This document shows, in pieces, positions 1-64,000 of a stretch of 64,000 nucleotides of DNA (positions are counted from its first letter, which is position 1; every line of letters begins with the position of its first letter). Position numbers and translations under genes: made by a program. The notes below the pieces were generated by a model. It ran no database searches. It saw only the letters and a list, made by a program, of their open reading frames with translations, and had not been told where the DNA came from. Source of the DNA: Macrostomum hystrix (lineage: Eukaryota; Animalia; Platyhelminthes); assembly GCA_950097015.1 (NCBI GenBank), contig CATNEN010000003.1:2232001-2296000 (forward strand). The letters run 5' to 3'.

Positions 1-2042
1 CAGTAGCCGACTGCTTGAGTCAATTTACAGTTCACTGGTAATTTTCTCCTCATTGGGATGATCAACCGATGGCTTACTCAAGCCACTTGCACTGTCATTG
101 ACTTTAACCTTTTGTTCTGATTCTATTATTGCATGGCAACTTCCCAATAAGGGATCGATCACTGATTTGACTTCGGAGACTTCGGCTGGCCTTCTTGATA
201 AACTGTCGGCATTTTGGTTTTTGGCACCGCTTCGGTGTTCTATTTTGAACGTGAATTCATTTAGGCGCTCAACCCACCGTCCGAGAATGCCTGTAGCTTC
301 AGTCTGCCTTAACAACCATATGATCGCCTTGTGATCTGTTCTAGCTAAAAATTTCTTTTCTAATAGGTAGAAACGGAAATGTTTCATAGAGTCTACTAAG
401 GCTAGGAGTTCCTTCCTTGTTATGGGATAACGCTTCTCTAATTCCTCCATAGCTCTGCTGAAATAAGCTATCGGCCTTTCCTCTCCATCTGATTGTATCT
501 GGCTTGGAACGGCGCCAATGCGATCATCGCTGGCATCAGTATCCAAAACCATTTTCACTTTCTCATCATCGATGAATTCAGGGTACGCCAATACTTCGGT
601 TTACATCATCCGACATTTCAGCGACTCGAATGCTTGATCATGCACTTGGCTCCACTTTTCTTGGAAAATCTGAATTCCTTTTTTAGTTAACTGGAAGAGT
701 GGATGGGCAGCTTCGGCGTAATTTTTATGAACCTGCTGTAATAGTTACATAACCCAAGGAAGCTCCTTAGCTCTTTCACATCCTTAGGCATCGGCCATGT
801 CTTGATCGCTTCAATCTTTTCCTCATCCGTCCGAATGCCCTCAGTGCCTATTACGTGACCTAGATACTTTAGTTCACGGTGAAACAGGTTGGACTTTTTG
901 GACGCAATTTCAGACCTGCGGTAATTAACCGTTGGAACACTTCCTTTAGGTGACAAAGGTGATCTTCGAAATTCCTCGAATAAGTGACTATGTCATTGAT
1001 GTACGACATAGCAAACTTGTGCTGAATCCCTAGGAGAACCAGATTCATGAGTCTCTGGAATGTCCCAGGTGCATTCGATAGGCCTTGCGCCATGACCTCA
1101 TATTCAAATTGCCCTCGAGTTAGGGTAGAGAAAGCGGTCATATGTTTGTGTTCCTCTTTTATGGGAACCTGCCAATAGCCTGAGTTGAGATCAAGGCTGC
1201 TAAAGTATTTACTGCCTGCCAAATAGAAAAATGTCTGGTGGATGTTAGGAAGCGGATAAGGGACGTAATTCACTCTGGCGTTTAGCACTCTAAAGTCTAA
1301 CCTCTACTGAATTGTTATTTACAATTTCAACAATGGCGGAGCCTTCGCGCATGGTTACTAAAGCGGGCACCATTTCTAGGACCCATTCATTGGCCCTAAC
1401 GCCTTCACCAATCATATGGATGGTCATTGGTGTGCCAAAATTGCATTCTGCATTCTTAGCCAATCTCACTGGAATTCGGAGTGCACTGTTTGCAGGAATT
1501 ACTGACTTCTCCTGGGTGTATGCTCGGCATACACTCACAGGTAAGTGAGTGAACTGCATTGGGATGCTAGCTCCTCCATTCCGAATCAACATGCCTTTGG
1601 CGAGACTGATACTTTCAGTGTCCTGAAAAGAATTCCATACCTAAAATGTTATCACTTTCATGGCTACACAAGAGGAATTCAACTTCTACTTTAATATCTC
1701 CAAATCTAACTGAGATACTACTTTCACCTTCTAGCTGCACTCTTGATCCATCGAAGGTTGACACTCGTTTGTCTGTTCTTTTGATTTGATCAGGACTAAT
1801 CAATTTCGACCACACTGTCTTGCTTAGAAAACTGTTTCTAGCTCCTGTATCTATGATGATGTTAATCTCCTGCTTTTTAATTTTTCCTACAACTACAGCT
1901 TCAAATCCTTCTGGTTTGAACTTAGAATTAGACACAAAAATTTTTAATTTGGCCTCACATGTCCTTGAAGACTTCTTTCCAGAGGCCGCTGCTGCTGATC
2001 TAGTAGCTGGCTCCTCGGCTAGTGGATGATCGGATTCGCTGA

Positions 2043-2203
2043 GTGCTGACACATGGTGAACTGACGCAACGGAAACTGACGCAATGGCTGCTGACGCATG
2101 GTGAACTGACGCAATGGGTGCTGAGGCATGGTGAACTGACGCAACGGAAACTGACGCAATGGGTGCTGACGCATGGTGAACTGACGCAATGGGTGCTGAC
2201 GCA
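2043..2203. repeat. Short tandem repeat (15/30-bp units, ctgacgcatggtgaactgacgcaatgggtg) inside the gag-protease junction
   Basis: Direct inspection; translates as (ASAPIASVHH)n in the protease frame. Confidence 0.9.
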
Positions 2204-2336
2204 TACCGTGCCTTGTGCAATTTCGACGAGTAGAAACTCTGAGACTTTATCGGACACCAATAGTTCTGGGAGGCCTGAGCTTCGCATTAAAACATACTGG
2301 AGGGGCGTGGCCTCGATCGACGTCCCTCGATAGTTA

Positions 2337-2343
2337 GTTTCCC
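2337..2343 (-). promoter_or_regulatory. Putative -1 ribosomal frameshift site (G GGA AAC) at the gag/pol junction
   Basis: Gag ends QGN* over GGGAAAC (X XXY YYZ heptamer), followed by GAGGG...CCCTC stem potential; the -1 frame (TRETNYRGTSIEA) is open. Confidence 0.6.
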
Positions 2344-2747
2344 TGGTATCGGTGATACGCCTGTGACTGATTTGGCCGTGGGCTATTACAATATTTTGCA
2401 ATATGGCCCACCTTGTGGCAGTTGAAACAGGTTGGCGAAGGCATCGACTGTTGCGGCATGAGCGGCTGCGGTGTTTGCTTTTGCTTCTCTGCCTTCTTCT
2501 TTTCCTCGATGAGGGTTTCAATCAGCTTTTTCTTCTGGCTGATTTCAGCCTTCTGTTTTTCAATTAGATCTTCCATCTTGCTCTGTTGCTCTTCTCTTGA
2601 TTCGTCTTTCATCACTCGCACACCATTCTTGTGTGACATGTGCCATGCGGCTTCGATCCTTCTTAACATGCGCCTAGCCTCTTGCAGGCTGGCTGGTTGG
2701 GCGAATATTACTTTCTCCCTAGTGTCTGAGGGAATCCTTACTCCCTT

Positions 2748-3671
2748 TGTTGTACCGGTCGTCCTGCTAACAATGCGGGATCCGGCGAACTCCAATATGA
2801 AGTCCAAGAATACTAGGTAGTGTAGTAGTAGCGCTGCCACCAGGGCGTCAGGACTTCTGCCTTCGGTGAGGTGAAGGATCCTTGGCCCGAAAGAGATAAA
2901 GTCACGAAGTCTTGAGAAGCGCACACCGTGCAGATTTTCAGTCGCAGTCAAAGGCTGTCAGTGTCCTGCGTAGCTCGGGTGGTTGGGGGAAGGCTAAGTT
3001 AGTTTCGGGACTTAGCCAGAACTGAGCTTGCGAGCAGTCACACGCAGAGACTGAAGTGGGAAACTTAGACACTCGATGGCACTGACAAGAGAGACTGAAA
3101 TAAGTCAGAGAAAACGTTAATGACAGGAAGCGGAAAGGTTGAGGGCCAGAAGAGCGGGGAGCTTTCTTTTATAGGCAGGGGCCTCCCATAGGGTCAGTGC
3201 AGAGTTAGAAAACACGTGATGGAATCACGTGGTTTCTAAAAATAGCAACTGACGTCAGTGGCGCCAGAAACGTCACTCCTACGTAGGTTCCTGTCCCATA
3301 ATCAAAGCCCCAAGTGCAGTAAACATGTTTACTTGCACTTTAAAAGACAAAGAGAGAGGCCAGTCACATGAGGAGAATCACGTGCTGACTGAGTGCAGAC
3401 AACCACACACAAAGAAAAAGGACAAGGGACAACAAAGCCAGCGCGGGACAAAGAGGTGATGACTCATCCCTGGGGGGAAGAGAGAGCACACTCAAAGTAC
3501 AGGCGCGGCCGGGGAAGGGAGGGGCAGAGAGGGACAGACCAGACAACGCCAGAGAGGGCGGGCCGGGCAGCCACTCAATGCAAGTAAAAGGGGACACCTA
3601 AGCTACCTTGCAGGTGGGGCTACTGACAGCTAGTGAGACACCAATAGGCCCCTAAGCAGTGGCTCACTACA
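2748..3671. mobile_element. Solo LTR (924 bp) inserted in gag
   Basis: Termini TGTTGT...ACTACA; 4-bp TSD CCTT at 2744-2747 and 3672-3675; excision restores the gag frame. Confidence 0.88.
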
Positions 3672-4165
3672 CCTTAATGAATTGTTCCACCACTTCCTCT
3701 TCGCGTTGCTCCGCATTCATATTTGGGAAAGCCCTTGCTGTTAACTCAATTAATGCAGCAGCAAAAGAGTCCGTTCATTCCGGACCTGAAATCGGCCCCG
3801 AAATTCCTCTCTAAATTCTGCTGAGCTGCCAAGTCGTCCGAACCTTTCTATTAATCTGTCCTTGAATTCCTCATAGGTTAGATCTGGTAAATTAAGGCGC
3901 TGTACTGCTGCAAACGCCGTGGCTAAATCTAAGTTGGCATTCTTTCGATGTTCATCCTGTTCAATACCTTCAGTGTCGTATCTTTGGTCAAATGCTGTGA
4001 GCCAAATACGAATGTCTTGGCTCGGGGTATACTTTTGGATCTTTACATGCCTCATTGGGCCCAGCTCCAATCTATTCCTTAGTTCCTCGGCTAATAGCCC
4101 AATCGCATCATTAATGCCTGCTGCAATATCTGTTTGTGCGCTTTGACTGGATTTCAATCCTTTTA

Positions 4166-4177
4166 CCGCTGCCACCA
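4166..4177 (-). promoter_or_regulatory. Primer-binding site (TGGTGGCAGCGG, tRNA-Leu type)
   Basis: Minus strand reads ...CA-act-TGGTGGCAGCGGT directly upstream of gag. Confidence 0.75.
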
Positions 4178-7054
4178 AGTTGGGGGAGGCCTCTTTCTTT
4201 AATTTAAAATCTCTTTCTCAAATATATATGTATATGTATATGTATTGTATTCACCTACGCCAAATCAATATGATTTAAATGCACTGGTGCGAATTGCCTG
4301 AAAACAAATCTCTAGGTAGCGTATATTGACTGCGTCCGAGCGGCAAGACACTCCAATTATTATCCTCTAACCATTGGCAATCTGTTCAGTCCTTTAAGGC
4401 TCCCAATGGATAGAAATTTCCCAGTCTCCACGCACGTATAACACTCACTCTGGAATTTCCTTTCTTAATTTGGATTTTATCCCCTGTTTCAATCTGGTTA
4501 TTAAAAGTAGTATAGAAAAATATGAGACAAACGCGTTTTCCTTATGGTGAAATACATAGGCAGTACCGCATAGGAAAATGCCTATACATTTGGCTCAAAA
4601 CGCACCAAAAATTTTCTAAGTCTTAGCTCGCACGAGGAATTTTCTAAGTCAAACTCTATCTCTCTCTTCTCTCTCTCTGTCCTTGGCATGTTGTTTAAAA
4701 AAACCCAAGTCTAAACTAACTGCTCATTAAGTGTGCAGGTCATTCAAAGGCGCAGCAACTTTCTGAAACGGGCAAGTTGAATCAGTATCATTGCAAGTTG
4801 CCACTATCGAGAGTTAATGCACGTCGAATTATTATGATTGTTACACTAACTCGCCAAATCATTCAGTCACAAAATTTTGTTACTTTCTTATTGATCAGAT
4901 TCAGCACGAAGCTTTTCATTTTAACAGCAATTAGTCTTTAATTTCGCACATGCTAAAATATCACACATCTCTTCAAAACGTGCCCGCCATTTACTGATAG
5001 TATATATATATTTCAAGGATTATAAGACAAACTACAACTTTCAAGACAGAATCAGAAACTAATCTAATAAATCTACTCATTAGCAATGAATTCCATCAAC
5101 ATTCCTATTGTCGGGATAATGCGAAGCCAGCAGTCCATAATTCATCAGACAGAGATGACTAACCGCAAATGGATTCAACTTGTGAAGCTCCTAACTGAGC
5201 TAGAAAACTTTATTGATGAGAGCTGGCCTGAGGACACGGTATCTGCAACGAGAAAACGTGGCTACTGGCTCAAGTGCGTTACACGCAGTGCGGCTCGCCA
5301 AGTCAGATCATGGGCGTCAACACGACTAGCCTGGTGGCGTAGCCGACTGGAATTTCAAGTCGAAGCCTGGCAGAGTATTCAGCCACAGCATAATTAAGAA
5401 ATGACAAAAAGCAACATTTTTTGTTAATTTTGTATTAACTCGATAACTGATTTTTATCAAAAGTTTGTAAATATATTTCTGCTTTACCTCAATACAAAAA
5501 GTTTTCTTTCTACTCAAGTCATACTTGCACTAACAAAATATATTTTCGCTTTAGTCTGTTACAAAATAAAACATTTTTAAGTATGCAAAATCAATGATAA
5601 GCTATACTTTTAATCAAATGCTAGGCCTAAAGAAAGAATAAGAAGCTAAACCTAAGATAAAATTGTAGCACATTATCAGTACTCTCAAGACAGACCTACC
5701 TAAAAAGTTATCATTTGATAAGCTACTGTATTTCAACAGATCAGACGAATGTTAATGAAACTTAAACTTTTTACATTGTATACACTAAATGAAAAAATAA
5801 ATGACGCTTAAACAAAATGCTGAGATATAGAAATAATATGAAACTAAGTAAAATCTACTACTTATATTACACATCAATAATTCATTGAAAATCAATGTGA
5901 TACCTATTAATAAAAATAACTAGCGCTTTATTTAAATGCAAATGTATACACACACACACACACACTCACATACATCAGTTAAAGTAATGATCAGAATGAT
6001 CTTATAGACACTATAAAAAAATATTTTTACACTCGACAAAATTCCTCAAAGTCTAGACAAGGGTTGCATCAGACTCTTCAGTGGTGCTCATTATTAGGAT
6101 GGGTTTTGGCGTTGACATAGCTACTTGAAGTGGCGTCATTGAAATTGAATGTGCCTGCTCATTGTTTACCTCTAGAGTCGAACAGTTGGTTCTAAAAGTG
6201 AAATATGTGGTATTATTTAATCTAAGGAGTTTATTAGTCGATTTGTACAGAAGAAGTATTTATTTAATCAATACTTACATAGCTCCAGCTTGACCTTCTT
6301 CTGAAATACAGGTTGAAGCATTACATCTAACACGACGAATCATGATTACAATTGAACCTAAAGTTAGTAAACTTATAGCTATCATCAAAAAGATAATTGC
6401 AAGCTTGATAGAGTCAAGCGATCCTCCACTATACTAAAAATGAAATGGTTGGTTGGTTGCTTGCTTGAAATTGATTTACTCCCGAACGGCTCAACCGATT
6501 TCCACCATTTCTTCACCAAAAGATGCCAAATATGGGGACAATTATACATGTATTTTTATTAAGCTTAATTCCATTGCCAAGGGGATTAAATATTCGAAAA
6601 ACATGATTTTTTCAAAGGTCAAACCATCTTGGCCTATTTAGAATTTCACTCACTGCCACTGAATTGAAATTGCATCGTCAAATTGCGCAACAACACCTAG
6701 CTGATTGAATTTAAAGCCTGCACTCTGGAGACAAATTAGAAATAAATGTACACAACCAACCGCGAGACTGAGTGTACTCTATTTTCTTACTTCATTGTAC
6801 AAAGCCAGAACTTTGAGAATTCATTTTATAAGGCTGATTTCTGCACCCACTAACCAACAGTCGGAATAGCCGATGTGTAGGCACTAGGAATAGGTTAGGC
6901 TAGGCTAGGCGAAGTGTCCCTGGTTCGACTATGCACTGGGTCAAATCATTTAAACGAATTGTCAGTCAGTAGTGATGGATGCGAAGCGATAAATTTTTAT
7001 TTAATTTTGAAAAAAGGGGGAACTTTTAATTCACTTTTGCATAGCAAAACCACT

Positions 7055-8245
7055 GTCTGAATTATGGCTAAACCAGCGTCTGAATCATGGCTAAACCAGA
7101 GTCTGAATCATGGCTAAACCAGAGTCTGAATCATGGCTAAACAAGCGTCTGAATCATGGCTAAACCAGAGTCTGAATCGTGGCTAAACCAGAGTTTGAAT
7201 CATGGCTAAACCAGAATTCGAATCATGGCTAAACCAGCGTCTGAATCATGGCTAAACCAGCGTCTGAATCATGGCTAAACCAGCGTCTGAATCATGGCTA
7301 AAACAGAGTTTGAATCATGGCTAAACCAGCGTCTGAATCATGGCTAAACCAGTGTCTGAATCATGGCTAAACCAGCGTCTGAATCATGGCTAAAACAGAG
7401 TTTGAATCATGGCAAAACCAGAGTTTTAATCATGGCTAAACCAGAGTTTGAATCATGGCTAAACCAGCGTCTGAATCATGGCTAAACCAGCGTCTGAATC
7501 ATGGCTAAAACAGAGTTTGAATCATGGCTAAACCAGCGTCTGAATCATGGCTAAACCAGCGTCTGAATCATGGCTAAACCAGCGTCTGAATCATGGCTAA
7601 AACAGAGTTTGAATCATGGCAAAACCAGAGTTTTAATCATGGCTAAACCAGAGTTTGAATCATGGCTAAACCAGCGTCTGAATCATGGCTAAACCAGAGT
7701 TTGAATCATGGCTAAACCAGAGTTTGAATCATGGCTAAACCAGAGTTTGAATCATGGCTAAACAAGAGTTTGAATCATGGCTAAACCAGAGTTTGAATCA
7801 TGGCTAAACCAGAGTTTGAATCATGGCTAAACCAGAATTTCAATCCTGGCCAACCAGAGTTTGAATCATGGCTAAACCAGAGTTTGAATCATGGCTAAAC
7901 CAGAGTTTGAATCATGGCTAAACCAGAATTTCAATCCTGGCCAACCAGAGTTTGAATCATGGCTAAACCAGAGTTTGAATCATGGCAAAACCAGAGTTTT
8001 AATCATGGCTAAACCAGAGTTTGAATCATGGCTAAACCAGAGTTTGAATCATGGCTAAACCAGAATTTCAATCCTGGCCAACCAGAGTTTGAATCATGGC
8101 TAAACCAGAGTTTGAATCATGGCAAAACCAGTGTTTGAATCATGGCTAAACCAGAGTTTGAATCATGGCTAAACCAGAGTTTGAATCATGGCTAAACCAG
8201 TGTTTGTATCATGGCTAAACCAGAGTTTGAATCATGGCTAAACCT
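7055..8245. repeat. 23-bp minisatellite (tgaatcatggctaaaccagagtt), about 50 copies
   Basis: Direct inspection, period 23. Confidence 0.97.
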
Positions 8246-8304
8246 GAGCTACGCTGGTATGTTGTTCTTATCAATTTTCTACAAAAGCAGCTAATATAAA
8301 AATT

Positions 8305-10005
8305 CAACTGGTGAACATTGTCAGCTGGGGAGTCATCATCAAATAGGGGATCATGGTAAACTGGGGGATTATTGTCAACTGGAGGATCATTGTCAACTGG
8401 AGGATCATTGTCAACTGGGGGATAATTGTCAACTGGGGAATCATGGTAAACTGGGGGATCATTGTCAACTGGAGGTTCATTATCATCTGGGGGATCACTG
8501 TAAACTGGGGGATCATTGTCAACTGTGGGATCATTGTCAACTGGGGGATCATTGTAAACTGGGGAATTATTGTCAACTGGGTGATCATCATCAACTGGGG
8601 GATCATTGTCAACTGGGGGAACTTTGTCAACTGGGGATCTTCATCAATGGGGAGTCATCATCAATTGGGGGATCATTGTCAACTGGGGGAACATTGTCAA
8701 CTGGGGATCTTCATCAATGGGGAGTCATCATCAACTGGGGGATCATTGTCAACTGGGTGATCATCATCAATTGGGGGATCATTGTCAACTGGGGAATCGT
8801 TGTCGACTGGTGGATCATTGTCAACTGGGGGATCATCATCAACTGGGGGATCATTGTCAACTGGGGATCATCATCAACTGGGGGATTATTGTCAACTGGG
8901 GAACATTGTCAACTGGGGGATCATTGTCAACTGGGGAATCATTGTCGACTGGGGGATCATTGTCAACTGGGGGATCATTATCAACTAGGGGAATCATTGT
9001 CAACTGGGGGATCATTGTCAACTGGGGATCATTGTCAACTGTGGGATCATTGTCAACTGGGGGATCATTGTCAACTGGGTGATCATCATCAACTGGGGGA
9101 TCATCATCAACTGGGGGATCATTGTCAACTGGGGAACATTGTCAACTGGGGGATCATTGTCAACTGTGGGATCATTGTCAACTGGGGGATCATTGTCAAC
9201 TGGGGGATCATTGTCAACTGGGGGATCATTGTCAACTGGGGGATCATTGTCAACTGGGGGATCATTGTAAACTGAAGAATTATTGTCAACTGGGTGATCA
9301 TCATCAACTGGGGGATCATTGTCAACTCGGGGAACATTGTCAACTGGAGATCTTCATCAATGGGGAGTCATCATCAACTGGGGGATCATTGTCAACTGGG
9401 TGATTATCATCAATTGGGGGATCATTGTCAACTGGGGAATCATTGTCGACTGGTGGATCATTGTCAACTGGGGGATCATTGTCAACTGGGGAATCATTGT
9501 CGACTGGGGGATCATTGTCAACTGGGGGATCATTATCAACTAGGGGAATCATTGTCAACTGGGGAATCATCATCAAATAGGGGATCATGTTAAACTGGGG
9601 GATCATTGTCAACTGGGGGATCATTGTCAACTGGGTGATCATTGTCGACTGGGGGATCATTGTCAACTGGGGAATCATTATCAACTAGGGGAATCATTGT
9701 CAACTGGGGGATCATTGTCAACTGGGGGATCATTGTCAACTGGGGGATCATCATCAACTGGGGGATCATTGTAAACTGGGGAATTATTGTCAACTGGGTG
9801 ATCATCATCAACTGGGGGATCATTGTCAACTGGGGGAACATTGTCAACTGGGGGATCATTGTTAACCGTGGGATCATTGTCAACTGGGGGATCATTGTCA
9901 ACTGGGGGATCATTGTCAACTGGGGGATCATTGTCAACTGGGGGATCATCATCAACTGGGAGATCATCATCAACGGGGGGATCATTGTCAACTGGGGGTT
10001 CATTG
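8305..10005. repeat. 18-bp minisatellite (attgtcaactgggggatc), about 95 copies
   Basis: Direct inspection; source of the spurious IIVNWG ORFs. Confidence 0.97.
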
Positions 10006-11752
10006 TAGCTTTAAACAGCTGTAAATTCAGCTGCTAAAAAGTATATACTAGACGAATTAAAAGTATTTCTGCTCCGCGAAGGGGGGCAAAACTTGCTAGT
10101 TGCTCCACTAAAACTAAAGCTTGCTCCACTAAAGTAAGCTTTGTGCTTGAGATGACATTTTGCTAAATTATCTAAAATTATACCGAAACAACGCTCGTAA
10201 TATCTTAAGCTAGCTATATATGTCTAAAGCCTATCTGTTTACTATAAACGTACCGACCGAAAACTGAAATCGAAAAAACTCGTATAATTAAAAATTATGT
10301 TTTCGACTAGTATATCAAACATTTATCGTCAACAACAATATGTTTAATCAGTATGCTTTAGTTCATTTAAAAAATTATTTTGTAGCCGCAACGATTTAAA
10401 TTTTATTTTTTCGAATTATCTTACTACGAAAGTATTTATTGGTTATATCAGCGCAACGCTCGCCCGCGACGCACACGAAAAAGACGCGAATATGACTTTA
10501 AAATATAAAGGGATTAACATACATTATAACAAAGATTATAACTAGATAAATACATTACTTAAATAAACCAGCGCACTATTTTGAGGGAAAGGGACAATAA
10601 TGTTACATTACCTCCTCTTCCGAAAAAACAATGTCCTCATTGTTACAGTAGAGTAAAGATTAGAAGCATACTACTATGAGTAGAAAGTTGGTACAGGTAA
10701 ACGGTAGAAAGGTAGAAAAAACTGGTATAAAGGAAATGTAGATGGTTTGCAGTTATTAATTTTTTTCTTTTTTTACTTGAATTAACACAAATATTGGAAG
10801 GGTGCTGACGTGCCGAGAGTACCACGAGAGAAAAAAATCAGGGGACTCAAGGTTGTCATGAAGCACACAAAACAAAACGTACTTTCAACTTGAGTACCTA
10901 AGAATATTACATTATCCCCTCCTTAGAAGAAATACAATGTCCTCATTGTTGGAAAATACTATAAAAAAAGACTACAGTAACACATACTAATAAAAAAGTA
11001 CAAGAAAAAAGAGATCTAGGAGAGGTACTCACAGACATTGCAAATCCCAACTTCTGCCAAATACATGTGTAATAGGTCTATTTTTCTGCATTATAGCTGG
11101 TGATGGTTTTCTTTTTATTTTCTCGCGCTACAAAATTTTATTACATATTTTATATACATATAGTATATTACATATTATAAATATTTTATATACTTTATAT
11201 AGTTTAGTAAATATGCGTTATTAAAACAAAGTTGATAAATGCTATATAAGCATGAAGTTTGTCGTGGTGATAATACAACCCGCCAGTGAGCCAGAAAAGG
11301 CAATATCTGAGTAAAAGGATCTATTTGAATAAAGCAAACGTGTTGTGTTAGTTATTGAGGAAACACATTTAGTGCGAAACCGAGGATTGAGGCTGTGACT
11401 CTCTGATCCTGGAGAAACGCCCAGCAGAGACTGGAGAATAAGAGACCAGTGCCTTAGAGGGATAAACCGCTCGTGCCAGTGCAGAAGCGCTACCTAGGAG
11501 AATCGCACAACGTAAGAGTTGTGGTGTTAAAACGGCCCTTTTCAGGGCCACCGAGTTAAAGACATACGGAGAACGTGAACAGTAGAGAAGGAGATAAAAG
11601 AATAGAAGAGGCCAAAAGATACGCTACCAAGAAAGAGAAAAAAGTAGAGTGAGAAGCCCTGTTACAACTTTGGTGGCAGCGGAAAGGATTAGAGAAACAG
11701 CCTCAATCGAGAATAGAGTAGATTATCAAGAAGAACGAAGAGTTCATAGAAA

Positions 11753-12064
11753 ATGTCGATTATTATGCTGATAATAGCGGTGCTGATGAATCAGCAGCCA
11801 GGTATCCCTCCACTATTTGGAAGTGGTGGAACACAGTCAATGTTCGGTAATCCGATAATGTCTGGAAGCCAGGAAGAAAAGAAAAAGCCTATGGGAAAAG
11901 GCATGATTTCGATGCAGAATAAGCAAGATATGGAGTACATCACAGAGAGGAATGTACATAAGTTTAGCGGATGCTTCTTCTGTACTAAACCAGGACCTGT
12001 GAGGCCAGATGGACATCAATGTCGAATCACCTTAAACTTCCTGAAGCCGAACATGCCGAAGTAA
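11753..12064 (+). CDS. Short ORF after the PBS, possible gag remnant
   Basis: ATG about 80 bp after the PBS; CFFCTKPG...HQC knuckle-like motif. Confidence 0.35.
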   Translation: MSIIMLIIAVLMNQQPGIPPLFGSGGTQSMFGNPIMSGSQEEKKKPMGKGMISMQNKQDMEYITERNVHKFSGCFFCTKPGPVRPDGHQCRITLNFLKPNMPK

Positions 12065-13748
12065 GATAGTAGAGGAGGCACGGTACACCAGAGAAGTGTA
12101 CTGAATGTGTAAATTCGTGTAAATATGTGCTGTCTATAGTCGTCACAGTTGTCACAAGTGCTAAGAAGTTCTGAAAAAGAAAACACAAAAATAGTGAGTC
12201 AAGGATTTAATAAATGGGCACACGGCCGTAGAAATTATGTGCTCCAATACCTACTCAGTAGAAAAAGGAGTAGTGTGTGAAGAAAATTTAGAAGTTATGG
12301 TAGTTTAAATAAAGGCATCCAATGTTATAAGAAAGAATCTGTCTATAGGAGAAAGTGTTATAAGTCGGGCATGTGAAATTAATTATTAAGAAATCTCTGA
12401 ACGAATTGTTAGTAGTTGGCTTGCTCCAATGAAGTACAGCAATTTTGAAGGGGAAGAGCAATGTAACGTCACAATTTAACGAAGAGTGTGAAGAAATGAG
12501 GAGTGATTTCTCTCTGAAAGAGTTATTAGTAGCTGACATGTTTCAGTGAATTAAGGTAACTCAGAAGGGGAGGTGAAGTTTTCGGAATGTTCCTGGATTG
12601 AAGTCCAGAAGCCCAGAGAGTAGTAGACTCTGGGAAAGTCATTGACAAGTTGTGAAGTCATGACTAAGTGATCAGTTCCAAAAGGCTGAGAAGAAGGCGC
12701 AGTGCTGATCTGAGGGATCAGATGTAGAGCCAGTGTTGTGGAATTTTGTAGAGGCACAAAGGTTGCCTGAAGTGGCCTACCTGAAGAAAGACACACTGTG
12801 GCCTGATGATCAGATGAGGACTGTGTTGTGATGTGAATAGGCATGATTGTGGCCTGAAGTAAGAAGTGAAGAGGCACAGGAGATTGCCTGAAGAGGTCTA
12901 TCTGAATAAGGGCGCTGTTATGGCCTGAAGTATATTTAAGAAGAGGCAAATGATGCCTAGAGAAATGAGAGGAGACTCGTGTGAAATTGGAGAAGGCACG
13001 TGGCCTAAAGATAATCAAATAAGAAATTATGTAAACAAAGTAATAGATTAGAGAAGGCAGATGAGTCAACATGAATAAATTAGGAAATTGGATATTGCCC
13101 GCATGTCAGTTAATTTAAGTGACAGATGGTCGATAAGTAAATATTAATGAGCACCTTCCTAGTTGTGAGAATTGATTAAAAAGAGTGAGGTGATGAAGAA
13201 GAATATGTGACAACTGTGCGACATATTATGTAAATAGTTATGTAAACACGCCTTAAACGTTGTGAAATTAGTATTAAATGTTGTCTTTGAATATTTCTGT
13301 TGTATAAACTGAAAGAAAATAAGTTATGCGTGCTACTGTGAGTAAACGTGGGAGCACACTTAAGCTCAATATCCTCGCCATTAGAAAGGGTGAGAGTGAT
13401 GACGTAACCACTTTCCCATAAGGATCAGTGCTAATTAGTTTCTAATTGCGGATTAAAAGCATTAAAAAGCGATTATCTCATGAAATAATGAAGCTAGAAA
13501 GGTGATTCAAAATCAGCAATAATCTACGGAAAGAGATCTTTAAAAAGACACCAACCTTGTTAAGAAAGGTTGAGAATTGCTCATAAAATCGTAAGCCACA
13601 AGATCAAGGCTAAAAATCAAGTGTCAAAAGTAAGAGGTGGGGCGCGAAAGACCTTTGAATAGGTCCAGTTTTTGGCCCCGGGGAGTATAAATAACGGATT
13701 AGTTGGACCCCTGGAGAGACATGTTGTGAACAAACAACGCCATCGAAA

Positions 13749-14693
13749 ATGAACAACGGCGAGGAAGAAAATCAGCATGAGCCGGACGAGATCGAGGCAT
13801 TCCTAAAGGCGATTCAGGAAGACTACGATTTTCTTGAAGATGAGAATATGCCTGCCGAGGCTCCCGAGAGGCAGCCCACAAGACCGAGACCGCCTTCCGG
13901 CGGCAACAGAAGCAGCAGTAGCGGCGGTGGCAGCAGCAGTGGCGGCGGCGGCGGCAGCAGCGGCGGCGACAGAGGCAGCAGTGGCGGCGGCGGCAATAGA
14001 GGCGGCAGCGACGGCGGCGGCGGCAGCAGCAGCAGCGGCGGCGACGGCAGCGGCAGCGGCAGTGGCAATGTCAGCGGAGGAAAAAGGGTGCGCCTAGACA
14101 TGGAAGCGCGACCTGTGCCCGGTAACACAGCCACAGCCGCCAAAAGCCGCAAACAGCTGCTATCCGAGCAAGCGGCTACGTTAGTAACGACAGCTGTGCG
14201 CGCCGACGGCTTGTCCTGCAGTCGGCAGTTATTGGCTCAGCCAGATCTGCGAAGGCAGCTGGCTAGTCGGCAATTCGTGTCAAGTGTGGAGCCGCCGACC
14301 CAGCAGCAGCCGCAGCCTCCGGCAGAAGCAGGTCCCACGGACTATCGGAACAACACTCGGGCGCTAATTCTTCAGCATGGTGTCCCCATTGAGCGGAGCA
14401 GACATGCTCTGGTGCAATACCTGCTGCGTATTGCCTTTCTGCGAACTGATGTGGCCTTGCCGCAGCGGGCCCAGGTGTGGCCGGCCATCAGAGTCCTACG
14501 CGAACGGATGTCGAGGACCAACTCCATGACAATTGTACGAGATGTCTGCGCCACCGTCAGGAGGGCCATTGCTGCGGATGGCCGGACCGCATTCCGGCAG
14601 CTTCTGGCCATCGAGGTTCGGTGGGTGAGCCAGCAGCTCGGCTGGCCTTTTTACCGGGAACTGCCGGAGCCGTGCGATTTTGACCAGGCCTAA
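13749..14693 (+). CDS. Unknown 314-aa cargo protein in the 3' (env-like) position of the non-autonomous LTR element
   Basis: Clean ATG-to-stop ORF, GC-rich in an AT-rich element; TATAAATA at 13686; acidic N-terminus, Gly/Ser linker, GKRVRL basic motif, complex C-terminal domain of about 170 aa. Confidence 0.75.
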   Translation: MNNGEEENQHEPDEIEAFLKAIQEDYDFLEDENMPAEAPERQPTRPRPPSGGNRSSSSGGGSSSGGGGGSSGGDRGSSGGGGNRGGSDGGGGSSSSGGDGSGSGSGNVSGGKRVRLDMEARPVPGNTATAAKSRKQLLSEQAATLVTTAVRADGLSCSRQLLAQPDLRRQLASRQFVSSVEPPTQQQPQPPAEAGPTDYRNNTRALILQHGVPIERSRHALVQYLLRIAFLRTDVALPQRAQVWPAIRVLRERMSRTNSMTIVRDVCATVRRAIAADGRTAFRQLLAIEVRWVSQQLGWPFYRELPEPCDFDQA

Positions 14694-16764
14694 TTGTCTA
14701 ATTATGGACTATAAATTTAGTACCTATTACATTTTATAATTTTTTTTGCGTTGGTGTCGTATTTTTAGGTGTCGTGTCTTGTATTAATGTTGTAATTTTT
14801 CTTTTTGTATTTCTGTAAAAAAATTCTCACTCATGTTTTTATTCCAATTTTTTAAAAAGAGAAGGCAGGTTGTAATAGGTCTATTTTTCTGCATTATAGC
14901 TGGTGATGGTTTTCTTTTTATTTTCTCGCGCTACAAAATTTTATTACATATTTTATATACATATAGTATATTACATATTATAAATATTTTATATACTTTA
15001 TATAGTTTAGTAAATATGCGTTATTAAAACAAAGTTGATAAATGCTATATAAGCATGAAGTTTGTCGTGGTGATAATACAACCCGCCAGTGAGCCAGAAA
15101 AGGCAATATCTGAGTAAAAGGATCTATTTGAATAAAGCAAACGTGTTGTGTTAGTTATTGAGGAAACACATTTAGTGCGAAACCGAGGATTGAGGCTGTG
15201 ACCCTCTGATCCTGGAGAAACGCCCAGCAGAGACTGGAGAATAAGAGACCAGTGCCTTAGAGGGATAAACCGCTCGTGCCAGTGCAGAAGCGCTACCTAG
15301 GAGAATCGCACAACGTAAGAGTTGTGGTGTTAAAACGGCCCTTTTCAGGGCCACCGAGTTAAAGACATACGGAGAACGTGAACAGTAGAGAAGGAGATAA
15401 AAGAATAGAAGAGGCCAAAAGATACGCTACCAAGAAAGAGAAAAAAGTAGAGTGAGAAGCCCTGTTACACATGTGATGATGTAAAGACGTTTTCACAAAG
15501 GAATGCTAACACCAGACACATAAAGGAGAGTTAACATGCACAATAAGCCTGGCCAATGGGTATCAGCATCACCCAAGGCCTCCCATGCACAACCAGCGCT
15601 GACACGAGGACAAGATTGTTTCAAACAGGAAACAGCCAAAAATGGGAACCTGCTGAACAAAACCACTGCGTGCAGTACTGCCATCGGCATAAACAATCGC
15701 CGGAACGAATCAATATTAGAAAGAAGCAATAGTAATGAAGACTTACAGTAAGAAATAAATAACTAAAACATTCAAAAATTAGTCCGCGTTAGTCCCCGTT
15801 ATTCATCTTAGCTTTGCAGCTGATCCGATTGCTTCGCTACTACAGATCTAACTTCGAGCTCCAAAGCTGATTGGCACGCACTTCATGAATTTCAGTCATA
15901 ATTGGTCAGAAGATCCAGCGGAGTCTCGTGGAATCCGCGTCCTGGCGTGGTCGCCAATGTAGCTGGAACGATTTAAATTATATTTTTTCGAATTATCTTA
16001 CTACGAAAGACTCGTATTTATTGCTTATATCAGCGCAACGCTCGCCCGCGACGCACACGAAAAAGACGTGAATATGACTTTAAAATATAAAGGGATTAAC
16101 ATACATTATAACAAAGATAATAACTAGATAAATACATTACTTAAATAAACCAGCGCACCATTTTGAGGGAAAGGGACAATAATGTTACAATTTAGTAAAC
16201 TAAGTTCTAAGTTCTCCCTCCCACACACCGTTCTCGCTAACTTAGTAAAATATCATGTTACTGAAAACCCACAAGCTTCTTAAGGCAGTACGTGTATTTC
16301 ATTAACCCTTCAAAGTCAAGAAAATCTAGCTACAAAGATCTATACTTTGTTCAAAATTTAATTTTTTTCAATTTTATTTAAAAATTTTCACTTGTGATGT
16401 TTACCGAATGATGAAATTCAATAATAAAAGCTCTATACCTATGCAATCAAATCTTATCATTGCTACGTGCCGTCAAAATAGCTTTCAACTGTTGACTCAA
16501 ATTACATTTTAACCTATAGCAAATTAAATTAGTTTCCACATAAAAAGCTTCGTGCAGTTGCTATAAATAGATGAGCTTCAACAATTGACTATAATTTCCT
16601 TAATGACTTTGACTTGTGAACAAATTAGTTTAATTTCTATCATAAAAGCATCGTGCAGTTACTATCATCAGGTGATTCGTTTTCGATTCGCTTCTATAAA
16701 TACAAGTTTCAAAATTTTGGTCTTTTCACGAGCTTTCTAATCACTACACCAGCTAGCAGCAAGA

Positions 16765-17686
16765 ATGTCTTACTACGCAGCTGAATCACTGCTAAAGTCT
16801 AACATGAGACCTATCTTCCACATTGGCGAGATCGAGTCGACAGTCAACGGTTCGTGTTTGTTTCGATCGGTGGGTTGGAAGTCAGGTCCAGAGGCAAAGG
16901 GCTGGCACCCGATCATCTTCCAGTCCGCCGGACCAGTTGAGCTACTTCGAGGCATCACCGAGCGAGCGGAATACGAGGCAGCTAGCAAGAATGACTCACG
17001 CGATGTCATCGGCATAACGTTTAGAAAGGAGTGTTGTGATCAGGATTTAGTCGACTGTCTTCGGTGAGTATAATTATGTGTTTTACATTTCCTCATAAAG
17101 CTTGTATTTGTCACTAGTAACCTACCTCATAGTTCTTATAACCAAATTGTAGAGTCTAAGCAACAAAACTTAGACACGAAATTAAATTATGCATTTAGAA
17201 TGGAACTAGAGTTTGTTCTCCCTACAACTAATATTTACCTTCAATTCAACCAGCACACAAGTGTACAGGTTATAATTTTGTAAATTGCTGCAGCTTTTTA
17301 TCTAGCGAATAATTTTTTCCTAAACTCAAGCAGCGTCTAACTTGGATTTTAATCCTCTCTTTTTATCCAGAGTTATAGAAAGAGGTATCGAAACTAAACT
17401 GTGTGAAATTGGCGATGGACGAACGTTAGTGCGACTAACGAAGTCATTGTCAGATGAAGTGGTGCTGAATAATAGGCAGCAGCAGTGGATCACAATCAAG
17501 GCAGCATACCCGTGCGCCACCTTCATGGTGAACGAAGCAAATCCTGACGGAGTCGAAGTTCCGCTGGCCAACTTCAAGGGTTTGAGCGGAAAATATCTAG
17601 TCTCGCTTCAAGGAGCGAGTCTGTTCTCTCCGAAAGGTAGCATCACGTGGAGGTTAACCTTGTGTGCGTTCGATAATTTTGATTAA
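16765..17686 (+). CDS. Two-exon gene (16765-17063 + 17371-17686, 204 aa), putative OB-fold ssDNA-binding protein
   Basis: Donor CG|GTGAGT, branch CTAAC at 17337, acceptor TTTTATCCAG|A; phases match (..DCLR-VIERGI..); TATAAATA at 16695. SSB function is inferred from the beta-rich pattern, C-terminal GSITWRL and position near PolB. Confidence 0.6.
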
Positions 17687-18062
17687 GGAGACCCGTCTGA
17701 CTCCCGATAACAGTATGTTCAGTGTAGTGCATCAGCATATCAAGACTGCGATTGGTGAGCACAGAAGCTCTTCTTCATCCAGAGCCGCTTCACCAAACCC
17801 AGCCAACAAGCAGAAAGCCCAAGTTCCCGCTCGAAGCCCATCACCAGCCAAGAAGCCTGCTGCGAAGAAGCGTTCCAAGCCGGTTACCAGCCCCGCAATC
17901 AAGACAAATAAGCGATCAAAGACGACTACTGACAAGATCGATTGGATTCACTCGCCACCAGCCAAGGCTTTGGTGAGTGCGCCGCAAGAAGGAAACGGAG
18001 TGGCGTCGAACTTAGACGACACAGACTCCGACTCTACTGATTCATTTTCTTCAGATGAGTAA
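17664..18062 (+). CDS. Lys/Ser/Pro-rich ORF with acidic tail; separate basic protein or frameshifted C-terminal tail of the upstream gene
   Basis: Overlaps the end of the upstream ORF; KKPAAKKRSK segment and terminal DDTDSDSTDSFSSDE. Confidence 0.45.
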   Translation: MRSIILIKETRLTPDNSMFSVVHQHIKTAIGEHRSSSSSRAASPNPANKQKAQVPARSPSPAKKPAAKKRSKPVTSPAIKTNKRSKTTTDKIDWIHSPPAKALVSAPQEGNGVASNLDDTDSDSTDSFSSDE

Positions 18063-18071
18063 ATCATTATT

Positions 18072-18797
18072 GTGACTCTTTGCAGAATAACTTCATTATT
18101 TGTATTTTTATTATGTTACCACCCATACGCTCGTATAGGCCTTAATTATTTCGCACGCCACTCGGTTATTCCAAATTTTTTATTAGCCGATAAAACTGTA
18201 AGCCCATTTTCACAAGTCCTTCCTTACTGTTTCCAGCGGCTTGTTCTCCTAATATTTAGCGCCAGTCTTCTAAATCCTAGGCAATGTGAGAATTTCGATT
18301 TGAGGCTAATCGAGTTAATTTTACAATCAAAGGGTTGTGCTTGCAAATTATTTCGAAACAGACCAACTATGCTAAAGACGTGCTTTTCCTATCTAACTGT
18401 TCAGTCTTATCCGAGTGGCAAAATTTCAATATTTGGTTGCTTGTCAAATTGGCAATTAATTTGTGCTTTACGCTTTATTAATGATAACCTTTACGCAATA
18501 GATTTCGACTCAATCAGACTTCAAACCAGTACCTATGTAGGTTTTATTGACGATTTTTATTGGCCAAATAACTGTTTTCAGCTGCTAAAATCAATGATCG
18601 GTCATCATTCAAACTATAAAATATCATACGATGATGAAAACTTTCCTCAAGCAGTTTCAATTCGATCAATTTCTAATCCTAAGCTTTTTTGTAACATATT
18701 TTTTTCAAAAAACTTTGTCATTATGGGTGTACAAGGAGAACAAGATTTGCAATTCGTGCTCAGTCTTCTTAAACACGCGCTGCAATCAATCTGTTAA
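18072..18797 (+). CDS. Divergent TATA-binding protein (TBP)-fold protein
   Basis: Two TBP-like repeats: FDLRLI...VQSYPSGKISIFGCLS resembles LDLKTI...ALIFSSGKMVCTGAKS, and IRLQTSTY...SYDDENFP...NIFFSKNFVIMG resembles FKIQNMVG...SYEPELFP...LIFVSGKVVLTG. True start uncertain. Confidence 0.7.
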   Translation: MTLCRITSLFVFLLCYHPYARIGLNYFARHSVIPNFLLADKTVSPFSQVLPYCFQRLVLLIFSASLLNPRQCENFDLRLIELILQSKGCACKLFRNRPTMLKTCFSYLTVQSYPSGKISIFGCLSNWQLICALRFINDNLYAIDFDSIRLQTSTYVGFIDDFYWPNNCFQLLKSMIGHHSNYKISYDDENFPQAVSIRSISNPKLFCNIFFSKNFVIMGVQGEQDLQFVLSLLKHALQSIC

Positions 18798-18985
18798 TCT
18801 GTTAATCAAATCGACCCTTTAAACCATCAATATTTCTTTCATTTAAAAACTAAGTACCTATTATCCTTCCTCTCGTTTTTTAAAAGACTTATATACCTAG
18901 TTTGTAAAGCAATTACACATTTCAATTTTTTCTATTCACTCATTAACCATTAACCTACTCATTTAATTACAGCCATAATGATCAA

Positions 18986-20925
18986 ATGCCTCGAGCAAGG
19001 TGCAATGTTTGCCAACGCGTTTTCAGCGGTCAGGCGGAACTGCATGCACACTCGCATGGCGAGTGCTTTGCGCCTGAAAACCTGCTCTCTGCACCCATTA
19101 ACCGTCTGACTAACAATCCTCCCAATGATTGGTCTGTTGTGCTACGCGAATCAAGCCACAAGGGACGTGTCAACTTTGTCGAATTCAGACCACAGCAACA
19201 ACAGCGGCTGCCTAGCGAACTGATTGCCAATCTTCGAGAACCGATATACAACCTCTTCGAAAGATTGGTTCAGCCGGTCTAGTGCTGCGAACCTGTGTCC
19301 ATCTGAAATTGAAGTTATCTCGTCCAAAGTCAGAAGATGGTGAGAGTATCGAAACAATTTCTGCCTACTTTAACACCAATATGGCGACAATAACATTTGA
19401 CGAGACGACAATGGCAAATAGTGACTTGACTCTATCACCAGACGCATTCAATGACTGGTTTTCGCGCGTAATCTCCACTCTAGTAACAAAAATTGACAAC
19501 TTCCAAACACGCGGTAGTAACTGGCAATTTGAGCACATTGAACAACTTGATCTAATGCTATGCATTTACCGCAAATCCAGAGCTCGATTAATCAATTCAA
19601 CCGAGCTTGGAGGTGGCGGAGGGGCCGGCGGGGGGCCCGCGCGGGCGCGGCGGCCTGATCCGAACGGACCGACCCGATCCGACCCGAAACGACAAGCCTT
19701 CAAGGTACCGATTTCTATTGGCCGAATGACTGGTGCAGTCTTGTACTTAAAGCCGCACAGAGCTAATCAGTTGGATTGTTTTCGTTGGGCTATTATCGCG
19801 AGTGTGTTTCATCCTTACACAACGAACCCGAGTAAAAAGTCGAGCTATGCGCAGTGGCAGGGAGAGTTCAACTTTGGCCGATTCGCAAATGGACCAGCTA
19901 GCCATTCCAAATCATCGTATAGAAAGTTTTGCCGCAAGAATCCTAAGCTTAGTCTCCGTGTCTTTGTCTGGAATCATGAAGAAAAGACTATTACTCTCTT
20001 CTTTTCACATCGAAGCAACAGTGAAGGTGATAGGTATTTTGCCAATTGCTTGTTTGTACCGCGTTACGGACAATTTGCGTTTGGTCATTACATGCCAGTC
20101 AAGAATTTGAATCGTTTAATGAGTACACGCAGCAAACAACGGAGGTTTTGTCCCGACTGCCTAGTTTCTTTTCCATGCATCACTTCTTGGGATTATATTT
20201 TAAATGTGCATTCTTGTGTAAATCATAATAATGAAAAGTCCACTACCATCGAAGAGTGGACTTCAGATGTTGTACCACAGATTCGCGAGACAAAGTATAA
20301 GCCAGTAGAAAGAATGCCACGAGAAGAGGATGCTCACGTCAAATTCAAGAGTTTTGAAGCTCAGCTACCGTCACTGTACGTCATGTATGCCGATATGGAG
20401 TGTCTTTGCGCGCCACCAGACAAGCATCAGGCGGTTAATGTGCTTGAGGTGCATGAACCGATTTGTTTAGCCTATCGATTAGTAACTTGTCCAGAACTGA
20501 AATTGACACCTCGCCTAAAGGCAGCTGTTGGCATGACCAGAGAGAAACCGTGTGAGGTGATTTACACACCACCAAATGGTGAGAATTGTGTTAGATAATT
20601 TTTGCGGCGACTTAAAACGATTGCTAGCGAAATTTGTCTACATGTACAAAGTGAATCCTACACTCCACTTTTGCGCAAGTATTTACATCTAAGCAAGTCC
20701 AAGGCATAGAATGCAGCGTGTCAATTGTGCAAGAAATCATTTAAAGAGGATGAAAAGAAGGTACTTGATCATTGTCACTTGACAGGTCTTCCACGTGGCG
20801 TGCTGTGTGTCTCTTGCAACAGGAAGTTGAGTCTTAGGCGCTATCGTCTCATTGTTTATTTTCATAACTTAGCCTCGTATGATGGCAAGTTTCTAGTGCG
20901 AGAAATTTATGAATTAGTCCCTTAG
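18986..20925 (+). pseudogene. Protein-primed family B DNA polymerase, N-terminal/exonuclease part, truncated
   Basis: N-terminal C2H2 finger, GSNW, DCFRWAI, HY..KNLNRL, ExoI YADMEC, EndoVII-type CxxC...DHCHLTG.PRG..C.SCN, ExoII FHNLASYD; one frameshift (about 19280), two in-frame stops; polymerase domain missing. Confidence 0.88.
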
Positions 20926-23029
20926 TCCCTAGGTCCCTAAGCAGCAGTGTTGGACACAAAGTGAAATTAAATTCTATTTGGATTCTTGTTTTTAATTTTA
21001 GATTTTTTGGCTTATTACTATAAGTAGTGAGTGTGGGCGTCACCACCCTATACGAGACTGGGTTGAGTCTATAACTTATACACAGACCACATAAGAGCCT
21101 GACGGTGTTTCTTGTTAGACTGGCCCCAGTGTGTTGCCTGTTAGACAGGGCTGGTTTCGAAGCGATATTGTTAGATATAGGTAGTATAATGCGAGTCCTT
21201 ATAGAATTTCATTTTGATAAAAAAGTCAGTTGCGTGCAAATTCTGTTACTGACAGTAGTCTGTCGTAGTTTTATGTTAGTCATATCGGAAGCGACCTTAC
21301 GAAAATCAGGAGTTTTATCGGAAAAAGTGAGCATTATTATAAAACAGAGTTCTTTAGCAAGGTTTTAAAGAAATTTTCTTGTTTTGTGCAACTCATTTCG
21401 GCAGCGATCCGATCGCTTCTGGTAAGACAGGCTAATGTTTTAAAATCTTACTTATCTAAATTTACTTCAATTTTCATAAGTTATCTAATCAGTTTTCGTT
21501 GTTAAAACGAATCCCCGAAGGACTGGGCGCGGATCAGTTTCGAGAAACTCTACCGCTGAATTTTAAAATATATTTGACCGTGTTAATTAAAAATTTACAA
21601 GTGATTCGATCTGGATAGTTTACGAATATTGAAAATAGAACAATAAAACAATAAAACAATAACTCAATATTTGGCAATATTTAGGCATGCATTGGGATAT
21701 AAAAAGGGAGAATATACAGGGGGAATCCCGCACAAAGAAGGGATCTAATAAAAAAGGGAAATCTAAAAGGCATGCGTGCAGGAATATTTGTGAGCGCAAT
21801 TAAAAGCTTTATGAATACTTGTTAAAGAAATATAGAAAATAACAGTAGTAAATTGAAACATAAAATGCGAATTTAAAAACATTTCTAGGCAATGCTGCAC
21901 ATTTGAAGTAGAAAAAATAAGCAAAACTAAAGACGAAGCATTTATTTGGGAATTAAAAACTCTTGTATATAAAAAGCTAGCAGTTCCTGAATAAAGAGCA
22001 CAAGTGACAATACTGCCATTAGTACTCATAGGCAATAAAAGACATTAAGTCAGTAGGAAAAGAGCGTAAAGAATGGAATAACAGACCAGCTGAGCACAGC
22101 TCACCAGCCCTCTTGAGCTCAGGCAGCTATTTAAATTTTATCTTAGTTTACTTTCAGGGCCATGGGTCTCAGAGACTGTTCAGCCCTGGATTGGGAGTGG
22201 GTTCTGCCTAGGGATGCCAACCGGTTTAAAAAAACGGTTTTTAGCAGGAAAACCGGTTCTAAAAAAACGTTTTTGTCCAGTTTTTTTGACGGCTTTGATT
22301 GGGTTTTTTATTTTAATTATGTCTCAGAGTCACAATTTTTGCACCTTGGAGAAAAAATAACTGGTAACAAAATTTTTCTAAATCGTTACTTTGTAACTTC
22401 ATAATCGTAATTCGTAGTTGTAGTTGTAGAGTCTGAATTCCTGAAAATAATATGAAAAACCTCGGAGTCCGCTGGACTCAGTAGTACTCAGTGTCAGCAT
22501 GGTAATTAAATAAAAATACATGTATAGAATTAGAGTTTATATAAGGCCTATTACGCATTTATATAAAGTAGAGTAGAGAGAATATAGTAATATACAGACA
22601 CAAAATAATATATATATTATATATATATATATGACAATATATATTTGAATTCTATTTTTTATGCAAAATAGAATAGTATATACTCGTAGTATATACTATA
22701 CATAAGTCTATCTATAGTCGTATAGAGTAATAGTAATGGGCCTCATAAAATACAGTTATATATTATATACATATACACTTGTCGAATGTAAGTTGTAGTT
22801 GTAAACTTGTAATTGTAGGCCAGTTAAGGTAAGTTTTAATGTAATTGTAGTCCAACTCAGTCTTTTCTTACTCTTAGTGGTCTTTAACTGTTTAGTATTA
22901 GTACTAGTCATATTAGCAGTATTAGTGGTACTGTATTAGTAAATTTAATAAAATGACTTGTATATTAATTGTATATCAATATAAAAATACTTGTATATTA
23001 AATTTATTTTTGTAATTTTGTCTCACAAA

Positions 23030-24989
23030 GATTCAAACCAAGGGCAGCTCAACATCGAGTATGCGAGCACATCTGAAAAATGTGCATGGAATCTCTATTG
23101 ATTCTCAGGCTAAAGCTTTGGCTGAAACGCCTGAAAACATTGCACTAGGTGGAGGAGCAGGAACTAATTCCACACCTGGAGCTCAGCAAAAAAGACCAGC
23201 TGCTGAGCCTTTGGCTTCTACCACAAATAAGCCTGCGTCAACATCAAGTTCTGGCAACCAGCTTCTTGGCTCAGCTGCTTTGCCAAAGCAACCAAAAATT
23301 GTCGAATTCATGAGCCGAAATGACTCGAAAGCAAGAAGACGACAATGCTGTTTTTGCTCGAATGGTTGCCAAGGATGGCCTCGCTTTCCAACTATTCATC
23401 ACATCGGAAGACATTCGAGCTGGCCTCCATGCTCGAGGTTTCAAGGTCCCAAAGTCTAGAGAGACAATTAAATCACGAGTCATGCAATTTGCTGATTTCA
23501 TTGAAGCACAAATCAAGGCTGACCTGGTGCAACGACGTGAATCTGGTGAGCGATTTGCTGTGACTCTTGATGAATGGACAGGAAGAAACAACAGACATTA
23601 TATGAACATAAATGTTCACCTTGAAGACCACACGAGCCATAATCTGGGTCTGTTGCGAGTTCAGGGATCCCCAAATGCTGAAGCTTGCTTGGAGTTGCTG
23701 ACTGAGCGTCTTAACAATCTAGGCTTGAACATTAAACGTGACATTGTTGCATGCACAACGGATGCAGCTGCCATGATGGTGAAGTTCGGGCGGCTAATCG
23801 AGTCTGAGCACCATCTTTGCTTCGCACATGGTGTTCATTTGGCAGTTTCGGATGTGTTGTATAGCCGTGCAACCACCTTGGACTCCGAAGCAACTTTGGG
23901 AGATTACTCCCAAACGAGCTGGATGAGCTGGATGCTATTGCTGCTGATGCGGAGGATGCCGATGCCGATCCAGCTACTCTGTGGGAATTCGAAACTGACG
24001 ATCTGGCTTCTGCAGTTGAGCTTAAACCAACTGTTCAAAATGTGGTCAAAAAAGTTCGGCAAGTTGTCAAGCTTTTTCGAAAATCACCTGTGCGCAATGA
24101 CACTCTCCAGGCTTTTGTCAAAGCGAGTCATGGCTCAGAGTTGAGTCTCCTGTTAGATGTTCGGACGCGATGGAACTCACTCCTGTACATGGTAGATCGG
24201 TTTCTAGAGATTGCAAAGCCTGTACAGAACGCAATGATCCAGTGTGATCTCGAATGGCCATTTGATCGTCAGGACATTCAACTCCTGAATGAGATCAGTC
24301 AGGCTCTAAAGCCTATTGAGCTTGTTGTGAAAACTCTCTGTCGGCGTGAATGCACTATTGTAACTGCAATTAGTGCAGTCGAATTCGCCACCATTACGCT
24401 CGCAAGCCAGAAAAGTGCCATTGCGGGTGAGCTCGCTGCTGCTCTAAAATCACGCGTTCAAGATCGTTGTGGATCGACTGTTACAGCAGCAAATTTTCTT
24501 TTCCGATATGGCAACAGCAACACTGACTCAAAGTGCGAGCTCAACTTCGTCAAGTACACTTTGATCGCATTGGCGGAAAAACTAGAGCTGTGCCCTCTCC
24601 CAGAATCTGAGGTGGAGCCAACCTCTGGTAGCAGCACTGACTTGGCCTCGGCGCTGCCTCCAGTGCAGACTCAGCAACTTCAACACGAGACACCATGTCC
24701 ACTGGCATCATCATCCTTGGAGGATCAACTTGAGGCATTTCTCAGAAGAAGTCCTCAACTGCAACTGCAAGTATGCTCAACTCTGGAGAGTCGCATTGGC
24801 CGTGAACTGGAGTTCCTTCGCATTGCGCATCAGCGGGGAACACTGCTGACACAGCTTTTTGATAAGCTTCTACTAATTCCGCCAACAAGTGTTAAAGCCG
24901 CTAGTGGCCTTTTTCTATCAAAGGTCAGGTCCCGGTTGTCAGACAGGACACTGTCCCGGCTGATTATGCTTCGTCACTATTTTTTTTAA
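23030..24989 (+). pseudogene. hAT transposase, frameshifted
   Basis: BED-finger tail (SSMRAHLKNVH), TLDEWT, TTDAA, CFAH, TRWNS, SRLSD; two frameshifts; the catalytic E segment after PPTSV is missing. Confidence 0.92.
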
Positions 24990-25032
24990 GTGATTTTTCT
25001 GAATTTACTAAAGAGTAAAGACTATATTTATG

Positions 25033-25533
25033 CAGTGTTGGGCATCGTTAGATTTTTTTAACTTCGTTAAGTTAATAAGCGTTAACAAAAAAACTTTAAC
25101 TTTAACTTCAACTTTAAAAAAATAAATTTAACTTCGTTAATAAAAGTTAAAAGTTAAATTTACTCAAATTTAGTCCTGAATATATTAAGCTGCACCAGAG
25201 TACCCGTATTTTCCATTTGCCCTTTCATACTGGTTCTGATTCCTGAATTGGAATTACTCTGCTTCTGGAACTTATCGTGAACTTTCTCGTGAAAAGTCTA
25301 GTCATGGACTCGTTATGTAAAAAATTAACCCGGAAGCAAGAAAGCTTCCTAGATTTGTAAATGTCTCATAAATATGTTAACGGACCAAGCCAATTGTTAA
25401 ATTGAAAAAAAGTAACAAAAATTCGTTAAAAAGTTAACCCGAAAAAAATTAACTTAGGTCCGTTAACTTTTAAGAAAAAACTTAACGCTTATTAACATTT
25501 TAACGCTTTTTAACGGACCAATGCCCAACACTG
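25033..25533. mobile_element. hAT-type MITE (501 bp) nested in the hAT
   Basis: Perfect 13-bp TIR CAGTGTTGGGCAT; 8-bp TSD TATTTATG; subterminal GTTAA/TTAAC repeats. Confidence 0.95.
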
Positions 25534-27940
25534 TATTTATGTTTGTTTATGCTAAAGGTTAAAGAGTTTTAAAGACTAGTTCCAGTCAGTTTGATCGCGC
25601 CGGTTGGATTGGAGTAGTATGGGTTAGCTTTTTTAAAATTTTCATTTTATAATTCTATTTTTTTGTTTGTTTATCCGCTTTCTGCGCATTTTATTTTCTC
25701 GCGTATTTTTGAATCTGCGCGGAACAAAGAGGCAAGCGTTAGACGGACCCGACCCCACTTCCCCCTCGTTACCCTGTGTAGAGCATCTTAGAATTAGAGC
25801 TGTAGAGTGATCCGAGAGCTCTGAGTTCTGAGTTCTGAGTTCTGAGTTCGTGAGCGAGAGTGAGTCTTTAGATCGTGAGAGTTAAGGTCCCCTTGAGTGT
25901 GAAGACTGTGAACTTTTACTTGGGTTGATATGTTCCCCAAGTAGACCTGTTTAATTCCTGACAGACTGTGTTTGTAAGTAACACAGGAGGAAGGAACTTT
26001 GTTCTTTTAGTTTAGGATATTAGGAACTTTGGGGATAGGATTATTTGTTCTGCAATTTAACTTGTCTTCGCTAATTCTGTTGCGCCCAAATTTTGGCTGC
26101 CATTATTTTACAATTTTATTTGTCATTAATAAATAAGTGAAAGTGAAGTTTATTTTCTGTTAAAATTAGTAATAAGTTTAGTGAATTAAATCTGAAGGCG
26201 ACAATTGTTGTTTTGTTAATTAAATTTGCTTCGTGGTGGCAGCACTACTAAGTCCATTAAACTTAAAATTAAACTTGAAATTAAATCTAAGTTGAACTTG
26301 AAGTATAAATCTAAATTGGGGCCTAATCTAAAACTATCTAAGTCTAAACCTAAAAACATCAAGGGTTCGCCGTTTCTAATCTAACCATCCCAGGGTACCG
26401 CCATTTCGAGACTGTGACCAGTTTGCCTTGGCCATAATCATCAAATTAATCAATCATTGCTACCAGTGCATCATTAAGATTAAAGTTATTATTCAGCAAA
26501 ATTAAGAGTTCGCGAATTAGTTCGAACTGATCCGAACTAAATCTCAATTTATATTAAGTTCACATTGGGTCTTTATTTTAGTTCGCATTTAGTCCGCATT
26601 GGCTACGGAACGATTCCGAAGAAAGTCCACGGAAAATTTGAATTGTCGCGATATTCAATTTCCGCGAAACCTAACTATAACAAATTTAAAATTAATAATT
26701 CCAAGAAATTTTATTATTATTAATCGGCACGCACACCTTTAACAAATTCACGATTGTATATAAGTTCCATCTTCTATGCTTATTTAGTGCTTTTTAAAAA
26801 CTTGGCACACAAACCGGTTTTTAAAGACCGGTTTTCTTATAAAAGGCAGTTTTCAAACCGGTTAACCGGTTCTCAAAAAGGGCCGGTTTTTGGCATGTCT
26901 AGTTCTGCCTGTTGATTTGTCCCCGCCTCAGGGCAGCCCACAGGACATTGAGGATGGGAACTCGGCCCGGAGCGCGAGGCAGCTCCGGCTCGATGTGGAA
27001 GCCGTGCAGGCGAGCTGCTCTCATCTTGAGCAGCCAGGCCACACCGAGCTGCTTGACTCTGGCTGAGAGCATTGGCATGCCGGCCAGTTTGTGAAGGTAT
27101 TCGGTGCTCAGGTAAGAAGGCACACCGTAGCAGATGCGCAGACCAAGGTTCTGGATCTTTTGCAGCTTGATCTGGTTGGTGACGCAGATCAGAGTCAAGA
27201 TTGGGGCGCCGTAGGTGAGAGAGCACTCTCACCATAGGCCCTGTACAGCATCCTGAGAGCGACGCTGCTCAGCTTGGTGATCTTGGCGATGCGGCACAGG
27301 GACATGACAATGGCCCTGCACGTGTTCGCCATGTTGTCGACGTGTTTGTTCAAGCAGAGATTGGCGTCAAGGAGGACACCTAGAAATTTCACTTCCTGAC
27401 AGTAGGGGACCTCCGTCTGTCCCAGCTGCAGTTTGGGTCGCAAGTCGGCGCGAGCTGTCGGCTTGTAGTTGAAGGCGATTGCCTTGCTCTTGTCGGCATT
27501 CTGATGCCTTGCTTGCCGCACCACTCCCATATTTGTCTGAGGTAGCTCTGGAGGCATATCCGCAGACCAGCAAAGGTGTCTGCGGAGGCCCAGATGGCCA
27601 TGTCGTCAGCAAACTGACTGCGTTTCACGTTTGGATTTTCAGAAATCGGCATTGTGCTGACGTACAGCAGGTACAGGAGAGGACTCAAGATGCCTCCTTG
27701 AGGTACTCCAGCTAGGATTCTGATCAACTCACTGAGCGAGTTGTTGACTCGCACCTGGATGTACCTGTTCCTAAGGTAGTCGGACAGGATGCGTTGCAGC
27801 ATTGAAGGCAAGCCAGCGTTGAGCATGCGGCTCCTAAGCATGTCGTGCCAGGCAGAGTCAGTATCTGTATTTATACAGACTCAGGGTCTGTATTTAGGGA
27901 AGTATCTAGTCAGAGCCAACCAGTCTTTCAGTTTTGAGAT

Positions 27941-29890
27941 TTAATTAGACCTTTTGTTTGACAGTTTGTATAGCCTAGTGAAGAGAGGGGTGTTTGTGCC
28001 AATGGGAAGGCTAATGTCGTGCGGTACTGTATCTAGACCATGTATTTTGTTTAATTTTCCCTTTAGGAACCAGGATGAAGCCAGGTTTTCAAGTCTGGTC
28101 TTCACAGGCTCCATGTTCGAGATCTTATGTAAGTATTTTGTGCAACATTGTTTTGGTGCCCCGTGGCACATTCTGAGTATGTAGGCTCTATAGATTCTGA
28201 TTAGAGATTTATTTGTAGCATTTGTTAAGTGTGCTACTCTGTATAGTTGTAGCAGGCCGGTTTCACATTGTTTGATTCGGTTGTTTATTTGGGCATTGAA
28301 GTTAAGGTTGGTATCCAGTTGGATGCCAAGGAACTTAACATTGGAATGATAGGGAATAATTGTCTTGTCTAGAGTGATGGGAGGGGGTTGGCCGAAGCCG
28401 TGGTGAGGAGTCTTGAATGCTATAGCTTTGCTTTTGTGTGGGTTGACTTTAATGCCGCATTTTTTCAACCATTTGTGAAAAATTTGGATATTATCTTGTA
28501 GGAGTTTGGCTGCCAGATGAGCCTTTCCAGACTGGCTCCATATGGCAGTATTATCTGCATACTGGCTGGCTCTGACTCTAATGTATTTGGGTCTGGGCAT
28601 GGTAGCTACAAAGATGAGAAATAGGACAGGGCTAAGGACGCCACCTTGTGGGACGCCTGCGTCTGGGGTGAATTCATCACTGAATTCGTTGTTTACTCTT
28701 ACTGAGATTTATCTATTTTCGAGATAGTTGGAAAGGACCCTAGCAAAGGGAGTGGGGAGTCTGATTTTGTGAAGGCGATACCTCAGGGCATCATGCCATA
28801 CCTTGTCAAAGGCGCCTTCAATGTCAAAGAAGACACCTATAGTGGATCTATTTCTGTTTCGGGCATCATAGATGTCGTGGGCTAGTCTGGCGAGATTATC
28901 GTAGGCACAGTGCTTTTCGCGATTTGCGCATTGGTTGTATCCTAGTATGTTGTTTTCTTCTAGAAATTTGCAGAGTCTTTTCTTGAGAATTTTTTCAAAC
29001 AGCTTACCTAAGCAAGAGGTAAGACTGATTGGTCTATAGCTGAGTGGGTCATGTTTGGGTTTGTCGGGTTTGGGTAGCATCGTTAAACGAGCTTTTTTCC
29101 ATATGGTGGGGAAGTAACCAAGGGAGAGGCAGGTGTCTAGGATTTTGGTGAGAATTGTTATTGCAGTAGGGCTCAAGCCCCGTTTGAGCACTATGTTAGG
29201 GATGTTGTCTAGACCCTGGGCTCCTCCTGACCTAAGGTGGGCGAGTTCCCAGGTGACATCAGCGATTTGTATGGGTGCGGTGAGATAATTGGAGTCGTTG
29301 ATGTTGGAGATTTCAAGATGGTTTAGAGGTTTGAAGTTTGGATGGTTTGTGATATGTTTGGCGATCTTAGTTCTGCGTCTCTTGTTTTGACTGGGTTCGG
29401 GTTTCATTTTGTCTGATAGGGCTTCAGCCAACAAGTTGGCTTTGTCCCTATCAGTGATGGCAGTTTTGGGTTTTGGTGCCCATGATAATTCTTATCTCTT
29501 TCCAGAAAGAGCAGAACGTATATACAATAAAACATAATGATACAACTAAAACACTGTCACATGTATATAAGCGAGACGTTTAGAAGGTCTAGCTTCGGAT
29601 CGCTGGTCTGGACTTTGAAAGAAATTTTTTCATGGTTGACATTGTCGTACGAGACTTTAACTTCCGATAGTTTGATATACTCTCTGTAGGCCACGAGTAG
29701 ACCTCGACTACAGTGTGGCATATCCAACCGAATGGTGGAGTAGCCAGGGAAGAAGATAATATTTGAGCTGGTGAGGACCGTCTCCGAGAAGAGGGCTATA
29801 TCAATGGATTGACTTCTCAGGAAGTCATTGAGTTCTTAGATTTTGTTAAGGATACTGTTGCAATTTAAGTGGAGAATGGTAAGTTCTTCT
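27941..29890 (-). pseudogene. LINE ORF2 (APE endonuclease + RT), disrupted and internally deleted
   Basis: LTILHLNCNSI...IDIALFSET (APE, about 29750-29890), SYRPISLTSCLGKLFE, FFDIEGAFDKVWH, GVPQGGVLSP, QYADN (catalytic D lost), VKFLG. Confidence 0.92.
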
Positions 29891-29999
29891 ACCTTAAAAT
29901 TGTTATTGTTATTACTCTCGCCTTTCTAGTTTGTTGTAGGAGTGGGAGGGGGTCTTTAGTTTTATTTCTGGCTTTGCTAAGGTATCTGTTCTAAAGAAT

Positions 30000-31889
30000 T
30001 TACATATTTAGCAGGTTTTCCTTGAGTTTCTCACACCTTTCCGCAATTACAGCAGTCGTCAGCTCCGGCGATGACCAGCCGGTGATGGCTTCAACGAGCT
30101 TAGCCGCAGTCTCAACTAGGCTGGCGACACTTAGCTGCCCAGGGCTGGCGTAAGCGAAATGAACTAGCATACAGGCGACCGCCTGGAGTAGTTCGCCACT
30201 GCTGACTTTGGGACCGCTGTATGATTGGCGGGTGGGCTTAGTTGCCGCTTCAAGTCGGCTGTCCGACACTACGCTAGCGTAGGTGCGCGGTGGTTGGTCA
30301 AGACAAGGCTGGTCTGGCCGAATGCCTAAGGATTTTTGGCCGATACCTGAAGGCAAGAGACCTAATTCTTGGTGCAAGGATTGCTTGGTCGGTTGATTGA
30401 CCAATGGCGTTGCGCGTGTCAGCTGGGGTCGATTACGCTGAACCCAGGCCTGTACTCGCTGGTTTGCGGACTTGATCCTGACGACACCTGTAATCCGAGG
30501 CTCGGTTTCTTTAATTCACTCCAGGAATTCACCCAGGTCGATGTCACGGCTGACATTATTGATAATGAAAGAATGGCTCTTGGGTGCGGAGATGCTGGTA
30601 GGAAGTCGTGGCTTGGAGCTTGGTGGAACATCCGGCTTGCGCAGGGGCAGGCGGCGCTCGACACCCTGACCATCGATGGTGGTGATTTTGAGGTCGTCTG
30701 TCAGGAGATGATGTGCCCCTTGATGGTCGACGGCGAATACTTTGTAGCCGGTAGTCAGGTAGCACCGTTGAACAGATCGGATGCGAATGTTTGGATAATT
30801 CTCCTTTAGGAACTTCTCGAAAGGGAGCTCGTCCGGAAGAACGTTCGTAAAGGTGAACAACACTGGTGCTAGCTTGGCTTGTGATTGAGTTTGAGTTTGG
30901 CTGCGTGGTGATAAGTGCCGAGAGCCGGCGACTGAGTGGAACGAGCCACCATCGGATGTCGCAGCGGCGGCAGCAGCAGCAGCGAAGCTGGCTGGATCAT
31001 TGTTTGGAGGAGCTGACTCAGGGTCAGAGTTACCTTGGCCTTGGAGTATTGTGATGTCATGAATTGCTGGTGATGTGACGCGAAAGGTGAGGTTGATGCG
31101 AAGATCTTTGATGGATGGATCACGAGGAAGAGCGTGCTGTGTGAGTCTGGGTGTCGCCTTTTATTATGAGCAGCGATCCATGTGCAAGAGTTTGTGTGAA
31201 GAGTGAGATGCCTGATGATTTTGAGCGGATGCGGAACTCGCGAGGAGCACCGATTGAGATGGAGGCGATTGTCGGATTTTGACCAAGCTCAGGTTCGTCG
31301 TCTGCGTGGTAGCCGATTGACTCATTGCCATTCTCGTAGAAGTTTACTAGACAATAATTGAAGGCTGGAAGTCCTAATCTCCTTGGAATTGCCCTGGATC
31401 GTTTCGCTAGAGTATGTGTAAGGCGGGCCGTACCAAAAGATTTTGCGAGGTTCGGCTCGTCCATTGGTGTGATGGCGTGAGGCACGAGGCAGAATGTCGG
31501 TGGTGAGAGTAGTTGGAAGGTCGTTGGCGATATCTTTGAAGGGGTGCAGATGAGATTGGACATGTGTTTCCGATGAGAAGTTTGGAGAAAAAGCCTTTGG
31601 TTGAGATTAGAGGATGATCATAATTGTGAGTTTGAGATTGAGATTGAACAGGTGAGACACCTTTGGACGTCCGTGTCTCTTCTGTTGAAGATGGCCTATT
31701 GGAGGAGTTGTTGGAGGTGTCCATTGGACTAACTGAGTCAGCGGTTTGCTTCGGAACCGTGCTGACTTCAGCCTGCGTCGGCTTTGGAATACTGGATTGG
31801 TTGGATTGGCGTCTAGCTTTCTTATCGTCCGGTTCTAGAATGGCTTTGGTCGTCGCATTGGTCGATTGATGTTGGCGTTTGTCCTTTTC

Positions 31890-31925
<36 letters not shown>

Positions 31926-31961
31926 CTGGTGCTGGGTCTTCTTATTGTTGTTTTGCTGCAT
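30000..31961 (-). pseudogene. LINE ORF1: poly-Q N-terminus, AlkB dioxygenase domain, then RRM-like ORF1 body
   Basis: After a frameshift near 31140 the AlkB C-terminus (QHALPRDPSIKDLRINLTFR) reads without a stop into the 30516-30863 ORF (..HSFIINNVSRDID..); C-terminal YASVV motif. Confidence 0.8.
31078..31465 (-). pseudogene. ALKBH2/ALKBH3-type 2OG-Fe(II) dioxygenase domain
   Basis: EPRKIFWYG.PYTYS, FNYCLVNFYENGNESIGYHADDE (HxD), IASISIGAPREF, HGSLL, distal His (31134-31136), RINLTFR (31080-31100). Confidence 0.93.
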
Positions 31962-32267
31962 GTCTATTCTATTCTATACTAATTTGTAAATAATAAATAA
32001 AAATATAACTGTATTAAACTGTATATACTACTTAAAACTTAAAACTGCAAAGAATTGCCTTAAAACTTTATTTATTTGCTAAATGCTAGATGTCGCGTTG
32101 GTAGAGCAGAGAGTGAAGAATGATGCAGGATACAGGTGAACAAAGGAAAAGGTATTCGAGTAAGAATGGAGAAAGAAGAGAGGGGTCCAAGCACAGGCGA
32201 ATGGGTTGACTAACGCAGTGGAGGTACGCGTGAGAAAGCATAGTCCACAGACAGGGGGGCACGGACA

Positions 32268-32398
32268 GAGGGCAAGGGGCACAGGCAAAGGGGCAGGGGG
32301 CACAGGCAAGGGGCGCGGCAAGGCGCAAGGGCAGGGGGCACAGGCAAGGGGCGCAGCAAGGCGCAGGGGCAGAGGGCAAGGGGCGCGGCAAGGTGCAA
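32268..32398. repeat. G-rich short tandem repeat (ggggcacaggcaa-like) in the LINE 5' UTR
   Basis: Direct inspection. Confidence 0.8.
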
Positions 32399-33328
32399 CA
32401 AGGGAGGGCTCCTCTAACGAGGAAAGAAAAAGCCTCCTAAGAGGAGGAGAGAGGAGAAACTAACCTAGCCTAAGGCCCTAGGGGAAGGATACTCTCAAAA
32501 GTATAAATCTAGCTCGACAAGCACCTAAAACCATACTAGAGAATGTGGCTCTAGCTTGGAAACGGTTGTCTGGATTTTTCTTGTCGCACTGCACTTGGAC
32601 GTGTGCCTACCAGAAAGTGAGGAAGGTCGGGAGTTCAGGTCTGCCTTTTTGCCTCTGCGAGCGGTTATATTTATATTCCCCGTCCCACAAGGGAGAGGGG
32701 AGAACATTAACACTTTAACAAACCCTTCGAGTAAAATAATTGTTTTAGCGGGAATTTGACTTAAAATTTATACGGTATTAAAACGGGTCTGCCTCAATAT
32801 AAACTAGCTAAAGTAAAGATAATGTCAATATAGCTAAAATAAGCTAAAGTCTAAAAACAAGAGAACAAGGTTGGTTTAATATTAAATCATTTGCTTGGAA
32901 TCATACAGTACTTTAAGTATTAAAACTGTCAATTCTTAACAAAATAGATCCTGTCTTGATTATTGATAAATGTAACTAGGTCTAGGCTGCCCTAGCCTAG
33001 GCATAGCTAGTATATATAGGTAGCTATATATTTAAATACTTATTTTATATAGAAATAATAAAACTAAAATAAAGAAGCAGTGAGTTAGGCATACAATTAT
33101 AACCAACTATTTTTTATCATATATTGCTAATAAATAGATGCTTTCGATTAAACTGAGATTGTAAAATTCAAGTAGGCCTAATTCACTAGTTAGCTTCAGG
33201 CTATAATTGCTACATGATATAGTAACTAAAATAATATGAATATCAATTGGTCATGAAAATTTTTTTTTAATTCGTTGAAGCAACATATTTTTATAGTTCT
33301 TTATAGTTTTTTATAGTTTTTTTATTTA

Positions 33329-33670
33329 CAGTTCAGATGTGAATAACTTTTGAACTGTACTACAAATGTACTCAAAATTTGATATGCACTGATAACTCGC
33401 TTGCTGTTCAAAGACTGTAAAGTTTGGTTGAAATTGATGCAGTGAAAGTGGCTCTATTCTGAATATAAATATGGCATCTAAGATTGCATATAAATGCATT
33501 GCAGAGATAGGCAAGCACAGTTTAGACGTGAATAACTTTCGAACTGTACTACAAATCAACTCCAAATTTGATATGACTGATAACTCGCTTGCTGTTCAAA
33601 TACTGTAAATTTTCATGTGATTTGGTACAACAGAGCCAGAGTGTTTGTTATATTTCGAATATAAATCTGA
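33329..33670. repeat. Tandem duplication of about 189 bp, next to the gypsy insertion site
   Basis: cagttcagatgtgaataac at 33329 recurs as cagtttagacgtgaataac at 33518. Confidence 0.75.
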
Positions 33671-34418
33671 ATATATATCGGGGTGTGACGAATAAAGGTT
33701 AGTGTAGCGGTAATATCGTCGAATTATTTGATATAAATGTGTATATATATTTCCAAAGTAATCTCGATGCTCACACGCTCGACACAAGGCAGGGCAGAGC
33801 AGAAAAATATACATACGTTGCTTTTTAAAAAGGACAGCTAATTCTTAGAATGATACAATATAACAATAATTAGTAAACATGCTTAGCATATAAATAATAA
33901 TCTTGTCAGCAACTTGTAATGTAGCGAATTACTATAAAATAAATAAGCAATTAAACTACCAATTAAACTACAATTAAAGGTTACACCGTCACACCCGCCT
34001 CCCTCCCCAAAAGGCGGTAGGTGAGCGCAAAAAGATCGAAAGCATTAAATTACGAGAAATAGCTAGTATAAATGTCTCTTAGAGTCGAACAACGTGAAAG
34101 GGTGTTTAAAAACCGAAGCAAACTAAATTTTTCTTCGCAAGCAACCTACTACGAGTAATAATGCTGGAAATGACAATCGAAATACGAATATTCTTGGTCA
34201 CAAAATTGGCACGAAAAATATTTGACTGATTTAGGAAATTAAAATGCACTGGCGGAAACACGATATGAGAAAAATATTGTATTTGAGATATTCGTTAGAA
34301 GAACTGTTATAGTATTGATTATAGTCCAAGTTATCATATAAAAAATTCCTGACTAGATCGCTGTACGGTGTGGTGCTCTACAAGTCATTTACGGAGTTCG
34401 AGGCAACGTCACGGTCGC

Positions 34419-34682
34419 GCCTGTGGTGGCCCTGGAACGCCTGTTGTGACCTGGATCGCCTGTGCTGGCCCTGGAACGCCTGTTGTGGCCTTGATCGCCT
34501 GTGGTGGCCCTGGAACGCCTGTTGTGGTCTTGATCGCCTGTGGTGGCCCTGGAACGCCTGTTGTGGTCTTGATCGCCTGTGGTGGCTCTGGAAAGCCTGT
34601 TGTGGCCTTGATCGCCTGTGGTGGCCCTGAAACGCCTGTTGTGGTCTTGATCGCCTGTGGTGGCTCTGGAACGCCTGTTGTG
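34419..34682. repeat. 39-bp tandem repeat (about 7 copies) in the 3' region of the gypsy element
   Basis: Unit gcctgtggtggccctggaacgcctgttgtggtcttgatc. Confidence 0.95.
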
Positions 34683-35171
34683 CAGCAGCCACCGACGTCT
34701 TGGCAGCTGGCGGCGACTGGCCTGCCCGCCCCTTTACTAACTAACTGAGCCACCCGCCCGAGAAGAGAAGGAAAGGAGAGAGAAGAAAAACCGGCGACCT
34801 AAACTCACGAGACCGCGAAAATGATGCCAGGAACCAGAGAAATGAACGGAGAGTGCTCGCTGCACCGTCAACCCTACAGCCCGAAGCGCAGGCATCCACT
34901 GAACAGTAAGTGCGGCAAGCGGACGGACTAACAGCAACCTGGTATCCGATACCAAGAAATAAATATAATGTCAAATTTTTGTTTCTTTAACTTGCTTTTT
35001 TATTTTTTATTTAATTTTCAGGAAAACGTTTTTCCTTTTTTTTGACGTTTTTTCACATTTTTCATTTAAAAAGAGTTCCCTAGTTTTATACAGTAAGAAC
35101 TTGGGACGTAGGCGGCGAAATCTTTGCTACATGTACGAGCTAACTTCCTAGGTGCACGTAGGCACGGTTAT

Positions 35172-38100
35172 CTAACGTCTAGTACAAAATCGCACCACTC
35201 TGCTTAGAAAACGTTGAGGCTTGCGCACCTGACGACCGGAACGGGTCGTCATGACCGGAGAAAGTGTGGAACCAGCACTTGCCGGTTCACTTGGTGCCAC
35301 CAAGTCCTCAGCTTGTTGACCTGCGCCGGAACTTTCCACGGCGTCTTCATTTAATGACGCCCCAGGCCTGGTGTCACTGTTATCACCTAAGCCTTTCGAG
35401 CTTATACTTTCGTTTACTGCTGCAATGGTACTGTTGGAGTGAATCACCTGGGGTTCAAACCCCTGTTCAGCTAGGATTTGCACCTCCGCTCCAACCTCAG
35501 GTACTTCATCCGGCCGCATCACTACAAGAGAAGTTTCCAAGGCTTCTGGCGGCGAATCCGGAGGCAAGGTGCGTCGTGAGTCAGGCGAAGTCACACGCGG
35601 TGGGTCAGTCGGCAAGATGTGTTGTGGTTCAGGCGACGATGCGCGCCGTGGCTCAGGCGGCTCGGTGCGTGCTGACACAACCGACACCGCAGCGTAAGAT
35701 GGACATCGGACTTCGTCCTCTGAGGAGTACGAAATTTCACTGGCGCGTTTTTCGCATGGGTGATACTCTTCTGACTCGCTGGTCGTTCCTGGACTAGGGT
35801 CAGCTCGACCCACTGACTGATCATCTAACAGGCCCAACCGCGATGGTGGGATCATGGCTGGAACCCTCAGTCCAAATCTGTCCACAACGTCCTGATACGT
35901 CTGTTTACGAATGCAGCGCTTAATGCGGTCTACATTGTAAATGTTGTGATTCGGATTCGGGGCTTGACAAAGTGGGTTAACCCGAGCGAACTCGGGTATG
36001 AGGCGGTAGTTTCGCTCGGAAATCTTTTGAACCACCTTGTACGGCCCCAGCCACACAGCCGTGTCCAATCCTCGATGGTCAGGATTCAGAACCCAGACAA
36101 GTTCGCCGATTTCGAAGTTAGAATGGATGGCGTTGCGGTCATAATTCCGTTTTTGCCTTTGCTGGGCCTTGCCTCGCACCTGACGAGCAATTGCAGACAC
36201 CTCCACCAAGAGTTTGTGAAGCCTGTGGGCGTAGGAGTCTGGATTATACCGGTCTTGTCTTGGAGGGTTGAACTTTAGATCCAGTGGCAGGGTGAGCTCG
36301 CGGCCAAAGAAGAGCCTGGCTGGAGTCCATCCTGTTGATTCGGCCGTGGTGCTTCTGATAGAGAGGCCTACTAGCTGGGCTGCAAACGGCCAGTTTATTC
36401 TTTTTTCAAGGCAAACAGCGCGGATCTGGGCTTTGATCGTCTGCACTGTTCGCTCCGCTTTGCCGTTTGCCTGTGGTCTGCGCGCGGTGATTCGCGATAG
36501 GTCTACTTCTAGTAGACGGGCGAGTTCGGCAATGGTCTTGTTTACAAACGCTGTTCCATTATCTGAAATCAAGCTCTCCATGGCACCATAGCGGACAACC
36601 CACTCAGTTAGAATGGCTGTAGCCGTTGTTTCGGCAGACACGTCAGAGACAGGTATGATCTCCACAAATCCTGAAAAATTGTCGACTAAGATTAGCAGGT
36701 ACCGACTGCCGTCTAGTTCAGGGAATGGACCGGCGTGGTCTGCATGTACGATTTGATTCGGGTATCCTGATTGGATTGGTTTCAGAGGTTCTTTATTCAA
36801 GCGTTTGCTTTTCTTCGTCCGACTACAGATCTCGCACTCCGCTATTACACCTTTGACAAACACTTCCAGGTTTGTGATTTGAAACCTCTGCTTCAATGCT
36901 CGGACTGTTTTACCAGTTCCACAGTGGTTGATTTCCCTGTGATAGCAGGACACTAGCTCGTCGATATCCGCAGTTTCAGGTATAATGACGAGACGTTTGG
37001 CTATTTGACCTTGCTTGGCGGGCTTGACGCGAATCAACAGACCGTCCCCAACCTCAAGCTCGTCAAACATGGCCCACAACGTTCGGATTTCACGACTACA
37101 GTCCTGAACTTCCTCTTTCTTTAGCTTCGGAGATTTCCCTGCAACAGCTTCGATGAGCCTGACTAGGTCCGTGCTAGACTCTTGTGCATCTCTGGCCCAA
37201 ATGTTCTCAGCTTCCTGAGACATCTCATCTTCGTCTGAGTCTTCTTCCAATTGTTCTACTTGACCTGCCCGAGACGCGTGTTGGCCTTGATTGACTCCGA
37301 TCTCACCTGACATCTGAGATATGGGAGCAAGCGCAAACTGATTTTCTGACACCTCATTGGGTTGGTAAGATAGTACGGTTGCAGATGATGGTAATGTGCA
37401 TGTACTGTCCTGTTGTACAGAGATGTGTGATGTTCGACTGATTACATTTGGTTGCTCCGTTTGCGTTTCTGTTGTCATCATTTCTGCGTCGGCTTCATGT
37501 CTATCTCTGGCCGTCACTTCAGTTTTAGTGACTACAGAGTCGCTACCTGACTGAGGTTGTGTCTTGCAGAGTTCTGGTGGTGGTTCTGTTTGACTGGAAG
37601 TGTCTGTTCGTGTGGCTCTCAGTTGTACTGGTACCTGGACGAACTCTTGATCCTTCTGGTTTTCTTGTCCTTCTAAGCTTCTAAACTTCTCATTGAAAGC
37701 TTCGATCTGGCTACATGTAGGACAGTCGTGATGGTCAGCCCTAAATCTTGGATTACGACTGAGCACATCTGCGTTGACATGCTTGACTCCTGCACGATGC
37801 TCAACAGAGAAGTCATATTCAGCCAGCCGCTCTAGGGGTGTTTGACTCACGCTGAAGTCATACACCTCGATCGTAGCTAGCCATTGTGCTAGCATACCTG
37901 TGGAATGCTTCTTAGTGTGTAGCCATTGTAGGGCGGCTGCGTCTGAGCGCACAAGAAACTTGCGGTCCAGCAGATATGTTCGAAAATGTTCCAGCATGAT
38001 GACAAGTCCAAGTAATTCACGCATCGTGGCGCAGTAATTCCTCTGCGATTGTGTGAATTTTTTCGAAGCATACGCAACGACGTGCTCCTGACCACCTGGA

Positions 38101-39608
38101 CCTTCTTGTGACAAAACGCCGCCAACTCCTTCAAGCGAGGAGTCGCAATCTAAGATGAAGAGCCCAGCTGACGGACTGAGGTCAGGGTACGCAAGGATTG
38201 GAGGCGCGCACAGATTTGCTTTCAGCTCTTCGAAAGCTTTGTCATGCTGCTCCAGCCAGCAGAATGTCGACGATCCTTTAGCTAGCGCATACAGCGGCGA
38301 TGCGATCACGGAAAAACGTTGCACGAACTTTCTATAGTAGTTCGCGAATCCTAGGAACGCTAATAATTGCTTTTTATCTGATGGTTTGCACCAATTCTTT
38401 ACCGCGTCGATCTTTGCTGGGTCGGCTTCAATTCCTTGAGCTGAAACAACGAAGCCTAAGAACCGAACGCGATCCTTGAAAAGCTCACATTTAGCTGGTT
38501 TAATTTTTAAGTTTGCCTTTTTAAGTTGCCAGAGGACAAGCGCCAAGTGGACGATCATTTCGTCATTGTCCCTGGCCTTTATGATTATATCGTCAAGATA
38601 GATAAGACTCACGCGCATGAGTAAAGGCCTGAACACCCTGTGCATCAACTTGGCAAAGTTTGCCGGTGCTGTCTTGATGCCAAAGGGTACGACCTTCCAT
38701 CGGAAAGTGCCCTGGGGGCATGAGAATGCTGTGATGTCTCGATCGCATTCGCGAATACCTACTTGCCAATAAGCTGCGGTGAGATCTAAACTGGAAAATA
38801 TTTTCGACTCTGCTAGGCTATCAAACGATTCTTCTATTAGTGGTAAAGGAAAGGTGCATGGCTTGATTACTTTGTTGACCTGTCGATAGTCAATACACAG
38901 GCGTTGGGAACCATCTTTTTTCCGAACTAAGACTATTGGAGAGGACCACTCAGAGTCGCACTCTTCAATGATTCCTTGATTGACTAACTGGCTTATATGT
39001 TTGTCTAAAAATTCCTTCTGCGAGGGGGTCGTGCGCCTAGATGGCTGCCAGATAGGGCGGCAAGCCGACTCCTGCAGCTCAATTGTCATCTCATGTACAT
39101 GTGTTTTTCCTAGGTCTGTTTCGCTAAGCGATATCTGACTACTAAAATAGTTCAGCAGCTTAAGTGTTACTGTCAGCTGGTTCTTCGATAGGGTGGTCTC
39201 ATTGAGCTTAAACTGTGTAGTCAGCCAAGATGCTATTCCTGGGTCTGGGTCAGGGAGTTTTGCAAGCTTGGCTCCAAGATCTTCAGAGCTGCTGATGGAG
39301 AAATCTTTCTCAGATACAGGCGTGACAGAAATTGAATCCCCATGTTCAAGGCTCCTAAAAGAGGCGATTTCCTGCCCCATGGAGATCGATGATGGCTGGT
39401 CACTACTGTTTAATAGGCGCACGAGTACATGGTTAGTGGTGCTTACACTGTCAACGGAGTGTGCTACAAACAGCTCTGAGTCCCGGCAGAAGAGTTTAGT
39501 GCCTAGAACACCCTGAGTACCAGGATCAGCACCTGAGACCCGGCTTGGCACCATAGTCTCTGACCTGGGGAGTAGCTGCACGTTGCAGGCGGCTGTGACT
39601 CTGCGTGC
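35172..39608 (-). CDS. pol: Gypsy Pol (RT, RNase H, integrase), intact; in frame with Gag-PR after a single UAG
   Basis: WSSPIVLV, LCIDYR, YLDD, RH LDCDSS/ELLG/RSD, HHCC finger, integrase D(HAG)-D(NG)-E(RT), GPY motif, terminal TRSGRQVRKP. Confidence 0.96.
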   Translation of the reverse strand, partial: ARRVTAACNVQLLPRSETMVPSRVSGADPGTQGVLGTKLFCRDSELFVAHSVDSVSTTNHVLVRLLNSSDQPSSISMGQEIASFRSLEHGDSISVTPVSEKDFSISSSEDLGAKLAKLPDPDPGIASWLTTQFKLNETTLSKNQLTVTLKLLNYFSSQISLSETDLGKTHVHEMTIELQESACRPIWQPSRRTTPSQKEFLDKHISQLVNQGIIEECDSEWSSPIVLVRKKDGSQRLCIDYRQVNKVIKPCTFPLPLIEESFDSLAESKIFSSLDLTAAYWQVGIRECDRDITAFSCPQGTFRWKVVPFGIKTAPANFAKLMHRVFRPLLMRVSLIYLDDIIIKARDNDEMIVHLALVLWQLKKANLKIKPAKCELFKDRVRFLGFVVSAQGIEADPAKIDAVKNWCKPSDKKQLLAFLGFANYYRKFVQRFSVIASPLYALAKGSSTFCWLEQHDKAFEELKANLCAPPILAYPDLSPSAGLFILDCDSSLEGVGGVLSQEGPGGQEHVVAYASKKFTQSQRNYCATMRELLGLVIMLEHFRTYLLDRKFLVRSDAAALQWLHTKKHSTGMLAQWLATIEVYDFSVSQTPLERLAEYDFSVEHRAGVKHVNADVLSRNPRFRADHHDCPTCSQIEAFNEKFRSLEGQENQKDQEFVQVPVQLRATRTDTSSQTEPPPELCKTQPQSGSDSVVTKTEVTARDRHEADAEMMTTETQTEQPNVISRTSHISVQQDSTCTLPSSATVLSYQPNEVSENQFALAPISQMSGEIGVNQGQHASRAGQVEQLEEDSDEDEMSQEAENIWARDAQESSTDLVRLIEAVAGKSPKLKKEEVQDCSREIRTLWAMFDELEVGDGLLIRVKPAKQGQIAKRLVIIPETADIDELVSCYHREINHCGTGKTVRALKQRFQITNLEVFVKGVIAECEICSRTKKSKRLNKEPLKPIQSGYPNQIVHADHAGPFPELDGSRYLLILVDNFSGFVEIIPVSDVSAETTATAILTEWVVRYGAMESLISDNGTAFVNKTIAELARLLEVDLSRITARRPQANGKAERTVQTIKAQIRAVCLEKRINWPFAAQLVGLSIRSTTAESTGWTPARLFFGRELTLPLDLKFNPPRQDRYNPDSYAHRLHKLLVEVSAIARQVRGKAQQRQKRNYDRNAIHSNFEIGELVWVLNPDHRGLDTAVWLGPYKVVQKISERNYRLIPEFARVNPLCQAPNPNHNIYNVDRIKRCIRKQTYQDVVDRFGLRVPAMIPPSRLGLLDDQSVGRADPSPGTTSESEEYHPCEKRASEISYSSEDEVRCPSYAAVSVVSARTEPPEPRRASSPEPQHILPTDPPRVTSPDSRRTLPPDSPPEALETSLVVMRPDEVPEVGAEVQILAEQGFEPQVIHSNSTIAAVNESISSKGLGDNSDTRPGASLNEDAVESSGAGQQAEDLVAPSEPASAGSTLSPVMTTRSGRQVRKPQRFLSRVVRFCTRR

Positions 39609-41372
39609 CTAGAAAACTCCCTTGTCACCTTCAATGACTGGTACAGGCTCTCCAGCTACAGTTACCTGACCATCAGCAACAAGCAAGTTAACGCTAAAAC
39701 TTCTCATAAAGTCTATTCCTAACAGCAAATCTGAAACCTGACCTTCCGTTACCAGGAAAACGTGGGTCTGCTTCTTCTTTCCAAGTTTGACCTCACAGTG
39801 AAGCGTGCCCAAAATCTGTGACGAGGTTCCATTGAATGCTGTCGCGGCTTGGTATTGTCTAGCAGGGACAAATTTGTGATTTATGGGATCATTTGCGATC
39901 AGCTGGTCCTTGATTTTAGTTCCAACGACACTAGCATTGCAACCTGAATCAAGGCAAGCGATGTACTTATCGTTACCTATTTCTAACTGCACGAACATGC
40001 TGGACTCGACTCTAGCCTCGTTAGTCAGCGTTTGATCACAACGGACAGGGAATGGATAGCGGCAGACTCCTATCGCCTTATCTCGGTTGTGAGCTGGGTC
40101 CGTTTGACGCCAGAACTGTACGATTGTGCCTACCAGTTGGCGCCGATTGGCTAACTGTTGTAGCTCATTGTCTAAGCTGGATTGATGAAAGAAGATGGAG
40201 CCTGGTATTTGGCTTGGTTGGATGAAGCCAAATCCAGTCTTCAAAGCCGTGATGGTACCTGTCTCCATCACCTGACTCTGAGAAACGATGGTGTTTGGTC
40301 TTCCACCACCTGTACCGCCGAAGGGCAATGGCTGTGGGCAGTCCGCGGTACGATGATCACCAGCACCGCATCGGTTGCAGGACCTGCGCATCTTGCGAGA
40401 TTGGTGACTTTTTTGGGTCCTATAACTATCCATTTTGTGTGTCTGTGGTCCTTGGTCACTGGTAGAGTTAAGATTTGCATGCCCTTTTAATTGGGACTCT
40501 GTCTGGAAGGCTGGCGAAGAAGCCTGATTTTGCTGAAGCAGTTTCTCTAGTTCACGAACACGGGCTTCCAGCTCTGCTGTTCTGTCAGGAGCTGCTGTCC
40601 TTACAACAAGAGGGACAGTTTCACCGGACAGGAGCTTCTTGACGCCTGCTATTTCCCTAGCCTTCTTTGCAAGATCTTCAGCTGTCCATGATGGGTTCTC
40701 TTGCCCAAGAAGTATCAGCCTTTCTGCAAGGGCCTTGTCTCGCAGCCCATAGCAGAACCTTGCTCGGACTAGAGGTTCAGCATCACATTTTTTCCTGTTC
40801 GCTGTTTTCGACAGCCTTATCAACCTGTCAAAGAACTCTTGTGTGGATTCCAGATTTGTCTGAGTCGCGGCAGCTAGTTCTAAAAAGCTCTTATGTTCAG
40901 TTCCTGAGTCTGTGAATCGCTCTTTAAGCCTCATCAGAGCTGTCTGAATGGATTCATGGTGCAATGAGTTGTTGAATATGAATTCTTGGCACTCAGGTGC
41001 CAGCATGGACAGCAGGACTGCTGGTTGTTGTGGGGTTGGCACGTGGTGTGCATCAACATACGTTAGGAACTGTGTTTCCCAAAGCTCGAAATTCATTTCT
41101 GGTTGGAATGGTGGTGGTGGTCGCAGTTTAGGGCTTGAATTAGAGATTTTCTCAGCTGCTGTTGATGCTTCTCTGTCACACGTTTTTTCTAGTATCATAG
41201 TCAGAGTCTGGAGCACTTTTTGCAGTTCTAACTGGCCTACATTTACTTCAGGTGGCTTCACATCATTGTTCCCTCCTGGTGGAGCTGACTGAGTTTGGTT
41301 GTCTCCTGCCTGTAGGTTCACTTGAGCTCCAGCACCATCAGGCGGCAGTGCCTCGTCACCCTCTCCGATCAT
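39609..41372 (-). CDS. gag: Gag-protease with CCHC knuckle and an inserted cold-shock domain
   Basis: Capsid-like region (FCYGLRD), CNRCGAGDHRTADC, CSD (METGTITALKTGFGFI...IFFHQS...KAIGV; 40062-40268), protease LDSG...LLLGIDF. Confidence 0.93.
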   Translation of the reverse strand: MIGEGDEALPPDGAGAQVNLQAGDNQTQSAPPGGNNDVKPPEVNVGQLELQKVLQTLTMILEKTCDREASTAAEKISNSSPKLRPPPPFQPEMNFELWETQFLTYVDAHHVPTPQQPAVLLSMLAPECQEFIFNNSLHHESIQTALMRLKERFTDSGTEHKSFLELAAATQTNLESTQEFFDRLIRLSKTANRKKCDAEPLVRARFCYGLRDKALAERLILLGQENPSWTAEDLAKKAREIAGVKKLLSGETVPLVVRTAAPDRTAELEARVRELEKLLQQNQASSPAFQTESQLKGHANLNSTSDQGPQTHKMDSYRTQKSHQSRKMRRSCNRCGAGDHRTADCPQPLPFGGTGGGRPNTIVSQSQVMETGTITALKTGFGFIQPSQIPGSIFFHQSSLDNELQQLANRRQLVGTIVQFWRQTDPAHNRDKAIGVCRYPFPVRCDQTLTNEARVESSMFVQLEIGNDKYIACLDSGCNASVVGTKIKDQLIANDPINHKFVPARQYQAATAFNGTSSQILGTLHCEVKLGKKKQTHVFLVTEGQVSDLLLGIDFMRSFSVNLLVADGQVTVAGEPVPVIEGDKGVF

Positions 41373-43773
41373 TTAGAGAAGCGGAATGAGAATAGGAAAA
41401 GAGGAGATGGAAGGTTAAAGGTGAAGGCAGACACAGAATTGTCTGGCAGAGAAAGAGGCCCCTACTCAAATTCTTGGAAACGCTGGCGAACGACCAAAAT
41501 TTTATGTGCTAAACTCTGCCAGACGGGCCCTATACAAAAAATTATTTCTAAGCCTAAAAACGAGACAGCCTCACCAAGCCAGTACTGCCAGTGCCGCGGC
41601 GTGTTGAGCTCGTGGGGGTGTTGTCGCTCTGGCTGAGGACGTACAATTAACGTTGGACTTGCGGTCGGACACTGGTTAGGTCGTCTCTGATTGGTTGGCA
41701 GGTAATCAGCCAATTAGGTTGCTCCGACTTCTAACTTCTAGCTTCTAGTATTCCAAACTAGGCAGTCACAGCTAGGCAAACAGGCAACTATGACGGTGCA
41801 TATGCCCTTTAAGTCGGAACTTGCTGTTGGTCAGGGTTAGACGCCGATGTTGATGTGTAGTCAGTAGCAGTGTAGAAGTGTAGTAGTGTAGCGGTAGCGG
41901 TAGCAATTTTGTTCTTGTCTTCGAGGTGGGACCCTCCAAATTTATGTGACGAATAAAGGTTAGTGTAGCGGTAATATCGTCGAATTATTTGATATAAATG
42001 TGTATATATATTTCCAAAGTAATCTCGATGCTCACACGCTCGACACAAGGCAGGGCAGAGCAGAAAAATATACATACGTTGCTTTTTAAAAAGGACAGCT
42101 AATTCTTAGAATGATACAATATAACAATAATTAGTAAACATGCTTAGCATATAAATAATAATCTTGTCAGCAACTTGTAATGTAGCGAATTACTATAAAA
42201 TAAATAAGCAATTAAACTACCAATTAAACTACAATTAAAGGTTACACCGTCACAGGGGAACCATTACATAGGAATTGAGAAAGATTGAAAAAGTTGCTTT
42301 AACCCTACACAGTCCCTAGCACCTAGCACCTTTGACTTTTTGTACCTGTCTTTGGGGATAGTCTGTCTCTGCTGGCTACCCATGAATGTTGTTTTCAAGC
42401 AGCAGTTAATAAAGAAAATTGTATAGGCTCTAGGCCTACAAACACTGCACTATCAATACAAATATTGATTCTGTCAAAGTCTATTAACACCATTCAGTCA
42501 AAAATGTTTATTGAATAGGGCCTATTGAATAATTATTGAAATTCATTCTTCCAAGTCTTTCATGTCAAAGTAAACAATCATTTTAATTTCTTCAGGTCAA
42601 AGTAAAGCAATTGCAAGTTTTCTACTTGTAGTAGTGCATATGCATTTTGCATATCATATGAATCCTTTCTGGGAAATTCCTTTGGAGCATCAAATTAAAT
42701 TTATAATTTGGGTGTAGCACTGTAGCCCTACTATACTATAACCTCCATCTAACTTCTAGTCGTAATTTAGTAGCTTACATAGTTTTAAAAAATCTTATAG
42801 TGCATTAGCCAATTCATTTTAAGTTCTAACATTTTTCTAACATTTAATATAACATTAGGGTAAGGCCCTATGAATTAGAAATAATATTAGGCGGCATAGG
42901 CCTATAATTAAATATGTTCAATGTATATATTACATACAAATTCTATAAATTAATATATAAAAATGTCCAATGACAATAGTTTTATTCAAAATTAGCTTAT
43001 TTACTTTAGCTAAAAATTCAGTTTTCTGAGATCACATGGTACATATAAACCATTTCAATTAAGAAATGAGGATTTTTAGGTAGACATTTTGACTTTGACT
43101 TTTGATTTAAACTATAGTTTAATAAAATTAAACAATGGCTTAATTGTTGTAATAGCTTCTTATTATCTGAAATTGATAACCTTCTGATTTCATTTCTGTT
43201 TATTTTGATTTAGCAATATTAGTATGTATAGGTTGTTGCTTTTCAACTATTTCCTTGACCATACAAGTTAGATCCTATAGCTAGATCCATATTTTTCTTT
43301 TTTCCAACTAATCATGCCATCATGGTTCTAACAATCTCTTATATAGTCACAATAAGTTTGAATTCTTATTTGAAAATAGTTGTGGGATTAATTATAGGTT
43401 TTTGGTGTGGGGCAGTAGTAACAAGTATAGCCATAACTATAGCAGTAATACAATTTGTTTATTTTTTTAATTAAGTTTGTTTACTAATTGGCACTTTTTG
43501 GTGAAAACATGATAAAAATTTGTCAAATTATTCCATTACTTGCCTTTCTCTTATCTGATCCATTGATCTTTACCTTCCAGTTTGGGCCTACTTTGTCTTG
43601 CCAATCTTGTCCACATTGTCAATAGTTTATTTATTTAGGCTAACATGTTACAGATCTAGTTACATTTGGAATATTTTACTTTGGCCCATGTTTTGACAGT
43701 CACTGAGCAGCAAGTGTCAGTGCTAACAGGCTTGCTCAATGGTAACTATTAAAAATATCCTTAAAACTTCCAG

Positions 43774-45156
43774 TCATCTATCAGCAACTGTGGTGCTTTA
43801 GCAGTCTCACAAACTGCTGCCAGTGCCTCCATTCCTGCTGCTGTCCCCACAACTTCCACCTCTTCAAATGGCGCATTAGTGGCACACAAAGCAGCCCAGC
43901 GTCAAGATTCAACTGCTGTTATTCACGATGCTCGCGCTGTTCTGGAATTGTTTCTCAGTAGAAAGTGCGCAGCCGCAGCTGCGGCGGCCGCCGCTGTTGC
44001 TGTAGACAGTAGCATAGGCGAGACTCGATCCTTGGACAATTTCTTCGATGGTCTGTCGACATCCATTTCCGAGCCAGTTGGTTTCGCAACGCCGCCAGCT
44101 GCTGCGGTCGCCACAGCTCCTTTAGGCTCGGTGGAAAGCTTAAGTGATGATATCGAAGATTGTCCGCCTTTATTTGCCACAGCTTCGCCGCAATTATCTT
44201 CTGCAACAACACTTCAGCAGCAGCAGCAGCAAAAGCAACAGACTAGTACAATAGATAGTGGAGGTTATGAAACTGAGACGGACACTAAGCGCAGTCTTAA
44301 AATCGATTATTTAAATCGCAATTTTTTAAGACGTTTAAAATTGCCTAGTTTTCTAAGAAGGCGGGCATTCACCAGTTTGCATCAGCAACAGCAGCATGAA
44401 ATGACAAAAAATGGTAAAAAATCGTCAACTAACTCTAAGAAGCCCAATCGGATTAGGCATCAAAGTGAGCCGTCTGCTCAGACTCCACCGCCTTCATCGC
44501 TGCATCTGCTTCACCATAAGCCATTGCGCAAGCAAAAGATAGTGCAAGAATTTCGAGCCGTAGTGCAAACTAGTCCCAGTGGAACCATCACTGCTGGACA
44601 GCACAGCGGCAGCTGCGGCGATGCGGGCGCTTCTGAAGATGAAAGATTTGAACGGGTTGTACAATTGCTAGACTTTGTAGCTCACGACCTCATGGGCCAG
44701 CGACCGCCGCCGAAGCCTTTGCCAAATACTATTGCAACTAGTAGTAGTAGTAATACGGACTTTCGTTTGGATCGAGCAATGCACGAAAAGACTAGGCGCG
44801 TACGCGCTAAACAACAGCATCAATTGGCTGCGTCTGCCACTGTTGCGGACATAGACAATGCGGCACAGAATGACGCCCTACTAGAAGCCTTAGTTAAAGC
44901 AGCCTGCAATAAAGATCACAAAGAATTTAGTAGACTACTTGAATGCCGCTGCGAATTATTGGCCTGGCGCAGTGTGGCAATGCTTTATCACCTGACTAGG
45001 CTGATGTGCGCCAGGTGTCGTGGAGAGAAGCCATCAGAGGAGGCGGTTAAAGCCGCTTCTCTTTATTATTTTGAGAACCGATTTGCCCAATGGGTGGTTG
45101 CTCAAGGCGGCTGGCAGGCGGTAGTTGAGAATACCGAGGAGTCGGAGCTGGATTAA
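43774..45156 (+). CDS. Bcl-2 family protein, Bcl-G/BCL2L14-like (terminal coding exon; start upstream, not resolved)
   Basis: C-terminal BH2 YFENRFAQWVVAQGGWQAV; BH3-like FERVVQLLDFVAHDL; no C-terminal TM; the frame opens at a candidate acceptor CTTCCAG (43773). Confidence 0.7.
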   Translation, partial: SSISNCGALAVSQTAASASIPAAVPTTSTSSNGALVAHKAAQRQDSTAVIHDARAVLELFLSRKCAAAAAAAAAVAVDSSIGETRSLDNFFDGLSTSISEPVGFATPPAAAVATAPLGSVESLSDDIEDCPPLFATASPQLSSATTLQQQQQQKQQTSTIDSGGYETETDTKRSLKIDYLNRNFLRRLKLPSFLRRRAFTSLHQQQQHEMTKNGKKSSTNSKKPNRIRHQSEPSAQTPPPSSLHLLHHKPLRKQKIVQEFRAVVQTSPSGTITAGQHSGSCGDAGASEDERFERVVQLLDFVAHDLMGQRPPPKPLPNTIATSSSSNTDFRLDRAMHEKTRRVRAKQQHQLAASATVADIDNAAQNDALLEALVKAACNKDHKEFSRLLECRCELLAWRSVAMLYHLTRLMCARCRGEKPSEEAVKAASLYYFENRFAQWVVAQGGWQAVVENTEESELD

Positions 45157-45289
45157 ATCTATTTCTTTTATTTTGAAACACGTCTTCATTTTCTTTACTT
45201 GCGCATTTTGAATATTATACAAAAATTATTCGTTGTTCGATTTTACTTCAACACGCGTAGCTACTAAGCTACTGGTCTATATTTTATCT

Positions 45290-46440
45290 ATTCTCTCTGT
45301 AATTCTGTTCTTCATTCTGTTTGTAACCCTGTCTGTCCTTGTTTGTCACTCTCTGTTATTCTGTTTGGCACTCTCTCTGTCATTCTGTTTGTCACTCTCT
45401 GTTATTCTGTTTGGCACTCTCTCTGTCATTCTGTTTGTCACTCTCTGTTATTCTGTTTGGCACTCTCTCTGTCATTCTGTTTGTCACTCTGTTATTCTGT
45501 TTGGCACTCTCTCTGTCATTTTGTTTGGTCACTCTCTGTCTTTCTGTTTGTCACTCTCTGTCCTTCTGTTTGTCACTCTCTGTACTTCTGTTTATCACTC
45601 TGTTATTCTGTTTGGCACTCTCTGTACTTCTGTTTGGCACTCTCTGTACTTCTGTTTGGCACTCTCTCTGGCATTCTGTTTGGCATTCTGTTCTTCATTC
45701 TGTTCGTCACCCTGTCTGTCATTCTATTTGTCATCCTGTTTGTCACTCTGTCTGTCATTCTATTTGTCATCCTGTTTGTCACTCTGTCTGTCATTCTATT
45801 TGTCATCCTGTTTGTTACTCTGTCTGTCATTCTATTTGTCATCCTGTTTGTCACTCTGTCTGTCATTCTATTTGTCATCCTGTTCGTCACTCTGTCTGTC
45901 ATTCTATTTTTCATCCTGTTTGTCACTCTGTCTGTCATTCTATTTGTCATCCTGTTTGTCACTCTGTCTGTCATTCTATTTGTCATCCTGTTTGTCACTC
46001 TGTCTGTCATTCTATTTGTCATCCTGTTTGTCACTCTGTCTGTCATTCTATTTGTCATCATGTTTGTTACTCTGTCTGTCATTCTATTTGTCATCCTGTT
46101 TGTCACTCTGTCTGTCATTCTATTTGTCATCCTGTTTGTTACTCTGTCTGTCATTCTATTTGTCATCCTGTTTGTCACTCTGTCTGTCATTCTATTTGTC
46201 ATCCTGTTTGTCACTCTGTCTGTCATTCTATTTGTCATCCTGTTTGTCACTCTGTCTGTCATTCTATTTGTCATCCTGTTTGTCACTCTGTCTGTCATTC
46301 TATTTGTCATCCTGTTTGTCACTCTGTCTGTCATTCTATTTGTCATCCTGTTTGTCACTCTGTCTGTCATTCTATTTGTCATCCTGTTTGTCACTCTGTC
46401 TGTCATTCTATTTGTCATCCTGTTTGTCACTCTGTCTGTC
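45290..46440. repeat. 12-bp minisatellite forming a 36-bp higher-order repeat (tcattctatttg tcatcctgtttg tcactctgtctg)
   Basis: Direct inspection. Confidence 0.97.
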
Positions 46441-48614
46441 TTCAATTTAGTTATTTTCTCTCTCGTTCTCTCTGTCTGTCTTTCCGTCTCGATTTCGCGA
46501 TCCGCACGATCTATTATTTACTTGTGCAAGTTAAATAACGCTAACCGCAATTTCATCGTCCAATTTTTCTAAGAAACGAAGCTTGTCAAGTTGTTTTTGT
46601 TTAATATTTTAGATTTTTTAAATAATGTTTTGTAGCACGGACACCATTGATTTGACTTTGGGACCAGAAAAATAAGAATAAAACTAGAGGACTTCATTTT
46701 CTATATGCATATTTTATAACTGCCCTTTTAACTGGTTCATTTTGCTTTATTTTGCTTTTAATTTGTTTTCCTTTTTTTCTCGGGTTCTTCATAAAATCTT
46801 GTAATGTTAGAGTAGGAGTTTTATTATGGCTTCAAAGTGTTAAAATCGTTTTCTTCTTAATGTTGTTGTGTTGTTTTAAATTGTTGTCCATTTTATTTAA
46901 CTGCGCTTTTGGTAATTGAACTAACAGGGGTTTTTAATATATTGGCATAAAATACAGGGTTGTGTTAGCCAATCAAATCAATAATACGAGTATTTGTTCG
47001 CTCAGCCAATCACAGCAGGTGGAAAAAATGTTTTAAGGCGACAGATAATTTGATTCTGAGGCAGTGAATAATTAGGACACTTTTTCAATTTGAATTCCCG
47101 CCACTTTTTCTCACGCGCTAGCTATTTGTCGTAACCCCACGCGGTGCTCTTTGTTCGTTGTATGCGCACTCAAGCGGAATATGCACCCACCCCAATCTTC
47201 ACCTCGATCCCCAACCACCCGTTAACACTGGTTAACCTTGTTACCCACGTTGGACCTGCTTTACGTGATTCCACTTCCTACCTCTTTCCCTGTTTCGATA
47301 TTAAAGTAAATCGAGTTCTTTAGGGATTTTCCTAATAGGAGAAAACAATTAGATACCTTTGCCTTCCCAATCCTCTCCCAAAGTTATCTCGTCGGCCTTC
47401 TTTACCCGAAGTCATCCTATTATATGATCCCTTTGAAATCCCAAATATAAAGTCGTAAAATCCCATCTAAAAATCCACCTGAAGTCCACCTAAAGTTCCC
47501 TAAATACCCCCCTGAAGTCCCAAAACTCGCCTTTATCCCCCTAATGAAACTGTACTAATTCCGGACCCCATAGAGGAAAGTAAGTGAGATTGTGAAGGAC
47601 GTTCACCAGGCAACTTCGATCCATCCTGATACGCCCCACGGACTGTGTGCCCCAGATCAGTGACCTTAGCCCTCGTGCCAGCAGCAGTAAATTCCGCTCC
47701 CATTGTTAGTAGCTATAGTGTCTAGCCGCTCGGGCATTAGCGCTACCTTAGGTATAACACGAACAGCGTGAAAAATACCTATTCTCACTCTCATAACTTA
47801 CGCTACCATTCCCCCCAAATATTCAGCTCACCAATCCCAAATCCAACAAATAGAGAGAGAGTTGAGAGGTCTGCTACAATTCATAACTTCTGTTGACTTA
47901 TCTTCGACAGCGAAAACATCGTTTATTTCGTTTTTAATAAATTCATTTGTAATTAATTTCTAGATAGTTAAAGGCGTGCGCATTTTGCCATATTTCTTTC
48001 CTTTTATAAATCTATTGACATGCCTGTTTGTTACTCAATTCAGAATATAGTTTTCTATTAGATAACCAAATAACACAAATTAATTCTACTGGTGCAGTAA
48101 TATTAAAAATAAGTTTTTTTGTCTAATCGTTTCATCTGTGCTTCCAGTCTAGCTTGCTAATTATTGATTAAGAAACGCTGTTATCCTACTTAACTTGCCC
48201 AAGTAGTATGTTAATGATGTGCGTGTCTTATTTTGTTTCTGAAATTTTTATTGCAAATTTTAACCGGGCTTCAGCTTCACTAGCTTTTAATGTCGCGTTG
48301 TGTTCATTAGCTGCCAACTTCATTTTTTTCCACTTCTCGGTTTTCCACAAAAAATACTTGTTTTGTTTGTATAGCATAGTATTTTTTGTATAAGTGTAAT
48401 GTATATTCTTTCTTTTACTAAATTCCAAGTGCAAATTATTACATTTTCATCTACATGTTGCATGTACAATGCTAAAAATAAACAGATATGAAAAAAGTTT
48501 ATCAAGACGAGTGTTATTAATTGAAACAAATATTAATTTGGCGCACAACTATAATATATAACTGATTTTCTACACGTGCGAGCAGAATGTTTTACAAATA
48601 TGTTAGTGTCTTTA

Positions 48615-49800
48615 ATCCATCTATGAGAATCGTCTCAGATCTCTCAATGAGAGTTGTCTCTGATCTATCCATGAGAATCGTCTCTGATCTCTCCATGAGA
48701 ATTGTCTCTGATCTCTCCATGAGAATCGTCTCTGATCTATCCATGAGAATCGTCTCTGATCTCTCCATGAGAATTGTCTCTGATCTATCCATGAGAATTG
48801 TCTCTGATCTATCCATGAGAATTGTCTCTGATCTCTCCATGAGAATTGTCTCTGATCTCTCCATGAGAATTGTCTCTGATCTATCCATGAGAATTGTCTC
48901 TGATCTCTCCATGAGAATCGTCTCTGATCTCTTCATGAGAATTGTCTCTGATCTCTCCATGAGAATCGTTTCTGATTTATCCGTGAGAATTGTCTCTGAT
49001 CTCTCCATGAGAATCGTCTGATCTCTCCATGAGAATTGTCTCTGATCTCTCCATGAGAATTGTCTCTGATCTCTCCATGAGAATCGTCTGATCTGTTCAT
49101 GAGAATCGTCTGATCTGTTCATGAGAATCGACTCTGATCTCTCCATGAGAATCGTCTCTGATCTCTCCATGAGAATCGACTCTAATCTCTCCATGAGAAT
49201 CGTCTCTGATCTCTCCATGAGAATTGTCTCTGATCTCTCCATGAGAATCGTCTGATCTGTTCATGAGATTCGTCTCTGATCTCTCCATGAGAATCGTCTC
49301 TGATCTCTCCATGAGAATCGTCTCTGATCTATCCATGAGAATTGTCTCTGATCTCTACATGAGAATTGTCTCTGATCTCTGCATGAGAATTGTCTCTGAT
49401 CTCTCCATGAGAATTGTCTCTGATCTCTCCATGAGAATCGTCTCTGATCTCTCCATGAGAATCGTCTCTGATCTCTCCATGAGATTCGTCTCTGATCTCT
49501 CCATGAGAATTGTCTCTGATCTCTCCATGAGAATTGTCTCTGATCTCTCCATGAGAATGGTCTCTGATCTCTCCATGAGAATTGTCTCTGATCTCTACAT
49601 GAGAATTGTCTCTGATCTATCCATGAGAATTGTCTCTGATCTCTCCATGAGAATTGTCTCTGATCTCTACATGAGAATTGTCTCTGATCTCTGCATGAGA
49701 ATTGTCTCTGATCTCTCCATGAGAATTGTCTCTGATCTCTCCATGAGAATCGACTCTGATCTCTACATGAAGATCGTGTTTGATCCATCCATGAGAATCT
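48615..49800. repeat. 24-bp minisatellite (atgagaattgtctctgatctctcc)
   Basis: Direct inspection. Confidence 0.97.
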
Positions 49801-50554
49801 TCCCTGATGCATTGCTCAAAGGACACTAATTGTTTCCCCTGTACCGCATTTGAACTCCTGACCTCTTGGAGAAGCAAGTCGCAAGCTCTAACTACTAGGC
49901 TTCATGATCCCAACGCAGACTTGAAAAAAGTCCCCACAGACATTCGCCTTCTTATTTATTTATAAATGTAAAAAAACTTTCCTTAGTAGCCTACTAACAG
50001 TAGCATTAAAACTTTTAGCAAACAGTCAATTTAGTGAGAGTACAGAGTCAAATGAAGAGGCAATTGTTAGCACAAGCTGCTACAGCCGTGCTGTTGCTCT
50101 GCAGAGCGAGTGGGGATAGAAACATGAGCCTAAAGTGACAAGACAACATCCGCTAGGCCTGACTTTTATATGCAACGATGCTTTCACTTATACTGGATCC
50201 GACTATGTGGGCCGAGAATGAATTTCTGAATTTAGTTCGGGACTGGAGAGGTTGGTAATCTTTCTAAAGCTTGCTTATCTCTACTCAACAGTAACTGGGT
50301 GGATAGCAACGATAGGACGGCAGCTATGATCATGCCGTTGGAAATCAGAGATACAGGGATAGATGAAGGAGCTCTGATAGTAATTTCTATAGTAATTTCT
50401 ATATCTACTATTTCTATTTCTAGTAGTTCTATTTCTATAGTATTTCGATTTGACACGAAGTCAAGAATTGGAAGAAATTTTTCGTGTCTGAAAAGTTAAA
50501 TTAAGTTTTAGTTCAACTAAGCTCAGCGACTCAAATCGAAAAGGAATTAAAGAA

Positions 50555-51886
50555 TGAGATAGATTAGAAACGGCAGGGTGGGATAGATAAGAAATGGCAG
50601 GGTGAGAAAGATAAGGGAATGTCAGGGTGGGATAGATAAGGAATGGCAGGGTGAGATAGATAAGGAAGTGCCAGGGTGAGATAGATAAGGGAATGTCAGG
50701 GTGGGATAGATAAGGGAGTGCCAGGGTGAGATAGATAAGGAATGGCAGGGTGAGATAGATAAGGAATGGCAGGGTGAGATAGATAAGGAATGGCAGGGTG
50801 AGATAGATAAGGAATGGCAGGGTGAGATAGATAAGGGAGTGCCAGGGTGAGATAGATAAGGAATGGCAGGGTGAGATAGATAAGCGAGTGAGTGAGATAG
50901 ATAAGGGAGTGAGTGAGATATATAAGGGAATTCAGTGTGAAATAGATCAGGAATGGCAGGGTGAGATAGATAAGGAGTGGCAGGTTGAGATAGATAAGGA
51001 GTGGCAGGGTGAGATAGATAAGGGAGTGCCAGGGTGAGATAGATAAGCGAGTGAGTGAGATAGATAAGGAGTGGCAGGGTGAGATAGATAAGCGAGTGAG
51101 TGAGATAAATAAGGGAGTGAGTGAGATAGATAAGGGAATTCAGGGTGAAATAGATAAGGAATGGCAGGGTGAGATAGATAAGGAGTGGCAGGGTGAGATA
51201 GATAAGGGAGTGCCAGGGTGAGATAGATAAGCGAGTGAGTGAGATAGATAAGGAGTGGCAGGGTGAGATAGATAAGCGAGTGAGTGAGATAAATAAGGGA
51301 GTGAGTGAGATAGATAAGGGAATTCAGGGTGAGATAGATAAGGGAATGGCAGGGTGAGATAGATAAGGGAGTGGCAGGGTGAGATAAATAAGGAGTGGCA
51401 GGGTGAGATAGATAAGGAAGTGCCAGGGTGAGATAGATAAGCGAGTGAGTGAGATAGATAAGGAGTGGCAGGGTGAGATAGATAAGGAGTGGCAGGGTGA
51501 GATAGATAAGCGAGTGAGTGAGATAAATAAGGGAGTGAGTGAGATAGATAAGGGAATTCAGTGTGAAATAGATAAGGAATGGCAGGGTGAGATAGATAAG
51601 CGAGTGAGTGAGATAGATAAGGGAGTGAGTGAGATAGATAAGGGAATTCAGGGTGAAATAGATAAGGAATGGCAGGGTGAGATAGATAAGCGAGTGAGTG
51701 AGTTTGATAAGGGAGTGAGTGAGATAGATAAGGGAATTCGGGGTGAAATAGATCAGGAATGGCAGGGTGAGATAGATAAGGAGTGCCAGAGTGAGATAGA
51801 TAAGGGAACTCAGGGTGAAATAGATAAGGAATGGCAGGGTGAGATAGATAAGGGAATGGCAGAGTGAGATAGATAAGGGAATGGCA
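50555..51886. repeat. Purine-rich 21-25-bp minisatellite (gagatagataaggaatggcagggt)
   Basis: Direct inspection. Confidence 0.97.
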
Positions 51887-52426
51887 TACTTAGACAATTA
51901 CAATATGAATAGCAAAGGGTTAAACAAATAGTTAAAACAATCACTGATAACATGTTGTTTGACTATAAAGAGGCCAGTTAAACAATGCTCTAAAAAACTG
52001 ATCAGCAAGTCCTTTGTCTAGCTGCAAATCCATTCATATTTACAAAAAGATTTTACAAAAAATGCGAGACAGTCCGCAATGTCAGTTTGATTGGCCGTGG
52101 GTTGAACAGTTTTTACCTACTGCATTTTCGTCTCTCCCCAGTCGCTAACGGCCAATGACGGATCGAATGGGGATGAGAGGCCCCCTCTGTTTGGTGGGGA
52201 AGGGGAGATTTTTTGGGATTCTGAGCTGTAAGACTTGGCTTCAAAATTCCCTGTCGGAAGCATCCGATGGCAAGACCTCTTTTCTTGTCTGGAATTTCTG
52301 CTCCCTCAGTGTACTATCATTGAATTTAGTGCTTTTACATCTGTCACTGCCGAACAGTTGGTGTCCTCTGACAATTGCCTCTACAACTGGCAGACAGGAT
52401 ATTCGCTGGTGAGTTCTTAATTCTTC

Positions 52427-52680
52427 CTGAGATTCGTCTGATCTGTTCATGAGAATCGTCTCTGATTTCTCTGATTTCATGAGAATCGTCTGATCTGTTC
52501 ATGAGAATCGTCTCTGATTTCACGAGAATCGTCTGATCTGTTCATGAGAATCGTCTCTGATCTGTAATTGAAAATCATCTCTGATCTCTCTATGAGAATC
52601 GTCTCTGATCTCTCCATGAGATTCGTCTCTGACTTATCCATGAGAACAGTCTCTGATCTATCCATGAGAATTGTCTCTGA
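52427..52680. repeat. Second patch of the 24-bp atgagaatcgtctctgatc satellite
   Basis: Same unit as 48615-49800. Confidence 0.93.
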
Positions 52681-53307
52681 ACCCAAAAGATTTCAAGAAT
52701 CGCCACTGAGAATTTTTGGAACCAGCTCAAAAGATTGAGCGTATTCAATCTCACCCAACGTGCCAGGAAAATGGCCTGTTTTTAGATTGGCGAAAACACT
52801 TTCTCCAAAAATCATGTTATTGTTGCCATGACAATTGAATTGTCACTCATGTTCACAATGGAACAGGCGTTGTCGGGTCGCACGTACTAATATTTGTCAT
52901 GCGTGACATGATGCTTATATCTCTGTTATAGCTAAAATATGTTTTTCTACCTGGCATTGTGTGAAGAGTGCATTGGACTCAAGTTGATGCCGCTAAGACA
53001 TACGCGGATGGCCCCTTGAAATTCGCCTCACCTCTGACTGAATTTGTGTTGAGCAAACAAATTGGTGTTAGTTCGGCCTAAAACAACTGCCTGCTTGTTC
53101 AAAGGTGATAGAAAAGGGAATTTTTAATAACACGCTTTAATATATTTTATCACGAATGTCTATCATGTATTCAAGGTTTTATCTACTTCTCTACTTATCT
53201 AAGGCTTTATCTAGGTTTTATCCACAAGAATACTTTGTCATCTGTTCTTCATTACTTTAACTGTTTAGTCTCACTAAAGTCGCAAATACTGTTTTTTCAC
53301 ATCGACA

Positions 53308-53855
53308 TCTCTGTCACTCTGTCACTCTCCACTGTCTGTCACTACCCACTGTCTGTCACTCTCCACTCTGTCACTCTCCACTGTCTGTCACTCTCCACTC
53401 TGTCACTCTGTCACTCTGTCACTCTCCACTGTCTGTCACTCTCCACTCTGTCACTCTTCACTCTGTCACTCTCCACTGTCTGTCCCTCTCTACTCTGTCA
53501 CTCTCTACTCTGCCACTCTTCACTCTGTCACTCTCCACTGTCTGTCACTCTCCACTCTGTCACTCTCCACTCTGTCACTCTTCACTCTGTCACTCTCTAC
53601 TCTGTCACTCTCCACTCTGTCACTCTTCACTCTGTCACTCTTCCTTTGTCACTCTCTACTCTGTCACTATTCACTCTGTCACTCTCTACTCTGTCACTCT
53701 CTACTCTGCCAGTCTTCACTCTGTCACTATTCATTCTGTCACTCTCTACTCTGCCACTCTCTACTCTGTCACTATTCATTCTGTCACTCTCTACTCTGCC
53801 ACTCTCTACTCTCTCACTCTTCACTCCGTCATTCTCCACTGTTTCCTCTGTCACT
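53308..53855. repeat. 15-bp minisatellite (ctctgtcactctcca)
   Basis: Direct inspection. Confidence 0.95.
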
Positions 53856-53911
53856 GTTCTGTTACAGTCTCTCCTAAATTCATCACAGCAGTTCGCCTAG
53901 CAGTTGTCGTG

Positions 53912-56900
53912 ATGGATCGGGTCTGGAATGACTACAGGACTCGTCAACGGTTTCAAGGGTCTCTGGATTTCGACGAGCGTCAATCGACAAAGTCGTCGAA
54001 ATCTGCCTGCAGCTCAGGCAGAGACGAAGACAGCTTCAACAATGGCACAAGCGGCACCGCTAGACAATTGTCGCAGATTATGGAGGAGCTTGGAGTCGAA
54101 CCTTCGATATCTAACGATGGTAAAGTGCATTGCAACACCTACCGAATTTTTTGAGCAGTAGAAACTTTGAGTATAGACGATTGTTCTCATTGTAACAGCA
54201 TTATCAGGTTTCTGTATCGATTTTTAGCATAATCTCTTTATTTCTTTGATAGATTTTTCCTTCAGCTTTAAGTTATGCAGGCCATTTCTTAAAAAATGTT
54301 TTTTAAGTAAAACTTGTTCTTATAAATTTCCTATATTTTTCTTGTATTATTTATCGGCATTGTGCTAAGGCCTACCATAATGTTAAAATATAGTCAAATT
54401 CTTGATTCTTTGAGCAAATTAAGATTATATTTTAAGTCTAAAATATCAAAGACTTTTTAACAAAAACTTGACCGATTTCGTGCAAAATTGGATTCGCACG
54501 AACTTGGGTTCGCACGAACTTGGGTTCGCACGAACTTGGGTTCGCACGAACTTTGGTTCGCACGAACTTTGGTTCGCACGAACTTGGGTTCGCACGAACT
54601 TGGGTTCGCACGAACAATAAAAAGTGAGTATAAAAAATCCAGATGCTGCATCGGGCGGCAGTCACATCGGCGGCCTACTTCGCCAAGAGCAGCAGCTAAG
54701 CACGAACGAGCGGCAGTACCTTCTGGCTGTTGAAATGGGCGATATGCCGTCCGTGCGCGGCTGTTTGGATTCAGCCAGGAGCCTCGGCATCGACGTCAAC
54801 TGTCGGGACTCGCTGGGCAGATCAGCCATCGACGTCGCCATCGAGTTTGAGCACATCGAACTGCTCGAGCTGTTGCTGGCTAGCGGACTGGAGCTTGGAG
54901 ACGCCCTGCTGCACGCGATACGCGAGGAGAACGTCCTGGCCGTGGAGATGCTGCTCACCGCTCAGGCTGAGCGCCAGGCTAAGCTGAAAGATGCGGTGAG
55001 CACTCTTTCGTTTAGATCCTTAAAAGTGCCCAGATGGAAAAATTAAGACTCAAAGAACTCAAAGAGCCCTAAAAAAGAATATGGAATCATTAGATCCTTC
55101 AGAATTCTTGATCCCAAATAATCCCAGATCCTCAATAATCATTCGATCCTCAAGAATCCCAGATTCTCAAGAATCCCAGATTCTCAAGAATCCCAGATTC
55201 TCAAGAATCCCAGATTCTCAAGAATCCCAGATTCTCATGAATCCCAGATCCTCAAGAATCCCAGATCCTCAAGAATCCCAGATCCTCAAGATCCCAGATC
55301 CTCAAGATCCCAGATCCTCAAGATCCCAGATCCTCAAGAATCCCAGATCCTCAAGAATCCCAGATCCTCAAGAGCCCAAATCCTCAAGATCCCAGATCCT
55401 CAAGAATCCCAGATCCTCAAGATCCCAGATCCTCAAGATCCCAGATCCTCAAGATCCCAGATCCTCAAGAATCCCAGATCCTCAAGAATCCCAGATCCTC
55501 AAGATCCCAGATCCTCAAGATCCCAGATCCTCAAGAATCCCAGATCCTCAAGATCCCAGATCCTCAAGAATCCCAGATCCTCAAGAATCCCAGATCCTCA
55601 AGAATCCCAGATCCTCAAGAGCCCAGATCCTCAAGATCCCAGATCCTCAAGAATCCCAGATCCTCAAGATCCCAGATCCTCAAGAATCCCAGATCCTCAA
55701 TAATTCTCAGATCCAAAACAATTCTTCATACTGATGTTACACTTTTGCGAACGGTTTGAAAATTAAAATTCGTCAACATGGCGATATAATTGTACGAAGA
55801 AAGTTTCAAAAACTCAGTGGTAATCCTGAGAATTATATTTTTACACAATTAGCATACCCCTGTATCTTCATTAGGGTATTTTAAACGATTTTAAATTTTA
55901 TCGTTGAATCCTTTTCCAAGCATGTATAGATTTTTAGACTTTTTTGACTCATTCGCCTGAATCCCTGCTTGCAGCCTCTAGGAGCAGCTGCCGCTAATTC
56001 CGCACCTTCGTGCGCTTACCTGCGCCTAAGGGAGCATGAATTGTCTATGGTAATTCGCATTGTCGCGAATAAAAAAACGTAAAACGTTTTTTGTTAATTT
56101 GCAAATTTACAATTAGCTCTTTGATTAAGCTTCTAGATATATTTAAAATGGTATTCTAGCATTTAGGATTTATAACAACTGTCTCTAATCTATAAAACTG
56201 CACACCGAAAGTAGAGCTGTCTTTGTCTTGACTATATATTGTACTTCTTCGTGTACAGTATTACTTTAAAGAGTCTTCTTGCTTTGCTTGCAGTTCTCGA
56301 CGAAATACTAATGAAGGACTTTAACTGGCTTTTTCGATAACTTTTCAATCTGTTGGTGTCCAATTTCTGTGCTACAGTACACAGTTCTTAGATCTTCAGA
56401 TTAAGCTGTCGTTAATCCGAGATCATCAGATTGAACATTCTCTAATCCTAGGTCCTCAGATTGAGCAGTCGATAATCCCCAGCTCCTCAGATCGAGCAGT
56501 GGATAATCCCCAGCTCCTCAGATTGAGCAGTCGATAATCCCCAGCTCCTCAGATCGAGCAGTCGATAATCCCCAGCTCCTCAGATTGAGCAGTCGATAAT
56601 CCCCAGTTCCTCAGATCGAGCAGTCGATAATCCCCAGCTCCTCAGATTGAGCTGTCGATAATCCCCATTTCCTCAGATTGAGCAGTCGATAATCCCAGCT
56701 CCTCAGATTGAGCAGTCGATAATCCTCAGATCCGTTGATTCCCACCTGCATTCAGAACTCAGTTGAGGCGCCCTACTCAAGCTCATTCGCGCCGGACATC
56801 ACCCCCATCATCCTGGCGGCCCACATCGACAACTACGAGGTGATGAAGCTGCTGCTGGATCGCGGCGACCGGGTGCCCCGACCGCACCAGCTGCGGTGTG

Positions 56901-59900
56901 CCTGCAGGTCCTGCGTAGTCGCGCAGAAGGAGGACAGCCTGCGCCACTCCAAGGCCCGCATCAACGCCTACAAAGCCCTGGCCAGCCCGTCGCTAATCTC
57001 ACTGTCCAGCAAAGATCCCATTCTGACAGCTTTCGAGTTGAGCTGGGAGATGAAGCGCTTGGGGAAGCTGGAGAACGAATTCACCAGCGAATATGAACAA
57101 TTGGCCGCCAAGTGCCAGGACTATGCCACGGCTCTGCTGGAACAGACTCGCAGCTCCGAGGAGCTGGCCATTGTGCTCAATCACGACGTTGGCGGAGCTC
57201 GCAGCCTGCCGGAGAGAGCCCTGGCCACCCTGGTGGCGGCCGAAACTGGCGAAGAACGGCTGCGATTGGCTAGACTGAAACTGGCTATCAAGTATAAGCA
57301 GAAGAAGGTTTGCCATTTGTTTGACCGTTTGTTGCTGGGCAGTTGCCAAGGCGTCTCTATAGAATATTCTAGGGATGAAACCTGACGAATAATGCTTTAT
57401 TCCGTAGATCCCAAAATATAGGGAAAAAATACTCGGATCCCATAAATCCTAAAATCCCCTAAAATCCTCAAATCCCAAAATTATTCGTTTTCCTGAAATC
57501 GTCAGATCCCAAAGTTCTTTAGATCCAAAATGTCCTAAAATCCCAAATATTATTAAATCCAAAACGTCCTTAAATCCAAAATATCCTAAAATCCCAAATA
57601 TCCTAAAATCCCAAATATCATTTGTAGAGACTTTAGTTAGTAGTCGAAAGTAACGCTCAACTGAGCGCTGCCCAGCGGGCGACACTATATATCCCAAATA
57701 TCCTTAAATCCAAAGTCCTAAAATCCAAATCCAAAAATCCCAAATATCATTAAATCCCAAATATCGTTAAATCCAAAATATCCTAAAATCCCAAATATCA
57801 TTAAATCCCAAATATCGTTGAATCCAAAATATCCTAAAATCCCAAATATCCTTAAATCCAAAGTCCTAAAATCCCAAATATCCAAAAATCCCAAATATCC
57901 TAAAATCCCAAATATCATTAAATCCCAAATATCCTTAAATCCAGTCCTAAAATCCCAAATATCCAAAAATCCCAAATATCCTAAAATCCCAAATATCATT
58001 AAATCCAAAATATCCTAAAATCCCAAATATCCTAAAATCCCAAATATCCTAAAATCCCAAATATCATTAAATCCAAAATATCCTAAAATCCCAAATATCA
58101 TTAAATCCCAAATATCCTTAAATCCAAAGCCCTAAAATCCCAAATATCCTAAAATCCCAAATATCCTAAAATCCCAAATATCCTAAAATCCCAAATATCC
58201 TAAAATCCCAAATATCCTAAAATCCCAAATATCCTAAAATCCCAAATATCCTAAAATCCCAAATATCCTAAAATCCCAAATATCCTTAAATCCAAAGTGT
58301 CCTTAAATCCCTAGTATTTCCCGATTGAGTTAAAGCATGCTGTAATCAAACTATAGAAATATTTCTGATAGTGATCAGCCTGTCATTTTTGTTGTTGTTC
58401 TTTTCAGATCATTTTAGTTTCCGTTAGAAGCAGATCTTGCCAGACAATCCCTGACAATGCAATTATAGAATCCACAGAAAATTATTTAACTATTCGCCGT
58501 TAGTTTCCTAATCCCCTTTGTCGGCTGTCAATAAAATCCCTATGCGGTCCAAGGTCAAATGTCATTTCCGTAGTCACGACCGAAAAAAGACAGCTTTTCC
58601 GCTAATCGGTTTTTAGTAAGAATCGCGCCAACTTGACGAACTGGGGGGATTATTCTCCCCTCACACACACACACCCAAAAATATTAAAGCCAGAATAGCT
58701 TATCAGTAATCCAGTTTTAGCATTATTAATCATATTTCTATAGAACATATAGTTGGTTTCTCGACCTGTTGAATTGTCGACCCAAGCGCAGCAATGTCTT
58801 TTTTGCTGCTGTTTTCTTTTAATCCGCGAGAACCAAGTTGAAAGTTTTGCATTAATTTGCATAAATTAATTCGTTAAACTATAGGAAAGCACTTGTTTTA
58901 CTGTTGCTGCTGCTGCTGCTTCCATATCTGAAAATAATCTGTCGATCCCCACTCCAGTTAACAACCAGTAAGAAAGTGCAAGGCTTAGAAAAAACACTTT
59001 TAAAATCAACTTTCCAGTAATTTTAATTTAGGAATCCGTAGAGGCGGGGGGAAGTGGGAAAACGAACTCAATTGAGCAGAGTAAATAGGAAGTTTGACGG
59101 ATCTACTAGCGCGTGTTTGACTTGCTTCAACCTGGCCGATGCACTTTTGCCGAATTTGCGCAGTGAACTCTCAGTATTTCATGTCCCAGCACTCAGATCT
59201 TAATTACCATTCTTAATTGAGTTTAACCGTTTTATCCCAAGGGGATTCAATTTCGACTGGAATTCTGGTCTCAAAAAAAGGAAACTTATGTTCTACTTCC
59301 CACGGTTCGAATTTTTCTGTTTTTTAATCTAGATCGAATATAGAAACGTGCACTTTTCCGTCAGATCCGAAATCTCTGTGTTTTTATCCCATCAGATCCC
59401 AATCTGTGTTATCCCATCTGATCCCAATATGTGTTATGCCATCTGATCACAATCTGTGTTTTTATCCCATCTGATCCCAATCCGTGTTTTTATCCCATCT
59501 GATCCCAATCTGTGTTATGACATCTAATCCCAATTTGTGTTATGCCATCTGATCCAAATCTGTGTTATGCCATCTGATCCCAATCTTTGATTTTATCCCA
59601 TCTGATCCCAATTTGTGTTATGCCATCTGATCCAAATCTGTGTTATGCCATCTGATCCCAATCTTTGATTTTATGCCATCTGATCCCAATCTGTGTTATC
59701 CCATCAGATCCCAATCTGTGTTTTTATCCCATCTGATCCCAATCCGTGTTTTTATCCCATCTGATCCCAATCTGTGTTATCCCAGCTGATCCCAATCTGT
59801 GTTTTTATCCCATCTGATCCCAATCCGTGTTTTTATCCCATCTGATCCCAATCTGTGTTATCCCATCAGATCCCAATCTGTGTTTTTATCCCATCTGATC

Positions 59901-62900
59901 CCAATATGTGTTATGCCATCTGATCACAATCTGTGTTTTTATCCCATCTGATCCCAATCCGTGTTTTTATCCCATCTGATCCAAATCTGTGTTTTTATCC
60001 CATCTGATCCCAATCCGTGTTTTTATCCCATCTGATCCCAATTTGTGTTATGCCATCTGATCCAAATCTGTGTTATGCCATCTGATCCCAATCTTTGATT
60101 TTATGCCATCTGATCCCAATCTGTGTTATCCCATCAGATCCCAATCTGTGTTTTTATCCCATCTGATCCCAATACGTGTTTTTATCCCATCTGATCCCAA
60201 TCTGTGTTTTTATCCCATCTGATCCCAATCTGTGTTATCCCATCTGATCCCAATCTGTGTTTTTATCCCATCTGATCCCAATCTGTGTTATCCCATCTGA
60301 TCCCAATCTGTGTTTTTATCCCATCTGATCCCAATACGTGTTTTTATCCCATCTGATCCAAATCTGTGTTTTTATCCCATCTGATCCCAATCTATGTTTT
60401 TATCCCATCTGATCCCAATCTGTGTTATGACATCTAATCCCAATTTGTGTTATCCCATCTGATCCCAATCTGTGTTAACCCATCTGATCCCAATTTGTGT
60501 TATGCCATCTGATCCAAATCTGTGTTATGCCATCTGATCCCAATCTTTGATTTTATCCCATCTGATCCCAATTTGTGTTATGCCATCTGATCCAAATCTG
60601 TGTTATCCCATCAGATCCCAATCTGTGTTTTTATCCCATCTGATCCCAATCTGTGTTTTTATCCCATCTGATCCCAATACGTGTTTTTATCCCATCTGAT
60701 CCCAATCTGTGTTATGCCATCTGATCCCAATCTGTGTTATCCCATCAGATCCCAATCTGTGTTTTTATCCCATCAGATCCCAATCTGTGATTTTATCCCA
60801 TCGGATCCCAGTCTGTGTTTTTATCCCATCTGATCCCAATCTGTGTTATGCCATCTGATCCCAATCTGTGTTTTTATCCCATCAGATCCCAATTTGGAGG
60901 ATATTTATTAGATCGCAATTTGGGTGTTTTATCCCTTTATATATACCTATACGAAAAAAGACGAAAAATCCTAAAAGTTTGTCAAATATCCCAATTATAC
61001 TCGAAAAATGGAAACTACAGTTCCTAAGAATTGCTTTTCCCAATTCAAATAGGCACTCCTGTTCGCCTGTTTTTGCCCGTTTTTTCTGTCTATAGATTCA
61101 AGGTCCCGGCACTATATAAAAATTGTTTACCTGTGAATCCCATGGTGATGGGGGTAAGGGATGCTGGCACATTAGGGTGGGGAACGGGCAAACAGGCAGC
61201 GGATAAGACAGGTGCGGAAGGACAAACTCTCTTACTAGTGGGGATCTCCATTGTAGTGCCCGCACTTTGGCCCCTGAATACTTTTGCTGCAGTCCGATCT
61301 CTGACATACTTTTTATAATTAATAAGGTAAACACAAAACAGACAGACTGCATGGTTGCAATTGAAACCTTAGCTGATAAACCGCAGTTGCAACAATAATT
61401 GAATCATTGTTTGGGAACTGCGCCACCTATTTTATGTTACTTTGCGCACTTTTATCTTCTGCCCGTCCGAACGAATCCTAACTCCCTGCATCTCTCTTCT
61501 CCCTGCATCTCTCTTCTACCTGCATCTCTCTTCTACCTGCATCTCTCTTATACCTGCATCTCTCTTATACCTGCATCTCTCTTATACCTGCATCTCTCTT
61601 CTCCCTGCATCTCTCTTCTACCTGCATCTCTCTTATACCTGCATCTCTCTTATACCTGCATCTCTCTTCTCCCTGCATCTCTCTTCTACCTGCATCTCTC
61701 TTCTCCCTGCATCTCTCTTCTCCCTGCATCTCTCTTCTCCCTGCATCTCTCTTCTACCTGCATCTGTCTTCTACCTGCATCTCTCTCTTCTCCCTGCATC
61801 TCTCTTCTACTTGCATCTCTCTCTTCTACCTGCATCTCTCTTCTACCTGCATCTGTCTTCTACCTGCATCTCTCTCTTCTCCCTGCATCTCTCTTCTACC
61901 TGCATCTGTCTTCTACCTGCATCTCTCTCTTCTCCCTGCATCTCTCTCTTCTACCTGCATCTCTCTCTTCTCCCTGCATCTCTCTTCTCCCTGCATCTCT
62001 CTTCTCCCTGCATCTCTCTCTTCTACCTGCATCTCTCTTCTCCCTGCATCTCTCTTCTCCCTGCATCTCTCTTCTCCCTGCATCTCTCTTCTCCCTGCAT
62101 CTCTCTTCTCCCTGCATCTCTCTTCTCCCTGCATCTCTCTTCTCCCTGCATCTCTCTTCTACCTGCATCTCTCTCTTCTACCTGCATCTCTCTTCTACCT
62201 GCATCTGTCTTCTACCTGCATCTCTCTCTTCTCCCTGCATCTCTCTTCTACCTGCATCTGTCTTCTACCTGCATCTCTCTCTTCTCCCTGCATCTCTCTT
62301 CTACCTGCATCTGTCTTCTACCTGCATCTCTCTCTTCTCCCTGCATCTCTCTTCTACCTGCATCTGTCTTCTACCTGCATCTGTCTTCTACCTGCATCTC
62401 TCTCTTCTCCCTGCATCTCTCTTCTACCTGCATCTGTCTTCTACCTGCATCTCTCTCTTCTCCCTGCATCTCTCTTCTACCTGCATCTGTCTTCTACCTG
62501 CATCTCTCTCTTCTCCCTGCATCTCTCTTCTACTTGCATCTCTCTCTTCTACCTGCATCTCTCTTCTACCTGCATCTGTCTTCTACCTGCATCTCTCTCT
62601 TCTCCCTGCATCTCTCTTCTACCTGCATCTGTCTTCTACCTGCATCTCTCTCTTCTCGCTGTATCTCTCTCTTCTCCTTGCATCTCTCTCTTCTACCTTC
62701 ATCTCGCTTCACTCCATGCATCTCTCTGTTCTGTGCCAGAGCCGTTAACACGATTGCCTTTCGCACCAAGTTCGATTCCGCTTCGAGGTCACATTTATTT
62801 GGTGCGCAGTCGCGGAGAGAAGGCTTGGGGGCTCGTCGTGCAATTTACGCCCTTGAGGGCCAACCTCCAAGGCACAGTGAGTGTTTACACTGCCTGACGA

Positions 62901-63525
62901 TGAGAAAGTCAGGGCAGATGTACACACCTGTGTGAACGTGTGCCTGCGTACGGTATCTGTGTGCGTGTGTGCTCAGGAGTCAGCAGAATGGGCAGAAGTG
63001 CCTCCTCGCTGGATGTAGGTTCAGTGTCACCAAGCGATGTGCCATTGCCCGCAGCCCTCATGCAAAAAATATGCATCTCTCTTTCTATACTCTTCAAATC
63101 TCTCCCATTTTCTGAGCAGTCTCAGTTAACATGGCCTCTCTCTACTCCCTCCCGATGCATCCGGCAGTTCGTGGCGCACCCGCACTGCCAGCAGCTCCTA
63201 GCAGCTCTATGGTACGAAGGCCTGCCCGGATTCCGTCGGAAGCCGTTGTTCTTTCAAGTCGGCATGATCGGCGCCTACGCGGCGGTGTTCCCATTGTTGG
63301 CCTTTGTGTACCTATTGTTCCCGGGCTCGCGACTCGGCCAACAGATGCGAAAGCCGTTTATAAAGTTCATTTGTCACAGCGCCTCCTACCTCCTGTTCCT
63401 GGGTTTCTTAGTTCTGGCTGCCGTGCGCATCGAGGATGTCATGCTGGACACAATGGACACCAAGCTGGCGGAGAGGGGCTCCCTACCTTCAATAGTCGAG
63501 TGGATTATCGTTGTTTACGTGCTGG
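53912..63525 (+). CDS. TRPC: Canonical TRP (TRPC / trp-gamma-like) cation channel, 5' part; exons 53912-54119, 54643-54995, 56756-57307, 63168-63525; continues beyond the window
   Basis: Ankyrin repeats ([24 protein letters not shown]), [44 protein letters not shown]|[23 protein letters not shown]; GT-AG boundaries with consistent phases 1, 0, 0. The first exon is the least certain. Confidence 0.93.
54490..54615. repeat. 15-bp repeat (gggttcgcacgaact) in TRPC intron 1
   Basis: About 8 copies. Confidence 0.95.
55145..55715. repeat. 15/16-bp repeat (gaatcccagatcctcaa) in TRPC intron 2
   Basis: Direct inspection. Confidence 0.95.
56453..56732. repeat. 31-bp repeat (cctcagattgagcagtcgataatccccagct) in TRPC intron 2
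   Basis: About 9 copies, ending about 25 bp before the exon 3 acceptor. Confidence 0.93.
57520..58312. repeat. 17-bp repeat (aaatcccaaatatccta) in TRPC intron 3
   Basis: Direct inspection. Confidence 0.95.
59375..60893. repeat. 26-29-bp repeat (atcccatctgatcccaatctgtgttttt) in TRPC intron 3
   Basis: Direct inspection. Confidence 0.96.
61483..62730. repeat. 18/20-bp pyrimidine-rich repeat (cctgcatctctcttcta/c) in TRPC intron 3
   Basis: Direct inspection. Confidence 0.96.
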
Positions 63526-63561
63526 GTAAGCGGCTTTTGATAAAACAGGTGTCGACTGAAC

Positions 63562-64000
63562 GGATTATCGAGTGTAGGTTAGATGAATTATCGTGGGTAG
63601 GTTAGATGGATTATCGTGGGTAGGTTAGATGGATTATCGAGCGTAGGTTAGATGGATTATCGTGGGTAGGTTAGATTGATTATCGTGGGTAGGTTAGATG
63701 AATTATCGTGGGTAGGTTAGATGGATTATCGTGAGAAGGTTAGATAGATTATCGTGAGAAGGTTAGATGGATTATCGTGGGTAGGTTAGATGGATTATCG
63801 GAAGTAGGTTAGTTGGATTATCGTGGGTAGGTTAGATGGATTATCGGAAATAGGTTAGTTGGATTATCGTGAGAAGGTTAGATGGATTATCGTGGGTAGG
63901 TTAGATGGATTATCGGAAGTAGGTTAGATGGATTATCGTGAGAAGGTTAGATAGATTATCGGAAGTGGGTTAGTTGGATTATCGTGAGAAGGTTAGATGG
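63562..64000. repeat. Repeat of about 22 bp (ggttagatggattatcgtgggta) in TRPC intron 4
   Basis: Direct inspection. Confidence 0.95.

Follow-up and report, generated by a model that had tools for sequence, protein, structure and literature searches.

A 4.7-kb segment of the Macrostomum hystrix genome carries a divergent gene of the TBP family between a putative ssDNA-binding protein (SSB) gene and the gene of a family B DNA polymerase that uses a protein primer (pPolB). Positions refer to the window, the whole 64,000-nucleotide stretch of contig CATNEN010000003.1 that was analysed, in which the segment occupies 16190..20913 on the + strand. Contig depth and divergent contigs identify it as an internal fragment of a dead copy of a Polinton/Maverick-type element. 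We consider it probable that the intact element is a Polinton/Maverick whose TBP serves as its own promoter-recognition factor.

The TBP-family coding exon (18237..18797, +), which follows a candidate splice acceptor at 18236, is predicted to encode two repeats in about 186 aa. Both motifs by which the sequence-only reading had recognised two TBP repeats in 18072-18797 lie in this frame (18063-18797), and profile analysis bears that recognition out: the stretch 18072-18794 matched PF00352 with 25.9 bits (E 9e-6; cut-off 22.9 bits). Four relatives (P0002-P0005) were found, three of them above the same cut-off and the fourth at 22.8; family members range from 143 to 257 aa. When the family profile, A1, was searched against the PDB, 34 of 34 rows were TBP or TBP-containing chains, and cellular and archaeal TBPs were aligned at positions 9-169, that is, over both repeats, with a best E of 1.1e-6. 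Identity to the four relatives is 39-43%, compared with 12-18% to cellular/archaeal TBP structures (Foldseek rows), in agreement with the earlier claim that the protein is too divergent to be host TBP/TRF. Taken together, these comparisons support the window gene as a genuine member of the TBP family that is distant from cellular TBP. The exon has a GC content of 34%, against 45-51% in its neighbours, and this AT-richness may reflect a separate origin.

Fold searches of both the TBP and the gene 1 product were uninformative, because their single-sequence folds were poor. The TBP model (pLDDT 50.7) had only repeat 2 folded and resembled TBP-like/KA1 folds at Z 9 or less; it gave weak matches to the TBPs of Yasminevirus, Moumouvirus and Pithovirus (E 0.018-0.14) and no Foldseek match at E 0.001, so that of the two checks proposed beforehand, against PF00352 and by fold, the first was positive and the second uninformative. 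A word-index protein search with the TBP exon was empty, TBP patterns retrieved no relative from viral or metagenome contig sets, and no TBP relative was found in M. lignano, although a polymerase relative was. The best A1 match among 3428 frames, L026:6149-6706 (E 0.01), was rejected as a TBP: it drew no Pfam match and looks by eye like a maturation protease.

According to the part of PMC12529657 available to us, TBP contacts DNA through four Phe, the Pro and two Asn, and E188 contacts TFIIB. Within this TBP family, the equivalents of yeast F190 and F207 are Phe and that of F116 is Tyr in all five members, the F99 position is Phe/Tyr in the four rows that cover it (4/4, gapped alignment), and P191 is retained in four of the five. 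Aromatic residues at all four intercalating positions, together with a mostly kept Pro, are as would be expected for a DNA-bending protein. The equivalent of E188 is retained throughout (5/5), and that of E186 reads D, N, N, N, S. At N159, the base-contacting Asn of repeat 2, every member has Thr (5/5), a replacement that points to an altered site preference; the repeat 1 Asn falls outside the aligned stretch.

The word TATAAATA, in which the sequence-only reading had seen two promoters, is indeed present at 16562 and 16695. Contigs of other copies (X1, X3) differ from the window at 16565, within the 16562 box, and therefore only the 16695 box (16695..16702, +), 70 nt upstream of the first ATG, is a shared candidate promoter. 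The word by itself is weak evidence, because the window has 11 matches where 2.7 would be expected. Two imperfect 55-nt direct repeats (16520-16574 and 16621-16675, 75% alike; together 16520..16675, +) enclose the 16562 box and have a common CGTGCAGTT-CTAT core, which occurs twice in the window, both times there; they form a candidate upstream regulatory unit. The further proposal that the TBP directs expression from the TATAAATA boxes was not upheld, one box being unshared and the repeat 2 Asn being replaced in the whole family.

In the reading that we favour, host RNA polymerase II would transcribe the early block, with the TATAAATA box at 16695 as the probable promoter. As pPolB displaces a strand, the gene 1 protein would cover it. 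With its four aromatic residues, the small TBP would contact the minor groove at a TATA-like word other than the standard one, would recruit host TFIIB via the conserved acidic stirrup, and would turn on other element genes, probably virion genes, which are absent from the window. A possible but clearly less likely role is that of a decoy or host modulator, which titrates host TFIIB or other partners, or shifts host transcription, instead of reading element promoters. In its favour, the Glu that contacts TFIIB is invariant, whereas an Asn that contacts DNA is exchanged and Tyr stands in for one Phe; in the window, moreover, the three genes are not preceded by a shared box. Against it, aromatic residues persist at the four intercalating positions and most members retain the Pro that follows F190, as for a protein that still bends DNA.

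The polymerase (18986..20913, +) is, by its sequence, a Polinton-type pPolB. It represents the 5' half of the gene and is 65% identical over 441 aa to P0001, a Macrostomum lignano protein with DNA_pol_B_2, Endonuclease_7 and all Exo/Pol motifs. In order, it comprises a C2H2-like finger, a TP-like region, a vOTU-like Cys/His pair (near 19778 and 20086), Exo I (YADME, near 20386), an EndoVII/HNH finger (Endonuclease_7, E 8.7e-11, about 20716-20829) and Exo II (FHNLASYD, about 20860). The EndoVII insert between Exo I and Exo II is thus where it had been placed from the sequence, but only a broken N-terminal half of the pPolB is present: the frame lies in four pieces, with a break near 19260 and stops at 20596 and 20707, and homology stops at 20913, after Exo II and ahead of any polymerase motif. 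The TP-vOTU-Exo-palm order is accordingly seen in two parts, the N-terminal half in the window and the polymerase motifs in P0001. P0001 shares 26-33% identity with 21 Polinton-like loci of IMG/VR, and among its relatives there an rve integrase and an A32 ATPase each occur at 14 of 20 loci. An EndoVII-like finger is found in 11 of 20 IMG/VR pPolB relatives; counted among these, the insert is an ordinary, common feature of the polymerase class. A TBP was present in none of the 20 related IMG/VR pPolB loci and in none of six whole records, and lineage-specific polymerase patterns found no relative in viral or metagenome contig sets. In a polymerase tree made by a quick method from 21 rows, without L004, L029 and the window fragment, P0001 forms a long, unplaced branch.

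Several integrated copies of the TBP/pPolB element are present, and the copy in the window is dead, being decayed and truncated. Depth in run X1 was 285-804 over 16190..20913 and 68-71 in unique flank contigs; as a rough guide, contig depth puts the element copies at ~4-6x flank depth, variant and deletion copies included. Upstream of 16189 and past 20913, contigs from other copies continue with sequence that does not match the window, and one contig spans the 20913 junction with 0 differences at a depth of 67.8. Overlapping non-window contigs (16981-17742, 17540-17830, 17810-18678, 18200-18931, 18852-19016 and 18947-19558) chain through the SSB-like gene, the TBP and the polymerase, and the gene order therefore recurs in other copies, a recurrence that the earlier reading had suggested looking for. 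Differences between the window and other contigs fall at third codon positions in 4/10 cases for the TBP, 1/8 for exon 2 of gene 1 and 4/8 for its tail (among 40 of 166 rows listed), a spread that is no selection test and fits drift in a dead copy. In runs X5, X6 and X7 the element is barely covered, which has no bearing on its expression.

An LTR element (10381..16189, +; 232-bp TG..CA repeats, flanked on each side by ATTT), within which another LTR element is nested (about 11069-15469), is inserted in the upstream region of the Polinton; it is not a Polinton part and splits the Polinton. Using tblastn with 3428 frames from 29 loci, we found no capsid, ATPase, protease or integrase of the element in the window. 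The sole exception in this search was a gypsy integrase at 36.5 kb. The frames 5071-5397 and 6053-6437 have no credible Pfam match, and no long inverted repeat occurs in the window, where the element ends are missing or interrupted. It is by its polymerase alone that the element is placed among Polintons, because capsid, ATPase, protease, integrase and TIRs are all absent from the window. The endogenised Polinton-like virus of the earlier reading is thus supported as a repeated element with a Polinton-type pPolB, whereas no virion gene in the window speaks for a capsid-encoding virus.

Gene 1 is a candidate for a T7-like/NCLDV-type ssDNA-binding protein. Its exon 1 (16765..17063, +), an ORF with a GTGAGT donor at 17064, is followed by a predicted GT..AG intron of 307 nt (17064..17370, +; 32% GC, against 48-51% in the exons) and by exon 2 (17371..18062, +), in which a beta-rich part is succeeded by a linker rich in Ser and basic residues and by an acidic tail. 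Since one X3 contig omits exactly the predicted 17064..17370 stretch, as none in X1, X2 or X7 does, 16765-17063 forms a single two-exon gene with the sequence from 17371 onward, and the spliced joint suggests that some family copy was transcribed and processed. The four co-oriented, tightly packed ORFs described earlier therefore do share one orientation but amount to three genes rather than four intact ORFs. The frame 17658-18062, past a frame break near 17660 in exon 2, is likely the tail of gene 1, a membership that we infer, and has 8 D/E among its final 25 aa.

The proposed SSB identity was not confirmed by profile or fold searches. Look-alikes of exon 2 in the Atlas, with weak scores of 0.90-0.91, come from giant viruses: they are clusters in which 12% of members carry DUF5871, or 10% DUF2738, and we take DUF2738 to be the T7 gp2.5-like SSB family. 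Exon 1 had no family match in profile searches; exon 2 folded alone (pLDDT 44.6, best Z 3.4) had no Foldseek match at E 0.001 from this poor single-sequence fold, and its word-index protein search, made with longer lengths only, was empty. Sequence matches of exon 2 in the PDB were artificial alphaRep proteins and were discarded, and an OTU assignment for exon 1 (an Atlas lead, 13% of one cluster) was set aside as lacking Pfam support. The T7 gp2.5-like SSBs of Nucleocytoviricota and gamadviruses, as presented in the accessible part of PMC11253617, are likewise beta-rich, with an acidic tail such as gene 1 probably has, and lie beside the replicase; unlike them, gene 1 is interrupted by an intron, includes a basic linker of some length and gave no significant profile or fold match. 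For gene 1 as an SSB there are leads, and the identity is unproven.

It is unlikely, in our judgement, that the element is some other pPolB element, either a derivative without a capsid or a larger endogenous virus in which an SSB and a TBP of giant-virus type came to be combined with a Polinton polymerase. The lack of virion, integrase and TIR sequence in the window would fit this, as would the Nucleocytoviricota clusters resembling exon 2, the long branch of P0001, the presence of spliced genes and the promiscuous module exchange described for MELD viruses in the portion of Starrett 2021 (PMC8502044) that we could consult. Against it, the pPolB has the TP-vOTU-Exo order given for polintons in the available part of PMC11161782, and giant-virus TBPs match by fold only weakly, with E 0.018 at best. 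Moreover, the IMG/VR locus L026, with ATPase, capsid-like and integrase-like frames, has a frame that looks SSB-like by eye directly upstream of its pPolB; this frame gave no significant BLAST match to exon 2.

The start of the TBP raises a quite unlikely alternative, namely that alternative splicing yields it fused to the ssDNA-binding protein, which would explain why it lacks a start of its own. Position 18072 is GTG, which is no eukaryotic start, and the first ATG does not come before 18369 (none in 18063-18368), while homology to the relatives begins at frame residue 64-74. The linker contains a canonical GTGAGT donor (17973) whose phase, 0, is also that of the acceptor at 18236, so that one gene could give the SSB with its acidic tail when unspliced or SSB-linker-TBP when spliced. 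TBP homology begins just past this acceptor, and a Gln precedes the matching residue in two relatives too. However, the 17973-18236 joint was seen in no contig, an X3 contig is unspliced through 17810-18678, and two TBP relatives have an in-frame upstream Met. Such a fusion, if true, would couple the recognition of promoters to templates that are replicating and single-stranded, and would give a small DNA virus of animals that lacks an RNA polymerase a late-gene switch in one protein.

That the TBP frame is a decayed host TBP/TRF copy adjoining the polymerase remnant by chance is very improbable: an ATG start is not evident and the GC content is unlike that of the neighbours, but the four relatives, which have open frames and the motifs specific to this family, are far closer to the frame than cellular TBPs are, and the gene order repeats in other element copies.

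Polintons/Mavericks and adintoviruses, as described in the available parts of PMC8502044 and PMC11161782, likewise have a pPolB with a TP-like region, vOTU Cys/His and exonuclease, and occur in several copies. Compared with them, the window fragment adds a TBP and a spliced SSB-like gene, and core virion genes, integrase and TIRs are absent from it. An inserted endonuclease domain, not necessarily the same insertion, is also known from the pPolB2 of Polintons from nematodes and oomycetes, which contains an HNH domain (Jeong et al., bioRxiv 2023.08.22.554363). A TBP label among elements with adintovirus-like PolB was already printed in a 2021 figure legend (Starrett et al., PMC8502044); its supplement has no match for TBP or TATA, and the text sections available to us hold no analysis or mechanism. 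Beyond this legend, we found no paper that analyses a Polinton TBP, and two 2026 preprints do not mention TBP at all; bioRxiv supplements might list such genes.

KSHV ORF24, a vTBP of beta/gamma-herpesviruses, is likewise divergent, keeps the intercalating aromatics and belongs to a virus without its own RNA polymerase; as described in the accessible sections of PMC12529657, it is large and multidomain (residues numbered to 696) and lacks the acidic TFIIB contacts. In contrast, the window TBP is a bare core that keeps the E188 equivalent. The herpesvirus vTBPs are a functional model for a late-gene switch, and direct descent is not implied. The TBP-like factors of Nucleocytoviricota and mirusviruses are also divergent and virus-encoded, and these viruses encode their own RNA polymerase, whereas the polymerase of the window element is protein-primed, and we saw no RNA polymerase in it.

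New here are a divergent TBP family that stands apart, predictions for single residues and evidence of splicing, together with a mechanism that we infer. Little is known of how Polintons/Mavericks, lacking an RNA polymerase, control the timing of their gene expression, and the literature consulted here is silent on it. With its aromatics and one TFIIB contact kept and a base-reading residue changed, the element TBP is a testable candidate for an element-specific promoter code, which would parallel that of the herpesvirus vTBPs.

The stretch 16190..20913 on the forward strand is, judging from its anatomy, very probably the dead remnant of a Polinton-type element that exists in several copies and carries a genuine, divergent TBP. 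In sequencing run X1, depth was 285-804 across 16267-20942 versus 68-71 on contigs of the unique flanks, which corresponds to roughly 4-6 copies of the element, contig depth being a rough guide. At three of its breaks the window copy departs from the contigs of other copies, which also extend past 20913, and the window's own 20913 junction is covered by a contig with no differences. The window copy is therefore genuinely truncated and decayed. Contigs unlike the window overlap as a chain leading from exon 1 of the putative SSB gene (gene 1) through the TBP to the polymerase, so the gene order recurs. The recurrence of SSB-TBP-PolB that the sequence-only reading had proposed to look for was thus seen in other copies, but neither similarity to virion, ATPase or Polinton integrase proteins nor a long inverted repeat was found within the window. 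Several deletion joints occur in contigs at about single-copy depth. A joint between 17004 and 20254, present in X1 and X6 contigs, suggests a deleted derivative of the element without the TBP.

An LTR element with 232-bp repeats, flanked on both sides by ATTT, occupies 10381-16189. Nested in it is a second LTR element (~11069-15469), which is recent because its 599-bp repeats are 99.8% alike; it encodes an orphan Gly/Ser-rich ORF of 314 aa (13749-14693) downstream of TATAAATA at 13686, with no clear pol gene. Loose contig ends look by eye like window sequence immediately left of 10381 and around 5770-5800, which makes it probable that the element extends leftward there, through minisatellite arrays. 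Arrays of 23-nt and 18-nt units lie back to back at 7050-10010, possibly inside the left part of the element. An ORF of 104 aa (5086-5397) that starts 65 nt downstream of a TATAAG word (region 5021-5397) has no Pfam match and may also belong to this left side, since a loose end from run X3 resembles DNA near 5770-5800.

The window as a whole consists of repeat-rich animal DNA, in which remnants of gypsy, LINE and hAT elements as well as host exons were labeled from reading frames. A decayed gypsy element stands at the window start (25-4217), and another at 35172-41372 has long open frames for gag (587 aa) and pol (1478 aa). A frameshifted hAT-type transposase (DUF659, E 5e-4) lies at 23016-24989. 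Pieces of a LINE-type reverse transcriptase are spread over 27195-31973, and the frame 31120-31617, which by its motif we take to resemble an AlkB/2OG-Fe(II) oxygenase, is possibly retroelement cargo. The exons at 54621-63605, separated by minisatellite-filled introns, presumably resemble a TRPC channel gene.

The cassette had been read as four separate ORFs, a count that we revise. For gene 1, splice sites are predicted at 17064 (donor) and 17370 (acceptor), and one X3 contig of depth 9.6, whose shorter side covers 105 letters, omits precisely this intron with its GT..AG ends. The joint was not found in contigs of X1, which is deep, X2 or X7. It stems either from spliced RNA or from a DNA copy that lacks the intron, the nature of run X3 being a guess, and past splicing is required under either origin. 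The GC content is 32% in the intron versus 48-51% in the exons. The frame of exon 2 (17371..18062) breaks near 17660, after which the frame 17658-18062 encodes first a basic linker, then an acidic end. We infer that exon 1 (16765..17063), exon 2 and this frame form one gene, and the first two ORFs therefore merge. Its look-alikes in the Atlas are giant-virus clusters with DUF5871 or DUF2738 (0.90-0.91, low recognition value), families that we assume to be connected with SSBs. The structure model is beta-rich, the tail is acidic and the replicase adjoins; searches for an SSB identity in Pfam, PHROGs, PDB and fold collections gave no match. On this weak evidence we lean slightly toward an SSB. 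DUF2738/5871 genes are reported from Polinton-like viruses (bioRxiv 2022.07.28.501842) and T7-like SSBs in giant viruses and gamadviruses (PMC11253617).

The TATAAATA word occurs 11 times in the window versus 2.7 expected. The boxes at 16562 and 16695, suggested earlier as possible targets of the element TBP, are both present, the latter 70 nt upstream of the first ATG; the former sits within one of two 55-nt repeats and differs at 16565 in other copies. Host TBP is the simplest reader of a canonical box that precedes an early replication gene, and the box is therefore not taken as the target of the element's protein. No TATAAATA box was found ahead of the TBP or polymerase in the window copy, and TTATATA is present at 18889. 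We consider it reasonably probable that the element TBP would have acted much like a viral TBP (vTBP, as in herpesviruses) in minimal form for the element's own genes; that it served instead as a decoy seems unlikely.

The polymerase (18986-20913) is broken near 19260, at 20596 and at 20707, which leaves four pieces. The part 19381-20913, with two stops read as X, shares 65% identity across 441 aa with P0001, the best match, a 1084-aa partial protein of Macrostomum lignano that has DNA_pol_B_2 and Endonuclease_7 as well as every catalytic motif. The window polymerase carries a vOTU-like Cys and His, Exo I, an EndoVII finger and Exo II, and then ends, which together with the match to P0001 upholds the claim of a pPolB with an EndoVII insert between Exo I and Exo II. 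The polinton domain order is given as TP-vOTU-Exo-palm in PMC11161782. A search of IMG/VR with P0001 returned 22 loci, of which 20 were counted, leaving out L029 (match to EndoVII only) and L004 (same element as L015). The finger was found by a strict pattern in 11 of the 20, so the insert is ordinary. An rve integrase and an A32 ATPase were each present in 14/20. In a quick tree, P0001 came out as a long branch of uncertain placement. That the source is another kind of pPolB element is rather improbable. No TBP turned up among 189 ORFs of the 20 pPolB loci, in 3428 six-frame segments taken from 29 loci, or in the six of 20 records that were searched whole (controls positive in 4 archaea), so the gene does not belong to the core of this polymerase class. 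Literature on a Polinton-type TBP yielded nothing beyond a 2021 figure legend (PMC8502044), in which a TBP label appears among elements whose PolB is adintovirus-like; a search for TBP in its supplement was blank. Among the IMG/VR loci, the Polinton-like contig L026 carries three genes for collagen-repeat fibres and, immediately upstream of pPolB, a frame (68-889) that is T7-type-SSB-like by eye; L020 and L023 contain Sputnik-type virophage capsid domains.

Both TBP repeat motifs quoted earlier are contained in the frame 18063-18797. The claimed start at 18072 is a GTG codon and was given up: homology begins at frame residue 64-74, the first Met comes later, at residue 103, and a strong phase-0 acceptor is predicted at 18236, immediately before the homology onset. 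Against PF00352, 18072-18794 scored 25.9 bits (cut-off 22.9). Among 1.84 billion representatives, 18237-18794 had four matches, every one at E 1e-19 or better. These are unnamed singletons on Logan/ENA contigs of 1.7-4.2 kb, with identities of 39-43% to the window protein and of 49-65% among themselves, and PF00352 is the only family that each matches, one of them at 22.8 bits, just under the cut-off. A joint profile of the family matched 34 PDB sequences, 34/34 being TBP or TBP-containing, with both repeats covered (best E 1.1e-6); the single-sequence structure model folded repeat 2 alone, and fold searches gave no Foldseek match at E 0.001. The score above the cut-off and the exclusively TBP matches substantiate the claim of a TBP, and a host pseudogene is a highly improbable origin of the frame.

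We mapped the residues of the family (the window protein and four relatives) onto yeast TBP. The positions of F190 and F207 are Phe in 5/5 rows, that of F116 is Tyr in 5/5, and at that of F99 all four rows covering it have Phe or Tyr. P191 is retained in 4/5 and E188 in 5/5, E186 is variable, and the N159 position is Thr in 5/5. DNA bending, base reading and TFIIB contacts are assigned to the mapped positions in PMC12529657. On the basis of these contact residues, the element TBP would still bend DNA and may retain TFIIB binding, and the DNA word it prefers is likely altered.
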